Part shown: positions 1 to 64,000 of the stretch, piece after piece
How the letters are laid out: every line of letters begins with the position of its first letter
Position numbering within the stretch: the first letter of the stretch is position 1
Source: Thermodesulfobacteriota bacterium
Lineage (GTDB): Bacteria > Desulfobacterota > Desulfobulbia > Desulfobulbales > SURF-16
Assembly: GCA_040755455.1 (NCBI GenBank)
Contig: JBFMAY010000001.1
Location: 135,896-199,895 of the forward strand
Direction of reading: 5' to 3'
Length of the DNA stretch: 64,000 nt
The notes under the pieces: generated by a model
Database searches by the model: none
What the model was told of the DNA's origin: nothing
The model's input: the letters and a program-made list of their open reading frames with translations, nothing else
Program-made: the position numbers and the translations under genes

Positions 1-1
1 G

Positions 2-430
2 TTCAATGCCGCGGCTCTTTATGCGGTGATCGACAAATTGATCGGCGCCGGCCCCGGCGGGCGGCAGGAGGTCGCAGCATCACCGCCGCAGGTCCTGCCG
101 TCCGCCGCCTCTATGCTTGCGGCCATCGAGCACAAACTGCAGCAACAGTATCAGTTGAAGCCGGAAAAGATCAGGGATATTGTCAGCATCACGTTGAAAA
201 GTCTGCAGGATCATCTTGAGGAGGCGGAAAGGGCGGAGGCCGCCGGCGATCTGGCCACGCTCAATTTCGCGGCCCACGGCATGAAAGGCATTCTCCTGAA
301 TTTTTCCCTGGATGACCTGGCCCGCTTGGCAAACCAGGTGGAAAAGGCCGCCATGCACAAGGAAGAGGCGCCGTTCAAGGAGATGCTGGCCGAGCTGCGC
401 AGGAATCTGGAGGTATTTTTTGTCGTATGA
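2..430 (+). CDS. HPt (histidine phosphotransfer) domain protein; starts at GTG 26 or is truncated by the left window edge
   Basis: The frame is open from nt 2 with no upstream stop. 'AAHGMKGILLNFSLDDLARLANQVE' matches the HxxKG phospho-His motif of HPt four-helix bundles. Stop at 428-430. Confidence 0.7.
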   Translation, partial: FNAAALYAVIDKLIGAGPGGRQEVAASPPQVLPSAASMLAAIEHKLQQQYQLKPEKIRDIVSITLKSLQDHLEEAERAEAAGDLATLNFAAHGMKGILLNFSLDDLARLANQVEKAAMHKEEAPFKEMLAELRRNLEVFFVV

Positions 431-602
431 GTTGAAATGAACCATGAAAAGGTCTTTGATTGTGGTGATATTGGGAGTCTTGCGATACCAGAGCAACAAA
501 GCTTTGCATTCATGAGACTTAACAGTATTTCCCGGCATGCGCACCCGATGCATTGACAGTGTTGTTTGTTTTAACCAGGCGGAAAGGAGAGAGTTTCCCT
601 TT

Positions 603-2066
603 GTGACAAAGCAGGCGGCAGAACTCCGATATGCAGTCCGTTTATCGGTTATTTTCAAGTATTTCGGGCAACTGTGTTTCGTGCTCGCGGCATTGACTGC
701 TGTGACCTTGCTGGTATCCCTGGTCTTCGGCGAGAGGAATATGAGCCAGCGCTATGCCATGGTGATCTGCATCCTCCTTGCCTTGGGCGCAGCCCTTTCT
801 CGCCTTCCTGCTCCCTCCAGTGTGCAGGCTAATGAAGGCATGGTGTTGGTGGCCCTCATGTTCCTTTTCACGCCGCTCATCATGGCCTACCCGATGATGG
901 GAGCGGGGCTGAGCTTTCCCGACGCGCTTTTTGAGGCCATCTCCGGGGTGACAACGACGGGACTCAGCACCATGACGACGCTTGCCGGGGCGCCTGCCAC
1001 CTTTCTCTTTTCCCGCGCTTGGATGCAGTGGTATGGCGGACTGGGAATCGTCATCCTGTCCCTCGGTCTGGCGATGCAACCGGGTCTGGTGGCAAAAGGT
1101 TTGGCTGTCACCGAGGCCGAAGCCAATGATCTGGTCGGTGGGACAAGGGCCCATGCCCGGCGGGTCATGAAAGTCTATGTCGTCTTGACCGTTATCGGTA
1201 TCTTCGGTGCGCTGCTGATTGGGGTCGGCTTGTTTGATGCGGTGCTGTATATTTTTCCCGCCGTATCCACTGGAGGGTTTGCCCCATACGACTCCAGTCT
1301 CTCCGTATTAGGCTGGCCCGTTCAGTTGTGGGTCAGCCTGGTATGCCTGTCCGGGGCGGTTTCGCTGGCCTTCTACCACAGGATTTACCGGCGAAGACAC
1401 CTGATGCCGGGGGATTTCTCTCAAGTACGGGCACTGCTGGTTGCCAGTCTGATCATTTCATTGCTGCTGGGCGCAAGCATGCGGTCAGGAAATGACATGC
1501 CTTGGGCATCGGTACTCCACCATGCGCCACAGCTGGCCGTTTCAGCCCAGACAACAGCAGGTTTCGCTTCCATGCCGTGCAAGCAGCTGAATGCCGACTC
1601 GAAGTTGATCCTCATCTTTTCCATGCTGGTGGGGGGAGGCGTGGGGGCCACCGCTGGTGGTTTTAAACTGCTGCGGCTGTTGATTGCGGCAAGCGTTTTT
1701 CGTTTTATCCTCGTGCGGACCTGTCTGCCGCGACATGCCGTGGTCGAACCCCGCCTGGAGGACCGTGTTCTGGAAGGAGATGAGATTCAGGAGGCGCTGC
1801 TGCTCATTCTGCTGTTTATCGCTGTTGTCGCGCTCTCCTGGCTGTTTTTTGTGGTAATGGGGTTTGATCCCCTTGACTCATTATTTGAGGTGGTTTCGGC
1901 AACAGGGACGGTGGGGCTTTCTGTTGGAATAACCAGTGAATCGCTGCCCGCTCTGCTCAAGGGGGTTTTGTGCGTTGACATGCTCATGGGCAGGCTGGAA
2001 ATCATTGCCTGGCTGGTATTGATCTATCCGGGCACGTGGTTTGGCAGAAGAATGGAGGTCAAATGA
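603..2066 (+). CDS. trkH: TrkH/KtrB-family K+ transporter membrane subunit
   Basis: Four selectivity-filter-like Gly motifs are spaced along a polytopic protein: 'GVTTTGLST', 'VSTGGFAP', 'QTTAGFAS', 'ATGTVGLSV'. The start is uncertain: GTG 603 lies after GGAAAGGAGAGAG, and the ORF is open from 537. Confidence 0.85.
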   Translation: MTKQAAELRYAVRLSVIFKYFGQLCFVLAALTAVTLLVSLVFGERNMSQRYAMVICILLALGAALSRLPAPSSVQANEGMVLVALMFLFTPLIMAYPMMGAGLSFPDALFEAISGVTTTGLSTMTTLAGAPATFLFSRAWMQWYGGLGIVILSLGLAMQPGLVAKGLAVTEAEANDLVGGTRAHARRVMKVYVVLTVIGIFGALLIGVGLFDAVLYIFPAVSTGGFAPYDSSLSVLGWPVQLWVSLVCLSGAVSLAFYHRIYRRRHLMPGDFSQVRALLVASLIISLLLGASMRSGNDMPWASVLHHAPQLAVSAQTTAGFASMPCKQLNADSKLILIFSMLVGGGVGATAGGFKLLRLLIAASVFRFILVRTCLPRHAVVEPRLEDRVLEGDEIQEALLLILLFIAVVALSWLFFVVMGFDPLDSLFEVVSATGTVGLSVGITSESLPALLKGVLCVDMLMGRLEIIAWLVLIYPGTWFGRRMEVK

Positions 2067-2746
2067 GAATTGTTTTCATCGGAGCCAGCGAGGTGAGCAT
2101 TGGCACAGCCAAGGCCCTGATCAGCAAAGGTCACGAGGTGGTCATTATCGAGACCGACAAGGTGAAGATCAGCGAGTTGTCCTCGCAGTTGGACTGCAGC
2201 TTTTTACAGGGGGATGGAAGCAGGCCGGACATCCTGCGGGAGGTTAATCCCGAACAGACCGACGTCCTGGTTTGTCTGTCTAACAGCGATCAGGCAAACG
2301 TCATCGCCAGTCTTGTCGGTCGTTCCCTTGGGTTCAAACGGGTTGTCACAAGCATTGCGGATCCCCAGTTCGAGAGTATTTGTCTGGAGTTGGGGCTGAA
2401 GGATACGATTATTCCTTCCCGTACCATCAGTCGTCATCTGGATGACATGATCGGCGGGGTGGAGAATCTTGAGCTGTCGGTGGTCATCAAGGATGAGGCC
2501 AGGTTTTTCACCCTGATTGCCAAGGAGGAGGATGCGGTGACCTCCAGGGAATTGAAACTGCCGGCTGATGCCAAGGTCGTCTGCTATTATCGGGATGACA
2601 AGTTTTTTCATGCCGACGAGGAAACAAGATTCCGCAAGGGCGATGAACTGGTCATTCTTACCCATAGCAAAAACATTCCCGAGTTGCAGGATCGCTGGCA
2701 AGGAAAACCCAAGGACAGAAGCAAGGATGAGCCGGCGGAGAAATAG
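2063..2746 (+). CDS. TrkA/KtrA-like K+ uptake regulatory subunit (TrkA-N + TrkA-C)
   Basis: 'MRIVFIGASEVSIGTAKALISKGHEVVIIETD' is a Rossmann-like TrkA-N start and the C-terminal half is TrkA-C-like. ATG 2063 overlaps the trkH stop (ATGA), implying translational coupling. Confidence 0.8.
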   Translation: MRIVFIGASEVSIGTAKALISKGHEVVIIETDKVKISELSSQLDCSFLQGDGSRPDILREVNPEQTDVLVCLSNSDQANVIASLVGRSLGFKRVVTSIADPQFESICLELGLKDTIIPSRTISRHLDDMIGGVENLELSVVIKDEARFFTLIAKEEDAVTSRELKLPADAKVVCYYRDDKFFHADEETRFRKGDELVILTHSKNIPELQDRWQGKPKDRSKDEPAEK

Positions 2747-2765
2747 GCCAAGCCGACAGGTGTAG

Positions 2766-4121
2766 TTACCCCTTAGTGCTCTGGTGTCGATTTTTGCCGT
2801 CCCTCCCTGGGTTGCGCTGGCATATTTTCAGCATGCATGCCGCTGCGCCGGCAAGCAGTGCCAGTCCCGCCAGGCAGCCGGCCTGATAGAGCTGGGGATT
2901 CAGTGACAGAGCCTCCTGCTCCCCGCCGTCGGTAAAGACCTGGGGATTGCTGCTGATCAGCCAGGCCGAACGGATGAAAACAGCCACGAGCACCGTCAGC
3001 CAGGCGGCCATTGCCGTGAGAGAAAGCAGGCGGCTTGCCGGCGCAAGCAGCAGCGAGCGCAGGTGATACTGAACAAGCTGCGGCGCTGTTGCCTCGCCCG
3101 TGCCTGCGGTCAGCTGCATAAACAGCGCTTGCTGCGCCGCTCCCTGCCGCATGGCGAAGGCGAGTTTCACGGCAAGGGCCACGAGCAGAAAGGGAAAGAG
3201 TTTGATGAGATCAGTCAGCCGGAGCGGGAGAGGGCCGAAAGGCGACTCGATGGCTTTGAGCCGGTCAGACAGGAGCGTGATCCTGGCCCTGGTGTCAGCG
3301 ATACTCCTGGTTAAGCCGGCAAGCTGCTCTTCCTGGCTGCGGCGCTGCCGGTTGGTTTCCTCAAGCAGCTCGCGGACCCTGTTTTCCAAGGGGGCGAAGG
3401 ACGACTCGATGTTGTCACGGATACCGGCGGCCACGTCCACCTTGCCGCCACTTCCCCCATAGGAATGCCAGAAGTCGGGATCAATGGCGGCGATATTTTT
3501 TTTCACCGCGTCTACCGCGTTTTTACATATCTCATTCAGATCCTTTGCCCCATTGGTGCCGGCGCTGTCGAGTGCACTCACCGGCCTCACCACCCTTGTC
3601 TCCAGTTCGGCGAGCAATTCGGCAAACCGGTTACTGACATACCAGTTGACCGCTGCGGCAAAACTGGTGATTTCCGCCGGCAAAGTGATGGTGCTCCCCG
3701 GCAGTTCCTGCTGCATGTACTGCTGCTGGGCATACTGGCCGTATTGCGGGATATCGGGGGTATGAGGGAATTGACCGGCCAAGGGGTTGTCCCGCAGGTC
3801 GAGGGCTCTCTGGAGATCAGGAAGCGCGCCCCGCAGCTGATCCGGGAACTGGCGAAGGTCCTCGCGTATTTCCTGCAGGGCTGCAGCGGCAGACTGCTTC
3901 GCCTCGTTTATTTTTGCCGCCTCCTGCGAAAGAACATTGATGGACTGGGCCATGGCGGGCAGGGAGTTCTGCAGGGACTGTTCCCTGATTTTGAGCTGGA
4001 AGTAGGGCTCTACCACATAAAAATGGGCGGCAAGGGCAAAAAAGAGACCGACCAGGAAAAGCCGGTTGATCTCCTTGATGCTGGACCGGTAATCATTGAG
4101 AATAACGTCGGAATCTGCCAT
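2766..4121 (-). CDS. Hypothetical membrane protein with a long coiled-coil/Gln-rich central region
   Basis: SD GGGGAGAGGG sits directly 5' of ATG 4121, 10 nt after the upstream stop. There is an N-terminal TM ('LFLVGLFFALAAHFYVV') and several C-terminal hydrophobic helices. I recognise no catalytic motif. Confidence 0.7.
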   Translation of the reverse strand: MADSDVILNDYRSSIKEINRLFLVGLFFALAAHFYVVEPYFQLKIREQSLQNSLPAMAQSINVLSQEAAKINEAKQSAAAALQEIREDLRQFPDQLRGALPDLQRALDLRDNPLAGQFPHTPDIPQYGQYAQQQYMQQELPGSTITLPAEITSFAAAVNWYVSNRFAELLAELETRVVRPVSALDSAGTNGAKDLNEICKNAVDAVKKNIAAIDPDFWHSYGGSGGKVDVAAGIRDNIESSFAPLENRVRELLEETNRQRRSQEEQLAGLTRSIADTRARITLLSDRLKAIESPFGPLPLRLTDLIKLFPFLLVALAVKLAFAMRQGAAQQALFMQLTAGTGEATAPQLVQYHLRSLLLAPASRLLSLTAMAAWLTVLVAVFIRSAWLISSNPQVFTDGGEQEALSLNPQLYQAGCLAGLALLAGAAACMLKICQRNPGRDGKNRHQSTKG

Positions 4122-4131
4122 CCCTCTCCCC

Positions 4132-5652
4132 TTATTGCTTCTCAATTTTCCTCTGGCCGGCAATGTCACGCCCCATGCCGGTGAAGATCCACTGGCCTTT
4201 TTCCTTTGCGGCGTTCACCGACAATAGCAGGGTGATCAGGCTCCCGTCCCGGTGCAGGGCGGTTACCTCCTGCCGTTTGCCGATCATGCCGGCCCCGCCG
4301 CCGGCAAGGAATTGTTTGATATGCCGGTCATGCTCTGCCGCCACTGGCGGGGGCATAAGCATGGTAATGCTGCGGCCGATTGCCGCCTCCGGCCTGTAGC
4401 CGAATATTTCCGCTGCTGCCGGATTAAATGATGTGATGAGCCCCTGTTCGTCAATGCTGATGATCCCTTCCGTGGCGTTATCCAGCAGGGCCTGCAGGCG
4501 CATCTCCCGTTCCTGCAGTTTTTGCCGGGCGGCATTGCGTTGGGCTGTGACGCCGGCAAGCAGCCAGGCAGTGACGGCAAAGAGCAGCAGGAGAATGCCG
4601 TCGATGAAGAGGAGGTTTCTGCCCAGGGGAATAGAGGAGCTTTCGCTTGCGATTTTTTTGGGCACCAATGAAATGAGTTTCCAGTAATGATTCTCATTTT
4701 CTCCTGAAAAGCAACCGCATGGCCCGGATGCGTTCAGGTAGGCCCTACTTGGCTCAAGTACGCTTAGCTGCGGGTAGAAGGTAATATGGGTGAAAAGACC
4801 AGCCTGGTCGGCGCTATGGCCGTTTTCCGTGAAGGAAATGCTTTCCCAGACAGAGGGGAAACGTGCCTGAAAGGTCTGGTCTTTCCTGTCAGGATACAGG
4901 AATCCCCATTCCGCCTGGGGAGTCGGGCCAAGGAGCCAGTACCCTTGCTTGTTGAGGAGATAAATGGCTCTCCGGCCATCTTCGGCAAGTTTTTTGAGCG
5001 GTTGCAGCAGGTGGCTGCCGAGATAGTTTAAAATAATGACGCCCCTCTTCTGGCCGGAACGGTCAAACACAGGGATGCCGAAGGTAATCACCGGGGCAGG
5101 CGGATTGCCGATTTTGCCCGGGTCACTGTTCAGGGCAAACGGGGACATATAGAATTCGCCCTCCTGCAGCTTGAGGGTATTCACGAAATCGTCGCGGTTG
5201 GCCGCCTGCTGCAGCTCGTCTTTGGGGACAACCTGCGGGAGGCCGTTATTGTAGTTGATGCGGATGATTTCCATGCCCTGCCGGTCAATAAAGCGGAGTC
5301 GGTCATAGATCTGCCGGTGGCTGGCGAAGGCAAGAAATTCGGCTGAGAGGGCGGTGCAGGAATTTTTTGTTCCACTGTCAAGAAAGGCGGGCATCTCCTG
5401 GTGGGACGACAGAACCCTCAGGTCCGAGACAATGGCTTTGAGGGAGTTCCGTAATGTTTCCCGCTGGTTTTCCAGCAGGAACAGTTCATTGTTTTTCAGC
5501 AGTTCCTCTCTGGCGGCTGATTCTTGCTGGTAAAAGATGATGGAAAGCACGGCAACAACAAGGGTGGCCGGCAGAAAAATAACAAGAAAGTTTTTGAGGC
5601 GGGCCTTGTTATTTCCCTTGGGGATGTGTGAAAAACTCGTGCCGTTCATCAT
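4132..5652 (-). CDS. Membrane sensor: periplasmic Cache-like domain plus a single cytoplasmic PAS, no output domain
   Basis: The order is TM1 ('FLVIFLPATLVVAVLSIIF'), a ~300-aa extracytoplasmic region, TM2 ('GILLLLFAVTAWLLAGV'), then PAS ('LQALLDNATEGIISIDEQGLITSFNPAAAEIFGY'). The protein ends about 25 aa after the PAS. Confidence 0.8.
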   Translation of the reverse strand: MMNGTSFSHIPKGNNKARLKNFLVIFLPATLVVAVLSIIFYQQESAAREELLKNNELFLLENQRETLRNSLKAIVSDLRVLSSHQEMPAFLDSGTKNSCTALSAEFLAFASHRQIYDRLRFIDRQGMEIIRINYNNGLPQVVPKDELQQAANRDDFVNTLKLQEGEFYMSPFALNSDPGKIGNPPAPVITFGIPVFDRSGQKRGVIILNYLGSHLLQPLKKLAEDGRRAIYLLNKQGYWLLGPTPQAEWGFLYPDRKDQTFQARFPSVWESISFTENGHSADQAGLFTHITFYPQLSVLEPSRAYLNASGPCGCFSGENENHYWKLISLVPKKIASESSSIPLGRNLLFIDGILLLLFAVTAWLLAGVTAQRNAARQKLQEREMRLQALLDNATEGIISIDEQGLITSFNPAAAEIFGYRPEAAIGRSITMLMPPPVAAEHDRHIKQFLAGGGAGMIGKRQEVTALHRDGSLITLLLSVNAAKEKGQWIFTGMGRDIAGQRKIEKQ

Positions 5653-5785
5653 GAAAAAACCCTGTGCTGGAGGAGGTAAGCAACCTCTGTAATTCTATTG
5701 GCAAAACCGGGACATGGCAAGGCAAATTCCGGGGGGTGTTCTTTTCTTGCTTTACCATTGATAATAAGTGCTATAAATTGAATGC

Positions 5786-8700
5786 ATGAATTGTTCCGAT
5801 ATAACACTTACTCAGGATAACTCCCCGCGTTTGCTTAAAAATGTCGTCTTGTTCGGCGTCAGCATCGGCCTGTTTCTCCTTTCTCTGTCCTGGTGGTCCT
5901 TCACGAAAATGAATGCGGAAAGGGCTCTCTATCGATCTCTGCAGCAGGAAATGCTTGCCCTGGAAAAGGATGTCAACCGGGTGGTGCTGCTGGAACGGGA
6001 CGTCATTAATCAGCTCCAGGAAAAAGGGCAGCCGGAGGTTGGGGGGAGCAAGCAGCCGGATTTGTCGGACGTGCTGGGCAAATACCAGCATCTGGCTGAT
6101 AAGACCCGGACCGGAGGACTTTTTGCGGATTTCCGGCAGGCCATGCAGAGCCTGGAGGAAATCCGGACACAGAGCGCTGACTGGCGCCGCCGTTACAATC
6201 TGCTCCTCGATGAGCACATGCAGGTTGCCGGGGCGCATCACGATCTGCTGGCCGGGATCCAGCAGGAGCTTGCCGCGCTTGAAGAGCGGCAGCGGAAAAA
6301 GGCGGGAGGCGGGCCGGACAGGTTGCTCCGCAGGGACCGGCAAAGCGGGGGCCCTCTTCGGCAGGGGGTGGAGGAAAATGAGCTACTTGTCACCCTTGCC
6401 CGGATGCGTCATGATGTGGAGACACTTGCCCTCCTCAGTGAATTGATGGCAGTGGAGAGGGACCCGGCCCATCTGGACACCATGCAAAGCAAGCACATGC
6501 AGAAGCTGCTGGCTGAGATTGCCGGCAGCATGCATTTCCTCAACCAGCATATGCCGGGCGAGCTGGTGGTGCTTACCGGGCAACTGGACCGGTTTGCCGC
6601 GGGTTTCTGGGGGGGGGATTACCGGCAAGGGCCGGAAGGCGACATCATCGCCCCCGGCCCGGGCAGCTTTTATCATTTCCACCGGCAGCGGATCGTGCTT
6701 GAACAGGAGCATGAGCAACTGAAGGATCATCTGTTCCAGGATTTCATGGTCGTCCGCACCGCCCAGCAGAATTTGACGGACAGGGCCGGCAAATATCTGG
6801 AAATGGAAAGCCGCAGGATGCAGAAGACCCAGGACCGCACCTGGCTGATCATTGTCCTGACCAGTCTTGCCCTGGCGTTTCTTTTTCTGCTCTTTTCGCG
6901 CAGAATCATCCGCATCTGTGAAAAAAGGATTGCGGAACGCAGCGCCATGATCAGCGAGCTCGGGAATTCCCACCGCCTGCTTGAGCGGATTTTTCAGACA
7001 GCCGGCAACGGCTTGCGCATGATTGATAAGGATTTCAAGGTATTAATGGTCAATGATGTCTTTGCTGCATTGACGGGGATGAATAAAGAGACCATGGTGG
7101 GCGACAAATGTTTTGAGGAATTTCCCGGTCCATACTGCCATACCGCCCAGTGTCCCCTTCTTCTTCTGCGGGATGGCCAGGAAAGAATTGAGTTTGCCGT
7201 GGAGAAAACCCGGGCCGACGGGAAAGTGGTCACCTGTCTGCTCAGGGCCAGCCCACTGCGCAATGAACAGGGTGAGTATCTGGGCATTATCGAAGATTTC
7301 CAAGATATCAGCGATGCGCTGCTGGCGGAGAAGACCCTGCGTCAGGCCAAGGAAGAGGCGGAGGCGGCCAATGCGATCAAGAGCGAATTCCTGGCCAACA
7401 TGAGCCATGAAATACGCACCCCCTTAAACGGCATTATGGGCATGACCGACCTGGTGCTGAGTACCCAGCTCTCTTCTGATCAGCGCCGGTTTGTGGAAAT
7501 GGTGAAAACCTCCGCCAACCGGCTGCTGGATGTGGTCAATGAAGTGCTTGATTTTTCCAAGATTGAGGCCGGTTCCTTGGAAATTGAACATATTCCGTTC
7601 AGCCTGTCTGATGTCGTCGGTAACTCATTGCATATTCTGGCCTTCAAGGCCCAGGACAAGGGTCTGCAGCTCACCTATGAAATGGAGCATGAGCTCGTTG
7701 ACGGTTTTATCGGTGATCCGGGCCGCCTGCGGCAGATTCTTGTCAGTCTGGTGGGCAACGGCATTAAATTCACCAGGGAGGGAAAGGTTACGGTTACGGT
7801 AAGGCGCGTTAAACCGGATGAGCATCCTGAACGGATAATGATGGAGCAAGGGGTGAGGGACATGGCCCTGCATTTCACCGTGGCGGATACCGGCATCGGC
7901 ATCGCCCCTGAGGTGCAGGAAAAGATTTTCAAGGCCTTCAGCCAGGTTGACGGTTCCTTTTCACGCAAACATGGCGGCGCCGGGCTTGGGCTGGCCATCT
8001 GCGCCGAACTGGTTGCCATGATGGGTGGCGAAATATGGCTGGAGAGTCAGGCGGGGGCCGGAACCACCTTTCATTTTACTCTGCTCCTGCAGACCCAGGC
8101 CGTGCAAGCCCAAAAGTTCGAGCCCCTGCCGCTCAGTGTTCTGCAGCGCATGACCTTTCTGTTGGTTGCCAGCAATGCCTCGGGCCGTATTGTGTTAAAG
8201 GAGATGCTCAGTGAATGGGCGGGAGAGGTTCTCATTGCCAGTTCAGCTGCCGAGGCCCTGCAGATGGCGGCCGCAAGACAATTCAACGTCGTCATCCTGG
8301 ATTCACTGCCTGCGCATGATCAGCTGTTTGCCGTTGCGCAGAGGCTGCACCACATTGACGCCAATGCCAGGATCATCATGCTGACCGCCGCCGGCCAGCG
8401 GGGTGATGCGCTGCGCTGCCGGGAGGTCGGCATCGTCTCCTATCTGCTCAAGCCGGTGAGCAAGACCGAACTGCTTGAGGCGATGCGCACGGTGCTGAGC
8501 AGACCGGGAGCGGACGGGATGGAGCTGCCGCTGGTGACCCGGCATTCCATCAGGGAAAATCAGCACACGCTCAATGTGCTGCTGGCGGAAGATGAGGAGA
8601 TCAACAGGGTGCTGGCCGTTGAACTGATCCGTGGGGAAGGATGGCGGGTGACCACGGCGGAAAACGGCAGGCAGGTTCTCGATGCCCTGAAGAATGATTC

Positions 8701-9331
8701 CTTCCATGTCATTTTAATGGACTTGCAGATGCCGGAAATGGACGGATTCGAGGCGGTCTCGCTGATCCGCAAAAGGGAGAAGCAGAGCGGGCAGCATATT
8801 CCGGTTATCGCCTTGACCGCCCATGCCATGACCATCGACCGGCAGAGGTGCCTTGATGCGGGAATGGATGGTTATGTGGCCAAGCCCATCGACAGGCAGA
8901 TCCTCAAGCGGGAAATTGAGCAGGTCCTCGGAATGGACCTGACCATGAAAACAGTGACCCTCACCCCGAAGAAAAAGGGAACGGAATTTATTGATTACGA
9001 TGCCTTCCTCTATGAAAGCTGTAACGGCAAAGTGGAGCTTGCCAGAAAACTGCTCAGACACCTGCTGCAGGTGAGCGGCCCCCAGTGGCTGAAAGAGGCT
9101 GAGGCGGCGGTGGCGGCCGGTGATGCGGCGAGGATTAGAAAGGTATGCCATTCCCTGAAGGGTACCGCTGCCACGGTTTGCGCCCATGCCTTTTCCGAAG
9201 CCGGGGCGGAGCTGGGCCGGCTTGCCCGGGAAGGCAGAATGAATGAGACGCCCAGAGGGCTCGAAGGGCTCAAGAAAGAATTTAACCGGATTGTGGAATG
9301 GGCCAGGTCCAGCGAGCTTGATCTGATTTAA
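5786..9331 (+). CDS. Hybrid sensor histidine kinase (TM, coiled coil, PAS, HisKA, HATPase, degenerate REC, REC, HPt)
   Basis: H-box '[18 protein letters not shown]'; HATPase 'DTGIGI' and '[14 protein letters not shown]'; REC '[11 protein letters not shown]...[13 protein letters not shown]'; C-terminal HPt '[11 protein letters not shown]'. The first receiver-like module lacks the acidic N-terminal pair. Confidence 0.92.
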
Positions 9332-9442
9332 CAACAGGCACAAGGCAAAAGGGAAAAGTGGGAAGTGAGAAGAAAAACCTTTACACAAAATTCATGCGAG
9401 AGCATCATTTCTTGCCTTATGGCTCCTGACTACTAAAAAATC

Positions 9443-10702
9443 ATGTTCAAATTCCTCCATACCGCCGACATTCACCTGGACAGCCCGTTGAAAGGCCTGG
9501 AGTCCTACGGGGACGCCCCGGTGGCAGAGATCCGCGGGGCCTCGCGCCGGGCCTTTGACAACCTCGTTGCCTGCGCCATCGACGAGGAGGTCGATTTTAT
9601 CCTCATTGCCGGCGATCTGTATGACGGGGAGTGGAAGGATTACAACACCGGCCTCTTTTTCGTCAACCGCATGGGCCGTCTGCGCAGGGCCGGCATCCGG
9701 GTTTTCATCGTCGCCGGCAATCATGATGCCGCAAGTCATACCACCAGGACATTGCCCCTGCCGGATAATGTCAACCTCTTTTCCGCGAAAAAGGCGGAGA
9801 CAAAACTGCTGGACGAACTTAAGGTGGCCATCCATGGCCGGAGCTATCCTGCCAGGGCCGTCAGCGACAACCTCGCTTTACAGTATCCGGCCAAGCATGC
9901 CGGTTATTTCAATATCGGCCTGTTGCATACCGCCCTCACCGGGCGCGTTGGCCATGAACCCTATGCGCCCTGTGCGCTGGATGACCTGCGCGCCAGAGCA
10001 TACGACTACTGGGCCCTTGGTCATGTGCACCAGCCGGAGGTGGTGGCGCGGGACCCATGGATCATCTTTCCGGGTATTATTCAGGGCCGCCATATCCGGG
10101 AGGTTGGTGCGAAAGGGGCTGCGCTGGTAACCGTTGAGGAGGGCAGGGTGACGGCGGTGGAACAGCGGGAATTTGATGTGCTGCGCTGGGCCCTGGGCCG
10201 GGTTGATGTATCGGCCTGCACGACGGTTGATGCGGTTTTCGGCCAGGTGCGGCAGGCGATTGAGGCGGAGCGGATGGCAGGGGATGGCCGGCCGCTGGCC
10301 ATGCGGCTGATCCTGGCCGGCGTCTGTACCGTGCATGCCGAGCTCATCGACCGCTCCGCCCGGCTGATCGAGGAGCTGCGCGGCGTGGCCGCGGCCAGCG
10401 GGGAGGTGTGGCTGGAGAAGGTGCTGGTGCAGACCCGGCGCGGGACGGAGCTGGCCGCAGTGGTCGGCCGGGATACCGCCCTGGCCGGTCTGCTCCGCAC
10501 GCTGGATGATCTGCCGCTGCGTGCCGAGGCGCTCTTTGCCCTGGTGCCGGAGCTGGCGGCGTTGAAAAGCAGACTGCCCATTGAGCTTTTTGAGGGTGAC
10601 GAACCTTTCCTGGCCCCTATTCCGGAGCAGATAGAGGCTTTGCGGGCCGAGGTCAAAGAGCTGCTGGGGGCCAGACTGCTGCGGCATGGAGACCAGGGAT
10701 GA
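9443..10702 (+). CDS. SbcD/Mre11-like metallophosphoesterase (YhaO-type DNA repair exonuclease)
   Basis: Calcineurin-like phosphoesterase motifs are present: 'FLHTADIHLDSPL', 'IAGDLYDG', 'VAGNHD', 'ALGHVH'. Confidence 0.9.
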   Translation: MFKFLHTADIHLDSPLKGLESYGDAPVAEIRGASRRAFDNLVACAIDEEVDFILIAGDLYDGEWKDYNTGLFFVNRMGRLRRAGIRVFIVAGNHDAASHTTRTLPLPDNVNLFSAKKAETKLLDELKVAIHGRSYPARAVSDNLALQYPAKHAGYFNIGLLHTALTGRVGHEPYAPCALDDLRARAYDYWALGHVHQPEVVARDPWIIFPGIIQGRHIREVGAKGAALVTVEEGRVTAVEQREFDVLRWALGRVDVSACTTVDAVFGQVRQAIEAERMAGDGRPLAMRLILAGVCTVHAELIDRSARLIEELRGVAAASGEVWLEKVLVQTRRGTELAAVVGRDTALAGLLRTLDDLPLRAEALFALVPELAALKSRLPIELFEGDEPFLAPIPEQIEALRAEVKELLGARLLRHGDQG

Positions 10703-13700
10703 GGATCAAACGGCTCGAACTGAAGGCCTTTGGACCTTTCACGGACCGGACCCTGGAGTTTCATGGCGAAAGATTTGGTCTGCATGTCATCTATGGTCCC
10801 AATGAGGCGGGCAAAAGCAGTTGCCTGCGCGCCCTGAAGGCCTTGCTCTACGGCTTTCCGGAAAGGACGGCGGACGGGTTCCATCATCCCAATGAAAATC
10901 TGCTGCTTGCCGGCGGACTGCTGACCGATGACGGCCGGGAGATTTTCTTTCAGCGCCGCAAGAAAAGAAAGGCGGATATCCTGGATGCGGCGGGCAATCC
11001 GCTGGCCGATGGCGCCCTGGCCGGCTTTCTCCCCGTCAAAGACCAGGGGCTGTTTGAGTCCCTGTACGGCATTGATCATGCCGTGCTGGTGCAGGGCGGG
11101 GAGGATATCCTGGCCCAGAAGGGCGAGGTCGGACAGGCCCTTTTTGCCGCGGGCTCCGGCATCTCCTCCCTGCGTTCCATTCTCGATGACCTTGAGGCGG
11201 AGGCTGAAGAGCTGTTCAAGGCTCGGGGATCAAAGCAGCAGCTCAATACGGCCATAGCCGAGTACCGGGACCTGCAGAGGACGGTCAAGCAGGCCAGCCT
11301 TTCCAGCCGGCAGTGGCAGGAGCACCAGCACAAGCTCGACCAGGCGGTCAAGGAACGGCAGCGGCTGCAGGATGAGCGCGAGGCAAAACAGCAGCAGGTG
11401 TATCATCTGGAGCGGTTAAAACGGGCCATTCCTTTTCTTGCCAGGAGGGTGGAGCTTACGCAGCGGCTGCAGGAGCTGGGTGAGGTAAAGCTGTTGCCTC
11501 TCGATCTTGCCGACAAGAAGCGGGAGGTGGAACAGCAGCTCCGCGAAGCAGAGCTGCAGCGGCGCAAGGACTGCGGCAGTCTGGAAGTCCTCCGCCGGAA
11601 AAAGGAGGGGGTGGCGCTTAATCAGATGCTGCTTGAGCACGCCGGGGCCATTGCTGATCTGCACCAGCGCCTGGGCGAATACCGCAAGGGGGCGCGGGAC
11701 CGGATAAGACTTGCGGGAATGCGGACCAGCGACCGCATGGAGGCGGCGGAGCTGCTGAAGCGCATCCGGCCGGACCTGCCGCTGGCGGATGTCGAGTTGC
11801 TGCGGCCGGTGCTGCTCAGGAAAAAAACAATCCAGGAGCTGATCAACAGTCACCATACCCTGGAGCTGCAGGTAAGCCAGGCCGCGAAATATGCCGGGGA
11901 GGCAAAACGGCAGCTCGAGGCCGTTGCCGCAGCCCTGGCCAAACTGCCGGCGGCTAAGGATGCCGGCGCCCTGGCCCAGGCGGTGAAAGCAGCCGGCAAG
12001 GCCGGGGCCATCGATGCCGAGATCAAGGCGAAAATCCGTGAGATTGCAAGTGACAGCAAGGGGTGCGCGGCGGATCTCACCCGGCTGGGCCGCTGGACCG
12101 GTGAGCTGCAGCGGATTGTTGATCTGCCCCTGCCCCTGCCGGAGACGGTCAAGGGCTTTGCTGGCCGTTATCAGGAGCTGGAAGAGGCCGGGCGGCAGCT
12201 GGTCAAGGAGAACCGGGAGACAGACCGGGAGTTGCGCCAGGCGGCAGCCGACAGGAAAAGGATTGAATACGGCGGGGAGGTGCCCACCGAAGAGGAGCTT
12301 GCCCGGGTACGCGGCAAGCGGGACCATGGTTGGGGGTTGCTGCGCCGGAAGTGGCTGGCGGGAGAAGAGGTGGACCGGCAAAGTCTGGAGTATGACCCGC
12401 TGCTCGCTTTGCCGGACGCCTATGAAAAATATGTGTCTGACGCCGATACGCTTGCCGACCGCCTGCGCCGTGAGGCGGACCGGGCGGCCGCTTTTGCCGC
12501 CGTCAGGGCCCGGCTGGAGAGTCTTGCGGCGGCTAGGCAGGAGCTCGACCGCCGGCAGGAGGAACTTGCCGGGCAGCGGCGGGACTTGGCCACTGCCTGG
12601 CGGGAGATCTGGCGGCCAAGCGGAGTCGAACCTCTTTCACCCGCGGAAATGGCCGACTGGCTCAATGAGGTGACGGTCATTCGCGCCAGGGTGAAGGAGA
12701 TCGGCAAAAAGCAGCAGGAGGTTGACGAAAAAAAAGAGCTGCGACAGAGTCTGCAACAAGGCCTGATCACCGAGCTGCAGCAGCTGGGTGTGGCCACGGA
12801 TTTCACCTCGGATGAGCTGGAGCCGGTCATCATTTTCAGTGAAACGGTGGTGGCGCAACATACGGCAAATCAGGCCGGACGAGAAAGGCTTTACGAGAAG
12901 AAACAGGAGGTTGCGGAGAGCCTGGACAGGAGCGGCATTGATCTGGCGGCGGCCCGACAGGCCTTAACGGAGTGGCGGGACGCATGGCGGGAGGCCGTGC
13001 AGGGCTTGGCGGCAGCCGGCGGCGGGGTGGAGCCGGCTGATGCCAGCGCGATGCTTGATGACCTGCAGGGTTGCTTTGCCAAGCTCAAGGAAGCCGAAGG
13101 ATACCGCCAGCGCATCACCGGAATTGACCGGGATGCCGGGCAATATGAGCAGGAGGTGCGAAGTCTCCTGCAGCGTGTGGCCCCAGAGCTGGGCGAGGCC
13201 CAGCTGGAACAGGCGGTGACCAGGCTGCAGGCCATGCTGGGCAAGGCAAACGAGGATAAGGCCCTGCTGGCCAAATATGCGGAGGACATGGAAGGCCTGG
13301 AAGGGGAAATCCGCCGTGGCGAAGAAACCCTGCAAAGCCTGCATGGCCAGATGGATGGTTTCTTCAGGCTGGCCGGCTGTCAGGACAGCGTCGCGCTTGA
13401 CGCGGCGATTTACCAGTCGGCCGAGTGGCGCGAGATCAAGAAGATGCTCGTTGAGGTCGAGACAACCCTGGCCGGGATTGGCGAGGGACTTGCCCTGGCG
13501 GAAATCGTCCGGCAGGCGCACGGTCTGCAGCCGGCCGAGCTGCCGGGGCAGATCGACGCCATCAAAAGAGAGATCAGGGAAGAGCTGAGTCCGCGGATTG
13601 ATGAGCTTTTCGAGGTAATCGGCCGGGAAAAAAACGAACTGGGGAAAATGGACGGCAGCTCCCCTGCCGCCGAGGCCGCGGAGAACTCCGAGCAGGTGCT

Positions 13701-14208
13701 GGCCAGGATCCGGCGGCTGGCTGACCGCTATGTGCGGTTAAAGCTTGCGGCAGGGCTGCTGCAGCAGGAAATCGAGCGATACCGGGAGGAGCATCAGGAC
13801 CCGATCCTCAAGCTTGCCGCAGGCTATTTCCGGCAATTGACCATGGGCTCTTTTACCGGCCTGCGCCCCGATATCGCTGACAACGGCCAGCCTGTGCTTG
13901 CCGGCCTGCGCTCTGAAGGGGCGCCGGTGGTCTATGTGCAGGGCATGAGTTCCGGCACCCGTGATCAGCTCTATCTTGCCCTGCGGCTGGCCACCCTGGA
14001 ATGGCGCCTGCAAGACGGGGAAACGATGCCCTTTATCGTTGATGACATTCTCATCAATTTTGATGACGAGCGGGTGAAGGCGACCATCAAGGTATTGGCC
14101 GGCCTGGCGGAAAAAACCCAGGTGATTCTCTTCACCCACCACCGGCAGGTGGTGGAGGATGCCCGGGGACTGGCGGGCAAAGCGCACATCCAGATCCATG
14201 AGCTGTAA
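10699..14208 (+). CDS. SMC/SbcC-like AAA ATPase (YhaN-type)
   Basis: Walker A 'GPNEAGKSS', then ~900 aa of coiled-coil-like sequence. Signature 'MSSGTRDQLYLALRLA' and Walker B 'PFIVDDILINFDDER' follow. The start overlaps the upstream stop (ATGA at 10699-10702). Confidence 0.9.
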   Translation: MRIKRLELKAFGPFTDRTLEFHGERFGLHVIYGPNEAGKSSCLRALKALLYGFPERTADGFHHPNENLLLAGGLLTDDGREIFFQRRKKRKADILDAAGNPLADGALAGFLPVKDQGLFESLYGIDHAVLVQGGEDILAQKGEVGQALFAAGSGISSLRSILDDLEAEAEELFKARGSKQQLNTAIAEYRDLQRTVKQASLSSRQWQEHQHKLDQAVKERQRLQDEREAKQQQVYHLERLKRAIPFLARRVELTQRLQELGEVKLLPLDLADKKREVEQQLREAELQRRKDCGSLEVLRRKKEGVALNQMLLEHAGAIADLHQRLGEYRKGARDRIRLAGMRTSDRMEAAELLKRIRPDLPLADVELLRPVLLRKKTIQELINSHHTLELQVSQAAKYAGEAKRQLEAVAAALAKLPAAKDAGALAQAVKAAGKAGAIDAEIKAKIREIASDSKGCAADLTRLGRWTGELQRIVDLPLPLPETVKGFAGRYQELEEAGRQLVKENRETDRELRQAAADRKRIEYGGEVPTEEELARVRGKRDHGWGLLRRKWLAGEEVDRQSLEYDPLLALPDAYEKYVSDADTLADRLRREADRAAAFAAVRARLESLAAARQELDRRQEELAGQRRDLATAWREIWRPSGVEPLSPAEMADWLNEVTVIRARVKEIGKKQQEVDEKKELRQSLQQGLITELQQLGVATDFTSDELEPVIIFSETVVAQHTANQAGRERLYEKKQEVAESLDRSGIDLAAARQALTEWRDAWREAVQGLAAAGGGVEPADASAMLDDLQGCFAKLKEAEGYRQRITGIDRDAGQYEQEVRSLLQRVAPELGEAQLEQAVTRLQAMLGKANEDKALLAKYAEDMEGLEGEIRRGEETLQSLHGQMDGFFRLAGCQDSVALDAAIYQSAEWREIKKMLVEVETTLAGIGEGLALAEIVRQAHGLQPAELPGQIDAIKREIREELSPRIDELFEVIGREKNELGKMDGSSPAAEAAENSEQVLARIRRLADRYVRLKLAAGLLQQEIERYREEHQDPILKLAAGYFRQLTMGSFTGLRPDIADNGQPVLAGLRSEGAPVVYVQGMSSGTRDQLYLALRLATLEWRLQDGETMPFIVDDILINFDDERVKATIKVLAGLAEKTQVILFTHHRQVVEDARGLAGKAHIQIHEL

Positions 14209-14229
14209 CGGAGCGCGGGCGCCAGCCGG

Positions 14230-16200
14230 TTAGCGCGCCCTCTGCTTTTTCTGCTGTTTGCATTCGTACATCAGGTTGTCCGCCCTGTTCATCAATTCTT
14301 CAATGGTGCTCGGCTGTTCAGGATCAAAGCGGACCACGCCGATGCTCATCGACAGCTCATAGCTCCGCTGCCCCGTGTTGTTTCTGGTCTGCATGTTCGT
14401 TTCAAGACGGTGCATGACGCTTTTTTCGTCAGCCGGGTCAATGAGCAGCACGGCGAATTCGTCGCCGCCCAGCCTGGCGATGGTGTCCGAGTCCCTGAAG
14501 GTGGAGCGGAGGAGATCGGCGGTCTCCATCAGCACCTGATCACCGGCGTGGTGTCCCAGGTGGTCATTGACCCATTTCAGATTGTCCACATCGGCATACA
14601 TCAGGAAAACATTTCCTTCCTGGCGCTTTGCCATCTGCAGCTGCTTGGTGGCCATGGTCATGAACCCGCGCCGGTTGAGCAGGGAGGTCAGCTCATCGGT
14701 GATGGCTATCTCCCGCAGTTTGGCCTCGCTCTGCCGCAGGGCTGTTTCTATTTTTTTGCGTCTGGAGATATTGATGGCCAGACAGACAATGCCGTAAATC
14801 TCGCCCTGGCTGTTCTTCATCGGCGAGGCGCTGAAATGGACCGGGATTTCCCGGCCCCATTTCGTCAGGTAGATCAGCTCGCATTCCCTGAGAATTTCCC
14901 CTTCATTGAGGTTGCTGAACGGGCAGGCGTCGGCTTCATCCTTTTTGAGGATGAACGCCAGAGGTTTGCCGGTCAACTCATGCTTTTCGTAACCGAGCAT
15001 GGCGATGGTGGAGTTGTTGATCGTCTCGATCCTGCCGGTCGGGCCGAGGACAATGAGGCTCTCCTGCATGGAACTGAGAATGGTGTTGAAATAATCCCGG
15101 GAAATGGTGGTCTCCTGCAGATTCCTGGTCATGGTATTGAAGGAACCGATCAGTTTGCCGATCTCGTCTTGTGACTTGATGTCGATGATTTCGCTGAGAT
15201 TTCCCTGGGAAATGGCCTTTGCCGCCTGGGTGAGCCTGGCCAGCGGCATGGTGATGCCGTTTGACAGGATGTAGGAGAGAAAACTTGCCAGGGCAAAGAA
15301 GATGACAAAAAGGATGATAAAGCCGATGCGCAGCTGCTGCACCTGCTGCATGAATTCCGCATGGGGCAGAACGGTCATGACCGTCCATTGCAGCTCCGGA
15401 ATGAAGGTTGCGGCGACCAGGGAATCTCTACCCCGTACAGTGGTGCGCTGAAAGGCCGGCATACGGTCCGGCTCCCGGAGAGCGGAAAAGGCGTCCGAGG
15501 CCTTTTCCGCCTCTGTCCGGCTGAAGTTGATCTGCATTGCCGAGGCGTCGGACGATGGAGGACTAATGGTGATGATATTGCCGATTCCGTCAATGAGCAG
15601 GAGATAACCAGCGGCGCTGAACTTGATATCAGCCAGGCTTTCGGCAATTTTCCGGTAGGGCAGGGTGCCAAGAAGCAGTCCGGCGAATCTGTCCTCAAAA
15701 TACTGGTGCCTGGCAATGGCCAGCTGCAGCACCGGCTCCTCGGACTGCGTCGTTGGCCCATCCTGGAAGATGAGGACCTTGTTCGGGTGGGCCAGGCTTT
15801 TGGTGAAAAAAGGCTGGCCGCTGTAATCAGCTTCATTCTGGGAAATCTCGCCGTCGGTAACCCGCAGCTCTTCGCTACCCTGTTCGTTGATGAAGCTGAG
15901 CGTGGAAAAATTGCCGTGAAATTCGGCCAGATAGGAGGAAAGGGCGGCTTCCCGGTAGTTGATGGAATAATTGATCACCTCCTGCCCGCCTGAGATGCGC
16001 TCCAGAAGATCGACCTTGGTTTTGAGATAGATGTTGACGGTTTGCACGGCGTGCCGGGTAATGAATTCAAGGTTTTGTTTCTGACTCTTTTCCAGGGTGG
16101 TAATCAGGTAAAAATAGGAAACATAGGCCAGCAGAAGGTTAGTAAGCAAAATAATCCCGCTGTGCGAGAGCAGAAGGGTTATTTTCAGCGAACGAAACAT
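14230..16200 (-). CDS. Diguanylate cyclase with Cache-like sensor, HAMP, PAS and GGDEF domains
   Basis: Two TM segments flank a periplasmic domain. HAMP 'MPLARLTQAAKAISQGNLSE' and a PAS domain follow. The GGDEF domain carries 'RLGGDEFAVLL' with an RxxD I-site ('RDSD') five residues upstream. Confidence 0.9.
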   Translation of the reverse strand: MFRSLKITLLLSHSGIILLTNLLLAYVSYFYLITTLEKSQKQNLEFITRHAVQTVNIYLKTKVDLLERISGGQEVINYSINYREAALSSYLAEFHGNFSTLSFINEQGSEELRVTDGEISQNEADYSGQPFFTKSLAHPNKVLIFQDGPTTQSEEPVLQLAIARHQYFEDRFAGLLLGTLPYRKIAESLADIKFSAAGYLLLIDGIGNIITISPPSSDASAMQINFSRTEAEKASDAFSALREPDRMPAFQRTTVRGRDSLVAATFIPELQWTVMTVLPHAEFMQQVQQLRIGFIILFVIFFALASFLSYILSNGITMPLARLTQAAKAISQGNLSEIIDIKSQDEIGKLIGSFNTMTRNLQETTISRDYFNTILSSMQESLIVLGPTGRIETINNSTIAMLGYEKHELTGKPLAFILKKDEADACPFSNLNEGEILRECELIYLTKWGREIPVHFSASPMKNSQGEIYGIVCLAINISRRKKIETALRQSEAKLREIAITDELTSLLNRRGFMTMATKQLQMAKRQEGNVFLMYADVDNLKWVNDHLGHHAGDQVLMETADLLRSTFRDSDTIARLGGDEFAVLLIDPADEKSVMHRLETNMQTRNNTGQRSYELSMSIGVVRFDPEQPSTIEELMNRADNLMYECKQQKKQRAR

Positions 16201-16306
16201 AATAGACCTTATAAACCTTGAGCCCCGGGAAACGGGACGGGGAAATCAGCAGCACAATCCCTGGGCCGGCTGCCGTGCCTTGCTTTTGCGAGACCTGCCA
16301 GCATGT

Positions 16307-17236
16307 CTACCGCCTTTTCAGGGCTGAAAAGGCGCCATGGTCGGCCATGATCTTCTCCGCCGCCGGGCTGTAAAGAAAATCGATAAAGTTTTTCACCTGC
16401 CGGCCCGGCTCGTCTTTCCATACCAGACCGAGCGGGATAACGAGCCGGTAGGCCCCCTGTGTCACGTTTTCCCGGTTCGGGGAAAGCTGGTCAAGCTGCA
16501 GCACAACAATGTTCGGCTGGTTTTCGGCCTCGGCCAGGCACGAGTAGCCGATGGTGTATTTGTATCTGTTGATCGCGGCGATGTTTTCCGGCGTGGTGTA
16601 GAGGATCTGTCCCACCGGTTTGTCGATGCCGTTGAATGCCGGTATGTGCTTTTCGATAATGGTGCGGGATGAATCCCCCTTTTCCCGGTTGGCCACGTAA
16701 ATTTTTTCAGGGGGCCCGCCCAGTTCGCTCCAGCGGGTGATGGCGCCTGAAAAGATGCCGGCCGCCTGCTGCCCGGTGATGCTGGTGACACCCGTCACGC
16801 TGCTGTTGACCAGGAAAACCACCGGTGAATCGGCAAAAAGCAGGTAGGAAAGGTTGAGTGCCTTCTCCTGTTCCTTCAACGGACGGGCCACCCGGCCCAG
16901 GTCACATTTGCCGGCTGCCGTGGCTTTGATGCCGCCGCTGCTTCCGATGGAGTCCTGCACGTCAATGCTTACGTCCGGATGGGACTGTTCATAGCTGGCG
17001 GCCAGATGACGCAGCAGATTCTGGCTGTCGCCGGAGCCGCAGATGATGATTGTCTGTTTGGCCGGATTGGGGGAAACCGTCTGCACTGTTTGTTCAGGAT
17101 TGCTGTCCGCCTGCAGTGCCGTGACGGGGCGGTCCTCTGCGTAATTTGCGGCGCTGCCGTAATGAGCGGCCGCACTGTTGATTGCGGTGCCCAGCAAGAG
17201 GAGCAGACCGGCCACAGGTAGCAATGTCTTTTTCAT
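16307..17236 (-). CDS. PstS-family (PBP_like_2) periplasmic substrate-binding protein
   Basis: Signal peptide 'MKKTLLPVAGLLLLLGTAINSAAA' with GGAG 10 nt upstream of ATG 17236. 'GSSGGIKATAAGKCDLG' and 'IFSGAITRWSELGG' are typical PstS-like motifs. Confidence 0.8.
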   Translation of the reverse strand: MKKTLLPVAGLLLLLGTAINSAAAHYGSAANYAEDRPVTALQADSNPEQTVQTVSPNPAKQTIIICGSGDSQNLLRHLAASYEQSHPDVSIDVQDSIGSSGGIKATAAGKCDLGRVARPLKEQEKALNLSYLLFADSPVVFLVNSSVTGVTSITGQQAAGIFSGAITRWSELGGPPEKIYVANREKGDSSRTIIEKHIPAFNGIDKPVGQILYTTPENIAAINRYKYTIGYSCLAEAENQPNIVVLQLDQLSPNRENVTQGAYRLVIPLGLVWKDEPGRQVKNFIDFLYSPAAEKIMADHGAFSALKRR

Positions 17237-17400
17237 GCTGATATTTCTCCGCTGGTGTGCTGAAGGGAAAATGGCTGACCAGCTATTCAATAACAAAGGC
17301 TATGTTTTTGTCAAGTAGGAGTGCAGAGGCGCATGGCCACCGGCAGGTTGTCATGCAAGAGATAAGATGGCCCATGCAGGCAAAATGTTTCACTTTAACT

Positions 17401-17460
17401 GGCATAAGGGGCCGCAACGAAATGGTCAGCAGGGTAATGGTTATTTCGTAACAACCCCTT
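17401..17460 (+). repeat. Copy A of a ~58-nt intergenic hairpin repeat (consensus GGCATAAGGGGCCGYAACGAAATG-N~19-GGTTATTTCGYAAC..CCC)
   Basis: Aligns by eye to 42687-42744 and 42788-42845. Both arms are conserved and the loop varies. It lies in the divergent region upstream of the CHASE kinase gene. Confidence 0.7.
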
Positions 17461-17505
17461 TGATCGTGTTCCGGAAAAAATCGACAATGTTTTCCGGTTT
17501 ATGAT

Positions 17506-22113
<4,608 letters not shown>

Positions 22114-22230
22114 CAGGCAGCGGGAACACAAGAGAGAATCCGTGGCCGGTGGAGGAGCTGCCTAAGCGCGGCCCTCTTCCCGGAGGGGCTTTGCCGGCCA
22201 GGGCATGTTAAACCAAGCAGGGGAGACACC

Positions 22231-22857
22231 ATGCGTATCCTGATCGCTGAAGACGACTTGACGTCGCGGGTCATGCTGGCGGCTGTGTTAAAGAAAGGTG
22301 GCCATGAGGTGGTGGAGACCACCAACGGCACGCAGGCCTGGGAGGCGCTGGGCAAACCCGATGCGCCGCGCCTGGCCATTCTCGACTGGATGATGCCCGG
22401 CCTGGACGGGCTTGATGTCGTGCGCCGAATCCGCTCCCTGCCCTCCCTGCCGCCACCGTACATCATCATCCTGACCGCCAGGGAGGGGAAAACCGATGTC
22501 ATCGCCGGTCTTGAAGCCGGGGCGGACGACTATCTGGCCAAACCCTTTGATCCGGGAGAACTCCTGGCCAGGGTTGCGGTCGGCCGGCGCATGATCCAGC
22601 TGCAGGAAAGATTGACGGACCAGGTGCGGGAACTGCGCGAGGCCGCCCGCCACATCAAAACCCTGCAGGGCATCATCCCTATCTGTTCGTTCTGCAAGAA
22701 GATCCGTGACGACCAGGGTTACTGGGACCAGGTCGAGGCCTATGTCAGCCGGCATTCCGAGGTCCAGTTCAGTCACGGCGTCTGTCCCGAGTGCCTGAAA
22801 AAAAACTACCCCGATTGCTGTGAGGACGACGGTGACGGCGAGGGCGAGCTGGTATGA
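22231..22857 (+). CDS. Response regulator: REC plus a C-terminal Cys/His-rich module
   Basis: REC 'RILIAEDDLTSR...ILDWMMPGLDG...KPF'. C-terminal 'ICSFCKKIRDDQGYWDQVEAYVSRHSEVQFSHGVCPECL'. SD GGGGAGA lies upstream. Confidence 0.9.
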   Translation: MRILIAEDDLTSRVMLAAVLKKGGHEVVETTNGTQAWEALGKPDAPRLAILDWMMPGLDGLDVVRRIRSLPSLPPPYIIILTAREGKTDVIAGLEAGADDYLAKPFDPGELLARVAVGRRMIQLQERLTDQVRELREAARHIKTLQGIIPICSFCKKIRDDQGYWDQVEAYVSRHSEVQFSHGVCPECLKKNYPDCCEDDGDGEGELV

Positions 22858-25800
22858 TGAATAACACCACATCCACCAGACCGGCGGCCAGGGCCGTGGT
22901 GGTCAATGACGACGTGAACCAGCTTAATGTGCTGTCCGGCCTGTTGCGCAGGGAAGGGATCGAGGTGCAACCATGGCAAAGCGCGGAGGCGGCCCTTGCC
23001 GCCATGGACCGGCACCGGCCACCTGATCTCATCGTCACCGACCTCTACATGCCGGTGATTGACGGCTGGCGCTTCTGCCGTCTGCTCCGTTCGCCTGAAT
23101 ACCCATCCTGCAACCACATCCCCATCCTGGTCATTTCAGCCACCTTTGCCGGCGACGAGGCCGCCCGCATCACCAGGGAGCTTGGCGCCAACGCCTTTCT
23201 GCCGGCACCGGTGGACGGCAAACAGTTCATTGAACAGGTGCGGGCGATTCTCGCCGGCCGGTTGTTGCGTCATATCCCCCGGGTGCTGCTTGTTGAGAAC
23301 AGTCCCACCCTGGCGGGCCTCCTGCAGAAGGCCTTTGAGAGCCACGGCTACCTGGCCGATACGGCCAGCACCGCCCGGACGGCGGCCGCAGCGTTCGCCT
23401 GCGCCGCTTACGACGTGGCCGTGCTGGACTATCACCTGCCCGATGCGACGGGGGATTTGCTGCTCGCGGATTTCCGGGCCGGGCGGCCTGATTGCGTCTG
23501 CATCATGATGACCACCGACCCGAGCCCCGAGCTGGCCCTGGCCTGGATGCGGCAGGGCGCGGCCGCCTATCTGCGCAAGCCCTTTGACCCTGCGTCCCTC
23601 ATCGAACTCTGCGCCATGGCCTGCCGGGAAAGAGCCCTGCTGCGGGTGGAAGATCTGCTGGAAAAAAGAAGCCGCGAACTGCGGGAGGCCGAATGCCGCT
23701 ATCGCACTCTCTTTGAGCAAAGTCCAGACGGGGTGGTGATTCTTCATCCGGGAACCGCCCAGCCGCTTGAATTCAACGAACAGGCCTGCCGGCAGCTCGG
23801 CTATTCCCGGGAAGAGTTCGCCCGCCTGCGCCTGTCGGACATCGAGGCGGCGGAAACGGCTGAAGAAAGTCAGGTCCGTATTGCCAACGTCATTCGCGAG
23901 GGGCACGACGATTTCGATACCCTGCAGCGCACCAAACAGGGAGAGATCAGGCACGTCCACGTGACGGCCCAGCTGATTGATGTGGGGGGGCGGCCGGTCT
24001 ACCACTGCATCTGGCGGGACATCACCGAGCGCAAACGGGCGGCGGAAATGCTGCGGGAAAGCGAGACGCAGGTTCGGGCCAAGCTCGACGCCATCCTGTC
24101 CCCGGCGGGAGATATCGGTCTGCTCGATCTGCGCGACATCCTGGATGTCCGGGCGATCCAGGAGCTGATGAACGATTTTTTCAGTCTGACCCATATCGGC
24201 GTCGGCATTATCGATCTGCACGGCAAGGTGGTGGTTGCCACCGGATGGCAGGATATCTGCACCAGATTCCACCGCCGCCACCCTGAAACCTGCCGGAACT
24301 GTATGGAAAGCGACACGGAGCTGTCCGCCGGGGTGCCGGCCGGAACCTTCAAGATCTATAAATGCCGGAACAACATGTGGGATATCGCCACCCCGGTCAT
24401 GGTGGGCGGCAGGCACATGGGCAACCTGTTCCTCGGCCAGTTCTTCTTTGCCGAGGATACCCCGGATCGTGACACCTTCGTGGCCCAGGCAAGGCAATAC
24501 GGGTTCGCTGAGGATGAGTATTTGGCCGCCCTGGAGCGCGTGCCGCGCTGGAGCCGGGAAACCGTCAACACCATCATGAGCTTCTATGCCCGCTTCACCA
24601 CCCTGCTTTCCACCCTGAGCTATAGCAACATCAAGCTGGCCCGGACAGTGGAAGAGCGTAGGGAAGCCGAGGAGGCGCTCAGGCAGAGCGAGGCCCGGCT
24701 GGCGGAATCCAATCAGCTCATGGCCGGGGTGCTGGATCATACCCACATGATGGTGGCATACCTTGACGCGCGGTTCAACTTCATCTGGGTCAATCGCGCC
24801 TATGCCCAAACCTGCGGGCAGGAGCCCGGCTTTTTTCCGGGCAAGAACCACTTCGCCCTCTATCCCCACGAGGAGAATCAGGCCATCTTTCAGCGCGTGG
24901 CGGATACCGGTGAACCGTTTTTCGTCGCCGCCAAACCGTTTGAGTTTCCCGATCAGCCCGAGCGCGGCGTGACCTACTGGGACTGGAGTCTGGTTCCCAC
25001 CAGGGATTCAGCGGGGAAGATCACGGGACTGGTTTTCACCCTGGCCGAGGTCACCAGCCGCATCCGGGCCGAGGAGACCCTCAGGCGGAGCGAGGAACTC
25101 CTGAATGCCACCCAGCGGCTGACCAAGGTGGGCGGCTGGGAGTGGGATCTGGAAAAACAGACCATGTTCTGGACCGAGGAGGTTTACCGCATCCATGGCC
25201 TGAATCCTGGCTGCGTCGCGCCGGGCGCGGCCGAACACGTGGCCAGGAGTCTGGAGTGTTACGATCCCGGGGATCGGCCGGTCATCCTGTCCGCCTTTCA
25301 GCGCTGCGCCGAGGAAGGGCAGGCATACGACCTGGAGTTCCCTTTTACGCCCTGCAGCGGAGGCAGGATCTGGATCCGGACCGGGGCCGAGGCCGTAATG
25401 GAGGCAGGTAAAGTGGTGCGGATAGTCGGCAACATCATGGACATCACCGAGCGCAGGCTGGCCGAGGAGACGCTGCGCAACAGTGAAGAGCGTTACCGTC
25501 TGCTCTTTGCGGCCATGGACTCGGCCTTCGCTCTGCACGAGATCCTGCGTGACGCAAACGGTTCGCCCTGCAACTACCGTTTCCTGGAAGTCAATCCTGC
25601 CTTTGAGAGGTTGACCGGGCTCAAGGCCGGGGAACTGATCGGCAAAACGGTTCTCGATGTCCTGCCGGAAACCGAACATCTCTGGGTTGAGCGTTACGGT
25701 CATGTGGTTGACAGCGGCGAGACCATCCATTTTGAGAATTACAGCCGGAATCTGAGCCGGCATTATGCGGTCACCGCTTACCGTCCCCGGCCAGGGCAGT

Positions 25801-27392
25801 TTGCCGTGATCTTTATGGACATCACCGAGCGGAAGAGGGCCGAGACGGAACGGGAACGGCTGCTCATGGCCATCGAGCAGTCCGGCGAGGTCATCGTCAT
25901 CACCGACCCTGATGGCATCATCCAGTATGTCAATCCGGCCTTTGAGCGGGCAACGGGCTACAGCCGTGACGAAGTCCTGGGCCAGAACCTGCGCCTGTTG
26001 AAGAGCGGCCGACAGGAGGAGGCCTTTTATGAGGAAATGTGGCGGGTGATCTCCGGAGGCGGGAACTGGCGGGGACGTTTCGTCAATAAACGCAAGGACG
26101 GCACGCTTTTTACCGAGGAGGCCAGCATCTCGCCGGTGCGGGACACCCAAGGCCGGATCGTCAATTACGTGGCGGTCAAGCGCGATATCACGGAGCATCT
26201 GCGCATTTCCGAAGAGAATGCCAAGCTGGAGGCCCAGTTTCAGCAGGCCCAGAAGCTTGAGTCCGTCGGCCGTCTGGCCGGCGGCGTGGCCCATGATCTC
26301 AACAACCTGCTCACCCCGATTCTCGGTTACGCAGAGATGCTGCTGGATGATTTCAGCGAGGAAGACGGGCGCAGGGTGGACATGGCAGAGATCGTCAAGG
26401 CGGGCATGCGGGCCCGGGATCTGGTGCGCCAGCTCCTGGTTCTCAGTCGCAAGCAGGTGATGGAGTTGAAATCCATCGATGTCAACAACCTGCTGACCCA
26501 GTTTGACAAGCTGCTGCGCCGCACGATCCGCGAGGATGTCGCCATTGATCTCATTCTGGCCCCGTCGCTGCCGCTCATCAAGGGTGATATCGGGCAGCTG
26601 GAGCAGGTGATCATGAATCTGGCGGTCAACGCCCAGGACGCCATGCCAGACGGTGGCAGGCTGACCATGGAAACGGAGATGGTCGCGGTGGATGAGGTCT
26701 ATGCCGCGGGGAAACCCGGCATGCTCCCCGGCCCTTACGTCAGGTTGACCATCAGCGACACGGGCTGCGGCATGGACGCCGAGACCTGCAGGCACATCTT
26801 CGAGCCGTTTTTCACCACCAAGGAAAAGGACCAGGGTACCGGACTGGGCCTGGCCACCGTCTACGGCATTGTCAAGCAGCACGGCGGCAGTATCTGGGTC
26901 TACAGCGAACCCGGCCACGGCTCAACCTTCAAGATATATTTTCCTGTTGCCGAGGCCCAGGCTGCGGCGGAGGAAGTCGTTGCGGCAAAACCCGCAGACA
27001 GGGATGGCTCCGAAACCATTCTGCTGGTGGAGGACAATGAGCAGGTGCGCAATCTCGCCCGGGCCATTCTCAGCCGGCGGGGCTACTCGCTCCTCATCGC
27101 CCAGGACGGCAGCGATGCGCTGCGCATCCTCGCCCGGCACCATGGGCCGCTGCACCTGATACTGACCGACGTGATCATGCCCGGCATGAGCGGCAAGGAG
27201 CTTTTTGACCGGGTTGCCGCTCTTTACTCTGATATGAAGGTGCTTTACATGTCGGGCTATACCGATAATGTCATTGCCCAGCGCGGCGTGCTTGACCAGG
27301 GCATTCACTTCATCCAGAAACCTTTCACCGTCACGGGCCTGCTGGCCAAGGTGCGGGAAGCGCTGGATCAGGCTTCCCGCAGCGCCAGCTGA
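22854..27392 (+). CDS. Multidomain sensor kinase (REC x2, multiple PAS, PocR-like domain, HisKA, HATPase, C-terminal REC)
   Basis: The start overlaps the upstream stop (ATGA). Two N-terminal REC domains ('LIVTDLYMPVIDG', 'VAVLDYHLPDATG'). H-box 'GGVAHDLNNLLTPILGY'; HATPase 'DTGCGM' and 'GTGLGLATVYGIV'; C-terminal REC 'ILLVEDNEQVR...LILTDVIMPGMSG'. Confidence 0.92.
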   Translation: MMNNTTSTRPAARAVVVNDDVNQLNVLSGLLRREGIEVQPWQSAEAALAAMDRHRPPDLIVTDLYMPVIDGWRFCRLLRSPEYPSCNHIPILVISATFAGDEAARITRELGANAFLPAPVDGKQFIEQVRAILAGRLLRHIPRVLLVENSPTLAGLLQKAFESHGYLADTASTARTAAAAFACAAYDVAVLDYHLPDATGDLLLADFRAGRPDCVCIMMTTDPSPELALAWMRQGAAAYLRKPFDPASLIELCAMACRERALLRVEDLLEKRSRELREAECRYRTLFEQSPDGVVILHPGTAQPLEFNEQACRQLGYSREEFARLRLSDIEAAETAEESQVRIANVIREGHDDFDTLQRTKQGEIRHVHVTAQLIDVGGRPVYHCIWRDITERKRAAEMLRESETQVRAKLDAILSPAGDIGLLDLRDILDVRAIQELMNDFFSLTHIGVGIIDLHGKVVVATGWQDICTRFHRRHPETCRNCMESDTELSAGVPAGTFKIYKCRNNMWDIATPVMVGGRHMGNLFLGQFFFAEDTPDRDTFVAQARQYGFAEDEYLAALERVPRWSRETVNTIMSFYARFTTLLSTLSYSNIKLARTVEERREAEEALRQSEARLAESNQLMAGVLDHTHMMVAYLDARFNFIWVNRAYAQTCGQEPGFFPGKNHFALYPHEENQAIFQRVADTGEPFFVAAKPFEFPDQPERGVTYWDWSLVPTRDSAGKITGLVFTLAEVTSRIRAEETLRRSEELLNATQRLTKVGGWEWDLEKQTMFWTEEVYRIHGLNPGCVAPGAAEHVARSLECYDPGDRPVILSAFQRCAEEGQAYDLEFPFTPCSGGRIWIRTGAEAVMEAGKVVRIVGNIMDITERRLAEETLRNSEERYRLLFAAMDSAFALHEILRDANGSPCNYRFLEVNPAFERLTGLKAGELIGKTVLDVLPETEHLWVERYGHVVDSGETIHFENYSRNLSRHYAVTAYRPRPGQFAVIFMDITERKRAETERERLLMAIEQSGEVIVITDPDGIIQYVNPAFERATGYSRDEVLGQNLRLLKSGRQEEAFYEEMWRVISGGGNWRGRFVNKRKDGTLFTEEASISPVRDTQGRIVNYVAVKRDITEHLRISEENAKLEAQFQQAQKLESVGRLAGGVAHDLNNLLTPILGYAEMLLDDFSEEDGRRVDMAEIVKAGMRARDLVRQLLVLSRKQVMELKSIDVNNLLTQFDKLLRRTIREDVAIDLILAPSLPLIKGDIGQLEQVIMNLAVNAQDAMPDGGRLTMETEMVAVDEVYAAGKPGMLPGPYVRLTISDTGCGMDAETCRHIFEPFFTTKEKDQGTGLGLATVYGIVKQHGGSIWVYSEPGHGSTFKIYFPVAEAQAAAEEVVAAKPADRDGSETILLVEDNEQVRNLARAILSRRGYSLLIAQDGSDALRILARHHGPLHLILTDVIMPGMSGKELFDRVAALYSDMKVLYMSGYTDNVIAQRGVLDQGIHFIQKPFTVTGLLAKVREALDQASRSAS

Positions 27393-27470
27393 TTCCCCTT
27401 CAGCTCCGGCCTCCCGCCCTACCTTGCCGCCTGCCTCGGGTGCCTGAGGGGATTTGCGGCAGGCGGGATT

Positions 27471-27507
27471 TCGACATTTTGTTGTCCGGGCTCGACAAAA
27501 GTGTCGA
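27471..27507 (+). promoter_or_regulatory. Candidate upstream activator site: palindrome TCGACAAAAGTGTCGA (27492-27507) plus an extra TCGACA half-site at 27471
   Basis: A perfect 6-4-6 inverted repeat lies ~110-145 bp upstream of the sigma-54-type -24/-12 element. That is the usual enhancer distance. Confidence 0.35.
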
Positions 27508-27615
27508 GGAACAGGGGTGAAAAAGGCCGTTTCCCCTGGTGGGCTGTCCGTCGTTATCCGGCAAAGTGAAGAAAAAAACCATGATATCCATATGTTATGG
27601 AATTAATTATTGCGT

Positions 27616-27630
27616 TGGCACGCAAGTTGA
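27616..27630 (+). promoter_or_regulatory. Sigma-54-type promoter (-24 TGGCAC / -12 TTGA)
   Basis: TGGCACgcaagTTGA compared with consensus TGGCAC-N5-TTGC. It lies 66 nt upstream of ATG 27696 of the ZraP-like gene. E. coli zraP is sigma-54 dependent. Confidence 0.55.
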
Positions 27631-27695
27631 AAAACAGAATAAGCAAACAGCGTAATTTTTCCCTTAACATATTTTTTCAACACAGGAGGATCATC

Positions 27696-28166
27696 ATGAA
27701 AAAGGTACTGGCAGCAATGGCTTTAGCGGCAACAATCGGTTTGTTCGGCATCCAGCAGGCAGACGCCCAGCGCGGCCCGATGGGCTGGGGTGGCGGGCCT
27801 GCCGGGGCAAACTGCTGGAAGGCAAACGCCGGGCAGAATGTGCAGGTCATGGATGAGGAAACCAAAAAAGCGTATAATGCCTTTATGGACGCCACGGTTG
27901 ACCTGCGCAAGGAAATGTTCAGCAAAAGTGAACAGATGCGAGCCTTGACCTTTGCGGCAGATCCGGATGAAGCAAAAATCGATGTGCTGGCCAAGGAAAT
28001 GTTTGACCTGCGCGCCCAGATTCAGGAAAAGGCTGACGAGCTTGGCTGGCAGGGCGGCATCGGCGGTCCCGGCTTTGGCTGCGGCGGCCCCGGCCCCGGC
28101 CGCGGCATGGGCATGGGCATGGGTTGCGGGCGGGGTGGCAATGGCCCCTGCCCTAAATGGAATTAA
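27696..28166 (+). CDS. zraP: ZraP/Spy/CpxP-family periplasmic stress chaperone with a Gly/Met/Cys-rich tail
   Basis: AGGAGG SD and signal peptide 'MKKVLAAMALAATIGLFGIQQADA'. The helical core 'DEAKIDVLAKEMFDLRAQIQEK' and the tail 'GRGMGMGMGCGRGG' resemble E. coli ZraP ('INAVAKEMENLRQ', 'GAGMGMGYGGCGGGG'). Confidence 0.8.
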   Translation: MKKVLAAMALAATIGLFGIQQADAQRGPMGWGGGPAGANCWKANAGQNVQVMDEETKKAYNAFMDATVDLRKEMFSKSEQMRALTFAADPDEAKIDVLAKEMFDLRAQIQEKADELGWQGGIGGPGFGCGGPGPGRGMGMGMGCGRGGNGPCPKWN

Positions 28167-28207
28167 TAATAGAGTTTCACCTCATTTTCTCTCCCCCTCT
28201 CCTCAAT

Positions 28208-28242
28208 AAAAAAGCCCCTGCCGTACGGCAGGGGCTTTTTTA
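28208..28242 (+). terminator. Rho-independent terminator
   Basis: AGCCCCTGCCG-TA-CGGCAGGGGCT forms a perfect 11-bp stem followed by TTTTTTAT, about 45 nt after the zraP-like stop. Confidence 0.8.
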
Positions 28243-28457
28243 TTGACCCAGAAAGTCCTTACGATCCCATTGCTTTTTCACGGCGCCAGCACAGTGCGTT
28301 CAGCGGCAAAGAGAACGCGCGGATCTTGCAATTCGGACATATGCAACCAGCCTCTGATGAAGGTCTCTGTCTTTTGCTGCGGGGCGGATCGTGGTATAGT
28401 GCGGAAAAGCAATCCGCCCCGGCCAGCATTTAGCGGCAATGACAGAGGAAAACAACC

Positions 28458-29186
28458 ATGCCTGATTTACAGAAAACCCTGGGATATCGTTATCTACATG
28501 ACACCAAGTTTACCAGAAAAAATATCAGAGAAAAAGAAAGACCTGCCATCGCCCCGGCCCCGGCCTTTAAAGATTATCCGGCCGCGGAAAAGATTGCTTT
28601 GCCGGTAAACCCGGCAAAGCCACCGGCTGATCTGTGGCAGCTGCTGCAGCACCGGCGGTCCGAACGCCGATTTTCCGGCAGGCCCCTGAGCCTCGATGAT
28701 CTTGCCCTCCTGCTCTGGGCCTGCCAGGGGGTAACCGCCCAGGCCGGGCCCTATCTGCTGCGCACCGCCCCGTCGGCGGGCGCCCTGTATCCCATTGAAA
28801 CCTATGTGGCGGCTGATCATGTTGGCGGACTGCCGCCCGGTCTGTTTCATTTCAACGTCCGAACATTCCAGCTTGAACGGCTGACGGACAGGGCGGTCGG
28901 ACCTCTGGTGGCCCGGGCAGCCCTTGATCAGTCCTTTATCGGCCAGGCGGCGGCGGTTTTTATCTGGTCGGCGGTCCTGCGGCGCAACATGGCGAAATAC
29001 GGCCAGCGGGGCATGCGCTATATCTGCATGGATGCCGCCCATATTTGTCAGAATCTGCTGCTGGCCGCCGGGGCGCTGGGCCGGCGGAGCTGTCCCGTGG
29101 CGGCAATGTATGATGATGAACTCAATGACCTGCTGGGGCTTGACGGGGTGGAGGAGAGTGTGATCTCTCTGGCGCCGGTGGGCTGA
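28458..29186 (+). CDS. SagB/ThcOx-type nitroreductase-fold dehydrogenase
   Basis: 'RRSERRFSGRPLSLDDLALLLWACQG', 'PSAGALYPIETYV' and 'ICMDAAHICQNLLLAA' are typical of the SagB-type nitroreductase family. SD GAGGAAAA lies upstream. Confidence 0.75.
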   Translation: MPDLQKTLGYRYLHDTKFTRKNIREKERPAIAPAPAFKDYPAAEKIALPVNPAKPPADLWQLLQHRRSERRFSGRPLSLDDLALLLWACQGVTAQAGPYLLRTAPSAGALYPIETYVAADHVGGLPPGLFHFNVRTFQLERLTDRAVGPLVARAALDQSFIGQAAAVFIWSAVLRRNMAKYGQRGMRYICMDAAHICQNLLLAAGALGRRSCPVAAMYDDELNDLLGLDGVEESVISLAPVG

Positions 29187-29201
29187 TGGACGATTGCGGC
29201 C

Positions 29202-30989
29202 TTACTTGCTGAGTTTGGGCACGGAGCGGCATTCAAGAAAGATCCGATTGCTACAGCGGCCGCAGATCTGCCGGTCAAGCTTGGCGAAAATCCCGGCAAT
29301 GGCCTCCGCCTTGGATTCGTAAAGGTAGTCCGTACCGATATCAAGCAGATAGCCGGTCAGCCTGAAATGGGAGCAGATGCCCTCCTTGATGCCGTACAGG
29401 TACAGTCTGCCCCCTGCTTCCTTTCGCTCTTTGGCCAGATGGACAAGAAATTCCGCTCCGGCCATGTCGATGAAGTTGATGCCGCTCGCCACCACCAGCA
29501 GATGTTTCTGGTCGGGATTTTCGCATTGCATCTCCTGCAGTCTCTCCTGGACATGGTTCACCGCCCCGAAGTAGAGAGAGCCGTCGATACGGATGATTTT
29601 CAGTTGCGGACACTCCGGCAGTACGGGGTCGGTGACGAAAGGCCGTTCATCAAGACGCGGGTCCGGCACCCGGGTGAGAATGCGCGGGTGGGAGGTGCGG
29701 TTGAGGTACATGACCAGGGAGAAGATAACCCCAAGCAGAATGGCGAACTCAAGCTCCAGAAACAGGGTGGCGAAAAAGGTGGTGCACATGATGACGCTTT
29801 CGGCACGGCTGGTCCTGAATATCTTGCCTATATGGCGGAAATCCATGAGGCCCCAGGCAACCAGAAAAAGAATACCGGCCATGGCCGCGTTGGGCAGAAA
29901 AGCGGCAAGAGGGGCGATCAGGATGACAAGAACGATAAGCAGTACACCGGCAAACACGGCGGCCAGCGGGGTTTTGGCCCCGGCCTGATAGTTCAGCCCG
30001 CTGCGGTTGAATGAACCGGTAGCCACATATCCCGAGAAAAAACAGCCGACCATGTTTGACAGCCCCTGGCCGATGAACTCCTGGTTGCAGTCCAGGTTCT
30101 GCCCGGTCCGGTCGGCCAGGGAGCGGGCGATGGACACGGCCTCGGTCAGGGCAAAGAGGGTTGTTGCCAACGCTGCCGGGGCCAGCATGGTGATATTGGT
30201 CAGGGTGATATGGGGGGCAGACAGGGGCGGCAGGGTTGACGGCAGGGCGCCCACAGAGGCAATCTGCGTCACCTCAGGCCCCAGCATGCGGGACATGAGC
30301 AAAGCAGCAAGGCTGCCCGCCAGCATGGAGACTATCATGTAGGGGAATTTCGGCCAGAAACGCCTGACCAGCAGGCCGGTAACCAAGGTGATCACGCCCA
30401 CGGCTGCGACATAGGGGTTGATTTCGTCCCAGTGGCTGATCACCCCATGGATCGTCTCATGAAAATGCCTGGTCCGGGGCAGAATAAGCCCCAGGAAATG
30501 CTTGAATTGACTGGAGGCAATGAGGATGGCCGCCCCCGCGGTGAAGCCCACCACCACGGAATGGGAAATGAAATTGACCAGGGTGCCGAAACGGGCCAGG
30601 CCCATGATAAACTGGATGAGCCCCACCATCATGGTGAGCGTCAGGGCAAGCTCAACGTACTCCGCGCTGCCCGGCGCCGCATGGATGCTGAGCGAGGAAA
30701 AGAGGACGATGGATGCCGCCGTGGTCGGTCCTGAAACCAGCAGCCAGGAAGAGCCGAACAGCGCGGCCACAATGGCCGGCACCATGCCGGCATAAAGACC
30801 GTATTCCGGCGGCATGCCGGCGATGGTGGCAAAGGCCACCCCCTGGGGCAGGGCAACGATGGCGCCGGTGAGGCCGGCGATCAGATCAGCGCGGCAGGTC
30901 CTGGCGGTAACTCGGGGCCACCATTTCAGGAAGGGAAGAAAGTAACTCTGCCAGTTTTGCTGGTCAGCATGGCAACATTTTTGTTCCAT
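29202..30989 (-). CDS. SulP-family anion transporter with C-terminal STAS domain
   Basis: 'DLIAGLTGAIVALPQGVAFATIAG' is the SulP signature region, in a polytopic protein. The C-terminal STAS-like region includes 'IIRIDGSLYFGAVNHVQERL'. Confidence 0.9.
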   Translation of the reverse strand: MEQKCCHADQQNWQSYFLPFLKWWPRVTARTCRADLIAGLTGAIVALPQGVAFATIAGMPPEYGLYAGMVPAIVAALFGSSWLLVSGPTTAASIVLFSSLSIHAAPGSAEYVELALTLTMMVGLIQFIMGLARFGTLVNFISHSVVVGFTAGAAILIASSQFKHFLGLILPRTRHFHETIHGVISHWDEINPYVAAVGVITLVTGLLVRRFWPKFPYMIVSMLAGSLAALLMSRMLGPEVTQIASVGALPSTLPPLSAPHITLTNITMLAPAALATTLFALTEAVSIARSLADRTGQNLDCNQEFIGQGLSNMVGCFFSGYVATGSFNRSGLNYQAGAKTPLAAVFAGVLLIVLVILIAPLAAFLPNAAMAGILFLVAWGLMDFRHIGKIFRTSRAESVIMCTTFFATLFLELEFAILLGVIFSLVMYLNRTSHPRILTRVPDPRLDERPFVTDPVLPECPQLKIIRIDGSLYFGAVNHVQERLQEMQCENPDQKHLLVVASGINFIDMAGAEFLVHLAKERKEAGGRLYLYGIKEGICSHFRLTGYLLDIGTDYLYESKAEAIAGIFAKLDRQICGRCSNRIFLECRSVPKLSK

Positions 30990-31621
30990 TTCATCAGCCG
31001 GATAAAAGAGTTTGAGAAAATGATGGTTGCCGATTTGCCGATAAACAGACGGAAATGACCGGTCTGCCCGGTTGTTTTCATGATGCCTGACTTAGGTGTA
31101 ACCTCTTTATAGTATATCCAAAAGATGAAGGCAAGAGACAATCACAGGGCATTTTTTTCTTGAAAATGAAGGTGTTGCCGCCGGAGGCCACGGCGGGCCT
31201 GGCGTTGCATTTTAAAATCGCTGCCCCAGCTGGCATTGCTGCTTATGGTCCTGCAGGGCGTGACCGCCGCCCATATTTATTGAGGGATCATCCCCTTTGT
31301 CCTGCTGCAGCGTGCCGGGCTGCTGCTGGTTTTTGTCTTCCCCGGTCAGATCAGCTGCTTGCTGGAGAGTCGCCGCCTTTTCCCCGGATCATAAATTGCA
31401 AGATAATTCACTTGAAAAGCAAACATCTATGGTGTAGTTGATATTGAGCGCAGTCCGTGCTGACGAGGGCAGTTCCGGGGTGCAAATCAAATAATGGAAA
31501 GAACATGGAACGGTCTGCCGGGGAAGGACTGTGTGCGACATGACGGGATGCGCTATGCGTGGTTGAGGGCTTGCGTTGAGAAAAGTGGAGTGAAGAGCAA
31601 CCTTTTGTCGAGGTAACGGGA

Positions 31622-31933
31622 ATGACGAGTAATTTGCGCGATAATTCGTTGGATGGCAGGCTTGCCCAGAGAATTTCGGCGGAAAAATTTGCCGAAAATT
31701 CTCCAATGTCACTGACGATCCGCAATGTGAGAATGGAAACCGTGGAGGCCACCCTGTTAAACATCAGCGAAACGGGCATGGCTGTCGTCACCAATCATGA
31801 ACTTGTCCTCGGCCAACTGGTAAGCATTACGGCAAACATCAAAAACAAAATTCCCAACAAGGCCGTGGTCATGTGGTCGTGCAAGGAAGACAGCGGCTTC
31901 CGCGCCGGGTTAAGGTTTGTCAGCTCCTTGTGA
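31622..31933 (+). CDS. PilZ domain protein (putative c-di-GMP receptor)
   Basis: 'RLAQR' (RxxxR) lies ~30 aa before 'NISETGMAV' ([D/N]xSxxG). The 103-aa length fits a single PilZ barrel. Confidence 0.65.
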   Translation: MTSNLRDNSLDGRLAQRISAEKFAENSPMSLTIRNVRMETVEATLLNISETGMAVVTNHELVLGQLVSITANIKNKIPNKAVVMWSCKEDSGFRAGLRFVSSL

Positions 31934-32090
31934 TTGTCCTTTGTCGAATCGTTATCAGTCCGGCCTAACTTTCTGCCGATCATTGACGGGAGGTTGGGCA
32001 TTTTTTTTATGATCTTCCAGTAAACCAGAGATTTGCATTATTTCACCATCAACGTTGTCATTTTCTTTGCTTAAAAAAACAGGAGCCGGC

Positions 32091-34541
32091 ATGGCACGAC
32101 GGGAAGCTGCCCAGAACATCTTTGTCAGGTTCGACAGGCTGCGGGACAGCCTGAAGCAGATTATTTTCGATCAGGACAAGGCCATTGACGAGGTGGTGGA
32201 TGCCTTCATTCATACGGCCTACAAACCGGTTGCCGCACCGCCCAAGGCGATTTTTACCTTCCTGGGCCCTCCCTCGGTGGGCAAGAAGAGTCTTGCCCGG
32301 GCCCTGACCTCACATCTGGAGGAATATGCGGCTTTCAAGCAGTTTGATATGGAGCAGTTCGCCGATCCTGAGAGCGGGGCCCAGCTGTTTAGCCAGCGGT
32401 TGACCGCTGACGGGGTGCAGGAGGGGGAGTTGGCGGGGTTTATCAGGGAGCACCCGCAGTCCATTATTCTCTTTGATTCCATTGAAAAAGCGGACAATCA
32501 ACTGCAATTGGCCCTGTTCAATCTGCTCACCCGCAACGAGGAGGAGAGCGGCATCAACTGCAGCGGCGTTATCGTGATATTCACCTCCAGCCTCGGCTGC
32601 AGTTTTTTCAAGGATAGAAAGTACCAGGAGGCTTTCAAGGAAAACAAGCTGCGCGCCCAGGCCCTGGTCATGGATGCCCTTTCCAAGGAAAAAAAGGCGG
32701 TCTACGATACGGTGCAGAGCGCCATTGCCCCCAAGCTGCTGGCCGCCATGGCGCGCAATTTCATCATCCTGTTCAATTCCCTGAGCCTGGATACCCTGGT
32801 GCGCATCGGGGGTGAATCCTTGCGCTGTCATTCAGAGCAGTTTGCCCAGCTCAGCAAAATGAAAGTGGAATATCATAATTTTGACCGGATCGCCACCCTG
32901 CTGACCCTGTCATTTTCCCCCAATATCAGCGTTACGAGGCTGAAACAGAAACTGCCCGATCTCTTTCTCGGCAGGATCACGCGATTTGTTCGGGACCAGA
33001 GGAAGTATCCCCAGCATATCGTCTGCAGGCTTTCCAGGCAGGCCGATGCTTTCCTGGAGAAGATATGCCAGGACAAAGAGACATTGCTGGCGCGGCTTTA
33101 CAAGAAAAACGAAACAGTGGATATCACCTGGAAAGAGACCCTGAGCGGTCAGAAACTGACCTGCGCCATCCACAAAGCGGAACTCAAAAGGCTGCCGCCG
33201 GCCAGTGATTTTTTCCGTGAACTGCTGCCGGGGGTGGAATTTTCCACCCTGGGCTTTAAGGATATAGCCGGCAATAAGAGCACCAAGAAGAATCTTAAAC
33301 AGATTGTCAAAATTCTCCGCGAGCCTGAACTGCTGAAAAAATTCAACATCGACATGCCCAAAGGCATGCTGCTTTATGGACCTTCCGGAGTGGGCAAGAC
33401 CATGCTGGCCAAGGCCTTTGCCCGGGAAACGGAAAGGCCGTTTGTCTATGTGTCCAGAAGCGATCTGTTTGATCCCGTCTATATCAGGAACGCCTATCTC
33501 AAGGCCAGGGAGTTTGCCCCGAGCATCGTCTTTCTTGACGGCATTGACGTCAAAGGCCTGATGGAGGGGGTCTATACCTCCATGCCGGATGACCAGCTGA
33601 CCCTGGAGCTGGACGCCCTGTCCGGGGACCCAGAGGATTCCGTTTTCACCATCGCCACCGCCCAGATCAAGGCCGATGTCAGTCCCCGGGTCATTGCCCC
33701 CAACAGAATCGATATCTTTGTCGAGGTGCCCGAGCTTGACCGGGACGCCAGGCGCTTTTTCATCGAAAAGATTCTGGAGAAACCCAACGACGGCAAAATC
33801 AACGTGGAGCGGGTGATCCGCTATATCTCAGGCATGAGCGGCTATGATCTGCAGCGCATCGGCAAAGAGGCGTCCCTCTATGCCATCCGCAATGATCTGG
33901 ACCGCATCACCGAAGATATCCTCATCGAGGAGATCAATATCATCAAGTATGGCTATAAGCTGGAGAAGAAGCGCATCAGAAATCTTGAGCAGGATCTGAA
34001 AATCACCGCCTACCACGAGGCCGGCCACGCGGTGCTGTCGCATCTGCTGCTGCCGGATATCAAGATTGAGCAGGTGACCATCGCGCCGCGGCTCAAATCC
34101 ATGGGATTCATCTCCTACAGCATGGAGGATTTTCCCGGCAACATCTCCAGGGATGAGGTCTTTGACAACATCTGCGTGCTGCTTGGCGGGCGCACGGCCA
34201 GCATCAGGAAATTCGGCAGCAAGGGGATCGACACCGGCGCGGCAAACGACCTGGAGGTCGCCACCCATCAGGCCTATGCCGCGGTCGCCAGTCTGGGCAT
34301 GGATGAGGAGATCGGCTATGTGCACACCGATACCCTTTCCCAGAATGTCAGCAAGCAGATGTTTCTCACCAAGGTTGAGACGCGGGTCAGCCATTGGATG
34401 CGCGAGGCGAGCGCCAAGGCGGAGACGCTGGTGGAAAAGCACTGGGATAAGGTGGAGCAGCTGGCCTCGATCCTCATCCGTCAGGAAATTGTCGACGGCG
34501 TCGAACTGGAAAAGATCATGAAGGGGCTCAAGGACTCCTAG
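32091..34541 (+). CDS. Soluble FtsH-like protein: Clp/Hsp100 D2-like AAA module + FtsH-type AAA module + M41 peptidase domain
   Basis: AGGAG lies 6 nt before ATG 32091. N-terminal module: 'FLGPPSVGKKSLARAL', 'IILFDSIEKA'. FtsH-like module: 'LLYGPSGVGKTMLAKAFARE', 'IVFLDGID'. M41 motifs: 'AYHEAGHAV', 'LLGGR', 'TGAANDLEVAT'. I saw no hydrophobic TM segment. Confidence 0.85.
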   Translation: MARREAAQNIFVRFDRLRDSLKQIIFDQDKAIDEVVDAFIHTAYKPVAAPPKAIFTFLGPPSVGKKSLARALTSHLEEYAAFKQFDMEQFADPESGAQLFSQRLTADGVQEGELAGFIREHPQSIILFDSIEKADNQLQLALFNLLTRNEEESGINCSGVIVIFTSSLGCSFFKDRKYQEAFKENKLRAQALVMDALSKEKKAVYDTVQSAIAPKLLAAMARNFIILFNSLSLDTLVRIGGESLRCHSEQFAQLSKMKVEYHNFDRIATLLTLSFSPNISVTRLKQKLPDLFLGRITRFVRDQRKYPQHIVCRLSRQADAFLEKICQDKETLLARLYKKNETVDITWKETLSGQKLTCAIHKAELKRLPPASDFFRELLPGVEFSTLGFKDIAGNKSTKKNLKQIVKILREPELLKKFNIDMPKGMLLYGPSGVGKTMLAKAFARETERPFVYVSRSDLFDPVYIRNAYLKAREFAPSIVFLDGIDVKGLMEGVYTSMPDDQLTLELDALSGDPEDSVFTIATAQIKADVSPRVIAPNRIDIFVEVPELDRDARRFFIEKILEKPNDGKINVERVIRYISGMSGYDLQRIGKEASLYAIRNDLDRITEDILIEEINIIKYGYKLEKKRIRNLEQDLKITAYHEAGHAVLSHLLLPDIKIEQVTIAPRLKSMGFISYSMEDFPGNISRDEVFDNICVLLGGRTASIRKFGSKGIDTGAANDLEVATHQAYAAVASLGMDEEIGYVHTDTLSQNVSKQMFLTKVETRVSHWMREASAKAETLVEKHWDKVEQLASILIRQEIVDGVELEKIMKGLKDS

Positions 34542-34550
34542 GAGGGCGTC

Positions 34551-35213
34551 ATGCCAGAGCAATTCCGCTGCGAGCTTGTCTCCTGGAACAAGATGTACAA
34601 TATGACCCGGCTGCTGGCCGCAAAGATCAAGCAGCAGGGCTTTGCCCCGGACATGATCGTGGCCATCGCCAGGGGCGGTTGCATCCCGGCGCGGATACTG
34701 TGCGATCACCTGGACATCAGCCGGCTGACCACTATACAGGTGACCCACTACGAGTCAGGGGCCAGCAAGAAAAAAAGCGCGCATCTCATCGAGGCCTTGC
34801 GGGCGGATATCCGGGGCAGCAAGGTGCTCATTGTTGATGATGTCAATGACACCGGCCAGACCCTGGAGCTGGCCCTGCAGCACATGCAGAGTTTTCATCC
34901 GGCCGAGGCCAGGGTGGCCGTGCTGCACGATAAGCAGGTTTCCACCTTCTCCCCGGACTTTTACGTGGCAAAGGTGCGAAAATGGCGGTGGATCATCTAT
35001 CCGTGGGCGGTGATTGAGGATGTGGGCGGCCTGCTCGGCAGGAGGGCGACAAGACCGGCAACGCCGGCGGAGGCGGCCCAGGTTTTTGCCCAGGAGTTTG
35101 CCTGCCGGCTGCCCCGGCAGATTGTGGAGGATGTGTATGCCCTGGCCGGCTGGACGGAACCGCCTGCCGACAGATGTGTCTCCATCCTGCAGACAGCGCA
35201 AAAAAGCAAGTGA
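34551..35213 (+). CDS. Purine (xanthine/guanine-type) phosphoribosyltransferase
   Basis: PRPP loop 'VLIVDDVNDTGQTL'. 'IVAIARGGCIPARIL' and 'WIIYPW' parallel E. coli Gpt. The gene starts 9 nt after the upstream stop. Confidence 0.85.
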   Translation: MPEQFRCELVSWNKMYNMTRLLAAKIKQQGFAPDMIVAIARGGCIPARILCDHLDISRLTTIQVTHYESGASKKKSAHLIEALRADIRGSKVLIVDDVNDTGQTLELALQHMQSFHPAEARVAVLHDKQVSTFSPDFYVAKVRKWRWIIYPWAVIEDVGGLLGRRATRPATPAEAAQVFAQEFACRLPRQIVEDVYALAGWTEPPADRCVSILQTAQKSK

Positions 35214-35409
35214 TTTTATTATGCTGCAGACAGTTATTTCCCTTTACTGGTTATAAAAGGGGAGGTAATATCGAATAAAAATTGCTGACAAGGGAGAAAA
35301 ATGTGCCCTTGCGGCGTGAAAGAAATAGGCAAGCGGTACTATCCACCGTGCTATCAGAAAGAAATACTGTTAACCATTTATCAACAACCAATAATTGAGG
35401 AAGAAATCA

Positions 35410-35727
35410 ATGAAACTGATGAGTAAAGCTGTTGCTTTTGGCCTTATGTCCCTGCTGGCCACCGGCATGATCGCCTGCGAACAGAAAAAAGAAAAAGCTG
35501 AAGTAGCGCCTGCGGAAAAAGCCGCGCCGGCGGTTGAGCAAACGGCCCCTGCCGCGGAAGTTCAGGCCCCTGCTGCGGAAGTTCAGGCTCCTGCTGCAGC
35601 GCCCCAGGCCCCCGTTGAAGAGGTAATTCCCCCAGAAGAAGAACAACCGGTTGATGTCCCCTCACCCGACAGTGAGCCCCAGGCTGAAGGGCAGCCGGCC
35701 CAGGCCCCTGCCGCCGACAAGCATTGA
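35410..35727 (+). CDS. Small lipoprotein with an Ala/Pro/Glu-rich repeat region
   Basis: Lipobox 'LLATGMIAC' and SD GAGGAAGAA. A tandem 'APAAEVQ' repeat comes from a 21-bp DNA duplication. Confidence 0.7.
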   Translation: MKLMSKAVAFGLMSLLATGMIACEQKKEKAEVAPAEKAAPAVEQTAPAAEVQAPAAEVQAPAAAPQAPVEEVIPPEEEQPVDVPSPDSEPQAEGQPAQAPAADKH

Positions 35728-35743
35728 TGCATGATTGATTTCC

Positions 35744-35777
35744 GGGGGCGGCGCAGTTGGCTGCCCTCGTTTTTTTA
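35744..35777 (+). terminator. Rho-independent terminator
   Basis: GGGGGCGGC-gcagttg-GCTGCCCTC forms a 9-bp stem (two G-U pairs) followed by GTTTTTTTA. Confidence 0.65.
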
Positions 35778-35977
35778 TCGCTCCGCTTTTTCTCTCCTGA
35801 TTTTGCCCCTGATGCGGTCTGTACCTGGAATTCCTTCCACTCCTTGACGGGACTTGTTTATTGTTCATCCAAAAGGCAGTACATGCCCTGCTGCAGGAAG
35901 TAAAACCCTGCCCGACCCGCGGGAATGCAACGAGGGGTTACAGGGCAGGTTGCCGGCGAACGGGCCTCCTTTGCCGA

Positions 35978-36832
35978 TCAGTGGTCAGCGCCGATCACGA
36001 CAACCCTGTTGCGTCCCTCATTTTTCGCCTGATAGAGGGCCTTGTCGGCATTGTTGATCAGGGTGTGCAGATCAACAGCTGTCGTCCGGCCATGGTTGAA
36101 ACCCGCTACTCCTATACTCACGGTGATTTTGATGGCAGGATGGCAGGACTCTTCATCCTGCGTGGCCATTTCCGTCGCGGCAATTTTCCGGCGTAAACGC
36201 TCCGCCAGCACAGCGGCGTGCGAGGCGATGGTGTTCGGCATGATGACCAGCACCTCTTCCCCGCCGTAGCGGGCCACAATGTCAATATCCCGCACGGTTG
36301 ATAAGATCAGCTGGGCGAGCTTCTGCAGCACCAGGTCGCCGGTCTGGTGCCCGCAGGTGTCGTTGACCATTTTAAAGCGATCAATATCAAGCAGCAGGAT
36401 GGCAAGGGGCAGATTATATCTTTGCGACCGTAAAAATTCTTCCTTGAGACGGCGGTCCAGATAGCGGCGGTTAAAAATACCCAGCAGGGGATCGGAGATG
36501 TTCTCCTGCTCAAGAATATTGATCCGCTGGAGATCAATAACTGTTTTCCACGACAGAAAGCAGACCAGCAGCACAAAAATGGCGCCCCCCAGAAACACTC
36601 CCGGCACTAACAGTCCGGAAAAGGAGCTGCAGTTCCTCCAGTTGACAAAACCGTAAGTAATATATCCGGCGATAAAGAAGAGGATCAACAGGGTCAGGAC
36701 ATTCCACAGCGAGCGGGCCGATCCCTTAGGAAGCTCCCAGGTCAGTTTCCAGACCGGAAAGAGGGCGACGGTGAGAATGATCGTCCCTGCGCTGAGCAGG
36801 CCATTCATCAGATAAAATGTGACATTTTCCAC
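35978..36832 (-). CDS. Membrane-anchored diguanylate cyclase (GGDEF family, GGEEV variant)
   Basis: About 4 N-terminal TM helices. 'FNRRYLDRRL', 'DIDRFKMVNDTCGHQTGD' and 'RYGGEEVLVIM' are present, with I-site 'RDID' upstream. Confidence 0.88.
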   Translation of the reverse strand: MENVTFYLMNGLLSAGTIILTVALFPVWKLTWELPKGSARSLWNVLTLLILFFIAGYITYGFVNWRNCSSFSGLLVPGVFLGGAIFVLLVCFLSWKTVIDLQRINILEQENISDPLLGIFNRRYLDRRLKEEFLRSQRYNLPLAILLLDIDRFKMVNDTCGHQTGDLVLQKLAQLILSTVRDIDIVARYGGEEVLVIMPNTIASHAAVLAERLRRKIAATEMATQDEESCHPAIKITVSIGVAGFNHGRTTAVDLHTLINNADKALYQAKNEGRNRVVVIGADH

Positions 36833-37204
36833 TGGTAGTCCACAATAATCAGCATCCTGTCTTTGCCATCAATCCTGCAGCAATTTTGAGCGGGTAGCAA
36901 AATAACCGGCAGTGGCGGCAATTGCCATATTTTATTGTAAACAGATTATTTTTCTCAATTGGGGACATTATGGCAGTTGGCCGGCGGCTGATCAAGAAAA
37001 ATACCATGAGTGGGAAAATGGATGCTCTGCGCAAATGCACCAGGCAGGGAGGTCAAATTGTACGGGGGCACATGGTTGATGATATAAGTTGATAATCAAT
37101 TTCGGGAAATTATATAATAAGGCAATGAACGGACGGCCCGTTATCAGTCTTGCCTCATGAGCCCGCTCGGATTGTTTCCCCACCAACAATGGAGATGTTT
37201 CCTC

Positions 37205-38872
37205 ATGAAAAAAATGTCGCTCAGGTTGAAGATATCCTGCATCATGATTTTCATCGCAGTTGTGACAGCCTGCTTCTTCGCTGTTTTTATGTATCAGCGC
37301 AACATCAATAAAGCGTATGATGATGCCCGGGGCTACGCCGATGATCTGCTGGCCAGAACCGTGCAGATGTTCATGGTTTCCACCACCAGATTTCACGATG
37401 ACTTTCAGCGGACGCAAGGGAATCCTGAGGAAAGAAAAAAGATCCTGAATGATTGGAACCGGACGATCTTTGCCGTGGATCAGGCCGTTATTCATGACCA
37501 TGGGGCGGACAAGCCGAGAGTGAGGTTGATTGGCGATAAGCAGCTTTTTCAATATGCGCCCCTGGGCGGCGACAATACGAAAATACAGATACCATTTGAA
37601 ACGGAAGCGGGGAAATCCCTGTTGCATGGCGAGAGTAAAGTCGAAAAGATTGAGGACGGTTTTCTGCGGGTGGCCATCCCCCTATGGAGTGATGTCTTCA
37701 TCGGATGTGCGGAATGTCATTTTTCCGAGGTTGAAAATGACCAGGCCGATATGAACCGGCATATCCTGCTGGGGACCTTGAATGCCTATATGCCACTGCA
37801 GCAGATGGTGGCCCAGGCAAGAATTGACGCGGTGGTCATCATTGCGCTGTTCATACTGGCCGTGTTCATGCTGATCGGTGTTGTCTATTGGTTGGTCAGC
37901 CTCTCAGTGGTGAAGCCGTTTGTGGTGGAAATCGACAGCCTCAATGGCAGTGCGGAGCATGTGTCCCTTTCTTCCCGGCAACTCTATGCCGCAAGTCTTG
38001 CCATGGCCGAGGGTGCTTCGGAACAGGCGGCATCCATCGAGGAGACGTCGGCATCCCTGGAGGAAATGTCCTCCATGACCAGGCGCAACGCCGATAATGC
38101 CCATCAGGCTGACAGTTTCACCCGGGAGGCAAGCCAACTGGTGACAACGGCCAATGATTCCATGGGCAAACTGAGTGGCTCCATGGAGGAAATTTCCAAG
38201 GCCAGCGATGAAACATCGAAAATCATTAAAACCATCGATGAGATCGCCTTCCAGACCAATCTGCTGGCGCTCAATGCGGCGGTGGAGGCGGCCCGTGCCG
38301 GGGAGGCCGGCGCAGGGTTTGCCGTGGTTGCCGATGAGGTGCGGAACCTTGCTTTACGGGCCGCCAATGCAGCAAGGGATACCGCAGGGCTCATTGAGGC
38401 GACGGTGAGCAAGGTAAAGGACGGGAAAAATCTTGTCGGAGCAACAAACAGTTCTTTTGCCGAGGTGTCCACCAGTGTCGGCAAGGTCAGCCAGCTCGTG
38501 ACTGAAATCGCTTCAGCCTCCACTGAGCAGGCGAAAGGCATTGATCAGATCAACCGCGCAGTGACGGAAATGGACAAGGTTATCCAGCAGAATGCCGCCA
38601 ATGCCGAACAATGCGCCGCGACTTCGGAACAGATGGAGCTGCAGTCCGGCAAGATGAAGGGGGTGGTCCGGAGTTTGCTGAGGTTAATCAAGGGGGATGA
38701 CAGCGGCAGCGATGCGGTTGCCCCGGCCCAGGTCGTAAGACCTGCGCCGAAAAAATCTGCTGCCGCGCCCGCCCAGGTCGAGCAAAAACGGCAGGAATCC
38801 ATTCCTGGACCCAAAAAACTTGAATTAAAGAAAGAGATTAAGGCAAATGATAATGATTTTGAGGAGTTTTAG
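37205..38872 (+). CDS. Methyl-accepting chemotaxis protein with a CxxCH-containing periplasmic sensor domain
   Basis: Two TM segments flank a ~190-aa domain carrying 'CAECH' (nt 37706-37720). The MCP signalling hairpin is '[37 protein letters not shown]'. Confidence 0.9.
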
Positions 38873-38888
38873 CTGGCGGCCGCGCAAT

Positions 38889-38920
38889 GGACGGCGACGC
38901 CGGAAGCGCCATCGCCGTCC
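38889..38920. terminator. Hairpin between convergent genes (possible bidirectional terminator)
   Basis: GGACGGCGA and TCGCCGTCC form a perfect 9-bp stem with a 14-nt loop. There is no clear U-tract. Confidence 0.3.
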
Positions 38921-38928
38921 GTGGCGAA

Positions 38929-41292
38929 CTACATGGAGCTGATCTGCAGATCGATCAGGTCATCCATTCTGTCCAGGTAAATATCCAGGGGCTGCTGCCT
39001 GAGGGCGGCGAGTCCGACCCGGAGATCCAGGGCCTGGATATCATGGGCGAGAGAGGGCGAGCCGACTATCTTCTCCGCCTCGTCATAGCGGTTCAGCTTG
39101 ATCAAGGCCTTGGCGCAATTGATGGCCGCTTCCGCGCTGCTGCCGGCAATGGGGTTAAGGATCTCGTATGCCTTTTCAGGCCAGCTGTTGGCCAGCAGTA
39201 TCCGGCCCGTATGTTCCATGGTGGAGTCGTTCCGGGGCAGCAGGTCAAGCAGGGGCTCCGCCTGGTGCCGAAAGCCGAGTTTCAGGTAGAAATTCAATAG
39301 GCTGAGGAAGTCGGTCATTTCTCCCATGAGTTTCTGCGGCAGGGAGTCCTTGAGCACCATGTAATAGAGATTTTCGTTCTGTTTGCGCAGACCGTCCAGA
39401 TCATTGAAGCGATAGATGTTCTGCGGCGGGTTATCCGGCAGACCATCCATATGGTCAATGATGACGGGCTCCATCACCTGATGGAGAAAAACCTGGAACA
39501 TGAGGGTCCGGCCGGCGAGTTCACTGCGGCCGTAATCAGCCGGGAAGCTTACCGGAAACTGGCTGACCCTGCCTCCCTTCATGCCCTGCAGACCGGCCTC
39601 GAAATCAGGGAGGAGTTTGCCGCTGCCCAGCACGGCATCCTGGTAATAGGCCTCGGTGGCCGGCACAACCTGGCCGTCCAGAATACCCTTGCAGTCGTAT
39701 ATAACCTTGCAGCCGTGGGCTGCGGTGCCGCGGCGTTTGCAGCGAAAGCCGGTAAACGGTCCGGCCAGGAAGCTTGTTACCTCCGGATCATGGGGAAATT
39801 GAGCCTTGAGCCGGGTCATGCATTGATGGGCGGCATGAAATTCCTCCAGGCACAGATAAATCTGCGTCAGCATGATGAGGGCCTCGGGCCGGCAGGAAAG
39901 GGCCGCGAAGTTTGCGGTGATGAAGCCCGCCACCTCGAAAAGGTTGCTGCCGGTGGCAACGTTTTCCTGGAAATCCTGACGATTCAGGCGCCACAGCATG
40001 CTCATTCGCCGGATTTCCTCCTCGCTCATGGCGTCGGTGGCGAAATCGCGGCATATGCTCAGGTAAGCTGGTTTGGTCACGGCCAGCGGTTTGATGCCAT
40101 GGGCCTCATGGTCGTCAAGGATGGGGATGCCGAAGAAGAGGTGCAGCTGCTGGGAAATGGAATTGCCGCTGACGGGCACCCTGTTGGCCTTGACAAAATC
40201 CAGGGTTTTCTGGGCATGGGCAAATGACTCCCCTGGCAGGCCGAAGAGGGTGAAGAGTTCAACGTTGATGCCGGCCTGCTGGACTTTGCCGATGACCCCG
40301 GCGAGTTTTTCCGGGTTGAGTCCCTTATTGATTCTGGTCAGCACCTCGTGGTCGGCTGATTCGAGTCCGAAGGCAATGGTGTGGGCCCCCGCTTTTTTGA
40401 GCAGCTCGAGCAGCTCGTCATCAATGAGATTGTATCTGGTCTGGCACCAGAAGGTGATGGCCGGGCATTGGGTAATGATGCTGCGCAGCAGCTCAACAAG
40501 CCGCCCGCGGGAAAAGGCGAAGTTGGGATCGGCAAACCAGAAGTCGCGGATGCCCCTGGCCTGCAGATGTTTGATTTCGGCCGTGACCCGGCCGATGGAA
40601 TGAAACCGTACCTTTTTATTGCTGGCGCGGGTGGTGTAACAGAAGGTGCAGGGCGAGGTGCAGCCCCGGGAGGTGAGGAGAATAACCCGGCTCTTGCCGG
40701 CCGTGTCGATGATCCCTTCCAGGTAGGGGGAGGGCAGGCTGTCAAGGTCCTCCACCACCTCCGCCGGTGGGGTGTCAACCGCCTTTCCCTGATCCAGGTA
40801 GCAGATGCCCGGCACCTCGGCAAGGGGCCTGCCCTTGTCCAGGGCCCGGCCAAGGGCAGGCAGTACTCCTTCACCTTCCCCCCGGCACAGGATGTCCACG
40901 TTCTTCATCTGGAGCAGGGCCGCGCCGGGCATGAAGGTGATCTGGGGGCCACCCAGGATTACCAGAATTTCCGGGCGGAGCCTTTTGGCATAACTGGCCC
41001 AGACCAGCACCCTGTTGATGTTTTCGTCATAAACCGAAAAACCGAGCACATCCGGTTTTTCGGCGGCAAGCATATCGCGGAAAAGTTTCGGCGGCAGAGG
41101 TCTGTCCTTGTAATCGCCGAGAATGGTGCCGCTGTAGCCGTGCTTCCTGAGGGCGGCCAGAGCGTAGGCCTGGGAGATGGGAATGGTATCCGGGGAGTCG
41201 ATGGTGGCCCATTCATTGACATGTATGAAGAGAAAGTTTGTCCTGTCTGCCTGTCGGTTTTGCTTCATGACGTGGCTGCTCCTGCTCATCAT
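38929..41292 (-). CDS. B12-binding radical SAM protein fused to an FKBP-like PPIase segment and a TPR-like tail
   Basis: The N-terminal part is B12-binding-like ('DVLGFSVYDEN...VILGGPQITF'). The radical SAM cluster is 'RGCTSPCTFCYT' (CxxxCxxC). The FKBP/trigger-factor-like part is 'LGSGKLLPDFEAGLQGMKGGRVSQFPVSFPADYG...FQVFLHQV'. The start could be ATG 41268, which has AGGAG upstream. Confidence 0.85.
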   Translation of the reverse strand: MMSRSSHVMKQNRQADRTNFLFIHVNEWATIDSPDTIPISQAYALAALRKHGYSGTILGDYKDRPLPPKLFRDMLAAEKPDVLGFSVYDENINRVLVWASYAKRLRPEILVILGGPQITFMPGAALLQMKNVDILCRGEGEGVLPALGRALDKGRPLAEVPGICYLDQGKAVDTPPAEVVEDLDSLPSPYLEGIIDTAGKSRVILLTSRGCTSPCTFCYTTRASNKKVRFHSIGRVTAEIKHLQARGIRDFWFADPNFAFSRGRLVELLRSIITQCPAITFWCQTRYNLIDDELLELLKKAGAHTIAFGLESADHEVLTRINKGLNPEKLAGVIGKVQQAGINVELFTLFGLPGESFAHAQKTLDFVKANRVPVSGNSISQQLHLFFGIPILDDHEAHGIKPLAVTKPAYLSICRDFATDAMSEEEIRRMSMLWRLNRQDFQENVATGSNLFEVAGFITANFAALSCRPEALIMLTQIYLCLEEFHAAHQCMTRLKAQFPHDPEVTSFLAGPFTGFRCKRRGTAAHGCKVIYDCKGILDGQVVPATEAYYQDAVLGSGKLLPDFEAGLQGMKGGRVSQFPVSFPADYGRSELAGRTLMFQVFLHQVMEPVIIDHMDGLPDNPPQNIYRFNDLDGLRKQNENLYYMVLKDSLPQKLMGEMTDFLSLLNFYLKLGFRHQAEPLLDLLPRNDSTMEHTGRILLANSWPEKAYEILNPIAGSSAEAAINCAKALIKLNRYDEAEKIVGSPSLAHDIQALDLRVGLAALRQQPLDIYLDRMDDLIDLQISSM

Positions 41293-41595
41293 TTATAGAT
41301 GTGTCGCGTTTATTTTTTTGTTATATTTCCTTTCGCCCCTGCTGAGCAGCGTAGTCAAACGGCAAGCTGTCGATGTGCATGTGCATTGCGGTGCTGAGCC
41401 GGGCGGACCGTTAATTGATAAATTGTCGCAAGTAAGTCATGTGTCTGTTTCACCAAAAAAAGAGCAGGAAACAAGACATGGCTTCAAAATTTTCAGTACA
41501 TTATCGTGTGAAATATCAGTTGTCAATCGATCCTGTGCATTTAATGCCGTGGGGTAATGGTAGGAGAGTTTTTCCGTTGCCTTGCATTGTTCCGG

Positions 41596-41624
41596 TTGAC
41601 AAAAAGGATATTTGTAGATAAATC
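41596..41624 (+). promoter_or_regulatory. Candidate sigma-70-type promoter (TTGACA-17 nt-TAAATC)
   Basis: A perfect -35 hexamer and a 4/6 -10 hexamer lie ~60 nt upstream of ATG 41685. Confidence 0.3.
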
Positions 41625-41684
41625 AGATTGTGATGTAGGTATTGGTACCTAAACCGGCTTGAAATTTTTCTTTTTCCCCCGTAA

Positions 41685-42653
41685 ATGACGCCATACAGAC
41701 CTCTGACCATAATCAGTCATCCGCATTACCTGGAGCATGATACAGGAGGCGGAGACCATCCGGAAAGCCCTGAACGTCTACGATTCATTGATAGGCAGCT
41801 CAAGGACAGCCCCCTTTCCCCCTGCATCACTAAAAAAACCGCCAGAAGAGCGCTGCGGGAGGATGTCCTCGTCTATCACACGGAGGCCTATCTGTACCGC
41901 CTGGAAGAAACCGCCCTGAAAGGACAGACCTATATTGACCACCGGGACAATCAGATCTGTTTCGAGTCCTTTGAGGCGATTCTGCTTGCGGCCGGGGGCT
42001 GCCTGACCGGCATCGATCTGCTGGAAGAGGGCAGCGATCTGGTTTTCTGCTGCATACGGCCTCCGGGCCACCATGCGGAACGGGCCATGGCCCTGGGTTT
42101 CTGTTTCGTCAATAATGCGGTTGTCGCCGCCAGGTACTGGCAGAAACGGTATGGACGACAAAAAATTGCCGTCATCGACTGGGACGCCCATCACGGCAAC
42201 GGCATCCAGGATGCCTTTGAGGAAGACCCTGATGTTTTTTACATCAGCATCCATGAGCATCCCACTTTCAGCTTTCCGGGCACCGGCTATGCCGAGGAAA
42301 AAGGCCTGGGGGCAGGGGCCGGCACCACCCTGAATATTCCCCTGCCGCCCGGGGCCGATGACGCCATGTTTCTCCGCGCTATGAGCAAATTCGTGGAGCC
42401 GGCCCTGGACGTCTTCCGGCCGGAGAGGATTATCGTTTCCGCCGGATTTGACGGGCATGTGCTGGATGACATGTCAGGACTGTCCTACAGCACGGAGCTT
42501 TACGGCGTGATCGGCGAGCGGATGGCGGCACTGACCGACAGGTATTGCCAGGGGAAAAGCCTGTCGATCCTGGAAGGCGGCTATCATCTGGAAGCCCTGG
42601 CCGCCAGCGTTGAACGTTACCTCCTTGGCCTGGCCAAGTGTAAGCCGTTGTAA
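41685..42653 (+). CDS. Histone deacetylase-family (AcuC/HDAC-like) deacetylase
   Basis: 'IRPPGHHA', 'VIDWDAHHGNGIQ' and 'LEGGY' are the arginase/deacetylase-fold catalytic motifs. Confidence 0.9.
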   Translation: MTPYRPLTIISHPHYLEHDTGGGDHPESPERLRFIDRQLKDSPLSPCITKKTARRALREDVLVYHTEAYLYRLEETALKGQTYIDHRDNQICFESFEAILLAAGGCLTGIDLLEEGSDLVFCCIRPPGHHAERAMALGFCFVNNAVVAARYWQKRYGRQKIAVIDWDAHHGNGIQDAFEEDPDVFYISIHEHPTFSFPGTGYAEEKGLGAGAGTTLNIPLPPGADDAMFLRAMSKFVEPALDVFRPERIIVSAGFDGHVLDDMSGLSYSTELYGVIGERMAALTDRYCQGKSLSILEGGYHLEALAASVERYLLGLAKCKPL

Positions 42654-42686
42654 AAAAATAACTGTAACATCGCCATTACGGTGAAC

Positions 42687-42744
42687 GGCATAACGGGCCG
42701 TAACGAAATGGTCAGAGATGTAATGGTTATTGCAACGGCCCCTA
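42687..42744 (+). repeat. Copy B of the ~58-nt intergenic hairpin repeat
   Basis: GGCATAACGGGCCGTAACGAAATGGTCAG...GGTTATTGCAACGGCCCCT. The arms GGGCCGTAACGAAAT and ATTGCAACGGCCC are imperfectly complementary. Confidence 0.7.
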
Positions 42745-42787
42745 ACCCGATATAAAAAAACAATATCGTCGTCCCGATGTCAGAGAC

Positions 42788-42845
42788 GGCATAAGGGGCC
42801 GTAACGAAATGCTCAAAAAAGAAGAGGTTATTTCGCAACGGCCCT
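42788..42845 (+). repeat. Copy C of the ~58-nt intergenic hairpin repeat
   Basis: GGCATAAGGGGCCGTAACGAAATGCTCA...GGTTATTTCGCAACGGCCCT forms a 14-bp stem with a 2-nt internal mismatch. It ends 5 nt before the AAAGGAG SD of the next gene. Confidence 0.7.
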
Positions 42846-42862
42846 AAATAAAGGAGTGGAAA

Positions 42863-43540
42863 ATGTATATAGCACGCCATATGACCTCACCGGCGCTGAC
42901 TGTTTCCCCGGACACCCTGCTGCCGGATGTCCGTGAAATCATGAATACCCGCAGGTTCAGGCACCTGCCGGTGGTCGATGAGCAGCAGCGGTTGATCGGT
43001 ATGATCACCGACCGGGATCTGCGTTCCGCCTATCCCTCCTCGCTGCTGCCCGAGGACAAGCGGCTGGCTATCCTGGAGAAGGTGGCCAAGACCGAGGTCA
43101 GGTCCATCATGTCCCAGAAGATCATTGCCATTACCCCGCTTTCCACCCTGGATGATGCCCTCTATTTCCTGTCCAAGGAAAAAATCGGCATGCTGCCGGT
43201 GGTTGATGAGGAACAGCATGTTATCGGCGTCTTTTCCGTCCATGACCTCATGATGGCCTATAAAAAACTCTATGGCATCGGCGATCGCGGTTCCGCACTG
43301 ATTGCCGTGGAGGATGACGGCAAGCCGAAACCTCTGACCAGAATCGTCCGGGTGCTGGAGGAGCGGGAAATCCGCTTTTCCCGCCTGACCAGGGTCCATG
43401 GCGAGGCCGGGGAAAAGAAGATCATCTATCTGCGCGTCCATACCTTCAACCTCAATGTGGTGCATAAGGCGCTGAAAGAAATCGGCATGACCATGATGGT
43501 TCCCGATCTGCAGGAAATTCTGCCAAAGCCCCATGCCTGA
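42863..43540 (+). CDS. CBS-pair + ACT-like domain protein (AcuB-like)
   Basis: Two CBS motifs ('HLPVVDEQQRLIGMITDRDL', 'MLPVVDEEQHVIGVFSVHDL') are followed by a ~70-aa ACT-like C-terminus. SD AAAGGAG lies upstream. Confidence 0.85.
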   Translation: MYIARHMTSPALTVSPDTLLPDVREIMNTRRFRHLPVVDEQQRLIGMITDRDLRSAYPSSLLPEDKRLAILEKVAKTEVRSIMSQKIIAITPLSTLDDALYFLSKEKIGMLPVVDEEQHVIGVFSVHDLMMAYKKLYGIGDRGSALIAVEDDGKPKPLTRIVRVLEEREIRFSRLTRVHGEAGEKKIIYLRVHTFNLNVVHKALKEIGMTMMVPDLQEILPKPHA

Positions 43541-43611
43541 TCGAGCCGGTCTGAGCTTTTTCTCGCAATACCGGTAACTACCGCAGCAACCTGGGGGGAG
43601 GTGGGTTCATC

Positions 43612-45489
43612 ATGAACGCAGAAAATGCAGGCTGTGATCCTGACTGGCAGAACCGTTACAGCGACATGATTGCCACCGCCCGAAAGGCGGTCTCCCATGT
43701 GAAGCACGGGCAGCGGGTTTTTATCGGCACCGGCTGCGGCGAACCGGTTGAACTGGTCAAGGCGTTGACCGACCGTGCCGGCGAGCTGGCGGATGTGGAG
43801 ATTATCCACTTGATCACCAAAGGTGAGGCCCCCTATGCCTGCAAACGTCTGGCCGATTGTTTTTCGGTCAACAGTTTCTTCATCGGCGCCAATGTGCGCG
43901 ATCATATTCAGGAAGGGCTTGGGCATTACACCCCCATGCTGCTGTCCGATATCCCCAGGATCTTCAGTTCCGGCCAGATTCCCCTGGATGTGGTCCTGCT
44001 CCAGGTGACACCGCCGGACATGCGGGGCAAGGTCAGCCTGGGCGTGTCCGTTGATATCGTAAAAAGCGCGGCGGAAAACGGCTCGCTGGTCATCGCCCAG
44101 GTCAATCCCCTGATGCCCAGGACCCTGGGGGATTCCTTCCTTGATATCTATGATCTCGACATCCTGGTTCCCATTGCCACCCCGCTCATCGAGCGGCAAG
44201 CCGGTCCGCCCAACGAGGTGACCAGAAAGATCGGCGGCTATATCGCCTCGCTGGTGGAGGATGGCTCTACGGTGGAATTCGGCATCGGCACGATTCCCCA
44301 GGCCCTGGTGGAATTTCTCAAGGACAAGAAGGACCTGGGCATCCATACGGAAATGCTGAGCGAAGGTGTCATCGAGCTGATTGAAGCGGGCGCGGTCACC
44401 GGCAGAAGGAAAACCCTGGATGCCGGCAGGATCGTCACCAGCTTCTGCATGGGCACCAAAAAGCTCTATGACTATGTGGACAACAACCCTCTCTTCTGTT
44501 TCCGTCCCACCGAATATGTCAATGATCCCTTCATCATCGGCAGGCAGCATAAGATGGTGGCCATCAATATGGCCCTGGAGGTTGACCTCACCGGCCAGGT
44601 CTGCGCCGATTCCTTGGGCTCAAAGTTCTACTCGGGCATCGGCGGCCAAGTTGATTTCAACCGTGGCGCGGCACGGTCAAAGGGGGGCAAGGCCATCATC
44701 GCCATGCCGTCCACGGCGCTTGATGACACGGTGTCCCGCATCGTGACCCGGCTCGCCACCGGCGGCGGGGTTGTTACTTCCCGCGGGGAAGTGCATTATG
44801 TCATCACGGAATACGGCATTGCCTATCTGCATGGCAAAAGCGTGCAGGAGCGCTGCCTGGCCCTGATCAGCATCGCCCATCCCCATTTTCGGGAGCAGCT
44901 GCTGAAGGAGGCCATTGAGGCAAAATACATCCGCCAGGAAATGTCTGATGTGGAAGGTCGTTTCATGGTGGCCTCCCAGGAAATGAAGACATCGGTGCTG
45001 CTTGATGACGGCACCCAGATCAATTTCCGCCACGTTCATCCCACCGATCTGCCGCGCATGCGCGATCTGCTCTACGCCCTGTCCCAGGAAACGATCTATT
45101 ACCGGTTCATGACCCGCTCCCAACGTTTTGCCCATAGTCAGATCCAGAACTTCGTCTATGTGGATCACCGCAAGGATGTGGCCATCGTGGCCACGGTGCC
45201 CGAGGCCCACGGGGAGGATATCATTGCCATCGGCCGTTATTATCTTGATGAACGGACCAACCGGGCGGAGGTGGCCTTTGTGGTCCACGATCAGTGGCAG
45301 AACCGGCATATCGGCACGTTTCTCTTCAAATATCTGGCGGCCCTGGCCAAGCGCAGCGGCATTGCCGGGTTTACCGCGGAGGTGCTGCTGGAAAACAGAA
45401 GGATGCAGGCCATATTCAACAGTTCCTCTTTGAAGGTGGAAAGCCAGAGGGAAGAGGACGTCTACCGGTTCAAGATCGAATTCGATTAG
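43612..45489 (+). CDS. Acetyl-CoA hydrolase/transferase-family domain fused to a Pat-type GNAT acetyltransferase domain
   Basis: The N-terminal ~430 aa are colinear with CoA-transferase family I ('GQRVFIGTGCGEP', 'EMLSEGVIEL', 'SGIGGQVDF'). The C-terminal GNAT has 'YYRFMTR' and 'VVHDQWQNRHIGTFLFKYL'. SD GGGGGGAGGTGG lies upstream. Confidence 0.85.
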   Translation: MNAENAGCDPDWQNRYSDMIATARKAVSHVKHGQRVFIGTGCGEPVELVKALTDRAGELADVEIIHLITKGEAPYACKRLADCFSVNSFFIGANVRDHIQEGLGHYTPMLLSDIPRIFSSGQIPLDVVLLQVTPPDMRGKVSLGVSVDIVKSAAENGSLVIAQVNPLMPRTLGDSFLDIYDLDILVPIATPLIERQAGPPNEVTRKIGGYIASLVEDGSTVEFGIGTIPQALVEFLKDKKDLGIHTEMLSEGVIELIEAGAVTGRRKTLDAGRIVTSFCMGTKKLYDYVDNNPLFCFRPTEYVNDPFIIGRQHKMVAINMALEVDLTGQVCADSLGSKFYSGIGGQVDFNRGAARSKGGKAIIAMPSTALDDTVSRIVTRLATGGGVVTSRGEVHYVITEYGIAYLHGKSVQERCLALISIAHPHFREQLLKEAIEAKYIRQEMSDVEGRFMVASQEMKTSVLLDDGTQINFRHVHPTDLPRMRDLLYALSQETIYYRFMTRSQRFAHSQIQNFVYVDHRKDVAIVATVPEAHGEDIIAIGRYYLDERTNRAEVAFVVHDQWQNRHIGTFLFKYLAALAKRSGIAGFTAEVLLENRRMQAIFNSSSLKVESQREEDVYRFKIEFD

Positions 45490-45606
45490 TCCGCCACCCA
45501 GTCTGACTATTTTTTGCCTGCCGGCATCTCCGCCTTGCTTCTTCTGGGGGGAAATGTCATGATTTAAACGTCATGATGTTTTGTTCAAGTTTTTGTGTGC
45601 CTCGCC

Positions 45607-47082
45607 ATGGGAAATACCTCGCCGCTAAAGATATTTGTCTTATTGACCCTGCTGATCGGTCTGATCGAGCAGGGCTTGATGTATTTTCTCGGTGCCGGCG
45701 CCATTGCCCTGCATCCTTTTGTCGTGGGCATGCTGGATTCGTTTTTCCTCATCCTGATCCTTTTTCCCTTTCTGTATCTGCTCGTCTACCGGCCTTTTGG
45801 CAAAAACATGGAAAACCTCTGCCAGGCAAAGGAAAGGGCGGAGGAGGCGCATGACCGTCTCCTGTCGGTGCTGGACAGCATTGATGCCATTATCTACGTT
45901 GCCGACATGCAGACCTATGAACTGCTCTTTGTCAACAGGTACACCAGGGAGATGTTTGGTGACATTACCGGCAGGATATGCTGGCAGACGCTGCAGATCG
46001 GTCAGTCAGGTCCGTGCCCTTTCTGCACCAATGACAAACTGGTCAATGCCGTCGGCGAACCGCAGATGTGCAGATGGGAGTTCCGCAACACGGTCACCGG
46101 CCACTGGTATGATATCCGCGACCGGGCGATCCGCTGGGTGGACGGCCGGCTGGTGCGTATGGAAATTGCCATGGACATCAGCAGCCGGAAGAAATCGGAG
46201 GAACAGATCAGACAGCAGAATACCTTTCTGCATAATGTGCTTGAGTCCCTGCCCTACCCTTTTTATGTGGTGAATACCGATACCTACGAGATTGAACTGG
46301 CCAACGGCATTGCTCTGCATCAGGGAATCAGCAGGGGCAGGAAATGTTATGCCGCAACTCATGATGCCGATGCTCCCTGTAATTCGGCGGAGCACCAATG
46401 CCCATTGAATCTCGTGAAAAGGCTGCGGGAGCCGGTTATCGAGGAGCATGTGCACAAGGACCGGCACGGCAATGATAAGTACGTGGAAATTCACGGCTAC
46501 CCCATTGCCGATGAAAACGGCAGGGTCAGCCGGATGATTGAGTATCAGATCAATATCACGGAGCGGAAAAAAGTCGAAGAGGCCCTGCGCCGCATTGCCG
46601 TCACCGATGAGATGACTAAACTGTATAACCGGCGCGGCTTTCTCCTGCTGGCCGAAAAACAGATCAAGATCGCCGACCGCATGCCGGGCGAGCTTTTTGT
46701 TCTTTATGCCGACTGCGATAAGTTGAAATGGATTAACGACACCCTGGGGCATAAGACCGGCGATCAGCTGATCATGGAAACGGCGGAGATGTTGCAGAAT
46801 ACCTTTCGGCAGGCGGATATCATCGGCCGCCTGGGCGGCGATGAATTTGTCGTGGTCATGGTGGATGAATCCGGCAAGGAAAGCGTCAATACGGTCAAAG
46901 AGAGGCTGGCAAGCGCCATCGTGAAAAGAAACGAGCTGCCGGACCGCCGGTATGTTCTTTCCCTGAGCTACGGCATTGTCCGCTACGATAAGAACAACCC
47001 CTGTTCCATGGAGCAGCTGCTCTCAAAGGCGGATCATATCATGTACAAGGTGAAAAATGAGCACAGGGAAAAATTACCATAA
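45607..47082 (+). CDS. Diguanylate cyclase (membrane anchor, two PAS-like domains, GGDEF)
   Basis: The N-terminus is hydrophobic. One PAS carries 'GRICWQTLQIGQSGPCPFC'. GGDEF domain: 'YNRRGF', 'DCDKLKWINDTLGHKTGD', 'RLGGDEFVVVM' with I-site 'RQAD'. Confidence 0.9.
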   Translation: MGNTSPLKIFVLLTLLIGLIEQGLMYFLGAGAIALHPFVVGMLDSFFLILILFPFLYLLVYRPFGKNMENLCQAKERAEEAHDRLLSVLDSIDAIIYVADMQTYELLFVNRYTREMFGDITGRICWQTLQIGQSGPCPFCTNDKLVNAVGEPQMCRWEFRNTVTGHWYDIRDRAIRWVDGRLVRMEIAMDISSRKKSEEQIRQQNTFLHNVLESLPYPFYVVNTDTYEIELANGIALHQGISRGRKCYAATHDADAPCNSAEHQCPLNLVKRLREPVIEEHVHKDRHGNDKYVEIHGYPIADENGRVSRMIEYQINITERKKVEEALRRIAVTDEMTKLYNRRGFLLLAEKQIKIADRMPGELFVLYADCDKLKWINDTLGHKTGDQLIMETAEMLQNTFRQADIIGRLGGDEFVVVMVDESGKESVNTVKERLASAIVKRNELPDRRYVLSLSYGIVRYDKNNPCSMEQLLSKADHIMYKVKNEHREKLP

Positions 47083-47472
47083 GCCGGTTGATCGCTGTGC
47101 AGCTGTGCTATGAGGGTGCGGAATGCGCTATGCGGTGGCATTGGAAAAAAATCAGGGACCGTTGCCCTCATGCCACGGACCTGAAAAATGTTCCTCGCTC
47201 TTATTCCTCATCCTGTGCGTTGCCGCCATCTGTCTCTGACGTGCCGCCTTTTTTATCCTGCCGGCGTTGTTGTTTTTCTTCTTTCTTTTTTTTCTTTGCC
47301 AGTTCTTTCTGGCGTTTATCAAATGAATAATTGTTTTTTGCCAATGGGGTTCCTTTGGGTTGTATTTATCTCACAGGATTACTTTGATAAGTGATGGCGA
47401 ACGGCCAGCCTGGCAATACATCGCCCAGGGATTTGTGTTGCCCTTGGATGAATCTAGCCAGATGGCAGTTTC

Positions 47473-47670
47473 CTAATCTCCGGCGGCCTGTTCCTCAATC
47501 TGTCCCGCACTGCATAGTGCGCATGGCATATTGCCACCAATACATTTATCAATCAACCGCCAGTTGCCGTCAAAGCTCTGGCCCGCATGTTTTTTCCGGC
47601 AATGTTCGCAAACCCATATTTCTTCCGGTTTTCCTTTGCTGCTGATTACAACATACTGAAACATTTTCAT
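47473..47670 (-). CDS. Small hypothetical protein with two CxxC pairs (zinc-ribbon-like)
   Basis: The 65-aa ORF has 'CEHC' and 'CALC' 27 residues apart. The SD is weak and I recognise no homology. Confidence 0.4.
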   Translation of the reverse strand: MKMFQYVVISSKGKPEEIWVCEHCRKKHAGQSFDGNWRLIDKCIGGNMPCALCSAGQIEEQAAGD

Positions 47671-47782
47671 CTGTTATTCCAAGTGAAATTAAAGAGCAAC
47701 GGGGAGGAGTTCTTCTGTGTCGTCTCCTGCCCCGATGTCATCGGGGCAGGAGACGATTGCATCATGTATGGACTGGGCTGCC

Positions 47783-47814
47783 AAAAAAAAACCCCGCAGA
47801 ATGCGGGGTTTTTT
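47783..47814 (-). terminator. Bidirectional rho-independent terminator downstream of csp
   Basis: AAAAAAAAA-CCCCGC-agaat-GCGGGG-TTTTTT. The A-run and T-run flank a 6-bp GC stem, 20 nt after the csp stop. Confidence 0.8.
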
Positions 47815-47834
47815 GTAATGGTCAATGCCGAGGC

Positions 47835-48035
47835 TTACTGCTGGATAACATTCTCGGCCGCCGGGCCTTTCGGGCCGTCGACAACATTAAATTTTACCCG
47901 GGCGCCTTCAGTAAGAGATTTGAATCCTTGGGCCTGGATGGCGGAATGATGGACAAATACGTCCTTGCCGCCGTCCTGCTCAATAAAACCAAAACCCTTC
48001 GCATCATTAAACCATTTAACTGTACCTTCTGCCAT
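47835..48035 (-). CDS. cspA: Cold-shock protein, CspA family
   Basis: '[15 protein letters not shown]' (RNP1) and 'VFVHHSAI' (RNP2). The protein is 66 aa, with AAGGAG 9 nt upstream of the ATG. Confidence 0.97.
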
Positions 48036-48133
48036 TTTGTACTACTCCTTGAAAACAGGGTTCCTCTTGGGAACCACTTGATAAATTGTCCAACTTACCA
48101 ACAGGCAAGTCGGTTGGCAGCTTGTTTGTCCAA

Positions 48134-48180
48134 ACAAAAAAACCGCACTTCCTCTCTGCAAGGATTGTGCGGTTATCTTT
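48134..48180 (-). terminator. Rho-independent terminator downstream of the histidine kinase gene
   Basis: On the minus strand, AACCGCAC-N18-GTGCGGTT is followed by TTTTTGTTTG. Confidence 0.65.
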
Positions 48181-48334
48181 TTAGTATTTTTCACTACAAA
48201 CATGTACTGCACACTTTCAATTGGGATAATACACGGCCTGCCTGCAAAAAGCTACATATTTATTTTGCCAAGGGAAATAAGCTCAGCGAACACAAATTTC
48301 ATCCATGGGTCGTCCCATTGATCCGGCGGGCAAT

Positions 48335-50278
48335 TCAGGTGGCCTTCTGCTGGATGATGGGCAGCAGGATGGTGAACGTTGTCCCTTGGCCCGGGCTGCT
48401 TGCTACTTCGATGCTGCCGCCATGGCGTTTAATGATGCCGTAACTGACGGATAAACCGAGGCCTGTGCCCTTGACGGCCGGTTTGGTCGAGAAAAAAGGT
48501 TCGAATATCCTGTCCATATCACCCGGGTTGATGCCGACGCCGGTGTCGGCAATATGGATGACGGCCTGCTCGCCCCGTTTTTCCGTGGTGAGTGTGATCT
48601 CCCCTCCCTCCGCGGGCATGGAGGCCTCGGCATTATTGAGCATATTCAGCAGGACCTGTTTGATCTGATCGGCGATGCCTTGAATGGGCGGCAGATCTTC
48701 GGCAAAATATTTCTGCACTCGTATCTTTTTCTGGCTGAATTCCTTTTTGACCAGCAACAGCATGTCCTCGATCGCTTCATGGACATCAAATGTCGTCATG
48801 AGGCCGGTAGTTGGCCGGTTGAAACTCTGCAGATCCTTGGTCAGCTTGGCGATTCGGTCGCATTCCTTGATGGCCAGATTGACCATGTCCCTGTTCTTTT
48901 CATCAAGGGTCTGCCGCTTTCTCAGCCCATCGAGCACGTTGCGTATGCCGTAAATGGGGTTGTTGAACTCATGGGCGATGGAAGCGGACAGCTTGCCGAT
49001 GGCGCTCAGTTTTTCCGCATGCAGTAGCTGATTATATGTTTTCTCCAGGGCCTCGCTGCGTTCCGCCACCCTCTCTTCCAGTTTGTCATGGGCCTCCTGC
49101 AGGTTTTCTTCGGCATATTTCCGTTCGGTGATCTCAATCTGCAGTCGCTGGTTGGTCTCGGTCAGCTCTGCCGTGCGTTGGGAAATGGTTGCTTCCAGGC
49201 TTGTCTTGTGCTGCTGCAGCTCTTTTTCCACGTTTTTTCGGGTGTCAATTTCAGCGGTCAGGGAATCATGGATTTTGATCAGCCGTTTCTCCATGCGGCC
49301 GATGTGGAAATAGAAAAGGACAAACAACAGGCTCAACACGGCCATGCAGACGATAACCAGAATGGTTGACACCTGTTGTTTGGCAACATCGTCGGTGAAA
49401 TCCCTGATGGCGATGATCTCGCCGATATCCTCGCCGTTCACCTCCTGGAGGGGGCTGAAGCCGCCCCGGTATTTTCTGTCTCCTTCGGTGATGTTGAAGA
49501 TAAGATGTTCTTTTTCGGCATGGGACATCTCCATGTAGTTGTTGATCTCTTTGGGTACGGCATCCATGGTTCTGCCGATGATGACATGCCGGGGTATCTC
49601 CTCCCACCCGCCATGGCGGCCGGATATTTTCAGCCCTTCTTCCCACAGTTGCCTGTTCAGATGGCGGATATTGACCAGAAAGAAGAAATCATAACCAAGA
49701 ATGTCCTTCATGGTCGGGATAATGTATTCTACTTCCCTGCCGAGTTCGATGTAGCCGATCAGTTGATTGTTCACCTGCCAGGGGTGAACGACCCGCAGGG
49801 TCAATGTGCCGAATGGCCCGAGTTCTATGCCGTAGGAGACAGCCTTTCCTTCCGCGGCCTTTTTCAAGGTGTACCGGTCAATCGCATCGCCATGGCTTGA
49901 CGGCTTGTGCACCCGCAGAAAGCAGGTTCTGTCCAGGTTATGAAAGTAGAAGTGGGTAATATGATGCCGGTTTTCAATGTTACGGAAAATGGATTTGGTG
50001 CTTTCATAGAGAAGCTGACGGTCCCTGGCAAGATAGGCCTGGTAGATCTTTGGGTCGTCCATGACGAAATCAATGAACGTGTTTAAATGCTCCGCCTCAT
50101 TGCGGAGAGTGATGGTAAAGAGCTGCTGCACGCTGTTCAACTGCTGCTGGACGTTCTGATCAAACTGATAGCGCTGCAGCCAGTATGCTCCGGAAATGGA
50201 GAAGGCAAGTAGAAAAAGCAGGGCAAAGGCCAGGGGCAGGAGGATGGCTTTGCGTATGTGAATGGTGTAGTTCTTCAT
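48335..50278 (-). CDS. Sensor histidine kinase (extracytoplasmic sensor, coiled coil, HisKA, HATPase)
   Basis: TM1 ('AILLPLAFALLFLLAF') follows ATG 50278, and the ORF is open to 50368. H-box 'SIAHEFNNPIYGI'. HATPase 'DTGVGI' and 'GTGLGLSVSYGIIKRHGG'. Confidence 0.9.
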   Translation of the reverse strand: MKNYTIHIRKAILLPLAFALLFLLAFSISGAYWLQRYQFDQNVQQQLNSVQQLFTITLRNEAEHLNTFIDFVMDDPKIYQAYLARDRQLLYESTKSIFRNIENRHHITHFYFHNLDRTCFLRVHKPSSHGDAIDRYTLKKAAEGKAVSYGIELGPFGTLTLRVVHPWQVNNQLIGYIELGREVEYIIPTMKDILGYDFFFLVNIRHLNRQLWEEGLKISGRHGGWEEIPRHVIIGRTMDAVPKEINNYMEMSHAEKEHLIFNITEGDRKYRGGFSPLQEVNGEDIGEIIAIRDFTDDVAKQQVSTILVIVCMAVLSLLFVLFYFHIGRMEKRLIKIHDSLTAEIDTRKNVEKELQQHKTSLEATISQRTAELTETNQRLQIEITERKYAEENLQEAHDKLEERVAERSEALEKTYNQLLHAEKLSAIGKLSASIAHEFNNPIYGIRNVLDGLRKRQTLDEKNRDMVNLAIKECDRIAKLTKDLQSFNRPTTGLMTTFDVHEAIEDMLLLVKKEFSQKKIRVQKYFAEDLPPIQGIADQIKQVLLNMLNNAEASMPAEGGEITLTTEKRGEQAVIHIADTGVGINPGDMDRIFEPFFSTKPAVKGTGLGLSVSYGIIKRHGGSIEVASSPGQGTTFTILLPIIQQKAT

Positions 50279-50595
50279 AACGTCTGGTGTTGCTCCGCAG
50301 TAATCCGGTCTGCATCCTGGGCGGACAGGAATTGTGGTCAGCGGGTAACGGGCTCGTTTACAAAGCAACCGCGGTGGTTCGGTAAAAGAAATGATAGGTA
50401 TTTACCATATATCAACAGGAAGGAGGAATTTTTTTTGGATTTTTACCGGAAACCAGGCAGCGGCCAGGGTTGGCAACGTGACGGAGCGCGAAACCGGGAA
50501 TTTTCCAGGAGGGGGGGCAGCAATAAATGTAGAACCGGTAAGGAGCTTTGCGCCTTGGCCAGGGCATGGTGAAGGCTAATCCGCCACAATAACTA

Positions 50596-51792
50596 TCACG
50601 CCGGCTGCTCCTGCTGCGGGCTGACTTGGTGCGGCAGTTTCTGCTGCACCGCCTCCATCAGTTCATGGGCTTCCGCGAAGTCCGGATAAAGACGGATGGT
50701 TTTTTTCAGATAGGATTCGGCGGTATCGTACTGCTTCTGCAGAAAGAGCAGGCTGGCCAGGTTGTAGTTGACCGTCTTGTTCTGCGGGTCAAGCTTCAGG
50801 CAGTTCATATAAAAGTACTTTGCCTTGTCGAAATCCTTCTTTTTCCTGGAACGCAGACCGAGCTTGTTTAAGAAATGGATTGTTTTTTCGATATTGTCAT
50901 CCTGGATTTTCCTGCCGAAGAGGAGATCGGCCTCATCAACCAGGCCGGCCTCGATATAACCATCGAGCACCTCTTTGATCTGATCGGCGTTGTACTTGGC
51001 AAGCTGCTGGGCGTCATCAAGATGCTGCTGGGCCCTGGCGATATTACCTGATCGGGTGCAGGCCCGGGCAAGGCCGATGTGGACGTCAAAGATGTCCGGC
51101 AGAATGTCGGTTACTTTCTGCAGGTAGTAGGCGAGATTGACATAGTCCTCGCTGGCTTGGTAGATTTCGGCAAGGGCAAGCAGGGCGCTGATAAACTGCT
51201 GTTCGATGACCAGGGATTTCTTGAAATTCAGTTCGGCATTTTTCCCGTTGCCGAGCTGCTGGTGGATCAAGCCGAGATAATAATAGGGCAGGGCGCTGTC
51301 GATGCGGGCCTGGCTGGCCGCCGCAAAATATTCCAGGGCCTTGTCATACTCCTTGTTTAAGAAAAAATATTTGCCGTTGCTGATCGCCTTGTCGTATTCG
51401 GAGGGATAATTCCGGTGAGCAATGACCTTTTTCAGTAGGTCTTCCAACTGGTTGATGTTGGGCGGCTTGATGATGTAGTAATCCACCTCCGCCTGCACGC
51501 TGCGCATGAGATCGCCCCGTTTGTCGGCGCCGGTGATCATGATGAAGGGAAGATCGTAGAATTTCCTTGTCTGGCGGATGAGGCGGAGAAGTTCGATGCC
51601 GTTCATTTCCGGCATCAGGTAATCACAGAGCACAACCTCAACATCCTCTTCCTGGATCCTCTCCCAGGCCTTCAGGCCGTTGACCGCGCTGCAATAATTA
51701 TGGTAGCCAAGTTCGATGAGCATTGATTCAAGCATTTTTCGCATTGACTGGTTGTCTTCAACGATGAGGATATTGCTGTTTTTGTTCTTCAT
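50596..51792 (-). CDS. Response regulator: REC + TPR repeats
   Basis: REC 'ILIVEDNQSMRKM...VVLCDYLMPEMNG...IKP'. The remaining ~270 aa carry repeated TPR-like A/Y/L patterns. Confidence 0.88.
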   Translation of the reverse strand: MKNKNSNILIVEDNQSMRKMLESMLIELGYHNYCSAVNGLKAWERIQEEDVEVVLCDYLMPEMNGIELLRLIRQTRKFYDLPFIMITGADKRGDLMRSVQAEVDYYIIKPPNINQLEDLLKKVIAHRNYPSEYDKAISNGKYFFLNKEYDKALEYFAAASQARIDSALPYYYLGLIHQQLGNGKNAELNFKKSLVIEQQFISALLALAEIYQASEDYVNLAYYLQKVTDILPDIFDVHIGLARACTRSGNIARAQQHLDDAQQLAKYNADQIKEVLDGYIEAGLVDEADLLFGRKIQDDNIEKTIHFLNKLGLRSRKKKDFDKAKYFYMNCLKLDPQNKTVNYNLASLLFLQKQYDTAESYLKKTIRLYPDFAEAHELMEAVQQKLPHQVSPQQEQPA

Positions 51793-52047
51793 GGCGGATC
51801 AGTCCTTCGCTGTGTTTTCTGCAAGCATCATAGATATATAATGCAGCCATTACCCATGATACGCAAGGGGAAAAGCGATTTTGCGGAATTTGGCCGGCCG
51901 GATAAATGGCAAATTCGCGCGGGCTTGCGTTGCATTCCTTAACGGATTGAGCTTAGATAAAGTAAAGCAAGCGGAAAATTTTTCTTACAAGCAGCGCTAA
52001 CTCCCTGCCGGACAGGAGACGCAGCGGCAGACCCGGTTACCAGAAAA

Positions 52048-54957
52048 ATGCCTATTAAAAAAAGATTTCTCGTCATCCCCCTGATTATCTTCCTCACCGC
52101 CTATCTGCCGTATCTGCTCTACCGTGAGGTCAAACAGATAACCATCGACGAGTTTGCGGCCCAGCAGATGGTGTATGCCAGACAGGCAGCCAGAACTATT
52201 GAAAATCTCCTGAACCGTTTTGCCAACGAGCTTTCCTATATTGCCAGCATAGACGACATCATCCGCATGGGTCCGGAAGGAGAGGAGCTGATGCGGAAAT
52301 ATTATGCCAAGAACGGGAAGGATATTCTGGCCATTACCCGGGTGGACGGCACGGGACGCATTATCTATACCGAACCTTACAACAGCAAGGCCATCGGCGC
52401 GGATATCTCATCCCAGCCCCATGTTGCCCGGATCATGCAGACCCATGCGCCGGTGATCAGTGACGTGTTCACCGCCGTGCAGGGACATCGCTGTATCGCC
52501 TACCACGTTCCGGTCATGGCGGGTGCTGTCTACGAAGGCAGTATCGCCATTCTGATCCCGTTCAGCCGGATGGCGGATGAGTCTCTGGCCGCAATCAATA
52601 CACGGGAATCCGGGCATATCCTGATGATCGGCAGGGATGGCATAGTGCTCTATGCAGACCATCCGGAACAGATAGGGGAAATGAGCATTGAACTTTACCG
52701 CCAGTCTCCTTCCGCCCTTGCTCTGATCAGGCAGATGATGGAAGGTGGAGAGGGGCGGGCGTCTTTAAGTTTTGCCACGGGCAAGGCGGCCGGCAGGGGA
52801 GAGGTCAGTCATGCCGTCTACAGCCCGATCAGATTCGGCGCAGGGTTTGGGTCCATTGCCGTTGTCACCCCTGAGCAGGAGGTGCTTGCCACCATGCGGG
52901 GCTTCAAGAACAAGTGGTTTCTGCTGCTTGTCGTTTTGGTGGCCGCGACCGTTGTCACTTCCTATTTCATTTTCCGCTCATGGGTGGCTGGCAAGGAGGA
53001 GGAGAAAAGAAGAAGGGCGGAAGAGGCGCTGCGGGAGAGTGAAAGAAACTACCGGGTTCTGGTGGAGAGCGCCAACAGCATCGTCCTCAAATGGGATACC
53101 ACTGGCAATATCACCTATCTCAATCCCTTTGGTCTGCAATTTTTCGGTTTCAGCTGGGAGGAGATTCTCGGCAGAAACGTCATGGGCACCATTGTCCCCG
53201 AGACGGAGAGCACGGGCCGAGATCTCAAGTATATGATAGATGATATTATGGTCAATCCGCTGAAATACAAGAATAATTTCAACCAGAACATGAAAAAATC
53301 CGGCGAACGGGTCTGGATATCATGGACCAATGAGCCCATTGTCGACGCGGGTGGCAATTTTATTGAGATCCAGAGTATCGGCAATGACCTGACCGCCCTG
53401 AAAAATGCGGAAGCAGCCATCAAGGAGAGTGAACGGAAGTACAAGATGGTGGCTGACGCCACCTCGGACATTATTTACGAATATCAGGTGAGTGAAGAGC
53501 GGTTGACCTATGTTTCGCCCAACTGCGGGGATATTCTCGGCTATGACGCCGATGAACTGATGGGGCGCCAGGGCTTTCTTGAAACGGTTGTCTGCCCGGA
53601 AGACGTGCAGACCGTTCACAAAAAGAGGCAGCAGGCCTTTAAGGATAATAAGGCCAAGATGGCACTGGAATATGGCGTGGTCTGCAGGGACGGCGGCAGG
53701 AAATTCGTGGCCGACCACAGTACCCTGCAGCGCGATGAGAGCGGCAGGGTGGTCAGCATGACCGGGTCCATCAAGGATATCTCCAATCAGAAGGAATTAG
53801 AGGAGAAGCTGCACCGGGCGGAGAAGATGGAGGCCATCGGCACCCTGGCCGGAGGTGTGGCCCATGATCTCAATAACATCCTTTCCGGCCTGGTCAGTTT
53901 CCCCGATCTGTTGCTGATGAGTCTGCCGGCGGACAGCCCGCTCAGGAAGACGGCCCTGACCATCAAAAAATCCGGGGAAAAGGCGGCGGCAATTGTCAAT
54001 GACCTGCTGACCCTGGCCCGCAGGGGTGTTCCGGTTACCGAAATAATCAACCTCAATGTCATAATCAATGAATTCATCCAGTCTCCGGAGTTCGAGACCC
54101 TGCAGGCCCTGCATGGGCATGTCCGGCTTGAGCTGCAGCTTGACAGGGAGCTGCTCAATATTGCCGGCTCTCCGGTCCATCTGACCAAAACCATTATGAA
54201 TCTGGTGGCCAATGCCTTTGAGTCCATGCCCGGCGGCGGGGAAATCCGCATCATCACCGAGAACAGATATGTGGACAAGCCGGTGCTGGGCTATGATGAC
54301 GTGCAGGAAGGTGATTATGTGACCGTTACCGTCTCGGATACCGGTCATGGCATAACCCCCGAGGACCGGGAAAGGATTTTCGAGCCCTTCTATACGAAAA
54401 AGGTCATGGGCCGCAGCGGAACAGGGCTCGGGCTGGCGGTGGTGTGGGGCACGGTGAAGGATCACCATGGTTATATCGATGTTCGGTCAAGCCAGGGAAA
54501 GGGGGCGAGCTTTATCCTCTATTTCCCCGTGTCCCGCGAGCTTTTGCAGAACAAGGTGGAGGAGATGTTCACCGTTGAGCAATACCGGGGCACAGGCGAG
54601 TCGATACTGGTCGTCGATGATGTGAGCGAGCAGAGGGAGCTTGCCACGCAGATGCTGGCCCATATGGGATATCGGGTGGAATCGGCGGCCAGCGGTGAAG
54701 AGGCGGTTGCCCTGCTGGCCGGTAGGGAGTTCGACCTGCTGGTGCTGGATATGATCATGACGCCCGGCATGGATGGCCTTGACACCTATAAGGCGGTGCT
54801 GGGCGTCAGACCCCAGCAGAAGGCCATCATCGCCAGCGGTTACTCGGAAACGGAGCGGGTGCATGAGGCGCAGGTGCTGGGCGCCGGCCAGTACCTGCGA
54901 AAGCCTTACACCCTGGAGAAACTGGTCCGGGCTGTACGGGGCGAGCTGCGCCGGTGA
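52048..54957 (+). CDS. Hybrid sensor histidine kinase (Cache, PAS x2, HisKA, HATPase, REC)
   Basis: A periplasmic Cache-like domain lies between two TM segments. H-box 'GGVAHDLNNILSG'. HATPase 'DTGHGI' and 'GTGLGLAVVWG'. REC 'ILVVDDVSEQRE...LLVLDMIMTPGMDG'. Confidence 0.92.
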   Translation: MPIKKRFLVIPLIIFLTAYLPYLLYREVKQITIDEFAAQQMVYARQAARTIENLLNRFANELSYIASIDDIIRMGPEGEELMRKYYAKNGKDILAITRVDGTGRIIYTEPYNSKAIGADISSQPHVARIMQTHAPVISDVFTAVQGHRCIAYHVPVMAGAVYEGSIAILIPFSRMADESLAAINTRESGHILMIGRDGIVLYADHPEQIGEMSIELYRQSPSALALIRQMMEGGEGRASLSFATGKAAGRGEVSHAVYSPIRFGAGFGSIAVVTPEQEVLATMRGFKNKWFLLLVVLVAATVVTSYFIFRSWVAGKEEEKRRRAEEALRESERNYRVLVESANSIVLKWDTTGNITYLNPFGLQFFGFSWEEILGRNVMGTIVPETESTGRDLKYMIDDIMVNPLKYKNNFNQNMKKSGERVWISWTNEPIVDAGGNFIEIQSIGNDLTALKNAEAAIKESERKYKMVADATSDIIYEYQVSEERLTYVSPNCGDILGYDADELMGRQGFLETVVCPEDVQTVHKKRQQAFKDNKAKMALEYGVVCRDGGRKFVADHSTLQRDESGRVVSMTGSIKDISNQKELEEKLHRAEKMEAIGTLAGGVAHDLNNILSGLVSFPDLLLMSLPADSPLRKTALTIKKSGEKAAAIVNDLLTLARRGVPVTEIINLNVIINEFIQSPEFETLQALHGHVRLELQLDRELLNIAGSPVHLTKTIMNLVANAFESMPGGGEIRIITENRYVDKPVLGYDDVQEGDYVTVTVSDTGHGITPEDRERIFEPFYTKKVMGRSGTGLGLAVVWGTVKDHHGYIDVRSSQGKGASFILYFPVSRELLQNKVEEMFTVEQYRGTGESILVVDDVSEQRELATQMLAHMGYRVESAASGEEAVALLAGREFDLLVLDMIMTPGMDGLDTYKAVLGVRPQQKAIIASGYSETERVHEAQVLGAGQYLRKPYTLEKLVRAVRGELRR

Positions 54958-55001
54958 GCGTGAATGCCTGAACTCTCTTTCACGGCTGGGGCGGCGCGCG
55001 G

Positions 55002-56270
55002 CTATTCCAGCTGCCGGGCCAGCCGCGCACCCTCCTCCTCGTTGACCAGGCAGAGAAGAGCCGCCCCGCAGACAAACAGGCCGATAATGGCCAGCAGGGA
55101 AAGCCGGGGACTGCCGGTGAGCATGCCGACCAGGCCCATGAGCAGCGGGCCGATCACAGCGGCAAACTTGCCGAGCATGTTGTAGAAGCCGAAAAATTCC
55201 GCTGACTTGTCAACAGGAATCAGCCGGGAGTAAAGCGACCGGCTGAGGGACTGCACCCCGCCCTGCACCAGGCCGATGGCCACGGCCAGCAGATAGAATT
55301 CGTTGATCGTCTCCATGAACATGGCCCATACCGTCACCAGCACGTAGATGCCGATGCCCAGCAGGATAGCCTTTTTGGTCCCCATCTTTTCCCCCAGCCG
55401 GCCGAATACCAGGGCGGCTGGAAAGCCGACAAACTGGGTGATGAGCAGGGCGACAATCAGGCCGCTGGAAGCAAAACCAAGGGCCAGGCCGTAATCAACC
55501 GCCATGCGGATAATGGTGTCAAGCGCGTCAATATACAGCCAGTAGCCGGCCAGAAAGAGCAGGACCACCCGCAGCCTGCGTATTTCTTTAAACGTGGTGA
55601 AAAGCTGCCGGAAGCCGGCGGCCACCATGCCCTGCCGCACCGGCCGGGCAGGTGAGGCGGGTTCCTGCACCCACAGCAGGATCGGCAGGGAAAAGACGGC
55701 CCACCAGGCGGCCACGGTGAGAAAGGAGACACGTACCGCCGCACCGGCATCGGCAAGTCCGAAGAGGGAAGGCCTGAGGGTCATGACCACATTGCCGGCA
55801 AACAGCAGTCCGCCGCCCAGATAGCCCAGGGCGAAACCCAGGGCTGACACCCGGTCGGAGCTGGCCGGAGAGGCCACACTGACCAGCAGGGAGTCGTAAA
55901 AGATATTGCCCCCGGAAAAACCGATAATGCCGAAGATATAGAGCAGGGAGGCCATGAGCCAGGCCCCCTGGGGGGCGGTGTACAGGCCGGCGCTCATCAT
56001 GACGCCGAGCATGGCGAAAAAAAACAGGAATTTCTTTTTTGCCCCGGCCTGATCGGCCATGGCGCCGAGCAGCGGGGCGAGAAAGATGACCACCAGGCTG
56101 CCGGTGGAATTGGCCAGCCCCAGGCGGAAGGTGCTGGTGGAGGCCTCGACCCCGCTGCACCAGTACTGCTTGAAGAAGATGGGGAAGAACCCCGCCATGA
56201 TGCTGGTGGCAAAGGCGGAGTTGGCCCAGTCATAGAAGGCCCAGGCAAGAGTCGGTTTGTCGATTTTCAT
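55002..56270 (-). CDS. MFS transporter (UMF1/Atg22-like family)
   Basis: 'LAWAFYDWANSAFATSIMAGFFPIFF' is the characteristic N-terminus of this family. There are ~12 hydrophobic helices. Confidence 0.85.
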   Translation of the reverse strand: MKIDKPTLAWAFYDWANSAFATSIMAGFFPIFFKQYWCSGVEASTSTFRLGLANSTGSLVVIFLAPLLGAMADQAGAKKKFLFFFAMLGVMMSAGLYTAPQGAWLMASLLYIFGIIGFSGGNIFYDSLLVSVASPASSDRVSALGFALGYLGGGLLFAGNVVMTLRPSLFGLADAGAAVRVSFLTVAAWWAVFSLPILLWVQEPASPARPVRQGMVAAGFRQLFTTFKEIRRLRVVLLFLAGYWLYIDALDTIIRMAVDYGLALGFASSGLIVALLITQFVGFPAALVFGRLGEKMGTKKAILLGIGIYVLVTVWAMFMETINEFYLLAVAIGLVQGGVQSLSRSLYSRLIPVDKSAEFFGFYNMLGKFAAVIGPLLMGLVGMLTGSPRLSLLAIIGLFVCGAALLCLVNEEEGARLARQLE

Positions 56271-56328
56271 GTCCGGGGTCTCATGTTTTCGCGGACCTCA
56301 GCCATTTCCGGACGGCAGGGCTGGCAAG

Positions 56329-57099
56329 TCACTTTTGCCTTGCCGCCAGGCATTCGAGAATACGGGCGGGGAAATCCGTCACCAGGCCTTTGGCATGGCG
56401 TTCCATGGCCAGTTCGGCGTCCTGTGGCGTATTGATGGTGTACACCCCGGCAAAGATGCCATGGCTGGCGATATCAGCCGCCCGCGCAGGGGTCAGCTGT
56501 CTGAGGGAACAGACAAAGGCCTGGCAGCCGGTGGCCTGCAGCACAAGCGAGGGCAGCCTGTTGTCGCCGGGCGGCAGCAGGGCGGCGGTATGAAATCCCT
56601 GCGGCAGCGAGTTCAGGTACCGCAGGGAGTCATGATGAAAGGAAGAGAAAAGGGTGAATGGTGCCATCTCAGCGGCTGTGGTCGCCGCCGCAATGAGGTT
56701 GATGCGTTTTTGCCAGTCTTCACCCGCGGCCGGCGGTTTGATCTCAACATTGATGCACGCCTTGCCCCTGATCAACTGGAAAACCTCGTCAAGCAGGGGA
56801 ATTTTTTCGCCGCGGAAACGCTCGTCAAACCAGGAGCCGGCATCGAGTTTTTTCAGCTCCGCGGAGGAGCAGCGGTTGATCGCGCCATGGCCGTTGGTGG
56901 TTCTCTCCAGGGTGGCGTCGTGGAAGACGACGATCTGCTCATCGGTTGTGATCTGCACATCGATCTCAAGCATCTGGGCCCCGGCCTCCAGGGCGAGACC
57001 TATGGCGGTTAGGGTGTTTTCCGGCGCCGTGCCGGAGGCGCCGCGATGGGCAACGACAAGATGAGGACTGGAGGTGACGAGATCGTGCAGTGATTTCAT
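56329..57099 (-). CDS. Glycerophosphodiester phosphodiesterase (UgpQ/GlpQ family)
   Basis: 'VVAHRGASGTAPENTL' and 'LEIDVQITTDEQIVVFHDATLERTTNG' are GDPD catalytic motifs. Confidence 0.9.
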   Translation of the reverse strand: MKSLHDLVTSSPHLVVAHRGASGTAPENTLTAIGLALEAGAQMLEIDVQITTDEQIVVFHDATLERTTNGHGAINRCSSAELKKLDAGSWFDERFRGEKIPLLDEVFQLIRGKACINVEIKPPAAGEDWQKRINLIAAATTAAEMAPFTLFSSFHHDSLRYLNSLPQGFHTAALLPPGDNRLPSLVLQATGCQAFVCSLRQLTPARAADIASHGIFAGVYTINTPQDAELAMERHAKGLVTDFPARILECLAARQK

Positions 57100-57224
57100 G
57101 GCGTAAGTTTTTCAATTTGTGGAAGGTTTAATTTTTTGATGCCGTGTGCGGGCGGGCATGACGCACCCATTGCTCGTGCGATACACAGGGCAACCATGCC
57201 CCTGCCGGGGCGCCTGGGTTTGTC

Positions 57225-58079
57225 CTATGAGCCATCAGCCATGTCCCCCCTGCCTTTCCGTCTTTTCACTTCTTTGTCCAGAAAATCCTCCAGGCCCGTT
57301 ACATATCTGCCGGCGGAAAGGAGGAAACCCGCATTGTGGTTGCCGTTGATCGGTAGAAATGTTTTCGGCTCACGGGCCGCGGCAAAGAGGCGGCGGCCGT
57401 GGCTGAAGGGGACGATGTCATCCTCGGTGCTGTGAATGATGAGCAGCGGGCAGCTGATTTTTCTCACCGCCGCCTCGGTGTCGTAATGAAACCGGCAGAG
57501 CAGGCGGCCCGGGAAAAACGGGTACATGTCAGCGGCCATGTCCCTGGCCGACGTAAAGGCGGATTCGACAATACAGGCCCGCGGCTCTCTTGTGCCGCAC
57601 AGCCAGGCGGCTATCGCTCCGCCCAGGGAACGGCCGAACACGATGATCTGCGCCGGTTGGATGTTTTCCTGGGTAACCAGGTAGTCCCAGGCCGCCTCGA
57701 CATCGAGGTAGGTGCCGGCTTCGGAGGGTGTTCCCTCGCTCTGTCCGTACCCCCGGTAATCGAAAATAAAGGTGGAATAACCCAGCCGGTGGAAGATGTC
57801 AATGGTCTCCAGCCGGTGGGAGATGTTGCCGGCATTGCCGTGGCAGAAGAGGATAACTCCTTTGGCCGCCTCGGCCGGAATGAACCAGGCGTGGAGCTTC
57901 ACCTGGTCGGCGGTGGTAAAGGTGACGGACCGGTACGCGAGGTTCAGTTTTTCAGGGGTTGAGAAAAGGGTGCGCTCCGGAAAATAGATGAAGCGGGACT
58001 GGTTGACGAGCAGCGTTGCCCCGAAACAGACATAGATCCCGGCCAGGAGAAGCGCCAGCGACAGTGCGGTCTGTGACAT
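57225..58079 (-). CDS. Alpha/beta hydrolase with an N-terminal membrane anchor
   Basis: Nucleophile elbow 'GRSLGGAIA', 'LFCHGNAGN' and a C-terminal 'DDIVPFSHG'. The gene starts 12 nt after the upstream kinase stop. Confidence 0.85.
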   Translation of the reverse strand: MSQTALSLALLLAGIYVCFGATLLVNQSRFIYFPERTLFSTPEKLNLAYRSVTFTTADQVKLHAWFIPAEAAKGVILFCHGNAGNISHRLETIDIFHRLGYSTFIFDYRGYGQSEGTPSEAGTYLDVEAAWDYLVTQENIQPAQIIVFGRSLGGAIAAWLCGTREPRACIVESAFTSARDMAADMYPFFPGRLLCRFHYDTEAAVRKISCPLLIIHSTEDDIVPFSHGRRLFAAAREPKTFLPINGNHNAGFLLSAGRYVTGLEDFLDKEVKRRKGRGDMADGS

Positions 58080-58091
58080 TTTTTTGCCTGC

Positions 58092-59924
58092 CTATCCCCT
58101 TGGCTCTCCGCTTTTCAGCTTCTGCTGCCAATACTGTTTGATGGACTGTCCCATGCCGCCCACGCTGGCATTGACCGCCTTGCGCAGTTCCTCGTCCATA
58201 TTCAGCGGGGTGAACTTGGCGGTGCCCGATGCCGGCGGCCCGGCGGCGGTGCCGGTTTCCATGTCAACGGCCCGCACGGTGAAGGAAACGGTGGTCAAGG
58301 TCTGCGACCGGCCGTAATACTGCAAAGGCATGGAACCGGTCTGCTGGATCTGGGAGATGAGGACAATATTGGCCGATTGGCTGGGCACCAGTCGTTGGAT
58401 ATCATACCAGGAGATGGGCAGGCTGCCCATCTGCATTTTTTCCATGAGCACCGGGATCTCAGCTACGGAGGTGACATGCAGGCCGCTGTTCGCCAGGGCC
58501 GCCTCGATGTGGTTCTGCACAAAGGGAGCCAGGGTCTCGTCGCCGGAGACAATGGTCAGCACCACAGGGATGGCGGGCAGCGCCGCCTGTTTCTGCACCT
58601 TGGCGGTGCGGGCCGGCGGCGCGGCGGCGGGTGCCGGAGGGGGGGCGATGGCTGGGGCGGTTTCTCTCTCCTGACGGGTGGGTTGTCCCGCCGCGGGCGC
58701 GGTTGCCGGTTCAGGGGCCGGGGTGGTGGCCGGCGGCGTTACCGGGGGTGGCGCCTGGGCGGTTACCGCCGGAGCTTCAGGGGCCGGCGTGGTCACGGTT
58801 GCCGGCAGGGCCGGGGGCTGTTGCCCTGCGTTGCTTTTTTCCTCAACCGTCATTTCCTGCCCGGCAGGCACAACGGTCTGTTCGGCTGTTTTTTCCTTTT
58901 TCACCCGGTGGAGCAGGGCGTCCACCGTCCACATGGACAGCAGGACGGCGATGATGATGCCGGCAGCCATGGCCAGCATCTTGGTGCGTCCGCCCTTTTC
59001 CTTTTCTTCAGGCAGGGGCGGCGGTGGCGGCGGCGCCGAGACGGGCCGGGCCGCCGGGATTCTGCCGGTGATAGGCGGCTCAATATGCAGCTGCCCCATG
59101 CAGGAAACAATGGCATCCATCACCTCTCCCGGTGTCTGGAAGCGCTGGTTGATGTCCTTGGCCGTCATTTTGTCGATCAGCTCACAGACCGGCCTGGGCA
59201 GGGAGGGATTGACCGTGGCGATGGGCCGGCTGGGCTCGGTGATGATTTTCGCCACCACGGCCAGCGGCGATTCGCCGGTAACGGGCGGTTCGCCGGACAA
59301 CATTTTATAGAGGAGCGCCCCCAGGGAATACAGGTCGCTGCGGATATCAAGCTTGGCGCCGCTGGCCTGTTCCGGGGAGGAGTATTCCGGGGTCCCCATG
59401 TACAGCCCGGTCTGGGTGAGTTTGGCATCGGCATCCTGAAAGCAGGCAATGCCGTAATCGGTGATCTTGATCCTGCCCACGGAGTCGATCATGATATTGG
59501 ATGGTTTCAGGTCCCGGTGCACCACGCCCTTGGCCGCCGCCTCCTCAAGGGCGTCGGCGATCTGCAGGGCGATGGGCAGGGCCTCCTCCAGGGGGATGGA
59601 TTTCTTTTCCTTGAGAATCTGGCCAAGGTCCGTGCCCTTGACATATTCCATGGCAAAATAGTAGAGCCCGTTTTCCTCGCCATAGGAGAGGATATTGACG
59701 ATATGCGGATGGGTGAGGGCGGCAACAACCTTGGCCTCTCTTTTGAACCGTTTGATGAATTCCTCATCGCCGGACAGCCTTTCAGAGAGAATTTTCAAGG
59801 CAACCATTCTGTTCAGTGAAAGTTCATGGGCCTTATACACAACACCCATGCCGCCCCTGCCCAGTTCCTTTTCCAGCTGGAATCCGCCAATTATGCTGCC
59901 GGTTTCGATCTGATTGAGCTTCAT
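58092..59924 (-). CDS. Transmembrane Ser/Thr protein kinase with a Pro/Ala-rich linker and a ~180-aa extracytoplasmic C-terminal domain
   Basis: Hanks kinase motifs: 'GRGGMGVVYKA', 'VALK', 'HRDLKPSNIM', 'DYGIA', 'GTPEYSSPEQ'. TM segment 'MLAMAAGIIIAVLLSMW'. Confidence 0.92.
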   Translation of the reverse strand: MKLNQIETGSIIGGFQLEKELGRGGMGVVYKAHELSLNRMVALKILSERLSGDEEFIKRFKREAKVVAALTHPHIVNILSYGEENGLYYFAMEYVKGTDLGQILKEKKSIPLEEALPIALQIADALEEAAAKGVVHRDLKPSNIMIDSVGRIKITDYGIACFQDADAKLTQTGLYMGTPEYSSPEQASGAKLDIRSDLYSLGALLYKMLSGEPPVTGESPLAVVAKIITEPSRPIATVNPSLPRPVCELIDKMTAKDINQRFQTPGEVMDAIVSCMGQLHIEPPITGRIPAARPVSAPPPPPPLPEEKEKGGRTKMLAMAAGIIIAVLLSMWTVDALLHRVKKEKTAEQTVVPAGQEMTVEEKSNAGQQPPALPATVTTPAPEAPAVTAQAPPPVTPPATTPAPEPATAPAAGQPTRQERETAPAIAPPPAPAAAPPARTAKVQKQAALPAIPVVLTIVSGDETLAPFVQNHIEAALANSGLHVTSVAEIPVLMEKMQMGSLPISWYDIQRLVPSQSANIVLISQIQQTGSMPLQYYGRSQTLTTVSFTVRAVDMETGTAAGPPASGTAKFTPLNMDEELRKAVNASVGGMGQSIKQYWQQKLKSGEPRG

Positions 59925-60117
59925 TTGCCGTTCCCTTTAGGTAGAAGATATCCGAACAACCGCATCGCATCAGAAAAAAATTATAACAGAATTTGCTGGT
60001 AAAATCCTTTACAAATGAAGCAAATTAATAGAAAAATAAAGCGAAATGATTTATTAATTCCGAGGTGCTTTTTGGAGTGATGTTTTTTCTTCTTTTATCT
60101 CAGGAGGTGGCCGGATT

Positions 60118-61131
60118 ATGAAAATGCAGCTCAGTTTGGCAGTGTGTCTTGTTTTTCTTGCTTCGATGCTTTCGCTTGCCGGTTGCGTGACTCCCGGCAC
60201 CAATGCCACGGTGACATCCGGACAGGGCGGTCCGGACATAGCCCAGGCCCAGGCCCAGGCCTATAATGGCCCGCAGGCCAGGATCGCCGTGGCCCGCTTC
60301 ACGGACAAGACCGGCAAAGGCTGGTGGACCGGAGGTATCGGCGACGGCATGGCTGATCAGCTGACCACCGCCCTGTTCAACACCAACCGCTATATTGTCT
60401 TGGAGCGCCAGGCCCTTGACGATGTCCTTACCGAACAGGACCTGGGGGCCTCGGGCAGGGTGCGGGCGGACACCGCCGCCGAGATCGGCCAGATTGAGGG
60501 GGCGGAATTGATGGTCGTTGCCGCGGTCACCGAGTTTGAGGGCGCCGCATCCGGGGCCAGCGGCGGACTGGGCGGCGGCGCAGCCGGGGTGATCGGCGGT
60601 CTGTTGGGCGGCTTTCAGAAGGCCCATATGGCCATCGACATGCGCATCATTGATGCGAAAACCTCCCGGGTGCTTGCCGCAACCAGTGTTGAAGGCGAGG
60701 CCACTGATGTCAATCTCGGCGGTCTGCTGGGCGGCTATGGCAGCTCCGGCGCCCTGGTCGGCGGTCTGTCCGGCTGGAAGAACACCCCGACGGAAAAGGC
60801 CCTGAGGATCTGCATCCAGAAGGCCGTGGATTTCATCGTCAGCAAAACCCCGCAGTCCTATTATCATTACGGCGCGCAGCCGGTTGCCGCTCCTGCCCCG
60901 GCCTCATCCTATCAGGCCCCGGCCGGCGCAACATCCGGCGAGGCGGTTATTGTCGTGCCTGAAACCTTGAATGTCCGCAGCGGTCCGGGGGAAAATTTCT
61001 CCGTGGTCTTCTCCGCCCGGGGAGGCGACCGGTTTTCCGTTCTGGAAAAGCAGGACAAGTGGCTCAGGGTCAGAGCCCAGGACGGCCGTGAAGGATGGGC
61101 CGCCGGCTGGCTGACCTCGCCGGTCCGTTAA
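60118..61131 (+). CDS. CsgG-family lipoprotein fused to a C-terminal bacterial SH3 domain
   Basis: AGGAGG SD and lipobox 'MLSLAGC'. CsgG-like 'RIAVARFTDKTGKGWWTGGIGDGMADQLTTALFNTNRYIVLERQALDDVLTEQDL' plus a Gly-rich hairpin region. SH3_3-like 'LNVRSGPGENFSVVFSARGGDRFSVLEKQDKWLRVRAQDGREGW'. Confidence 0.85.
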   Translation: MKMQLSLAVCLVFLASMLSLAGCVTPGTNATVTSGQGGPDIAQAQAQAYNGPQARIAVARFTDKTGKGWWTGGIGDGMADQLTTALFNTNRYIVLERQALDDVLTEQDLGASGRVRADTAAEIGQIEGAELMVVAAVTEFEGAASGASGGLGGGAAGVIGGLLGGFQKAHMAIDMRIIDAKTSRVLAATSVEGEATDVNLGGLLGGYGSSGALVGGLSGWKNTPTEKALRICIQKAVDFIVSKTPQSYYHYGAQPVAAPAPASSYQAPAGATSGEAVIVVPETLNVRSGPGENFSVVFSARGGDRFSVLEKQDKWLRVRAQDGREGWAAGWLTSPVR

Positions 61132-61184
61132 GCAGCCGCGGGTCACAACCTGCGCATGAGCAAAATGAGGGGACTGGAGGTTGC

Positions 61185-62204
61185 CTACCGCCAGATCCCC
61201 TCAATTTTTTCCTTGCAGGCCGGGCAGTGGCCGTCGGCAATGTTGTTCTTTCTGATGCTGAAGCCGAAGCGGGTGATCAACTCCATGCCGCAGGCCGGGC
61301 AATAGGTGTTTTCCCCGCCTTCACCGGGGATATTGCCCTCATAGACAAAACGCAATCCCTCCTCCAGGCCGATCTCCCTGGCCTTGCGCAGGGTGCTTGC
61401 CGGGGTGCGGTCCCGGTCCATCATCTGAAAGGTCGGGTAGAAGGCGGTCACATGCCAGGGCATGGCGGGGTCCACGCTTTTGAGGAAGCGGGCAACCTCG
61501 CGCAGTTCCTGGGAAGAATCGTTCAGGCCCGGGATGATCAGGGTGGTCACCTCCACCCACACCCCCAGTTCGCGCATGAGGCGCACATTGTCCAGCACGG
61601 GCTGCAGCCGCGCCTTGCACACCTTTTTGTAGAAGCTCTCGGTAAAGGCCTTGATGTCGATGTTGATGCCGTCCAGCACCGGAGCCAGGTGCCGGGTGAC
61701 CTCGGCCGACATGTAGCCGTTGCTGACAAAGATGTTCCTGATGTTCCTCTCCCGGGCCAGCACGCAGCAATCATAGGCGAATTCATAGAAGATGGTGGGT
61801 TCCACGTAGGTATAGCTGATGCTTTGGCAGGCCTGCTCCACGGCATTTTCGACGACGTCTTTCGGGCCGGCCGGCTGGCCGATGATCGCTCCTCCCTGCA
61901 TGCGGGGATACTGGGAAATCTGGTAGTTCTGGCAGTGCAGGCAGCGGAAGTTGCAGCCCACCGTGGCGATGGAATAGGAGGTGGAGCCGGGCAGCACATG
62001 GAACATCGGTTTTTTTTCGATGGGGTCAATGTTTTCCGATACCAGTCTGCCATAGATCAGACTGTGCAGGGTGCCCTGCCGGTTTTCCCGTACCCCGCAG
62101 ATCCCCCGTCCGCCTTCCTTGATGTGGCAATGGTGATTGCAGAGATCGCAGATTACCTCGTTTTCCTGGCCGGTGTGATAAAAAAGGGCCTTCTTCATGG
62201 TCAT
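61185..62204 (-). CDS. AmmeMemoRadiSam-system-type radical SAM enzyme
   Basis: 'CDLCNHHCHIKEGGRGICGVRENRQGTLHSLIYG', 'DPIEKKPMFH' and 'GCNFRCLHCQNYQIS' (CxxxCxxC), plus a C-terminal 'CPACG...CPAC'. Confidence 0.85.
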   Translation of the reverse strand: MTMKKALFYHTGQENEVICDLCNHHCHIKEGGRGICGVRENRQGTLHSLIYGRLVSENIDPIEKKPMFHVLPGSTSYSIATVGCNFRCLHCQNYQISQYPRMQGGAIIGQPAGPKDVVENAVEQACQSISYTYVEPTIFYEFAYDCCVLARERNIRNIFVSNGYMSAEVTRHLAPVLDGINIDIKAFTESFYKKVCKARLQPVLDNVRLMRELGVWVEVTTLIIPGLNDSSQELREVARFLKSVDPAMPWHVTAFYPTFQMMDRDRTPASTLRKAREIGLEEGLRFVYEGNIPGEGGENTYCPACGMELITRFGFSIRKNNIADGHCPACKEKIEGIWR

Positions 62205-62211
62205 CTCTCCC

Positions 62212-62661
62212 CTATGGTCTCAGTTTCTTCTCCTGCTCCTGGCCGCGGATTGCCGCTTTGGCAAGCAATGCCAGCTCTTCGGATAGGAGTTCCAGGACGT
62301 CGTCAATGGCCAGGATTCCTTCCAGTGCGCCCTCATCGTTAACCACCGGCAGCCGCCGGATACCCTTGGTCCTCATTTTCTGCAGGGTATCCAGGATGCC
62401 GTCATGCAGTCCGGCGGTGATGAGCCCGTAACTCATGATGTCTCCGGCACAGGCCGCGTCCAGGCTGATCTCCTTGGCCACGAGTTCGACGATGATGTCC
62501 CGGTCGGTGAGAATGCCGACGGGAATGGTCATGCCGCCGCTCCGGTCAACCACCACCAGATCACCCACATGGTACTGGCGCATCAGCTTTGCAGCTTCAA
62601 CAATCGTTGTGTCTCTTTCGGCCACGACAACTTCCCGGTTGCAAAATTCTCCCACAGTCAT
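62212..62661 (-). CDS. CBS-pair domain protein
   Basis: Two CBS motifs: 'HVGDLVVVDRSGGMTIPVGILTDRDI' and 'IRRLPVVNDEGALEGILAIDDV'. The stop is 7 nt before the radical SAM start. Confidence 0.85.
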   Translation of the reverse strand: MTVGEFCNREVVVAERDTTIVEAAKLMRQYHVGDLVVVDRSGGMTIPVGILTDRDIIVELVAKEISLDAACAGDIMSYGLITAGLHDGILDTLQKMRTKGIRRLPVVNDEGALEGILAIDDVLELLSEELALLAKAAIRGQEQEKKLRP

Positions 62662-62880
62662 ATTACCCTCCCATTCGTCAGTTTATTGGTTTTTTGTCAT
62701 TTTTAACAAACATTATACTCTCTCCTGCCGCGGAAAAGAGAGAGAATTTTGCATTTTTCTTACTAAGAGGAAAATTCGCGCCGGGATGTTTCTGTTCGCT
62801 TTTATTTACTCCGCCGTTATTCTCTGTTAAAGTGGGCCATACATTGAAAAATAATCACCATTATTAATCTTGAGCCGCCG

Positions 62881-64000
62881 ATGAAAATCAAATTTGCTGA
62901 TTATATCAAGGAGCATGTCATCCTTGGCGACGGTGCTTTCGGCACCTATCTTTACGAAAAGGGGGTTGATTTTGGCAGAAATATTGATCTGCTCAACCTG
63001 AAAAATCCCGAGTTGATCTATTCCGTGCACGAGGAATATATTCGCGCCGGCAGCCAGCTTATTGAGACCAACACCTTCGGGGCCAACAGCTTCAAGCTGC
63101 AGAAGGCCGGCAAGGAAGAGAAGGTTGGTGAAATCAATCTGGCCGGGGCCAGGCTGGCGGTCAAGGCCGCCGGGCATGAGGTGTATGTGGCCGGCTCGGT
63201 TGGGCCCACCGGGGTGGAATTTCCCCTGATTTCCGGCGAGATCTCCCCTGACGATATCAAGGCCGCTTTTGCCGGGCAGATCAGCGCCCTGGCGGAAGGC
63301 GGAGTGGATCTGCTGATCCTGGAAACATTCACGCACCTGGAAGAGATGCTGCTGGCCATTGAGACGGCCCTGCGGGTGGGCAGCGGCCTGCCCATTGTCG
63401 CCCAGATGCTCTACCCCTCCCAGGGCAGGACGGCACGGGGCGTCGATGCCCTGGCCTGCGCCCAAGCCGCCCTGGCGGCCGGGGCCATGGTGGTGGGCAC
63501 CAACTGCGGCCGGGGGGTTGACGCCATGGCAACGGCCATCGGCCGGCTGCTTCCCCTGGCGGATGAACATGTGCCGCTTTCGGCCTTCCCCAATGCCGGA
63601 CTGCCGGAGATCATGGGCCATCGCATGGTCTACCCGGCCCAGCCCTCCTATATGGCCAGGCGGGCGGCGGAGATGCTGAAAATGGGGGTTCGTCTCATCG
63701 GCGGCTGCTGCGGGACCACGCCGGCCCATATCCATGAATTCCGCAAAACACTGAAACTGCGGCATAAAAAAGAGCTGCGTTCGGTCACGGCGCCTGCCAC
63801 TTCCCAGCAAGCCGCTGCGGCTCCTGCCGCGGTGGAAAAGAGCGGCCGGGGCGGCTTCCTTGACAATCTGCCGTCCGGCCGACTGCCCGTTCTGGTCGAG
63901 CTTGACCCGCCCACCCATCTTGATATCGAAAATGTGCTGGCCGGCGCCCGCTCCCTGGCCGCAAGCGGGGTTGACGCCGTCACCCTGGGCGAGAATCCCC
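62881..64000 (+). CDS. Bifunctional homocysteine S-methyltransferase / methylenetetrahydrofolate reductase (3' end beyond the window)
   Basis: This gene is absent from the ORF track because no stop falls in the window. My own translation gives 'MKIKFADYIKEHVILGDGAFGTYLYEKG', 'IETNTFGAN', 'GTNCG' and 'GGCCGTTPAHI' (Zn-Cys motifs). An MTHFR-like 'LPVLVELDPP...VDAVTLGENP' follows. Confidence 0.88.
   Translation, partial: MKIKFADYIKEHVILGDGAFGTYLYEKGVDFGRNIDLLNLKNPELIYSVHEEYIRAGSQLIETNTFGANSFKLQKAGKEEKVGEINLAGARLAVKAAGHEVYVAGSVGPTGVEFPLISGEISPDDIKAAFAGQISALAEGGVDLLILETFTHLEEMLLAIETALRVGSGLPIVAQMLYPSQGRTARGVDALACAQAALAAGAMVVGTNCGRGVDAMATAIGRLLPLADEHVPLSAFPNAGLPEIMGHRMVYPAQPSYMARRAAEMLKMGVRLIGGCCGTTPAHIHEFRKTLKLRHKKELRSVTAPATSQQAAAAPAAVEKSGRGGFLDNLPSGRLPVLVELDPPTHLDIENVLAGARSLAASGVDAVTLGENP

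Follow-up and report, generated by a model that had tools for sequence, protein, structure and literature searches.

The gene on the reverse strand at positions 38929..41292 of the window (the whole 64 000-nucleotide stretch of DNA that was analysed) almost certainly encodes a B12 radical SAM core that is followed, over the last ~340 residues, by an FKBP domain set within a TPR-like helical array. A B12 radical SAM::FKBP::TPR fusion had been proposed from the letters of the sequence, and it was recovered here with Pfam domains above cutoff and with AF2 and Foldseek in agreement. The full-length AF2 model was confident throughout (pLDDT 92.5, pTM 0.88); its N-terminal half retrieved CysS, TokK, TsrM and MgmA in Foldseek, and its C-terminal half retrieved trigger factor (TF) and FKBP51/52/38.

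The open reading frame (38929..41292, −; 787 aa) was present in the ORF list as first described, and residues are numbered throughout according to this 787-aa frame. The gene as most likely expressed extends over 38929..41268 (−; 779 aa and stop), with the frame open upstream to the ATG at 41292. Judged from the sequence, translation probably starts at Met9 (ATG 41268), because a Shine-Dalgarno-like AGGAG (41279..41283, −) lies 10 nt upstream of this codon, the N-termini of homologues align with Met9 (alignment A1) and the NCBI gene call is also of 779 aa (MEW6288351.1, 100% identical to the product); on reading the sequence in front of ATG 41292, no motif comparable to AGGAG was seen. The gene stands alone, as had been stated, between a convergent MCP gene (37157-38872, +) and a divergent HDAC gene (41685-42653, +). 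Near the gene, no RNA element, cobalamin riboswitch included, was detected at E ≤ 1, and promoter and terminator scans gave background levels.

The catalytic half begins with a cobalamin (B12)-binding Rossmann-like domain (40852..41190, −; residues 35–147; PF02310, 58.1 bits against a cutoff of 32.1), in which strands and helices alternate in the AF2 model at pLDDT >90 and whose Foldseek matches were the cobalamin radical SAM enzymes CysS, TokK, TsrM, OxsB and MgmA. It continues with the radical SAM core (40192..40674, −; residues 207–367; PF04055, 78.6 bits against a cutoff of 29.5), which matched class-B radical SAM structures at E 1e-21 to 1e-17. The initial annotation had named an N-terminal B12-binding fold and a CTSPCTFC cluster, and both were found where it had put them; by translation and alignment A1 the latter (40639..40662, −) is a CxxxCxxC motif with cysteines C211, C215 and C218, invariant across 33 homologues. 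Cysteines of this motif are the ligands of the SAM-binding [4Fe-4S] cluster. With the B12 domain (PF02310 and structural matches) and the CxxxCxxC core (PF04055), the protein has the features of class B, and cobalamin binding, SAM cleavage and methyl transfer via methylcobalamin are the chemistry that would be predicted for it. Residues 368–447 (39952..40191, −) form an extension of this half that was recognized by invariant or near-invariant columns in A1, with the conserved motifs GNSISQQLHLFFG ... PAYLSICRDF.T..MS..EI ... WRLNR. The extension is shared with unfused paralogues of 427 aa, whose radical SAM half is 36–44% identical to the fused protein and whose tblastn matches stop at about residue 447. 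Scores for the closest NCBIfam models (HpnJ, ApyD, PhpK and BchE) were all far under cutoff. Identity as HpnJ, BchE or HpnR was rejected on the equivalog scores (120 against 578, 108 against 481 and 65 against 650, respectively), as was identity as MgmA/QCMT (TIGR04014, 86 bits against a cutoff of 360; hosts Desulfobacterota), the likeness to the MgmA/QCMT structure 9ccb being structural only.

The FKBP (PPIase-like) domain (39457..39756, −; residues 513–612), delimited by Pfam, PDB profile, AF2 and Foldseek, belongs specifically to the trigger-factor type. In Pfam, FKBP_C (PF00254) matched residues 524–603 with 37.8 bits (cutoff 21.1, E 2.4e-9), so that all three Pfam families put forward initially, PF02310, PF04055 and PF00254, are above cutoff. 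When a profile of the segment was compared with the PDB, the PPIase domain of E. coli trigger factor (1l1p) was reached with E 4e-14 and SlyD with only E 0.014. The FKBP fold is a five-stranded antiparallel sheet wrapped round a short helix; the AF2 model of the domain alone (pLDDT 92.6) superposed on trigger factor PPIase domains with a Foldseek TM of 0.73–0.79 and an rmsd of 1.3–1.8 Å (best trigger factor TM 0.79, to 1t11), above the values for SlyD, Mip and FKBP13 (TM 0.55–0.63). An FKBP-like segment had been placed at residues ~525–607 (nt 39472–39720) in the initial annotation; the peptide quoted there corresponds to residues 529–606, so that the coordinates were right to within ~4 residues, and the expectation that the segment folds as an FKBP was confirmed. 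The protein as a whole is not a trigger factor: TIGR00115 gave 61.6 bits against a cutoff of 180.2 over model positions 145–246 only, and the N-terminal ribosome-binding and C-terminal chaperone domains are missing. The substrate pocket of E. coli trigger factor, which we take from the mutational literature to comprise F168, F177, F185, I195, F198, Y221 and F233, is retained in part. Equivalents of F198, Y221 and F233 were present in 119–121 of 121 fused proteins, and F564, Y587 and F599 are FKBP-domain pocket residues conserved in the family; F168 is replaced by C, F177 by V or I and F185 by Q (n = 121), and these three replacements make PPIase activity uncertain. A universal role for Cys534 in the pocket, as ligand or in catalysis, was rejected, since divergent fused clades have Ser or Ile at this position.

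TPR-like helices lie on both sides of this domain. The hairpins in front of it (39757..39951, −; residues 448–512; AF2 and Pfam TPR_14) comprise helices 451–509 with pLDDT >90, and residues 469–510 matched TPR_14 with 22.5 bits, just under the cutoff of 23.5. The C-terminal solenoid (38932..39456, −; residues 613–787) consists of ~12 AF2 helices with pLDDT >90, forming helical hairpins at 617–786; residues 678–745 matched ANAPC3 (34.5 bits, cutoff 27.2) and TPR_19 (33.3 bits, cutoff 25), and the two matches above cutoff together with the AF2 hairpins assign the region to the TPR repeats. Of the order first proposed, an FKBP-like segment followed by a helical TPR-like C-terminus, the C-terminal TPR region stood, but similar helices (424–509) also precede the FKBP domain, which is thus inserted into the helical array instead of being a spacer in front of a tail.

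The protein was compared with known systems. It shares an N-terminal B12 domain and a CxxxCxxC core with the structurally solved, cobalamin-dependent radical SAM C-methyltransferases CysS (9n1b), TokK (7kdx) and TsrM (6wtf) and with the protein-modifying MgmA/QCMT (9ccb), and matched them in Foldseek with E 1e-21 to 4e-17 over 440–650 columns; identity is just 17–21%, however, and those enzymes have neither an FKBP nor a TPR module. Trigger factor (Tig) has the PPIase head domain that is nearest in sequence and structure, equally inserted between helical chaperone-like segments; the present protein differs from it in lacking the ribosome-binding N-domain and the C-domain signature, in the replaced pocket aromatics and in being fused to an enzyme. 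The immunophilins FKBP51, FKBP52, FKBP38 and AIP/XAP2 likewise have their FKBP domain ahead of TPR repeats, and in them the TPR domain clamps the C-terminal peptide of a partner. The FKBP and TPR part matched FKBP51/52/38/XAP2 with Foldseek E ~5e-5 to 2e-4 over ~300 columns, but these proteins are eukaryotic, only 10–14% identical and poorly superposed globally (rmsd 13–15 Å), and the Hsp90 context is absent here; the resemblance is probably convergent.

The fusion was found in >120 protein clusters of ~775 aa from Desulfobacterota (48–100% identity) and at 60+ genomic loci. Recurrence of the same architecture on this scale, together with the confident full-length model, rules out an assembly or frameshift artefact, a possibility that had been raised at the outset along with a survey across genomes. 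All fused forms group in one clade, showing that the fusion arose once. Among 1.84 billion representative proteins the linker and FKBP module occurred only in this family, the next matches being ordinary trigger factors. Two apparently stand-alone FKBP-TPR proteins (P0258 and P0303) were discarded as truncated gene calls, because their first residue is a Met within the full-length protein. The suggestion that a radical SAM::FKBP fusion had not been described before agrees with the literature searched, where neither the fusion nor any B12 radical SAM enzyme linked to dsr was found described, and with the databases, in which no curated family names the fusion and the protein is labelled generically as 'radical SAM protein'.

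Gene neighbourhoods were then read across the family; Pfam and NCBIfam models served to identify YcaO, the PrmA-family methyltransferase, DsrC, DsrA/B, DsrD and DsrN. The fused gene occurs together with YcaO, the PrmA-family methyltransferase, DsrC and dsrABDN in sister clades. Four dsr-linked arrangements, each different, were seen in four clades; linkage to dsrAB, dsrC or dsrN was found in two of the four fused subclades and in two unfused clades, and was absent from the window's own subclade. In that clade (~30 loci, 58–88% core identity) no dsr, YcaO or PrmA partner was found within 10 kb, and tblastn of the 64-kb window returned no YcaO, PrmA-like methyltransferase, DsrA/B/C/N or members of the neighbour families c1, c4, c9 and c15; across ~30 genomes the gene is conserved on its own, with no partners clustered around it. 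In Chloroflexota-type genomes, dsr operons contain or adjoin the genes of the unfused paralogues. Three MAGs encode both a fused and an unfused form, so that linkage to dsr in the latter is not simply transferable to the former. The unfused gene always precedes a translationally coupled gene for a TPR protein (L078, L082-L085 and others), a recurring partner theme that was counted in favour of the reading set out below. In contrast to the fusion, this TPR partner (c6) is encoded separately, lacks an FKBP domain and has a novel N-terminal domain with four invariant Cys. It was rejected as a trans equivalent of the FKBP-TPR half, since what hhalign found was generic TPR similarity (probability 36%), with no FKBP region; its N-terminal domain had no match in Pfam or PDB.

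Taken as a whole, we regard as about evenly balanced the reading of this protein as a B12 radical SAM enzyme that modifies proteins, probably by C-methylation, and carries its own module for holding the client. The N-terminal 447 residues (B12 domain, [4Fe-4S]/SAM core and a family-specific cap) would do the chemistry, most likely methyl transfer to an unactivated carbon, although class B radical SAM enzymes also carry out non-methylating chemistry. The C-terminal 340 residues, with the FKBP domain inserted in a TPR-like solenoid, would serve as the client-holding module, gripping a flexible and probably proline-containing client segment or terminus and presenting it to the active site; TPR domains can also dock partner proteins without binding a substrate. 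Such a module would fulfil in cis the role that other radical SAM enzymes leave to RiPP recognition elements or to separate TPR proteins. The earlier idea of an enzyme that modifies a peptide or protein while holding it thus stays an interpretation, to which YcaO, the PrmA-family methyltransferase and DsrC in sister clades lend indirect support, and of which the RiPP variant came out weaker. Points counted against the proposed function were the three replaced trigger factor pocket positions, the different neighbours in other subclades and the lack of dsr partners in the window's own clade.

That the substrate is a polypeptide is somewhat better favoured than this reading as a whole. It was weighed against an enzyme for cofactors or small molecules, in which a tetrapyrrole (siroheme or sirohydrochlorin) or a lipid is modified and the FKBP-TPR part only docks DsrAB or a carrier. 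The tetrapyrrole and hopanoid enzymes BchE, HpnJ and HpnR are among the best NCBIfam similarities, DsrN of the siroheme amidase type recurs as a neighbour in related genomes, and an OYE-type flavoprotein and an enoyl-CoA hydratase are neighbours in other subclades. The three NCBIfam scores are at least 4-fold under their cutoffs, however, the trigger-factor-type PPIase domain with its retained F198/Y221/F233-type aromatics points to polypeptide binding, and YcaO, the PrmA-family methyltransferase and DsrC are partners at the protein level, so that a small-molecule substrate appears unlikely.

Slightly less likely again is a RiPP maturase that would methylate, or alter in another way, a small ribosomal precursor peptide encoded elsewhere, with the FKBP-TPR part in place of a RiPP recognition element. 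ApyD and the RiPP C-methyltransferases of TIGR03975 showed partial similarity, but the scores (ApyD NF050148, 115 bits against a cutoff of 750; TIGR03975, 108 against 282) are low. YcaO is a neighbour in two subclades and the small ORFs c4 (115 aa) and c9 (123 aa) flank the gene in a Desulfobacterales subclade; both, however, are conserved end to end, unlike precursors with a leader and a variable core. No precursor-like gene was found in the window around 38929-41292, nor any protease or transporter, and a lone gene conserved across many genera (~30 genomes in its own clade) is not a patchy biosynthetic cluster; the RiPP variant is weaker for these reasons. Least probable, and improbable in itself, is a modifier of a ribosomal or translation-associated protein that acts with YcaO and the PrmA-like methyltransferase and uses its trigger-factor-like domain near the ribosome: the methyltransferase encoded nearby is a member of the L11-methyltransferase family, E. 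coli YcaO is described as thioamidating ribosomal protein uL16 (PMC13063428) and the FKBP domain is of the trigger-factor type, but the PrmA-like protein scored 117.9 against the PrmA equivalog cutoff of 183 and matched in the methyltransferase half only, the ribosome-binding domain is missing, thrS-infC near two loci (L058 and L074) was taken to be simply the housekeeping operon next door, and the hosts seen are taxa of sulfate or sulfite reducers, not bacteria at large.

For the protein-modifying enzyme, a client within the dissimilatory sulfite reductase machinery (DsrC or DsrAB), modified together with YcaO and the PrmA-family methyltransferase, is suggested tentatively by the gene neighbourhoods in sister clades and of the paralogues. 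That the class can modify a large respiratory enzyme is indicated by MgmA/QCMT, described as methylating a glutamine of methyl-coenzyme M reductase (PMC11796369, PMC13469106). By analogy with the set of enzymes that decorates methyl-coenzyme M reductase, a more speculative and still less likely extension was conceived: in many Desulfobacterota and dsr-bearing Chloroflexota-type lineages DsrAB or DsrC would carry previously unseen modifications, set by YcaO (thioamide), the PrmA-family N-methyltransferase and the present enzyme (C-methylation), with the FKBP/TPR clamp keeping in the active site either a nascent segment of Dsr or the C-terminal arm of DsrC, which is flexible and rich in proline (...LPKPTGCV).

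Substrate recognition by polypeptide-modifying radical SAM enzymes normally relies on RiPP recognition elements or separate partners. A radical SAM core permanently joined to a TPR clamp and a prolyl-isomerase domain of chaperone type would capture its substrate in a new way, and the joined scaffold would be useful to engineer. The family has a wide distribution among sulfate-reducer-type bacteria; if the client is DsrC or DsrAB, a central enzyme system of sulfate respiration would bear modifications not yet described, which would be missed if the model organisms with solved Dsr structures lack the gene, as they appear to do.

The minus-strand ORF at 38929..41292 (787 aa; residue numbers refer to it throughout) is real, being present in the ORF list with the extent that the initial annotation gave it. 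Met9 (ATG at 41268) is the more probable start, since AGGAG lies 10 nt upstream of this ATG, the N-termini of homologues coincide with Met9 and the identical NCBI protein has 779 aa; no such motif stands before the ATG at 41292. GC content of the gene is in line with that of the surrounding DNA. Pfam assigned, over curated cutoffs, a B12-binding domain (residues 35-147), Radical_SAM (207-367), FKBP_C (524-603; 37.8 bits, cutoff 21.1) and the TPR models TPR_19 and ANAPC3 (678-745). The CTSPCTFC motif was located at nt 40639-40662, as annotated initially, and none of its three cysteines varies across 33 homologues. The catalytic half belongs to the class B radical SAM enzymes and is claimed by no curated NCBIfam equivalog. 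The full-length AF2 model (pLDDT 92.5, pTM 0.88) comprises the B12 domain, the radical SAM barrel, a conserved cap (368-447), helical hairpins (448-512), the FKBP domain (513-612) and about twelve further helices (617-786); because helices flank it on both sides, the FKBP domain is, in this prediction, an insert within a TPR-like array. Foldseek matched the N-terminal half to the cobalamin radical SAM enzymes CysS, TokK, TsrM, AprD4, MgmA and OxsB (E 1e-21 to 1e-16), and the C-terminal half to trigger factor (E 1.6e-7) and to FKBP52, FKBP51, FKBP38 and XAP2 (E ~1e-4, ~300 columns), FKBP-TPR co-chaperones with which it shares the order of FKBP and TPR. The proposed architecture of radical SAM, FKBP and TPR is thus supported by Pfam, AF2, Foldseek and the homologues.

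The FKBP segment had been read as following a trigger-factor/SlyD pattern, and it proved to be of the trigger-factor subtype: a profile of residues 508-625 built from 27 homologues found the PPIase domain of E. coli trigger factor in the PDB with E 4e-14, and SlyD and classical FKBPs at just ~0.01. The FKBP fold itself is present, which answers the refuting condition set in the initial annotation: modelled by itself with AF2 (pLDDT 92.6), the segment superposed on trigger factor PPIase domains with TM 0.73-0.79 and rmsd 1.3-1.8 Å over ~100 residues, and SlyD, Mip and FKBP13/14/51 ranked next. In NCBIfam, the segment matched the trigger factor model through PPIase positions 145-246 only. Of the E. 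coli trigger factor residues F168, F177, F185, F198, Y221 and F233, which we take from the mutational literature to be pocket residues, the equivalents of F198, Y221 and F233 are retained in 119-121 of 121 fused proteins while Cys, Val/Ile and Gln stand in place of F168, F177 and F185, a pattern that makes peptide binding by the domain plausible. Since a trigger-factor-type FKBP domain is permanently attached, the centre of its aromatic pocket is conserved and FKBP and TPR stand in the order seen in FKBP-TPR co-chaperones, the most likely role of the domain within its TPR solenoid is to hold a polypeptide client.

Among 5.8 billion proteins searched, over 120 clusters of ~775-aa proteins showed 48-100% identity and the same Pfam content, in almost every case from Desulfobacterota MAGs and labelled only 'radical SAM protein' in the source databases. 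When one genome per species was scanned, the enzyme appeared at full length in Desulfobulbia, Desulfobacterales, Desulfomonilaceae and Syntrophia-type genomes, and as shorter matches stopping near residue 447 in Thermodesulfobacteria, Desulfofervidaceae, Chloroflexota/Dehalococcoidia, Planctomycetota and Gemmatimonadaceae. Because fused proteins form one clade and unfused ones its sister group in a neighbour-joining tree of catalytic halves, the sequences are consistent with a single fusion event. In an exhaustive profile search of 1.84 billion representatives, the whole linker and FKBP module (residues 448-640) was confined to the fused family (about a dozen representatives plus fragments) and the next-ranked matches were ordinary trigger factors, through their PPIase domain; the FKBP domain was therefore most likely recruited once, from trigger factor, and it is specific to this enzyme family. 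Fused and unfused forms are paralogous lineages, as three MAGs carry both: CAZNJP01 (L045 and L072), JAGGTC01 (L052 and L076) and DTXE01 (L047/L048, seemingly two fused fragments, and L077). Their clients possibly differ. The sequences are public without a name. We found no literature on the fused proteins, nor an earlier description of a chaperone-type substrate module on a cobalamin radical SAM enzyme.

In every case the unfused 427-aa paralogue is translationally coupled to a TPR partner, with a 4-nt stop/start overlap at many loci, which supports a TPR scaffold as integral to the working of these enzymes. The partner (L078:9141-10889, L082:11281-13053, L085:8741-10501, L066:5892-7229 and 11 more in its alignment) has an N-terminal domain of ~280 aa, with neither Pfam nor PDB sequence matches, and then canonical TPRs; C216, C232, C257 and C260 are invariant in the alignment (PC-x15-PC ... 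CxxC). It was rejected as a homologue of the fusion tail, the likeness being that of TPRs in general, and it lacks an FKBP domain. At two Chloroflexota/Dehalococcoidia loci the unfused enzyme ends a dsrA-dsrB-dsrN-dsrC series and is followed by the partner; other loci of the unfused form have dsrO/P-like genes and dsrA-dsrB-(70-81-aa ORF)-dsrN-dsrL-like genes at a distance of 5 kb, the small ORF having no Pfam match.

Neighbouring ORFs were clustered for 81 fetched loci and the window's own flanks, later tabulated for all 86 loci and the window, and recurrent ones were identified by Pfam and NCBIfam; this gave five patterns, of which the dsr-linked unfused loci above make up two. A Desulfobacterales subclade (~54% core identity, ~28 loci) has a co-directional array, with which independent gene calls agree, of a CxxCxxCC protein, a 115-aa conserved protein (c4), the fusion, a PrmA-family methyltransferase, a TPR protein, an unknown protein of 381-391 aa (c15) and dsrA-dsrB-dsrD-dsrN, adjoined by YcaO (L086:8973-22319; L028:8654-19240; L036). 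The cluster also holds DUF6955 and a 123-aa protein with CPFCG...CxCG (c9); the 214-aa c1 matched CxxCxxCC/PF03692 only below threshold, and c1, c4, c9 and c15 gave no Pfam family above cutoff. In a subclade of 47-48% core identity (5 loci), YcaO and then the fusion are convergent with canonical DsrC (ending ...CK[IV]AGLPKPTGC[IV]). A second YcaO (513-516 aa) precedes DsrC in two of the five, appears co-transcribed with it and is convergent with the YcaO-fusion pair (L074:4537-6503 and L055:2557-4739, both minus strand); YcaO might act on DsrC as its substrate or draw on it as the sulfur donor for thioamidation. One Desulfobulbaceae MAG has, 9 kb away from its fused gene, an atypical DsrC-family protein without the canonical PKPTGCV arm (C-terminus ...PKLEGIHFVSVDGKRYMLEECC; L013:20547-20912, minus strand).

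YcaO, which most resembles the McrA-glycine thioamidation type (127 bits, under the cutoff), the PrmA-family protein methyltransferase, which lacks the L11-binding half, DsrC and dsrABDN recur in four different arrangements and so point to protein-level modification tied to dissimilatory sulfite reduction. The known system most alike is the toolkit modifying methyl-coenzyme M reductase, which likewise combines a YcaO thioamidase with a B12 radical SAM methylase, MgmA/QCMT (PMC11796369, PMC13469106, PMC7058361); the parallel is an analogy and a lead. The substrate might instead be a cofactor, siroheme, for which DsrN among the neighbours speaks, or a different client; the Dsr linkage, for its part, does not extend to the Desulfobulbia subclade of the window itself (~30 loci), where dsr, YcaO, PrmA and OYE-type patterns are missing within 10 kb, and the dsr, YcaO and PrmA partners are also absent from the 64-kb window. 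Nor does the second recurrent neighbour fit a dsr reading: an OYE-type FMN/FAD oxidoreductase (~660-700 aa, PF00724 and Pyr_redox_2) lies 3' of the fused enzyme at most Desulfomonilaceae-clade loci (L061, L062, L064 and L065, out of L061-L065; ~13.3-15.6 kb), and also follows the unfused pair in a Planctomycetes MAG (L085:10755-12740). We hold with moderate confidence that the fused enzyme modifies a polypeptide, and with low-to-moderate confidence that its function is Dsr-related.

In the window the gene does stand, as first described, between a convergent methyl-accepting chemotaxis gene (37157-38872, plus strand) and a divergent HDAC-family deacetylase gene (41685-42653, plus), followed by genes for a tandem-CBS protein (42863-43540, plus) and a 625-aa acetyl-CoA hydrolase/transferase with a C-terminal GNAT fusion (43612-45489, plus). 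This flank is syntenic among close relatives only (10-12); the trio (41685-45489) resembles an AcuC/AcuB/AcuA-like protein acetylation switch, in which the GNAT fused to acetyl-CoA transferase is unusual. The gene's surroundings contained no Rfam element, convincing promoter or terminator, or precursor-like ORF. Within the 56-nt spacer between the convergent genes, a 9-bp perfect inverted repeat (38889-38920; ggacggcga ... tcgccgtcc, 14-nt loop) may form a hairpin that, though it has no T-run, terminates transcription from both sides. Elsewhere, 32055-34541 (plus) encodes an 828-aa FtsH-like protease with an additional N-terminal ATPase module (AAA_2/sigma-54-activator-like, 63-211; AAA, 438-559; M41 peptidase, C-terminal). 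GC content is 0.61-0.64 at 10001-14000 and 18001-26000, against 0.51-0.59 in the remaining window, and the latter block overlaps a 1512-aa ORF at 22854-27392.

Follow-up and report, generated by a model that had tools for sequence, protein, structure and literature searches.

A predicted reversible lysine-acetylation gene set with a CoA-transferase-fused GNAT writer in a Thermodesulfobacteriota bacterium

The locus at 41685-45489 of the window (the whole 64,000-nucleotide stretch of Thermodesulfobacteriota DNA analyzed here) raises the question of whether an HDAC-family deacetylase, a CBS-CBS-ACT protein and a CoA-transferase (CoAT)::GNAT fusion protein act together in reversible lysine acetylation, and on what target. 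The ORF map placed the three genes, intact and co-oriented, exactly where an earlier annotation made by a model from the letters alone (the sequence-only reading) had put them, and Pfam and NCBIfam bore out its HDAC, double CBS, CoAT and GNAT calls. The locus comprises:

41293..41684, + strand: upstream intergenic region, 392 bp (ORF map, sequence)
41685-42653, + strand: HDAC-family deacetylase gene, 322 aa (ORF map, PF00850)
42654..42862, + strand: spacer, 209 bp, with a dispersed hairpin element in two copies (repeat search, folding)
42863-43540, + strand: AcuB-type protein gene, 225 aa (ORF map, Pfam, PDB matches, AlphaFold2/Foldseek)
43541..43611, + strand: spacer, 71 bp (comparison with the position of an upstream gene in relatives)
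43612-45489, + strand: fusion gene, 625 aa (ORF map, Pfam, NCBIfam)
43612..44934, + strand: CoA-transferase domain of the fusion, residues 1-441 (Pfam, NCBIfam, PDB match)
44935..44991, + strand: inter-domain linker of the fusion, residues 442-460 (AlphaFold2 model, lower confidence)
44992..45489, + strand: predicted Pat-type GNAT domain, residues 461-625, plus stop codon (PDB matches, NF058543, conservation)

The 322-aa ORF matched PF00850 (Hist_deacetyl) at E 7e-89, with a complete catalytic set (H129-H130, D167/H169, D256, and Y300) and the alignment motifs PPGHHAE, DWDAHHGNG, SAGFDGH, and LEGGY. HDAC6 catalytic domains led its PDB matches together with 5ZMP, a 'lysine deacylase' from bacteria; the enzyme is predicted to be Zn-dependent and class-II-like (HDAC6-like). 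AcuC belongs to the class-I HDACs (PMC13039410), so that of the earlier label, an AcuC-like HDAC-family deacetylase, the family held and the type did not. Acetylpolyamine amidohydrolases and HDAC10 were also among the PDB matches; that some class-II-like HDAC homologues in bacteria are amidohydrolases of small molecules counts against a protein deacetylase.

Two CBS domains (PF00571, E 2e-29) were found in the 225-aa ORF, with the ribose-phosphate motifs GMITDRDL and GVFSVHDL in its Bateman module. Pfam detected no ACT domain in this ORF; the fold of the AlphaFold2 (AF2) model (pLDDT 88.6), which has a C-terminal beta-alpha-beta-beta-alpha domain, confirmed a truncated one at about residues 140-225. 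The top 18 Foldseek matches of the model in the PDB were all AcuB (TM 0.75-0.86, ~214 columns), with an E-value gap to CBS-only proteins of roughly 10^9-fold. AcuB structures were also the closest sequence matches (9S4V, 9QS7, and 9S4W; E about 2e-21, residues 16-217). The description as CBS-CBS-ACT and AcuB-like therefore stands, the CBS pair by Pfam and the ACT domain by fold. The mechanism of AcuB is established, and its loop carrying M188 plugs AcuC (PMC13039410, PMC13121692). The corresponding loop, R191-V192-H-T194-F195-N196, was conserved and has Phe195 at that position, and R-V-x-T-[F/Y/M]-N was the most conserved ACT segment, aligning with R-V-K-T-M-N of AcuB. By analogy, the AcuB-type protein probably gates the deacetylase. 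It counts against AcuB-like gating that His86/87 of AcuB is not conserved (Thr in the alignment) and that the known AcuB partner is a class-I HDAC, as opposed to the class-II-like enzyme found here.

In the fusion protein, GNAT models matched residues 471-602 (Pfam), and NF058543 'acetyltransferase Pat' aligned to residues 460-606 at E 5e-24 (NCBIfam). The best solved relatives were SlPatA (4NXY, 1e-14), MtPat (4AVA, 7e-14), and Pat (9ISQ, 4e-12), with which the catalytic Glu (Glu553, within AEVAF) and the P-loop aligned. Both motifs on which a Pat-type GNAT had been proposed were present, YYRFMTR (residues 496-502) and QNRHIG (563-568), and by alignment the domain is a predicted Pat-type lysine acetyltransferase. 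The P-loop (Q563-N-R-H566-I-G568) has His instead of the canonical first Gly, a position that is Gly in 62 of 69 diverse relatives, which counts against the assignment. Because this position toggles between G, H, R, and Q across several lineages, the His is read as a tolerated variant and not as decay.

Residues 20-434 matched the N and C models of acetyl-CoA hydrolase/transferase, PF02550 and PF13336. Thermus TtCoAT (9VAG) was the best PDB match of this N-terminal part (E 3e-130), whose similarity places it in family I, in the 4-hydroxybutyrate/butyryl-CoA:acetate subfamily. Both its catalytic Glu (Glu247, within HTEM) and GXGG (SGIGGQ at residues 341-346) were intact, and the catalytic motifs of CoAT and GNAT alike were invariant in the 80 loci of the window's subfamily; there, CoA-transferase activity has very probably been preserved. 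Among 69 diverse full-length members of the wider family, most of them <50% identical to the window protein, the catalytic position was Glu in 45 and GXGG was often degenerate, the domain being a pseudoenzyme in a third of the family, while the GNAT Glu and P-loop were mostly retained. Decay of CoAT residues alongside persistent GNAT motifs suggests that the CoAT domain serves in regulation, even though it is fully intact in the window's subfamily. The AF2 model of the fusion was confident overall (pLDDT 92.3, pTM 0.88), with ~70 in the linker.

The operon promoter presumably lies within the 392-bp region 41293..41684, which is common to the HDAC gene and a divergent radical-SAM gene and in which a consensus scan gave no strong sigma-70 match. 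The 209-bp spacer between the HDAC and CBS genes is a clade-specific insertion, the gap being ~3-50 bp in most other relatives. Its two hairpin copies are in tandem with 101-nt spacing (fold z-score -4.5) and both are also present in the relative L004; a third copy lies at window 17400-17460, and Rfam gave no match for the element. Such a structured insert between the two genes weighs against taking their co-transcription for granted. The gaps flanking the fusion gene are 71 bp and 105 bp. No convincing terminator was found between the three genes, with only a weak terminator-like hairpin at 43539-43551, by the 71-bp spacer. An assembly artefact is excluded, since three metagenome samples independent of one another showed the identical layout, including the 209-bp and 71-bp gaps; gene order and spacing were also retained in the clade's loci L003-L005. 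All three genes are under purifying selection at a dN/dS of about 0.1 (0.09-0.16 over four pairwise comparisons per gene within the clade; 0.09-0.14 for the HDAC gene).

Among loci with enough upstream sequence, HDAC and CBS genes lay near the fusion gene in 32 of 44 Desulfobulbales-type loci, compared to none of 17 from other phyla, and were always paired (32 loci with both, 0 with only one). The pair's absence from the remaining 12 and from all 17 counts against a general association, and the trio was contiguous only in the window's clade; the HDAC and CBS genes accompanied the fusion in just part of the Desulfobulbales-type loci. Associations with HDACs nevertheless took several forms. A class-II HDAC with an AcuB-like gene stood upstream of the fusion in Desulfobulbales-type loci, mostly Desulfurivibrionaceae, whereas loci labelled Planctomycetota, Pirellulales, Phycisphaerales, and Verrucomicrobia had a class-I HDAC gene as the next one downstream of the fusion. 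Two single-polypeptide CoAT::GNAT::HDAC fusions were also found, the HDAC part being class-II-like in the first and class-I-like in the second; CoAT catalytic residues were lost in both, while GNAT and HDAC persisted. From these gene arrangements, writer–eraser coupling appears to have arisen four times, and four independent associations strongly back the functional link of GNAT and HDAC that had been proposed.

A further gene bears on the target. Of 77 related loci, which come from several phyla, 72 had a gene for an ADP-forming acyl-CoA synthetase (ACD) directly upstream of the fusion gene, where the window has the 71-bp spacer in place of this ~2.1-kb gene. The linkage held down to ~38% identity, and in L011 the ACD stop overlapped the fusion start. 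The catalytic His loop SSHTG was invariant in 65 of 65, and the best PDB match was 8WZU (E 2e-151, versus 7e-96 for Pat). The ACD gene was missing only in the window's clade and was not found in the 64-kb window; on this distribution, the clade appears to have lost it from the operon. Since ACD is adjacent elsewhere and lost only here, the CoAT domain does not simply replace the synthetase-like module of Pat: the proposed replacement of an NDP-forming domain is right in that a CoAT domain is fused, and wrong in that the NDP-forming module is encoded separately in those 72 loci. Across 80 loci, the fusion had no AMP-forming synthetase as a recurrent neighbor, the other recurrent neighbors being unrelated genes, and Pfam detected no such synthetase among ten window ORFs of up to 1,000 aa, in agreement with the earlier statement that the target is not in the window. 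Candidate targets are ACD, the fusion's own CoAT domain, and proteins whose genes lie elsewhere.

We favor, at a little better than even probability, a reversible lysine-acetylation set consisting of the HDAC, the AcuB-type protein and the fusion, with ACD as a candidate ancestral partner. The C-terminal GNAT would move acetyl groups from acetyl-CoA to protein lysines, and the CoAT domain, in the place of Pat's dead ADP-forming-synthetase-like domain, would be a large acyl-CoA-handling unit tuning the GNAT to the acyl-CoA/acetate state. The class-II-like HDAC would strip the acetyl groups, gated by the AcuB-type protein, which would read adenine nucleotides through its CBS pair and block the deacetylase as Bacillus AcuB does, its ACT loop (Phe195 for Met188) entering the substrate tunnel. 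Ancestrally, the fusion gene would have been translationally coupled to a catalytically competent ACD, the prime candidate partner or target, so that the module might set flux via the acyl-CoA/acetate/ATP node; the window's clade would then have deleted ACD and kept the other three genes under purifying selection. There is precedent in TtCoAT, the closest solved relative of the CoAT domain, which a GNAT acetylates and a Zn-dependent deacetylase restores (bioRxiv 10.1101/2025.10.31.685773). The module had been called uncharacterized, and a literature search returned no paper describing the CoAT::GNAT architecture, nor is a CoA-transferase among the GNAT regulatory domains classified in PMC8556138 and PMC12184503. 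The set would thus be a variant of bacterial reversible lysine acetylation with a CoA-transferase-fused writer.

Alternatively, the main job of the fusion could be CoA transfer (e.g., butyryl-CoA:acetate), with the GNAT acetylating its own CoAT domain, within or between subunits, so as to tune or release CoAT activity, and the HDAC reversing this. Self-acetylation needs no external target and would explain a module that still works after ACD loss; the trio's purifying selection without an adjacent ACD, the invariant CoAT motifs of the subfamily, and the AF2 model with both domains in one confident body (pTM 0.88) agree with it, and TtCoAT, the closest solved CoAT relative, is its host's most heavily acetylated protein, written by TT_C1711 and erased by TT_C0104. 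We consider it unlikely, as the acetylated Lys5 of TtCoAT is Thermus-specific, the fusion has no conserved N-terminal Lys and only K239, K267, and K409 are invariant, and CoAT catalytic residues are lost in many members, including both triple fusions, that keep GNAT and HDAC; where catalysis is dead, controlling it is needless. Somewhat less likely again is the model of the sequence-only reading, a CoAT domain serving as pure acyl-CoA sensor in place of the NDP-forming domain, with an AMP-forming acetyl/acyl-CoA synthetase encoded elsewhere as target. The characterized Pat-type GNATs closest in structure all act on such synthetases (PMC8556138, PMC12184503), the pseudoenzymes in a third of the family would suit a sensor, and the lack of an AMP-forming synthetase among the ten scanned ORFs is consistent with a distant target; however, no such synthetase is recurrently linked in the 80 loci, the universal neighbor is an ADP-forming one with its catalytic His intact, and a pure sensor would not need the Glu and GXGG that the subfamily strictly keeps.

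GNATs often act on small molecules, and the fusion might instead N-acylate a small amine with acyl-CoA supplied by the CoAT domain, the HDAC-family enzyme being the cognate amidohydrolase and no protein being acetylated. The upstream-fused CoA-transferase could channel an unusual acyl-CoA, and acetylpolyamine and other amidohydrolases are among the HDAC's PDB matches. This is improbable, given that solved relatives of the GNAT at E <= 0.01 are all protein lysine acetyltransferases and its NCBIfam match is Pat, that the top HDAC matches are HDAC6 catalytic domains and the 'lysine deacylase', and that the only known role of an AcuB-type partner is gating a protein deacetylase; the interchange of two HDAC classes in relatives is also more readily expected of a generic acetyl-lysine eraser than of a specific amidohydrolase. 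It is more improbable still, to the point of being hardly credible, that the three genes are mere neighbors left after ACD deletion and repeat insertion, with no joint function. The clade-restricted ACD loss, the 209-bp structured repeat insert and the gaps either side of the fusion gene would fit such a remnant, but the ORFs are intact with complete catalytic motifs, dN/dS is low in all four comparisons for each gene (0.09-0.16), order and spacing are kept in L003-L005 and the three metagenome samples, and no convincing terminator separates the genes.

The favored acetylation set resembles acuABC/acsA of B. subtilis in bringing an acetyltransferase, a deacetylase and an AcuB-type protein into one co-oriented cluster, and its middle protein matches AcuB in full-length sequence and fold, truncated ACT topology and the AcuC-plugging R-V-x-T-[M/F]-N loop (PMC13039410, PMC13121692). 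It differs in lineage (Thermodesulfobacteriota versus Firmicutes), in the gene order C-B-A, in a class-II-like eraser versus class-I AcuC, in Phe versus Met as plug residue, in having no divergent acsA and no AMP-forming synthetase among the ORFs scanned, and in a writer that joins a Pat-type GNAT to a CoA-transferase, unlike the single-domain AcuA, whose structure was not among the PDB matches of the window GNAT. With Pat/PatZ (YfiQ) of type I and SlPatA of type II, the fusion shares the Pat-type GNAT, with an aligned Glu (AEVAF versus AEIAF) and a homologous P-loop region, and with Pat a large N-terminal domain derived from an acyl-CoA-metabolizing enzyme; like the ACD-like domain of Pat, the CoAT domain of the wider family often lacks catalytic residues (PMC8556138). 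Unlike in Pat, the fused domain belongs to the family-I CoA-transferases instead of the NDP-forming acyl-CoA synthetases, the window's subfamily has preserved all of its catalytic motifs, His stands in for the first Gly of the P-loop in the window, and relatives encode a separate ACD with intact catalytic His immediately upstream.

In Thermus thermophilus, likewise, a CoA-transferase of the same subfamily (TtCoAT, TT_C1083) is linked with a GNAT as writer (the KAT TT_C1711), a Zn-dependent enzyme as eraser (the Zn-KDAC TT_C0104), and an accessory protein that senses a nucleotide and is not catalytic, the NAD+-sensing ADLP (bioRxiv 10.1101/2025.10.31.685773). There, however, the four proteins are separate, with only CoAT and ADLP described as adjacent genes, the CoAT is a substrate and not a domain of the writer, its acetylated Lys5 is not conserved in the fusion, and the accessory is an alanine-dehydrogenase-like NAD+ sensor acting on the CoAT, whereas the AcuB-type protein would act on the deacetylase. 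Type III GNATs (cAMP-GNAT MtPat, ACT-GNAT AAPatA, and NADP-GNAT MxKat) have the same domain order, in which a ligand-binding regulatory domain precedes a Pat-type GNAT at the C terminus, and MtPat is among the best solved matches of the window GNAT; in place of their small cAMP, amino-acid or NADP+ sensors, the fusion carries an enzyme fold of roughly 440 aa predicted to bind or turn over acyl-CoA.

The module comprised three co-oriented open reading frames, which an ORF map placed where the sequence-only reading had put them:

41685-42653, + strand: ORF1, histone deacetylase (HDAC), 322 aa; Pfam histone-deacetylase family PF00850, E 7e-89
42863-43540, + strand: ORF2, CBS protein, 225 aa; two CBS domains (Pfam)
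43612-45489, + strand: ORF3, fusion of a CoA-transferase domain (CoAT) and an acetyltransferase domain (GNAT), 625 aa; acetyl-CoA hydrolase/transferase halves at residues 20-434, then GNAT

The gaps were 209 bp between the HDAC and CBS genes, 71 bp between the CBS and fusion genes, and 105 bp between the fusion and a downstream PAS-GGDEF gene. Consensus scans found no convincing promoter or terminator between the trio genes; compared with shuffles, promoter-like matches were fewer and terminator-like ones only slightly more numerous. The same layout was present in three independent metagenome samples. An exact-sequence look-up found no record identical to the window fusion protein, and the exact match of the CBS protein was used instead (100% identity to a protein of a Thermodesulfobacteriota MAG). 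The nearest genomic locus was from a Desulfurivibrio sp. MAG, with a fusion 93% identical. In one scan of species-representative genomes the fusion had 182 relatives; 80 loci with at least 55% identity were retrieved. Their taxon labels, which are those on the MAG records, included Desulfurivibrionaceae, other Desulfobulbales, Planctomycetota, Verrucomicrobia, Actinomycetota, Nitrospirales, Lentisphaerota and Hydrogenedentes. The wider family was represented by 69 full-length proteins, the majority of them <50% identical to the window protein.

The acetyltransferase domain of the fusion was of the Pat type, as had been proposed. Both motifs quoted in support were located (YYRFMTR at residues 496-502 and QNRHIG at 563-568), residues 460-606 of ORF3 matched the NCBIfam model of the mycobacterial 'acetyltransferase Pat' (E 5e-24), and the PDB matches were to Pat-type enzymes only (SlPatA 4NXY, MtPat 4AVA, full-length Pat 9ISQ/9IT0 and Sulfolobus Pat), with no AcuA chain among them at E <= 0.01. 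The catalytic E553 (AEVAF) aligned with the Glu of MtPat AEIAF and SlPatA AEVAF, was invariant in the 80 loci and was Glu in 55/69 diverse members. The P-loop (motif Q/R-x-x-G-x-G/A, for the pyrophosphate of acetyl-CoA) read QNRHIG rather than QGRGIG, with a His at the first-Gly position (566), where 62 of the 69 diverse members have Gly. An acetyltransferase killed by this His was considered and rejected, as the position varies in several lineages while purifying selection acts on the domain and no variation was seen in the rest of it. Position 4 of the loop toggles between G, H, R and Q in several separate lineages within the 80 loci, so the His appears to be a tolerated variant. The AlphaFold2 model of the whole fusion was of high confidence (pLDDT 92.3, pTM 0.88), apart from a less confident linker at residues 441-460.

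The CoA-transferase domain was assigned to family I, in the 4-hydroxybutyrate/butyryl-CoA:acetate subfamily. Both of its halves scored above the Pfam gathering score (PF13336, 221.9 bits; PF02550, 80.2 bits), and the best solved match was 9VAG, TtCoAT of Thermus thermophilus (E 3e-130). In alignment with TtCoAT and 3EH7, the catalytic Glu (HTE247M) and the GXGG oxyanion motif (SGIGGQ) were present, E247 being presumably the equivalent of AbfT Glu238 by alignment offset. Substrate specificity cannot be assigned, because the NCBIfam equivalog for butyryl-CoA:acetate CoA-transferase, TIGR03948, was not reached (304.1 bits vs a cut-off of 674.8). The Glu and the GXGG motif were invariant in the 80 loci, and in this subfamily the domain has very probably kept its enzyme activity. 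In the wider family the Glu was kept in only 45 of the 69 representatives, being replaced elsewhere by D, Q, G, P, V, C, A, F, S or I, and the GXGG motif was often unrecognisable; this decay was also seen in both of the CoAT::GNAT::HDAC triple fusions described below. The acetyltransferase Glu and P-loop were mostly kept in the same representatives while the CoAT catalytic residues decayed, which points to the GNAT domain as the constant active element of the family. The CoAT fold thus seems to be retained even where it is predicted to be catalytically dead, like the domain of Pat related to ADP-forming acyl-CoA synthetases (ACD), whose fold is retained without catalysis (PMC8556138). The proposal that the CoAT domain serves as a sensor or regulatory domain therefore finds support across the family in this decay; the window's own subfamily keeps invariant catalytic motifs. 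Further fusions of the same CoAT subfamily (P0130, at 6001-8883 of locus L086, and P0131, P0183, P0262 and P0241) had the architectures 4Fe-4S-cluster domain::CoAT::GNAT (about 960 aa), response-regulator receiver::CoAT, CoAT::enoyl-CoA hydratase and CoAT::periplasmic-binding-protein-like domain.

The middle protein had been called AcuB-like with a CBS-CBS-ACT arrangement, and sequence, fold and loop all bore this out. Its best PDB sequence matches were AcuB (E about 2e-21, residues 16-217). The Pfam ACT models gave no match in this protein; its AlphaFold2 model (pLDDT 88.6) had a C-terminal beta-alpha-beta-beta-alpha domain, the same truncated ACT topology as in BsAcuB (PMC13121692). In a Foldseek search of the PDB the top 18 matches were all AcuB (TM 0.75-0.86), followed by Thermus TTHA0829 (CBS+ACT), with CBS-only proteins about nine orders of magnitude worse. 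The Bateman domain of AcuB binds adenine nucleotides or Ap4A, and AcuB inhibits the deacetylase AcuC by plugging its substrate tunnel with M188/M189 of an ACT-domain loop (PMC13039410, PMC13121692, both 2026). The best-conserved ACT segment in the window's family was this plug loop, R191-V-x-T194-[F19/Y14/M2/L1]-N196, the AcuB counterpart being R-V-K-T-M-N.

The deacetylase had a complete catalytic set (H129-H130 pair, zinc ligands D167/H169 and D256, catalytic Y300), and its motifs PPGHHAE, DWDAHHGNG, SAGFDGH and LEGGY aligned with HDAC6. Contrary to what had been suggested, it is not AcuC-like: its nearest solved relatives were HDAC6 catalytic domains, the bacterial 'lysine deacylase' 5ZMP and HDAH-type enzymes, which makes it class-II-like, and the top 60 PDB matches contained no class-I HDAC, whereas AcuC is class I (PMC13039410). 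A literature search on whether 5ZMP, the best bacterial match of the HDAC, is the Thermus KDAC returned no paper.

A gene of about 700 aa encoding an ACD lay directly upstream of the fusion, on the same strand, in 72/77 loci with at least 300 bp upstream, although such synteny counts vary with tblastn thresholds and contig ends. The five loci without it (L001-L005) were the window's own clade, and the 64-kb window held no ACD relative better than E 0.8 (tblastn). The ACD had a complete domain set (CoA_binding_2, Succ_CoA_lig, Ligase_CoA_2 and ATP-grasp_5), the solved structure it matched best was the ADP-forming 4-hydroxybutyrate-CoA ligase 8WZU (E 2e-151), with Pat scoring lower (E 7e-96), and its phospho-His loop SSHTG was invariant in 65/65 sequences. 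The ACD stop overlapped the fusion start at one locus (L011). The linkage held for more distant fusions at 52%, 45% and 38% identity, and was absent at 34% identity and in the Fe-S-extended form. The idea that the CoAT domain replaces the NDP-forming domain of Pat was thus not upheld, since relatives encode an ACD with the invariant His separately upstream. Two 1212-aa ORFs (L018 and L022) were not counted as ACD::CoAT::GNAT fusions, as the ACD and fusion matches were in different frames; they are probably artefacts of longest-ORF calling in GC-rich DNA.

Of the 61 loci that had at least 4 kb of upstream sequence, 32 had the HDAC and CBS genes ahead of the ACD-fusion pair, mostly with gaps of about 3-50 bp. 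The two genes strictly co-occurred (both in 32 loci, one alone in 0), an indirect indication that the AcuB-like protein may bind the deacetylase and inhibit it in dependence on nucleotides. The synteny expected of the trio was therefore found in part: the HDAC/CBS pair was linked in 32/44 Desulfobulbales-type loci vs 0/17 loci of other phyla, and outside the window's clade the ACD lies between the CBS and fusion genes. In loci with the labels Planctomycetota, Pirellulales, Phycisphaerales and Verrucomicrobia, the gene immediately downstream of the fusion encoded a different HDAC, 28% identical to that of the window, which at L077 had its best matches among class-I enzymes (Clr6, HDAC8, HDAC1-3). 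Two family representatives were single-polypeptide triple fusions of 955 and 1013 aa, with no ACD near either locus:

L092 2122-4989: P0165, CoAT::GNAT::HDAC, class-II-like HDAC, 34% identical to that of the window
L093 8001-11042: P0168, CoAT::GNAT::HDAC, class-I-like HDAC

A writer and an eraser on a single chain are unusual in themselves. From these arrangements, the eraser appears to have joined the CoAT::GNAT writer at least four separate times, and such repeated, independent attachment is strong evidence that the two would act on the same substrates. No AMP-forming synthetase was recurrently linked to the fusion in the 80 loci, and no AMP-binding domain was present in the ten window ORFs scanned. 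Other neighbour clusters in the 80 loci (sigma-54 activator, U32 peptidase, isocitrate dehydrogenase, CN-hydrolase, Mfd, RR-Hpt, HD-domain and ClC-CBS proteins) were unrelated to the module.

The module resembles acuABC in its proposed writer, eraser and AcuB gate roles. Of four features that define acuABC it has the AcuB (two CBS domains, truncated ACT and plug loop) and lacks the other three: its GNAT is fused to a CoAT whereas AcuA stands alone, its eraser is class-II-like rather than a class-I AcuC, and the divergent neighbour is a B12/radical-SAM-FKBP-TPR gene, with no adjacent acsA. It resembles Pat in joining a Pat-type GNAT to a large domain that descends from an enzyme of acyl-CoA metabolism, but this N-terminal domain is a PF02550/PF13336 CoA-transferase, another enzyme family than the ACD-like domain. 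Bacterial lysine acetyltransferases have been sorted into five architectural types, and the regulatory domains recognised in reviews and a 2025 structure-based survey are only of the ACD-like, cAMP-, ACT- (amino acid) and NADP+-type (PMC8556138, PMC12184503). In agreement with the view that the module is uncharacterised, the literature search found no description of a CoA-transferase::GNAT protein. Relatives carry the NCBI name 'bifunctional acetyl-CoA hydrolase/transferase family protein/GNAT family N-acetyltransferase', so the fusion has been annotated though apparently not studied.

We propose that the GNAT would transfer acetyl from acetyl-CoA to protein lysines, that the CoAT domain, probably still catalysing CoA transfer, would tie this activity to the acyl-CoA/acetate state, and that the HDAC would remove the mark unless blocked, through the F195 loop, by the AcuB-like protein carrying adenine nucleotides. 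The adjacent ACD would be the ancestral partner or target, which would place the system in control of the acyl-CoA/acetate/ATP node. The main rival to a separate target is that the CoAT domain is itself acetylated. This is motivated by Thermus TtCoAT, of the same CoAT subfamily: a GNAT has it as its main substrate, a Zn-dependent deacetylase removes the mark, and a nucleotide-sensing pseudoenzyme exerts further control over it; however, the GNAT and HDAC persist beside dead CoAT domains, which argues against self-targeting as a general rule. Two further readings are less likely. One has the enzymes, for all their Pat-type and HDAC6-like matches, serving a small-molecule pathway instead of protein acetylation. 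The other takes the trio as a mere operon remnant; within the ACD-less clade purifying selection acts on all three genes, with dN/dS of 0.09-0.16.

A bolder joint form of the acetylation model, which we consider unlikely, makes the ACD and CoAT::GNAT, with the HDAC and here AcuB, a self-contained acetyl-CoA/acetate/ATP homeostat. The CoAT would sense the acyl-CoA pool, possibly via the covalent Glu-CoA intermediate, and gate the fused GNAT, which would turn off the neighbouring ACD by lysine acetylation; the circuit would have been rewired in the window's clade after loss of the adjacent synthetase. If so, the ACD would be the first NDP-forming synthetase known to be controlled by acetylation, and the system would be a living model of a pre-Pat stage, in which the synthetase is the live partner of the GNAT and not a dead regulatory domain.

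The CoAT::GNAT family is large and old, with dozens of clusters at <50% identity and related loci labelled Desulfobulbales, Planctomycetota, Verrucomicrobia, Actinomycetota and other groups; it is almost always coupled to an ACD and repeatedly joined to deacetylases, even within one polypeptide. If the proposed function is true, the family would offer a sixth route from acetyl-CoA status to protein acetylation, ADP-forming synthetases might be under acetylation control like AMP-forming ones, and the newly discovered AcuB mechanism would extend past Firmicutes and class-I deacetylases. Live and dead CoAT domains would then form a comparative series from enzyme to sensor domain. Cultured relatives exist in Hydrosulfovibrio ferrireducens CB1MN, Desulfurivibrio dismutans AMeS2 and Thiovibrio sp. 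JS02.

The HDAC-CBS spacer is occupied by two tandem copies (42685-42845) of a dispersed hairpin element of ~60 nt, GGCATAA-GGGCCGYAACGAAATGG...GGTTATTTCGYAAC-CCC; the spacer has a fold z-score of -4.5, and there is no T-tract. A third copy (17400-17460) lies upstream of a 1535-aa ORF starting at 17506, both sites being directly 5' of a + strand gene. Rfam scans returned nothing credible in the whole window (gathering thresholds) or in 41250-45700 (E <= 5), so the repeat corresponds to no known RNA family; candidate identities are a REP/MITE-like element and a cis-regulatory RNA. Both tandem copies recur in a clade member (L004, 9070-9230), and the HDAC-CBS gap is much shorter in L001 and most other relatives than in the window.

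Divergent from the HDAC gene, at 38929-41292 (-), a 787-aa protein combines B12-binding, radical SAM, FKBP-type prolyl isomerase and TPR domains, an unusual set, and is a conserved upstream neighbour in the window's clade (gene cluster c17). The co-oriented gene 105 bp downstream of the fusion, at 45595-47082 (+), encodes a PAS-PAS-GGDEF diguanylate cyclase; its position is conserved in the clade (gene cluster c3) and is taken in other relatives by a response-regulator-Hpt gene. No terminator-like site separates it from the fusion gene, with which it may be co-transcribed. Elsewhere in the window, the proteins at 2766-4169 (-; 467 aa) and 61095-62342 (+; 415 aa) had no Pfam match at E <= 1e-5, and blocks of ~63% G+C at 10000-14000 and 18000-26000 (vs 51-58% elsewhere in the window) coincided with very long ORFs of 1169, 1535 and 1512 aa. 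An 828-aa protein at 32055-34541 (+) has two AAA+ modules, one of them Cdc48/ClpB-like, followed by an M41 (FtsH-type) peptidase, an atypical FtsH-like architecture.

Follow-up and report, generated by a model that had tools for sequence, protein, structure and literature searches.

A ~105-nt, probably MITE-like element with TAA flanks, present twice between a deacetylase gene and a CBS-domain gene and dispersed in other genomes

The window analysed here, meaning the whole 64,000-nt stretch of DNA, carries an acuC/acuB-like pair on its plus strand, namely a Hist_deacetyl gene and a CBS-domain gene, followed by an AcetylCoA_hydro-GNAT gene (Pfam assignments). The CBS protein is 100% identical to a protein of a Thermodesulfobacteriota MAG. 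A 209-nt spacer separates the two genes of the pair and holds copies B and C of a repeated unit, and a third copy, A, sits between divergent PBP_like_2 and CHASE kinase genes (Pfam). The main features are as follows.

41685 to 42653, plus strand: Hist_deacetyl gene (Pfam E = 7e-89), with its last three codons and stop (42651-42653) derived from copy B
42863 to 43540, plus strand: CBS-domain gene (Pfam), with the Shine-Dalgarno (SD) sequence AAGGAG at 42851-42856
42641 to 42745, plus strand: copy B, a full-length ~105-nt element, TAA GCCGTTG ... CAACGGCCCC TAA (nhmmer E = 3.6e-26, profile positions 3-110)
42743 to 42847, plus strand: copy C, a full-length element of a subfamily other than that of B (nhmmer E = 3.2e-20, profile positions 6-108)
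17388 to 17459, plus strand: copy A, partial and decayed (nhmmer E = 5.5e-16, matching profile positions 36-107 only)

The insert reaches into one gene and stops just short of the other. The deacetylase ends in ...LAKCKPL*, with its stop inside copy B, versus ...LAKLSVKE* in relatives, and the SD of the CBS gene begins 7 nt past the last stem base (42844) and 3 nt past the end of copy C. A 23-nt core pattern, GGCATAAGGGGCCGTAACGAAAT, searched with up to three mismatches, matches only at 17401, 42687 and 42788, always on the plus strand, and found nothing in 100 shuffles; a window-wide nhmmer profile search returned no copies beyond A, B and C. These three align over ~60 nt, copy B aligns with 47 other representatives, and the subfamily of copy C is also found at locus L062 near 3921. 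The sequence-only reading had taken B and C for a tandem pair of a ~58-nt hairpin repeat filling most of the spacer. Their starts are indeed 101 nt apart, and the pair, lying head to tail with one TAA (42743-42745) common to both, covers 207 of the 209 spacer bases; the 58 nt, however, are only the right-hand part of a unit that alignment of the copies extends to ~105 nt. Copy A has lost its left ~35 nt, the GG of its outer stem has become AA, and its right TAA has turned into TTT. Just downstream of copy A, a sigma-70-like promoter match with TG (TCGACA-18-TATGAT, window 17481-17510) extends over the ATG at which the CHASE kinase ORF is annotated to start (17506), so the true start codon may lie further downstream. 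Within the full-length copies, the following parts can be delimited.

42657 to 42671, plus strand: outer-left arm of copy B, AATAACTGTAACATC, forming helix H1 with GATGTAATGGTTATT (42717-42731) and lying within the long imperfect terminal inverted repeat
42694 to 42709, plus strand: inner left inverted repeat of copy B, CGGGCCGTAACGAAAT, the 5' arm of the hairpin first described
42729 to 42742, plus strand: right terminal inverted repeat of copy B, ATT--GCAACGGCCCC, with a 2-nt deletion, the 3' arm of that hairpin
42795 to 42810, plus strand: inner left inverted repeat of copy C, GGGGCCGTAACGAAAT
42830 to 42844, plus strand: right terminal inverted repeat of copy C, ATTTCGCAACGGCCC

Alignment of the matches found in other genomes places the beginning of the conserved block 44-45 nt upstream of the repeat first described. 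The unit runs for ~105 nt from TAAGCCGTYGT to AACGGCCCCTAA, and information content drops to zero right outside both ends, TAAGCCG... and ...GGCCCCTAA; the consensus of the commonest subfamily is TAAGCCGTCGTCAAACAATAACCGTTACGCAGAAATACCTTTCCGGCATAAGGGGCCGTAACGAAATGGTGAAAAATGTAACGGTTATTTCGTAACGGCCCCTAA. The element contains three copies of one end motif of ~19 nt.

Outer left, degenerate: TAA GCCGTYGTnAAAnAATAAC
Inner left: TAA GGGGCCGTAACGAAAT
Right, inverted: ATTTCGTAACGGCCCC TAA

In the outer repeat TAAGCCGTCGTCAAACAATAACCGTTAC stands against GTAACGGTTATTTCGTAACGGCCCCTAA, and the inner-left and right repeats are identical at 17 of 19 positions; the hairpin of the sequence-only reading is the inner-left and right inverted repeats pairing together. 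This stem, H3, shows a single Watson-Crick type at each position and an invariant central A.A mismatch across 48 representatives (<93% identity), in a comparison where the search pattern dictated the 5' arm and left the 3' arm free. The mismatch results from the presence of GTAAC on the same strand in both arms. A single pair type everywhere means that the arms are conserved as sequence and not as pairing, and on this pattern of conservation they act like protein-binding ends, not like an RNA stem. In helix H1 (AATAAC... with ...GTTATT), only the inner pairs vary among the 48 representatives, with three to four Watson-Crick types (for example at L031, L020 and L057), and the variable positions belong to the long inverted repeat. 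An additional pairing suggested for copy B, CCATTAC (42673-42679) with GTAATGG (42720-42726), is present in the sequence, but what pairs with the loop of B family-wide is AATAACTGTAACATC with GATGTAATGGTTATT instead.

The unit is smaller than ~300 bp, has no coding capacity, and is intergenic in all but 4 of ~119 cases among the matches listed, the four exceptions overlapping only crude ORF calls. Truncated, internally deleted and tandem copies occur among the matches listed, as is expected of a decaying transposon family. Head-to-tail arrays comprise three units at L038 (2700-3040), where every junction shares one TAA, and two units at L101, L115 and L057 and in the window. A variant hairpin at L113 (3465-3545), GGCATAAG AGGCCGTTATAAAAAGAGCAA...TTGCTCTTTTTATAACGGCCTCT AA, keeps GGCATAA, GGCCGT/ACGGCC and TAA and has a different, fully complementary distal stem. 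In addition, some copies from Smithella/Syntrophaceae-like MAGs carry in their loop an extra tiny hairpin, CTTGCCACCC-nnnn-GGGTGG(TTA), seen at L001 (4545-4570), L002, L007, L041, L060 and, twice, L108, which gives the impression of a still smaller repeat family sitting inside the 105-nt one.

A pattern scan of species-representative genomes with GGCATAANGGGCCGNAACGAAAT, which gives a lower bound, finds more than 119 stretches in at least 51 species-level assemblies. Among the matches listed, the hosts are Desulfobulbaceae, Desulfocapsaceae, Desulfurivibrionaceae and other Desulfobacterota, Smithella/Syntrophaceae, two Holophagaceae MAGs and one NC10 MAG. Isolates with the family include Desulfoprunum benzoelyticum DSM 28570, Desulfobulbus sp. 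Tol-SR and Hydrosulfovibrio ferrireducens CB1MN. Copy number within a genome can be considerable: MAG SOY_29_metabat_314 has no fewer than 22 loci and MAG MFD03899.bin.2.95 no fewer than 14. One subfamily comprises at least 41 near-identical copies that differ from their consensus by 1.5 nt on average and have unrelated flanks. The motif strings retrieved unrelated primers only from the searchable literature, and the family is apparently both widespread and undescribed. In Desulfobulbus sp. Tol-SR, another MITE-like repeat with the ends TAACCCTACAACGGCAC...GCGTTGTAGGGTTA lies directly to the left of copies of the 105-nt element (L043 ~2770-2880; L103 ~3130-3240; L008 4930-5040, minus strand), and at L008 this second repeat breaks a truncated ISXO2-like (IS1595 family) transposase ORF.

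Orthologous junctions with and without the element were found in two cases. At three loci whose CBS proteins are 89, 89 and 80% identical to that of the window (L120, L121 and L123), only 3 nt separate the end of the deacetylase gene from the CBS ATG, and the SD lies within the upstream gene. The junction there reads CAG TAA AGGAGTAGACC ATG, with a single TAA, versus 209 nt in the window, where the same junction reads GTG TAA [B] TAA [C] TAA ATAAAGGAG.... L120 belongs to the sample series (Ga0104751) that also yielded the Desulfurivibrio MAG SURF_16, which has the family elsewhere (L062, L065 and L102). The second pair consists of a filled site (L114) and an empty one (L115), with a lone TAA in the empty site and a TAA on each side of the element in the filled one. 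Among the matches listed, 98 copies have both ends recognisable, and their flanking trinucleotide is TAA on the left in 72 and on the right in 88. About one-third of these copies lie exactly on gene stop codons: the left TAA is the in-frame stop of the upstream ORF in 18/98, and in 15/98 a TAG made by the right end stops a convergent ORF. With so many copies next to a stop codon, whether a given site is occupied makes a handy strain or lineage marker.

Composition around the insertions is also uneven. The 64 unique insertion sites (L001-L119) are biased at positions -8 (A/T in 50/64), -7 (T/C in 46/64), +1 (purine in 45/64) and +2 (pyrimidine in 50/64), and this bias may reflect an extended target preference. 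In the 41-copy subfamily, the flank trinucleotides are ~4 times more variable than the element body (L045, L088, L083, L086, L016, L067, L021, L024 and L118 among them), and several copies of this young subfamily have a 9-nt right-end extension, CCCC TGATATGKC TAA. At L122 (2530-3000), beside a CBS protein that is 86% identical, an unrelated 471-nt insert with repeated CCGTCATGCCGGA-like strings occupies the same deacetylase-CBS junction, which marks the junction as an insertion hot spot.

The element inserts at TAA, has TAA on both flanks, behaves as if mobilised in trans (it contains no ORF), and has spread within and between genomes. Its short non-coding unit, its terminal inverted repeats, its many dispersed, near-identical copies with unrelated flanks and its filled and empty orthologous sites are those of a MITE, and B and C are probably two independent insertions, belonging to different subfamilies, of a ~105-bp non-coding and non-autonomous MITE-like element. 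In this lineage the element landed in the TAA inside the stretch where stop codon and SD overlap, in a deacetylase-CBS pair that is tightly coupled. The insertions pushed the two genes 209 nt apart and rewrote the last deacetylase codons, and the CBS ribosome-binding site was spared. A transposase acting in trans would presumably bind the GGGGCCGTWACGAAAT ends and mobilise the element. Effects on expression, such as the loss of translational coupling and a stable mRNA structure in the 209-nt spacer, would plausibly be by-products of insertion and not the purpose of the element.

Our best guess for the enzyme, with the chances roughly even, is a DDE transposase of the IS5 (IS427/IS1031/ISL2) or PIF-Harbinger type, a candidate favoured because such enzymes make 3-bp TAA/TTA duplications. 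The IS5-type assignment is tentative, drawing only on the TAA flanks and on ends that are loosely alike. Two other small elements also bear on the nature of the ends. A metagenome scan for the inner-left arm without the preceding A of GGCA (BTAAGGGGCCGTAACGAAAT) yielded a 164-nt element at no fewer than 10 sites in metagenome Ga0164313, with the form TAA GGGGCCGTAACGAAATAAGTTATC ... GAGTTATTTTGTTACGGTCCC TAA, for example at L135, and a ~200-nt element in a high-GC contig. Their positions are given below.

L135 7640-7806 (minus strand), L133 2574-2737, and L124, L127-L131, L134 and L136: 164-nt element, TAA flanks
L125 2757-2956 (minus strand): ~200-nt element, TAA flanks

The interiors of these two elements are unrelated, and their GGGGCCGTAACGAAAT ends are the same as those of the 105-nt family. 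As one motif terminates two unrelated small elements, the arms are terminal inverted repeats that belong to a family of transposon ends. The occurrence of GGGGCCGTWACGAAAT and TAA in at least three unrelated small elements from different phyla points to a widespread and likely uncatalogued transposase group. No autonomous element with these ends was found in ~1.1 Mb of loci, PLSDB plasmids, phage records and IMG/VR, and a YREK-motif regex over the ORFs in the loci gave no match. Several candidates were discarded. End pairs 600-3000 bp apart that could have bounded a long element were separate small copies or noise, and the pair at L131/L133 was a single genomic region sampled twice. The transposase beside a copy at L008 is no partner but an ISXO2-like remnant, truncated and broken up by another repeat. 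The ORF beside a truncated copy at L105 starts inside that copy and has a signalling-type sequence instead, presumably that of a relative of chemotaxis-type signalling proteins.

An alternative keeps the element mobile and changes the route. It would be a TAA-seeking hairpin with its own terminal TAA, moved by an unrecognised enzyme other than a DDE cut-and-paste transposase, either as a folded single strand (in the manner of IS200/IS605-PATE or REP/REPIN-RAYT, with an HUH enzyme) or as a small circle integrated by a recombinase. It would insert beside a TAA-like target that is not doubled, the right TAA being the element's own. The strand asymmetry of the ends speaks for this route and is a counterpoint to a MITE, as a symmetric double-strand site predicts a perfect inverted repeat, whereas here GTAAC lies on the same strand in both arms and the A.A mismatch is invariant. 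Additionally, the 5' GGCATAA by the hairpin is conserved even in the L113 variant with its other distal stem, units in head-to-tail arrays have one TAA in common, and no DDE partner has been found. The flanks of the young subfamily fit as well. Among the matches listed, they differ from TAA in 8 of 41 copies on each side, left and right never match within a copy, and some variants recur as if inherited (TAT, TAC and AAA twice each, TGA seven times); unmatched and recurrent variants of this kind are unexpected from a fresh 3-bp duplication. If true, this route would explain the mismatch, the same-strand GTAAC, the unmatched flanks and the TAA-sharing arrays, as well as the unusual depth to which the end motif is conserved, spanning no fewer than three or four phyla. 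The sister families, however, have true terminal inverted repeats, GTAAC...GTTAC, and conservation across phyla is unlike REP/RAYT systems. The filled and empty pairs fit a TAA duplication equally, and a HUH...Y motif regex, a weak test run over the ORFs of 80 aa or longer from the loci and the window, matched no Y1/HUH-like or RAYT-like ORF. We regard movement by folded strand or small circle as unlikely.

A second alternative leaves mobility aside and holds that the spacer encodes a cis-acting RNA of the operon transcript, such as a stabilising hairpin, an attenuator or a processing site, kept for that role. Refolding bears out the hairpin of copy C as originally described, at -23.6 kcal/mol (z = -4.7), and none of 200 shuffles was equally stable. 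In favour of a role as RNA, the 226 nt of spacer transcript have a predicted fold of high stability (-71 kcal/mol, z = -5.1), many copies stop a few nucleotides short of an SD, and the inner pairs of H1 covary. The folds of copies A and B on the plus strand are weaker (z = -1.4 and -0.75), and the outer stem of copy A has two C.A mismatches that correspond to G.U on the opposite strand. Against a role as RNA, H3 is invariant and shows no compensatory changes, and counts of wobble against A.C pairs give no consistent strand signal (38 vs 41 in H2, 3 vs 12 in H0), on which ground strand-specific RNA selection was rejected.

Placement relative to genes gives the same picture. The proposed check of strand and position bias showed random orientation among the matches listed, with 35 copies co-oriented with both neighbours and 33 antisense to both, 24 between divergent genes and 15 between convergent ones (crude ORF calls). 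In the same set, what the right end faces is a gene start in 51 cases and a gene end in 49, the counts for the left end are 53 and 47 (Fisher p = 0.89), and the distributions of distance to genes are alike (MWU p = 0.74 and 0.90). Fixed orientation and position, as a cis-regulatory RNA would show, are thus missing. Neighbouring genes at ~115 loci are unrelated, and all-against-all ORF clustering returned generic families only, with none enriched. No terminator-like site occurs in 42400-43000 or 17200-17600; the hairpins lead into TAA, not into a T run. No promoter-like site was found in the deacetylase-CBS spacer, and the search for tRNA and tmRNA gave none. Over the whole window nothing passed the Rfam gathering threshold, and at E <=10 the best hit on two copies was a miRNA hairpin (0.11), with a weak, non-significant likeness to the 3' end of group-II-D1D4-4 (E = 6.3). 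Close relatives, moreover, function with a 3-nt junction. The attenuator or mRNA stabiliser proposed from the sequence finds no backing in these results, and a cis-acting RNA is a very improbable account of the element. That it is a DNA site for a transcription regulator common to the CHASE kinase locus and the deacetylase-CBS operon, another suggestion of that reading, is hardly credible: the sequence is conserved between the two loci of the window, but across many genomes hundreds of copies lie beside genes unrelated to one another, oriented either way and often next to the 3' end of a gene, the operon site is missing in close relatives, and copy A has decayed to a fragment. Group II intron domain V, integron attC and dif/Xer, which strings resembling GCCGTA or GCATAA had suggested, were set aside, as the core motifs (the GNRA-capped 34-nt D5, RYYYAAC/GTTRRRY of attC and the 11-6-11 layout of dif) and cassette arrays were not found.

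Returning to the MITE-like element, its insertion remodels operons, as an acuC/acuB-like pair is split by 209 nt and the C-terminal residues of the deacetylase are replaced. In Desulfobulbaceae, Desulfurivibrio, Smithella and related MAGs, units of ~105 nt are also liable to be wrongly annotated as terminators, small RNAs or regulatory hairpins, and a profile of the family would clear such noise. The transposase group might be traced via longer elements with GGGGCCGTWACGAAAT ends.

Among known systems, the PIF/Harbinger-Tourist elements have ends resembling GGCC..GTT and a TWA duplication. The 105-nt family shares with IS5/PIF-Harbinger MITEs its small, non-coding units, terminal inverted repeats with a G-rich start, TAA/TTA flanks, and dispersed copies with presence/absence polymorphism. 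Unlike them, it has three copies of the end motif rather than two, its flank variants are unmatched, and its ends are kept across several phyla. IS1237, of the IS5 family, has TAA/TTA direct repeats and the inverted repeat GAGGTGGTTTCAG... (PMC2516522), to be compared with the element ends GGGGCCGT...; TAA flanks occur in both. No parent IS for the 105-nt family was found in the loci, plasmids, phages and viral contigs searched.

The family also recalls Correia (CREE, Neisseria), RUP (Streptococcus pneumoniae) and ERIC (enterobacteria), which are intergenic inverted-repeat elements of ~100-150 bp that form long hairpins, occur in both orientations, and often lie in operons and are co-transcribed. 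Each of these three is confined to one genus or one taxonomic family and duplicates TA, and Correia elements are known for promoter and RNase III functions. None of them has sequence similarity to the 105-nt family; their sizes and classes are listed in PMC3184786. With REP/BIME-REPIN sequences the element has in common an extragenic imperfect palindrome, a conserved 5' single-stranded motif (here GGCATAA), a location in operon spacers and, sometimes, arrays. It differs from them in its 105-nt unit with defined ends and TAA flanks, in having no GTAG, and in crossing phyla, REPs being lineage-specific. The REP/BIME-like label that had been offered therefore fits only loosely, as a name for dispersed palindromic repeats outside genes, and not in the REP/RAYT sense. 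Chunjie, a MITE of Geobacter uraniireducens, is 178-235 bp long and A+T rich, with 21-bp terminal inverted repeats and 9-bp direct repeats (PMC3184786, PMC10969869). It resembles our element as a MITE in a deltaproteobacterial-type genome that enters operons without destroying them, and was rejected as its identity because the size and the 9-bp repeats differ, which makes it a different family.

Follow-up and report, generated by a model that had tools for sequence, protein, structure and literature searches.

The window analyzed here, a 64,000-nucleotide stretch of a Thermodesulfobacteriota genome, encodes a receptor-type Hanks Ser/Thr kinase whose C-terminal periplasmic domain is predicted to adopt the α/β fold of a group of outer-membrane lipoproteins, and which is transcribed divergently from a CsgG/HfaB-family lipoprotein. 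We propose, at a probability of about 50%, that this lipoprotein-fold sensor docks on an outer-membrane CsgG-type assembly and that the kinase signals across the envelope. The evidence for this reading comprises the domain architecture and intact catalytic motifs of the kinase, a confident model of its ectodomain, the size of the ectodomain family, recurrent linkage to CsgG-family genes, a natural fusion of the two domain types, the usual pairing of non-curli CsgG genes with a GNA1162 homologue, and a conserved block in the shared promoter region.

Kinase architecture and the fold of its ectodomain

The kinase gene (58092–59924, minus strand) specifies a 610-residue protein that matches Pfam Pkinase with E = 4e-52 (177.5 bits against a gathering score of 31.7) and is thus of the Hanks type. 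Its cytoplasmic catalytic domain (59136–59882, minus strand; residues 15–263) retains all catalytic motifs, with GRGGMG at position 22, VALK at 41, HRDLKPSN at 136, DYG at 156, and SPE at 183, and by these motifs the enzyme appears catalytically competent. The kinase is 88 to 95% conserved across loci L001–L003, L005, L007–L010, and L014–L019. A single transmembrane helix (58911–58979, minus strand; about residues 316–338, with a Kyte–Doolittle maximum of 2.28 at residue 316) leads into a periplasmic tether of ≈114 residues (58569–58910, minus strand), which is rich in Ala (24%), Pro (22%), and Thr (12%) and is predicted from this composition and from an AF2 pLDDT below 50, in the part that was modeled, to be disordered. 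The periplasmic sensor domain of ≈150 residues (58107–58568, minus strand; residues 453–606) lies at the C terminus. Twelve nucleotides downstream of the kinase gene, and given here as context, is a gene for a membrane-anchored α/β hydrolase (57225–58079, minus strand) that is probably cotranscribed with it; both genes are present in L001, L005, and L011, and both are missing in L004.

A Hanks kinase followed by one transmembrane helix and an extracytoplasmic sensor is also the plan of the PASTA kinases PknB, PrkC, and StkP, and PknB_PASTA_kin is the best NCBIfam match of the window kinase; this match, however, covers the catalytic domain only, its 320 bits fall short of the 450-bit cut-off, and the window kinase lacks PASTA repeats and has a sensor of unrelated fold. 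We consider it exceedingly improbable that the protein is an antiphage kinase of the PD-T4-6 or MADS type. PADLOC models for PD-T4-6 and mad6 do match it at 1e-73 to 1e-90, as does NCBIfam MAD6 at 3e-47, but the NCBIfam score is 162 bits against a curated cut-off of 460, and the matches are essentially to the generic catalytic domain, the longest of them ending near residue 440, within low-complexity sequence of the juxtamembrane and linker region, and none of them covering the ectodomain. None of the neighboring genes matches PADLOC, no consistent placement in defence islands is seen, and the protein is built like a membrane receptor; we judged the PADLOC matches to be generic catalytic-domain matches and rejected a PD-T4-6/mad6 identity.

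As modeled by AF2 (pLDDT 81), the ectodomain has the element order β-α-β-(α,α)-β-β-β-α, which is the same as in the model of the lipoprotein core. Foldseek relates it with a probability of 1.0 to GNA1162 (E = 2e-6), PelC (1e-5), CsgG (4uv2; 1.5e-5), HpaA, FlgT, XCC0632, and CT253. A total of 54 PDB chains match at E ≤ 1e-3, and all 50 of the 50 matches listed belong to the PqiC/LptE/PelC/CsgG-core group, a set of outer-membrane lipoproteins built on one common α/β core (PMC13631591) that is also the set matched by the neighboring lipoprotein. The modeled ectodomain thus falls into this fold group, the same structural group as the periplasmic core of CsgG. The Foldseek comparison proposed in the earlier note recovered the CsgG fold group as anticipated, but it scored PelC and GNA1162 above CsgG (TM on query of 0.44–0.51 versus 0.35–0.40; 0.54–0.63 on target for PelC), and at the level of fold only these two appear to be the nearest relatives, with the reservation that the TM-scores are moderate throughout (0.35–0.63) and that Foldseek does not resolve which of GNA1162, PelC, HpaA, and CsgG is closest.

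Like PelC and GNA1162 (DUF799), the ectodomain has a hairpin-less α/β core. In the AF2 model, a short β-hairpin (TGSMPLQYYGRSQ) directly connects the two long strands, with no Gly-rich insert between them, in agreement with the earlier observation that the kinase lacks the transmembrane hairpin of CsgG. The ectodomain differs from PelC and GNA1162 in that it is not an outer-membrane lipoprotein: it has no lipobox or lipid anchor and is instead carried by an inner-membrane helix and the ≈114-residue tether as part of a cytoplasmic kinase. Sequence similarity to PelC or GNA1162 is not detectable; phmmer and profile searches gave no PDB sequence match for the ectodomain, and no Pfam model covers it. 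The only recurring Pfam signal is a subthreshold match to DUF6175 in 5 of 45 family members (best E = 4e-4). A literature search returned nothing relevant on a CsgG-like domain on kinases or on DUF6175.

The kinase C terminus had earlier been read as following the CsgG core in both structure and sequence and, on that basis, as a paralogue of the neighboring lipoprotein. The first of these holds as a fold relationship but finds no counterpart in sequence. A BLASTP comparison of the kinase C terminus with the lipoprotein yielded nothing significant (E = 0.55, in the wrong region), and hhalign of the two family profiles gave a probability of only 1.2 to 1.4%; paralogy of the ectodomain with the lipoprotein is thus not detectable, and we rejected recent paralogy on the nonsignificant profile comparisons. 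We consider it quite improbable that the ectodomain is a paralogue of the lipoprotein in the sense of a duplicated CsgG core, stripped of its hairpins and entering a heteromeric ring with it. The common fold group and order of secondary-structure elements would fit such an origin, as would the best hhalign alignment, which keeps the residue register of the earlier note over 104 columns (probability 1.4%, P = 0.037). Against it, none of 45 ectodomain family members matches Pfam CsgG at E ≤ 1, GNA1162 and PelC are the better structural fits, and the ectodomain family has a long history and a wide distribution of its own.

This family, which is previously unannotated, contains 249 or more clusters when grouped at 50% identity (E ≤ 1e-3). 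Among 59 members of at least 450 residues, 45 carry a kinase catalytic loop and another five are kinases that are cut at the N terminus or vary in the motif, so that ≈85% are kinases; others are periplasmic caspases. Because it is also carried by these caspases, the ectodomain may be a general-purpose binding module. One member, P0132, joins the ectodomain to a hairpin-less CsgG/FlgO-like domain, and another, P0127, contains a tandem duplication of the ectodomain. A homology search with the diverse alignment A2 retrieved three proteins only, the word index apparently following the first sequence of the alignment.

The CsgG-family lipoprotein and the divergent promoter region

The 337-residue product of the lipoprotein gene (60118–61131, plus strand) is assigned to the CsgG/HfaB family from Pfam, PDB, and Foldseek comparisons. 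A signal peptide and an LAGC lipobox (60118–60186, plus strand) end in Cys23, which is invariant among 48 homologues in alignment A4. The CsgG core described in the earlier note is confirmed by a match to Pfam CsgG (PF03783) over residues 52–246 (60271–60855, plus strand; E = 2e-42, 145.4 bits against a gathering score of 20.8) and by a sequence match to CsgG in the PDB (E = 6e-6). Two Gly-rich segments in the core, 60544–60615 (residues 143–166) and 60709–60780 (residues 198–221), occupy the positions of the CsgG hairpins, where the monomer model gives a pLDDT of less than 50. This AF2 monomer is of low confidence (pLDDT 58), and we drew on it solely for the order of elements and to run a Foldseek check, in which CsgG was the top match (E = 3e-10), in agreement with the sequence-based assignment.

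The C-terminal SH3_3 domain (60964–61113, plus strand; residues 283–332, Pfam E = 1e-12) is modeled well, with pLDDT 85 to 94, and probably binds peptidoglycan. Such a fusion had been called unusual and is in fact common: 92 of the best 120 of more than 1499 homologues have the same CsgG plus SH3_3 architecture, and PG_binding_1 takes the place of SH3_3 in 11 of the same best 120. The lipoprotein differs from the curli channel CsgG of Escherichia coli by this extra domain and by the absence of csgA/B/E/F genes from the window. The earlier statement that curli genes are lacking is borne out, as no window ORF of at least 90 residues matches Curlin_rpt, CsgE, or CsgF, and the window thus does not encode a curli (type VIII) system; the equivalog model for curli CsgG requires 505 bits, and the lipoprotein scores 23. 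It is an ordinary member of the very large non-curli CsgG/HfaB family.

The kinase and lipoprotein genes form the divergent pair originally described and are separated by a 193-bp promoter region (59925–60117). An alignment of six loci reveals a nearly invariant AT-rich block within it, at about 59975–60050, and a promoter-like site is found at 60008–60037 on the plus strand.

Linkage of kinase relatives to CsgG-family genes

Co-occurrence of the pair had been put forward as a check on a functional link. Adjacency of kinase relatives to CsgG genes recurs in three lineages and in three gene orientations: divergent in the window clade and in L011, tandem on the P0004 contig, where PP2C and FHA genes are also found, and convergent in L013 and L022. 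The ectodomains of these linked lineages are only 42 to 50% identical and are interleaved with lineages that have no CsgG link. Leaving aside the baits (L004 and L006), each CsgG-like gene in ≈460 kb of flanking DNA directly adjoins a kinase. The pairing nevertheless breaks down in three other well-sampled lineages and at two CsgG-SH3 loci. L004 has a 76% identical lipoprotein in the same synteny and keeps the CsgG-SH3 gene but not the kinase, and L006 is a related CsgG-SH3 locus without a kinase. Conversely, there is no CsgG gene within 10 kb of the L012 kinase, from the closest outgroup (59%), nor is there one within 8 kb of the L021 and L023 kinases. The linkage is thus recurrent but not obligate, in a small sample of about six well-sampled lineages. 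The genome scan with alignment A1 found seven loci, of which four belong to the window clade, the metagenome scan found close relatives only, two distant-branch loci are too short to be informative, and the neighborhoods of P0006, P0130, P0159, and P0158 are short contigs or contig ends that say little about this distant branch. The usual genomic partner of non-curli CsgG genes is a GNA1162 homologue.

Because kinase relatives repeatedly adjoin CsgG-family lipoprotein genes, the linkage suggests that the kinase monitors an outer-membrane complex, and a functional link to these lipoproteins is plausible. The exceptions lend themselves to another reading, in which the receptor senses a ligand other than CsgG, such as peptidoglycan, exopolysaccharide, or another periplasmic protein, and the adjacency to CsgG-SH3 is inherited synteny. 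This is possible, if somewhat unlikely. It would account for the L004 lipoprotein without a kinase and for the L012, L021, and L023 kinases without a CsgG neighbor, as well as for the disparity between more than 1499 CsgG-SH3-type proteins and the ≈29 close kinase-ectodomain clusters; the fusion of the ectodomain to caspases and the handling of polysaccharide by PelC-type rings also speak for it. Inherited synteny is harder to reconcile with adjacency in three orientations among lineages so divergent, with flanks that hold no CsgG-like gene elsewhere, and with P0132, in which both domain types are joined.

The ectodomain might also serve mainly in self-association, clustering kinases for trans-activation without a lipoprotein partner, since its structural relatives form rings (a 12-mer in PelC, 8-mers in PqiC and PA3214, and a 9-mer in CsgG). 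The tandem duplication in P0127 and the three kinases that lack a CsgG neighbor would be in keeping with this. We regard it as improbable as a full account, as it leaves both the recurrent CsgG adjacency and the P0132 fusion unexplained; it is, however, compatible with docking on a CsgG-type assembly rather than exclusive of it.

A proposed model for signaling across the envelope

In the docking model that we favor, the tether would let the sensor domain reach the CsgG-type outer-membrane assembly, on which it would dock as a look-alike of an accessory lipoprotein. Partner- or cargo-dependent clustering of sensor domains would then lead to trans-autophosphorylation of the kinase, and the activated kinase would signal to cytoplasmic targets, which in relatives may include FHA proteins, with PP2C phosphatases opposing it. 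The SH3_3 domain of the lipoprotein, or PG_binding_1 in relatives, probably ties the outer-membrane ring to peptidoglycan. We infer a physical contact between kinase and lipoprotein, as well as the signal sensed and the substrates. A more specific version, in which the tether crosses the periplasm, the hairpin-less domain inserts into or docks on the periplasmic face of the CsgG ring, and the state of channel assembly or cargo is read out as Ser/Thr phosphorylation, is tentative and, as a whole, unlikely.

Elements of this scheme are found in known systems. In the threonine phosphorylation pathway that acts on the Pseudomonas H1-T6SS, the Hanks kinase PpkA, which works with PppA and Fha1, likewise sits in the inner membrane and carries a periplasmic domain; it receives an envelope signal by way of TagQ, a lipoprotein of the outer membrane, together with TagR, and governs a secretion machine (PMC7817224). 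The periplasmic domain of PpkA is von Willebrand-like and of a different type from the ectodomain described here. On the P0004 contig and in L012, PP2C and FHA genes cluster with a relative of the kinase studied here. The present locus differs from PpkA/TagQRST in that there are no T6SS genes, the window contains no PP2C or FHA gene, and the candidate partner is of the CsgG type. Trans-envelope communication is also common to LpoB, RcsF, and NlpE, outer-membrane lipoproteins that act on inner-membrane partners; LpoB has a related α/β domain on a long disordered linker, and weak Pfam LpoB matches occur on CsgG proteins. Relative to these the topology is inverted here, with the globular domain anchored in the inner membrane and Ser/Thr phosphorylation as the output.

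Most extracytoplasmic sensor domains of Gram-negative Hanks kinases are uncharacterized, and the locus defines one such family, of at least 249 clusters and without a Pfam model, in which kinases of the inner membrane and periplasmic caspases have taken up a fold previously seen on outer-membrane lipoproteins. The locus further supplies a specific candidate kinase–lipoprotein pair. If the interaction proves false, there remains a new kinase sensor domain that can be annotated; if true, it would represent a new route of trans-envelope signaling. Docking on the CsgG ring would in that case make the kinase a sensor of the "decoy subunit" kind acting across the envelope, for which we know of no precedent among Hanks kinases. 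Proteins of the non-curli CsgG/HfaB family occur very widely, yet we are aware of next to no information on their cargo or control; docking of this kind would provide the first regulatory handle on this large and functionally obscure family.

Architecture of the kinase and its divergent neighbor

The kinase ORF (58092–59924, minus strand) encodes 610 residues, with a Pkinase domain at residues 15–263 (Pfam, E = 4e-52) that harbors the complete set of catalytic motifs (GRGGMG, VALK, HRDLKPSN, DYG, and SPE). One hydrophobic helix (≈residues 316–338) is followed by a segment of ≈114 residues, in which Ala makes up 24%, Pro 22%, and Thr 12%, and then by ≈150 C-terminal residues with no sequence match in Pfam, NCBIfam, or the PDB. 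Judged from the protein sequence, this architecture shows a catalytic domain predicted to be cytoplasmic and a C-terminal domain (the ectodomain) predicted to be periplasmic. An α/β hydrolase gene, probably cotranscribed with the kinase gene, begins 12 nt past the stop codon of the latter. Close relatives are metagenome-assembled genomes labeled Desulfobulbaceae, Desulfurivibrio, or “delta proteobacterium.”

The divergent ORF (60118–61131, plus strand), 193 bp from the kinase ORF, encodes a 337-residue lipoprotein with an LAGC lipobox, in which Pfam recognizes CsgG (E = 2e-42) and SH3_3 (E = 1e-12) domains. An earlier note had regarded the SH3_3 fusion as unusual; it is in fact the prevalent architecture, shared by 92 of the 120 best of more than 1499 homologs at E ≤ 1e-10. 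PG_binding_1 replaces SH3_3 in 11 of these 120, CsgG stands alone in 17, and an additional SHOCT domain is present at the N terminus in 10. Because SH3_3 is swapped for PG_binding_1, this pattern suggests that the C-terminal module binds peptidoglycan. A 415-residue ORF (61095–62342, plus strand), probably a shadow ORF, overlaps an opposite-strand radical SAM gene (61185–62204, minus strand).

No ORF of ≥90 residues in the 64-kb window matches a curli subunit or accessory family, and the absence of curli genes noted previously therefore stands. The rest of the window encodes many histidine kinases and GGDEF proteins. A response regulator lies between two hybrid histidine kinases of very large size (1535 residues with CHASE and 1512 residues with a PocR sensor; 17506–27392, plus strand) in a region of raised G+C content (0.63 versus ≈0.56). 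Elsewhere are an atypical FtsH-like protein of 828 residues (32055–34541, plus strand), in which Peptidase_M41 and AAA are joined by an extra N-terminal AAA_2 (Clp/Cdc48-type) module, and a B12-binding radical SAM enzyme fused to a prolyl isomerase domain of the FKBP type and to TPR repeats (38929–41292, minus strand).

Fold and family of the ectodomain

The proposal that the kinase C terminus is CsgG-like and paralogous to the lipoprotein fares differently in sequence and in structure. BLASTP aligns the two proteins at E = 0.55, and in the SH3 region; hhalign of ectodomain profiles (a 104-sequence profile and a 45-sequence alignment) against the CsgG–SH3 family returns probabilities of 1.2 to 1.4% (P ≈0.04). 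None of 45 ectodomain family members matches Pfam CsgG, LpoB, or GNA1162-like at E ≤ 1, and the only recurring Pfam signal is a subthreshold match to DUF6175 in five of them. Paralogy is thus not demonstrable. The best hhalign alignment, statistically weak, nevertheless aligns helix 1 and strands 3 and 4 in the register proposed in the earlier note and places a short kinase hairpin, TGSMPLQYYGR, opposite the first Gly-rich segment of CsgG; the Gly-rich hairpins themselves are absent, as had been stated.

The fold, on the other hand, agrees. A confident AF2 model of the ectodomain, computed with seven homologs as input (pLDDT 81, pTM 0.71), has the order β-α-β-α-α-β-β-β-α-α. Foldseek matches it to 54 PDB chains at E ≤ 1e-3, and those listed all belong to a single structural group: GNA1162 (2e-6), PelC (1e-5; target-normalized TM 0.54–0.63), the CsgG prepore 4uv2 (1.5e-5; query TM 0.35–0.40), HpaA, FlgT, the LPHT ring, XCC0632, CT253, and CC_3750. 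A 2026 paper on PA3214 and PqiC presents a nearly identical list of structures (PMC13631591). In a low-confidence AF2 model of the lipoprotein (pLDDT 58 overall), the core has the same element order; the model matches the same PDB set, with CsgG on top at 3e-10. We conclude that the ectodomain and the CsgG periplasmic core are predicted to belong to one fold group, in which the ectodomain model lies nearest to PelC and GNA1162.

An exhaustive HMM search over 1.84 billion representatives retrieved at least 249 clusters at E ≤ 1e-3 (29 at E ≤ 1e-30). The ectodomain is always C-terminal, occurs twice in tandem in one protein (P0127), and has near-invariant G..L.YYGR and T.LN motifs. Among the matches listed, 45 of the 59 members of ≥450 residues harbor an HRDxKxxN catalytic loop, and five more are N-terminally truncated or motif-variant kinases. 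The ectodomain is a mobile periplasmic module rather than a kinase-specific one, because it is also fused to secreted caspase (Peptidase_C14) domains (P0142, P0152, P0231, and P0234), joined by PEGA in P0231. The N termini of three long members (P0211, P0226, and P0244; 615–726 residues) have no domain assignment, neither a Pfam match nor a kinase motif; they share MADRPNF(Y/F)ELLG..., which recalls the start of a J-domain, and may represent a third type of cytoplasmic output. Finally, a secreted 503-residue protein (P0132) joins a hairpin-less CsgG/FlgO-like domain (Pfam CsgG, 1e-17; FlgO, 7e-10) to the ectodomain in a single polypeptide.

Linkage of kinase and CsgG genes

The divergent pair is kept in all relatives with 87 to 95% identical lipoproteins, a shallow synteny that is little informative; distant loci tell more. 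In L011 (ectodomain 81% identical), the divergent layout is kept with a CsgG gene lacking SH3. On the P0004 contig (49%), CsgG and SH3 ORFs lie immediately downstream on the same strand, followed by PP2C, FHA, and a GNA1162-like/NosD gene, and in L013 and L022 (42–45%; mutually 70%) a convergent CsgG(+FlgT_C) gene is right downstream. When ≈460 kb of related-locus DNA was scanned with a CsgG HMM, every CsgG-like gene revealed was either the bait itself or an immediate neighbor of the kinase, with none elsewhere in the flanks. Adjacency in three of ≈6 well-sampled lineages, in three distinct orientations, together with the natural fusion in P0132, is more than expected by chance, albeit in a small sample.

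The link is clearly not obligate. The closest outgroup, L012 (59%), has no CsgG within 10 kb, and L021 (49%) and L023 (46%) have none within 8 kb. L004 (76% identical lipoprotein) retains the flanking genes for a histidine kinase, MFS, radical SAM, and MTHFR; the kinase, hydrolase, and GDPD genes are missing from it as one block (window 56329–59924), with a multiheme cytochrome gene nearby in its place. The kinase is likewise missing in L006 (71%). These loci would fit an ectodomain that senses something else, with CsgG adjacency incidental, the main rival account and one we rate as less likely than a direct link.

L012 instead has one cluster (L012:4084–10549) in which two Hanks kinases, whose ectodomains are DUF4384 and the present one, respectively, are encoded together with a SHOCT protein, PP2C, and an FHA–EAL fusion, which hints at Ser/Thr phosphorylation tied to c-di-GMP turnover. 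Relatives carry the usual PP2C and FHA partners; the window has neither. Between the divergent genes, an AT-rich block of ≈75 bp (59975–60050) is nearly invariant in five loci and largely retained in L011, whose proteins show only ≈80% identity. The block includes a promoter-like TTTACA-18-AAAAAT (60008–60037, plus strand) and may serve the pair as a shared regulatory site.

A possible envelope-sensing kinase

Non-curli CsgG/HfaB genes typically occur in a widespread three-gene lipoprotein cluster, one member of which is a GNA1162 (DUF799) homolog (bioRxiv 10.1101/2021.05.19.444899); NMAA_0892–0894 is a Neisseria example (PMC5282872). In its predicted structure, the kinase ectodomain looks like this GNA1162-type accessory partner, and we favor a docking model for that reason. 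The disordered Pro/Ala/Thr tether would be sufficiently long to reach across the periplasm, the ectodomain would dock on or under a CsgG-type outer-membrane assembly, and partner- or cargo-dependent clustering would then activate the kinase. We place a direct kinase–lipoprotein link at about even odds (≈0.5). A second rival, ranked behind incidental adjacency, is that the ectodomain serves mainly as a self-association module.

LpoA and LpoB also have long linkers, of which the kinase tether resembles a version inverted in orientation. In the PpkA–PppA–Fha1/TagQRST pathway, an outer-membrane lipoprotein relays signals from the envelope to a Hanks kinase of the inner membrane, and this kinase controls T6SS (PMC7817224). 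The likeness lies in the proposed pairing of such a kinase with an outer-membrane lipoprotein.

Receptor Hanks kinases with diverse ectodomains are already known, as are outer-membrane lipoproteins that signal to the inner membrane. What is new, and described in no paper found by our literature search, is a sensor-domain family without prior annotation, the apparent recruitment of an outer-membrane-lipoprotein core fold onto an inner-membrane kinase, and a recurring tie to non-curli CsgG proteins, a poorly understood family.
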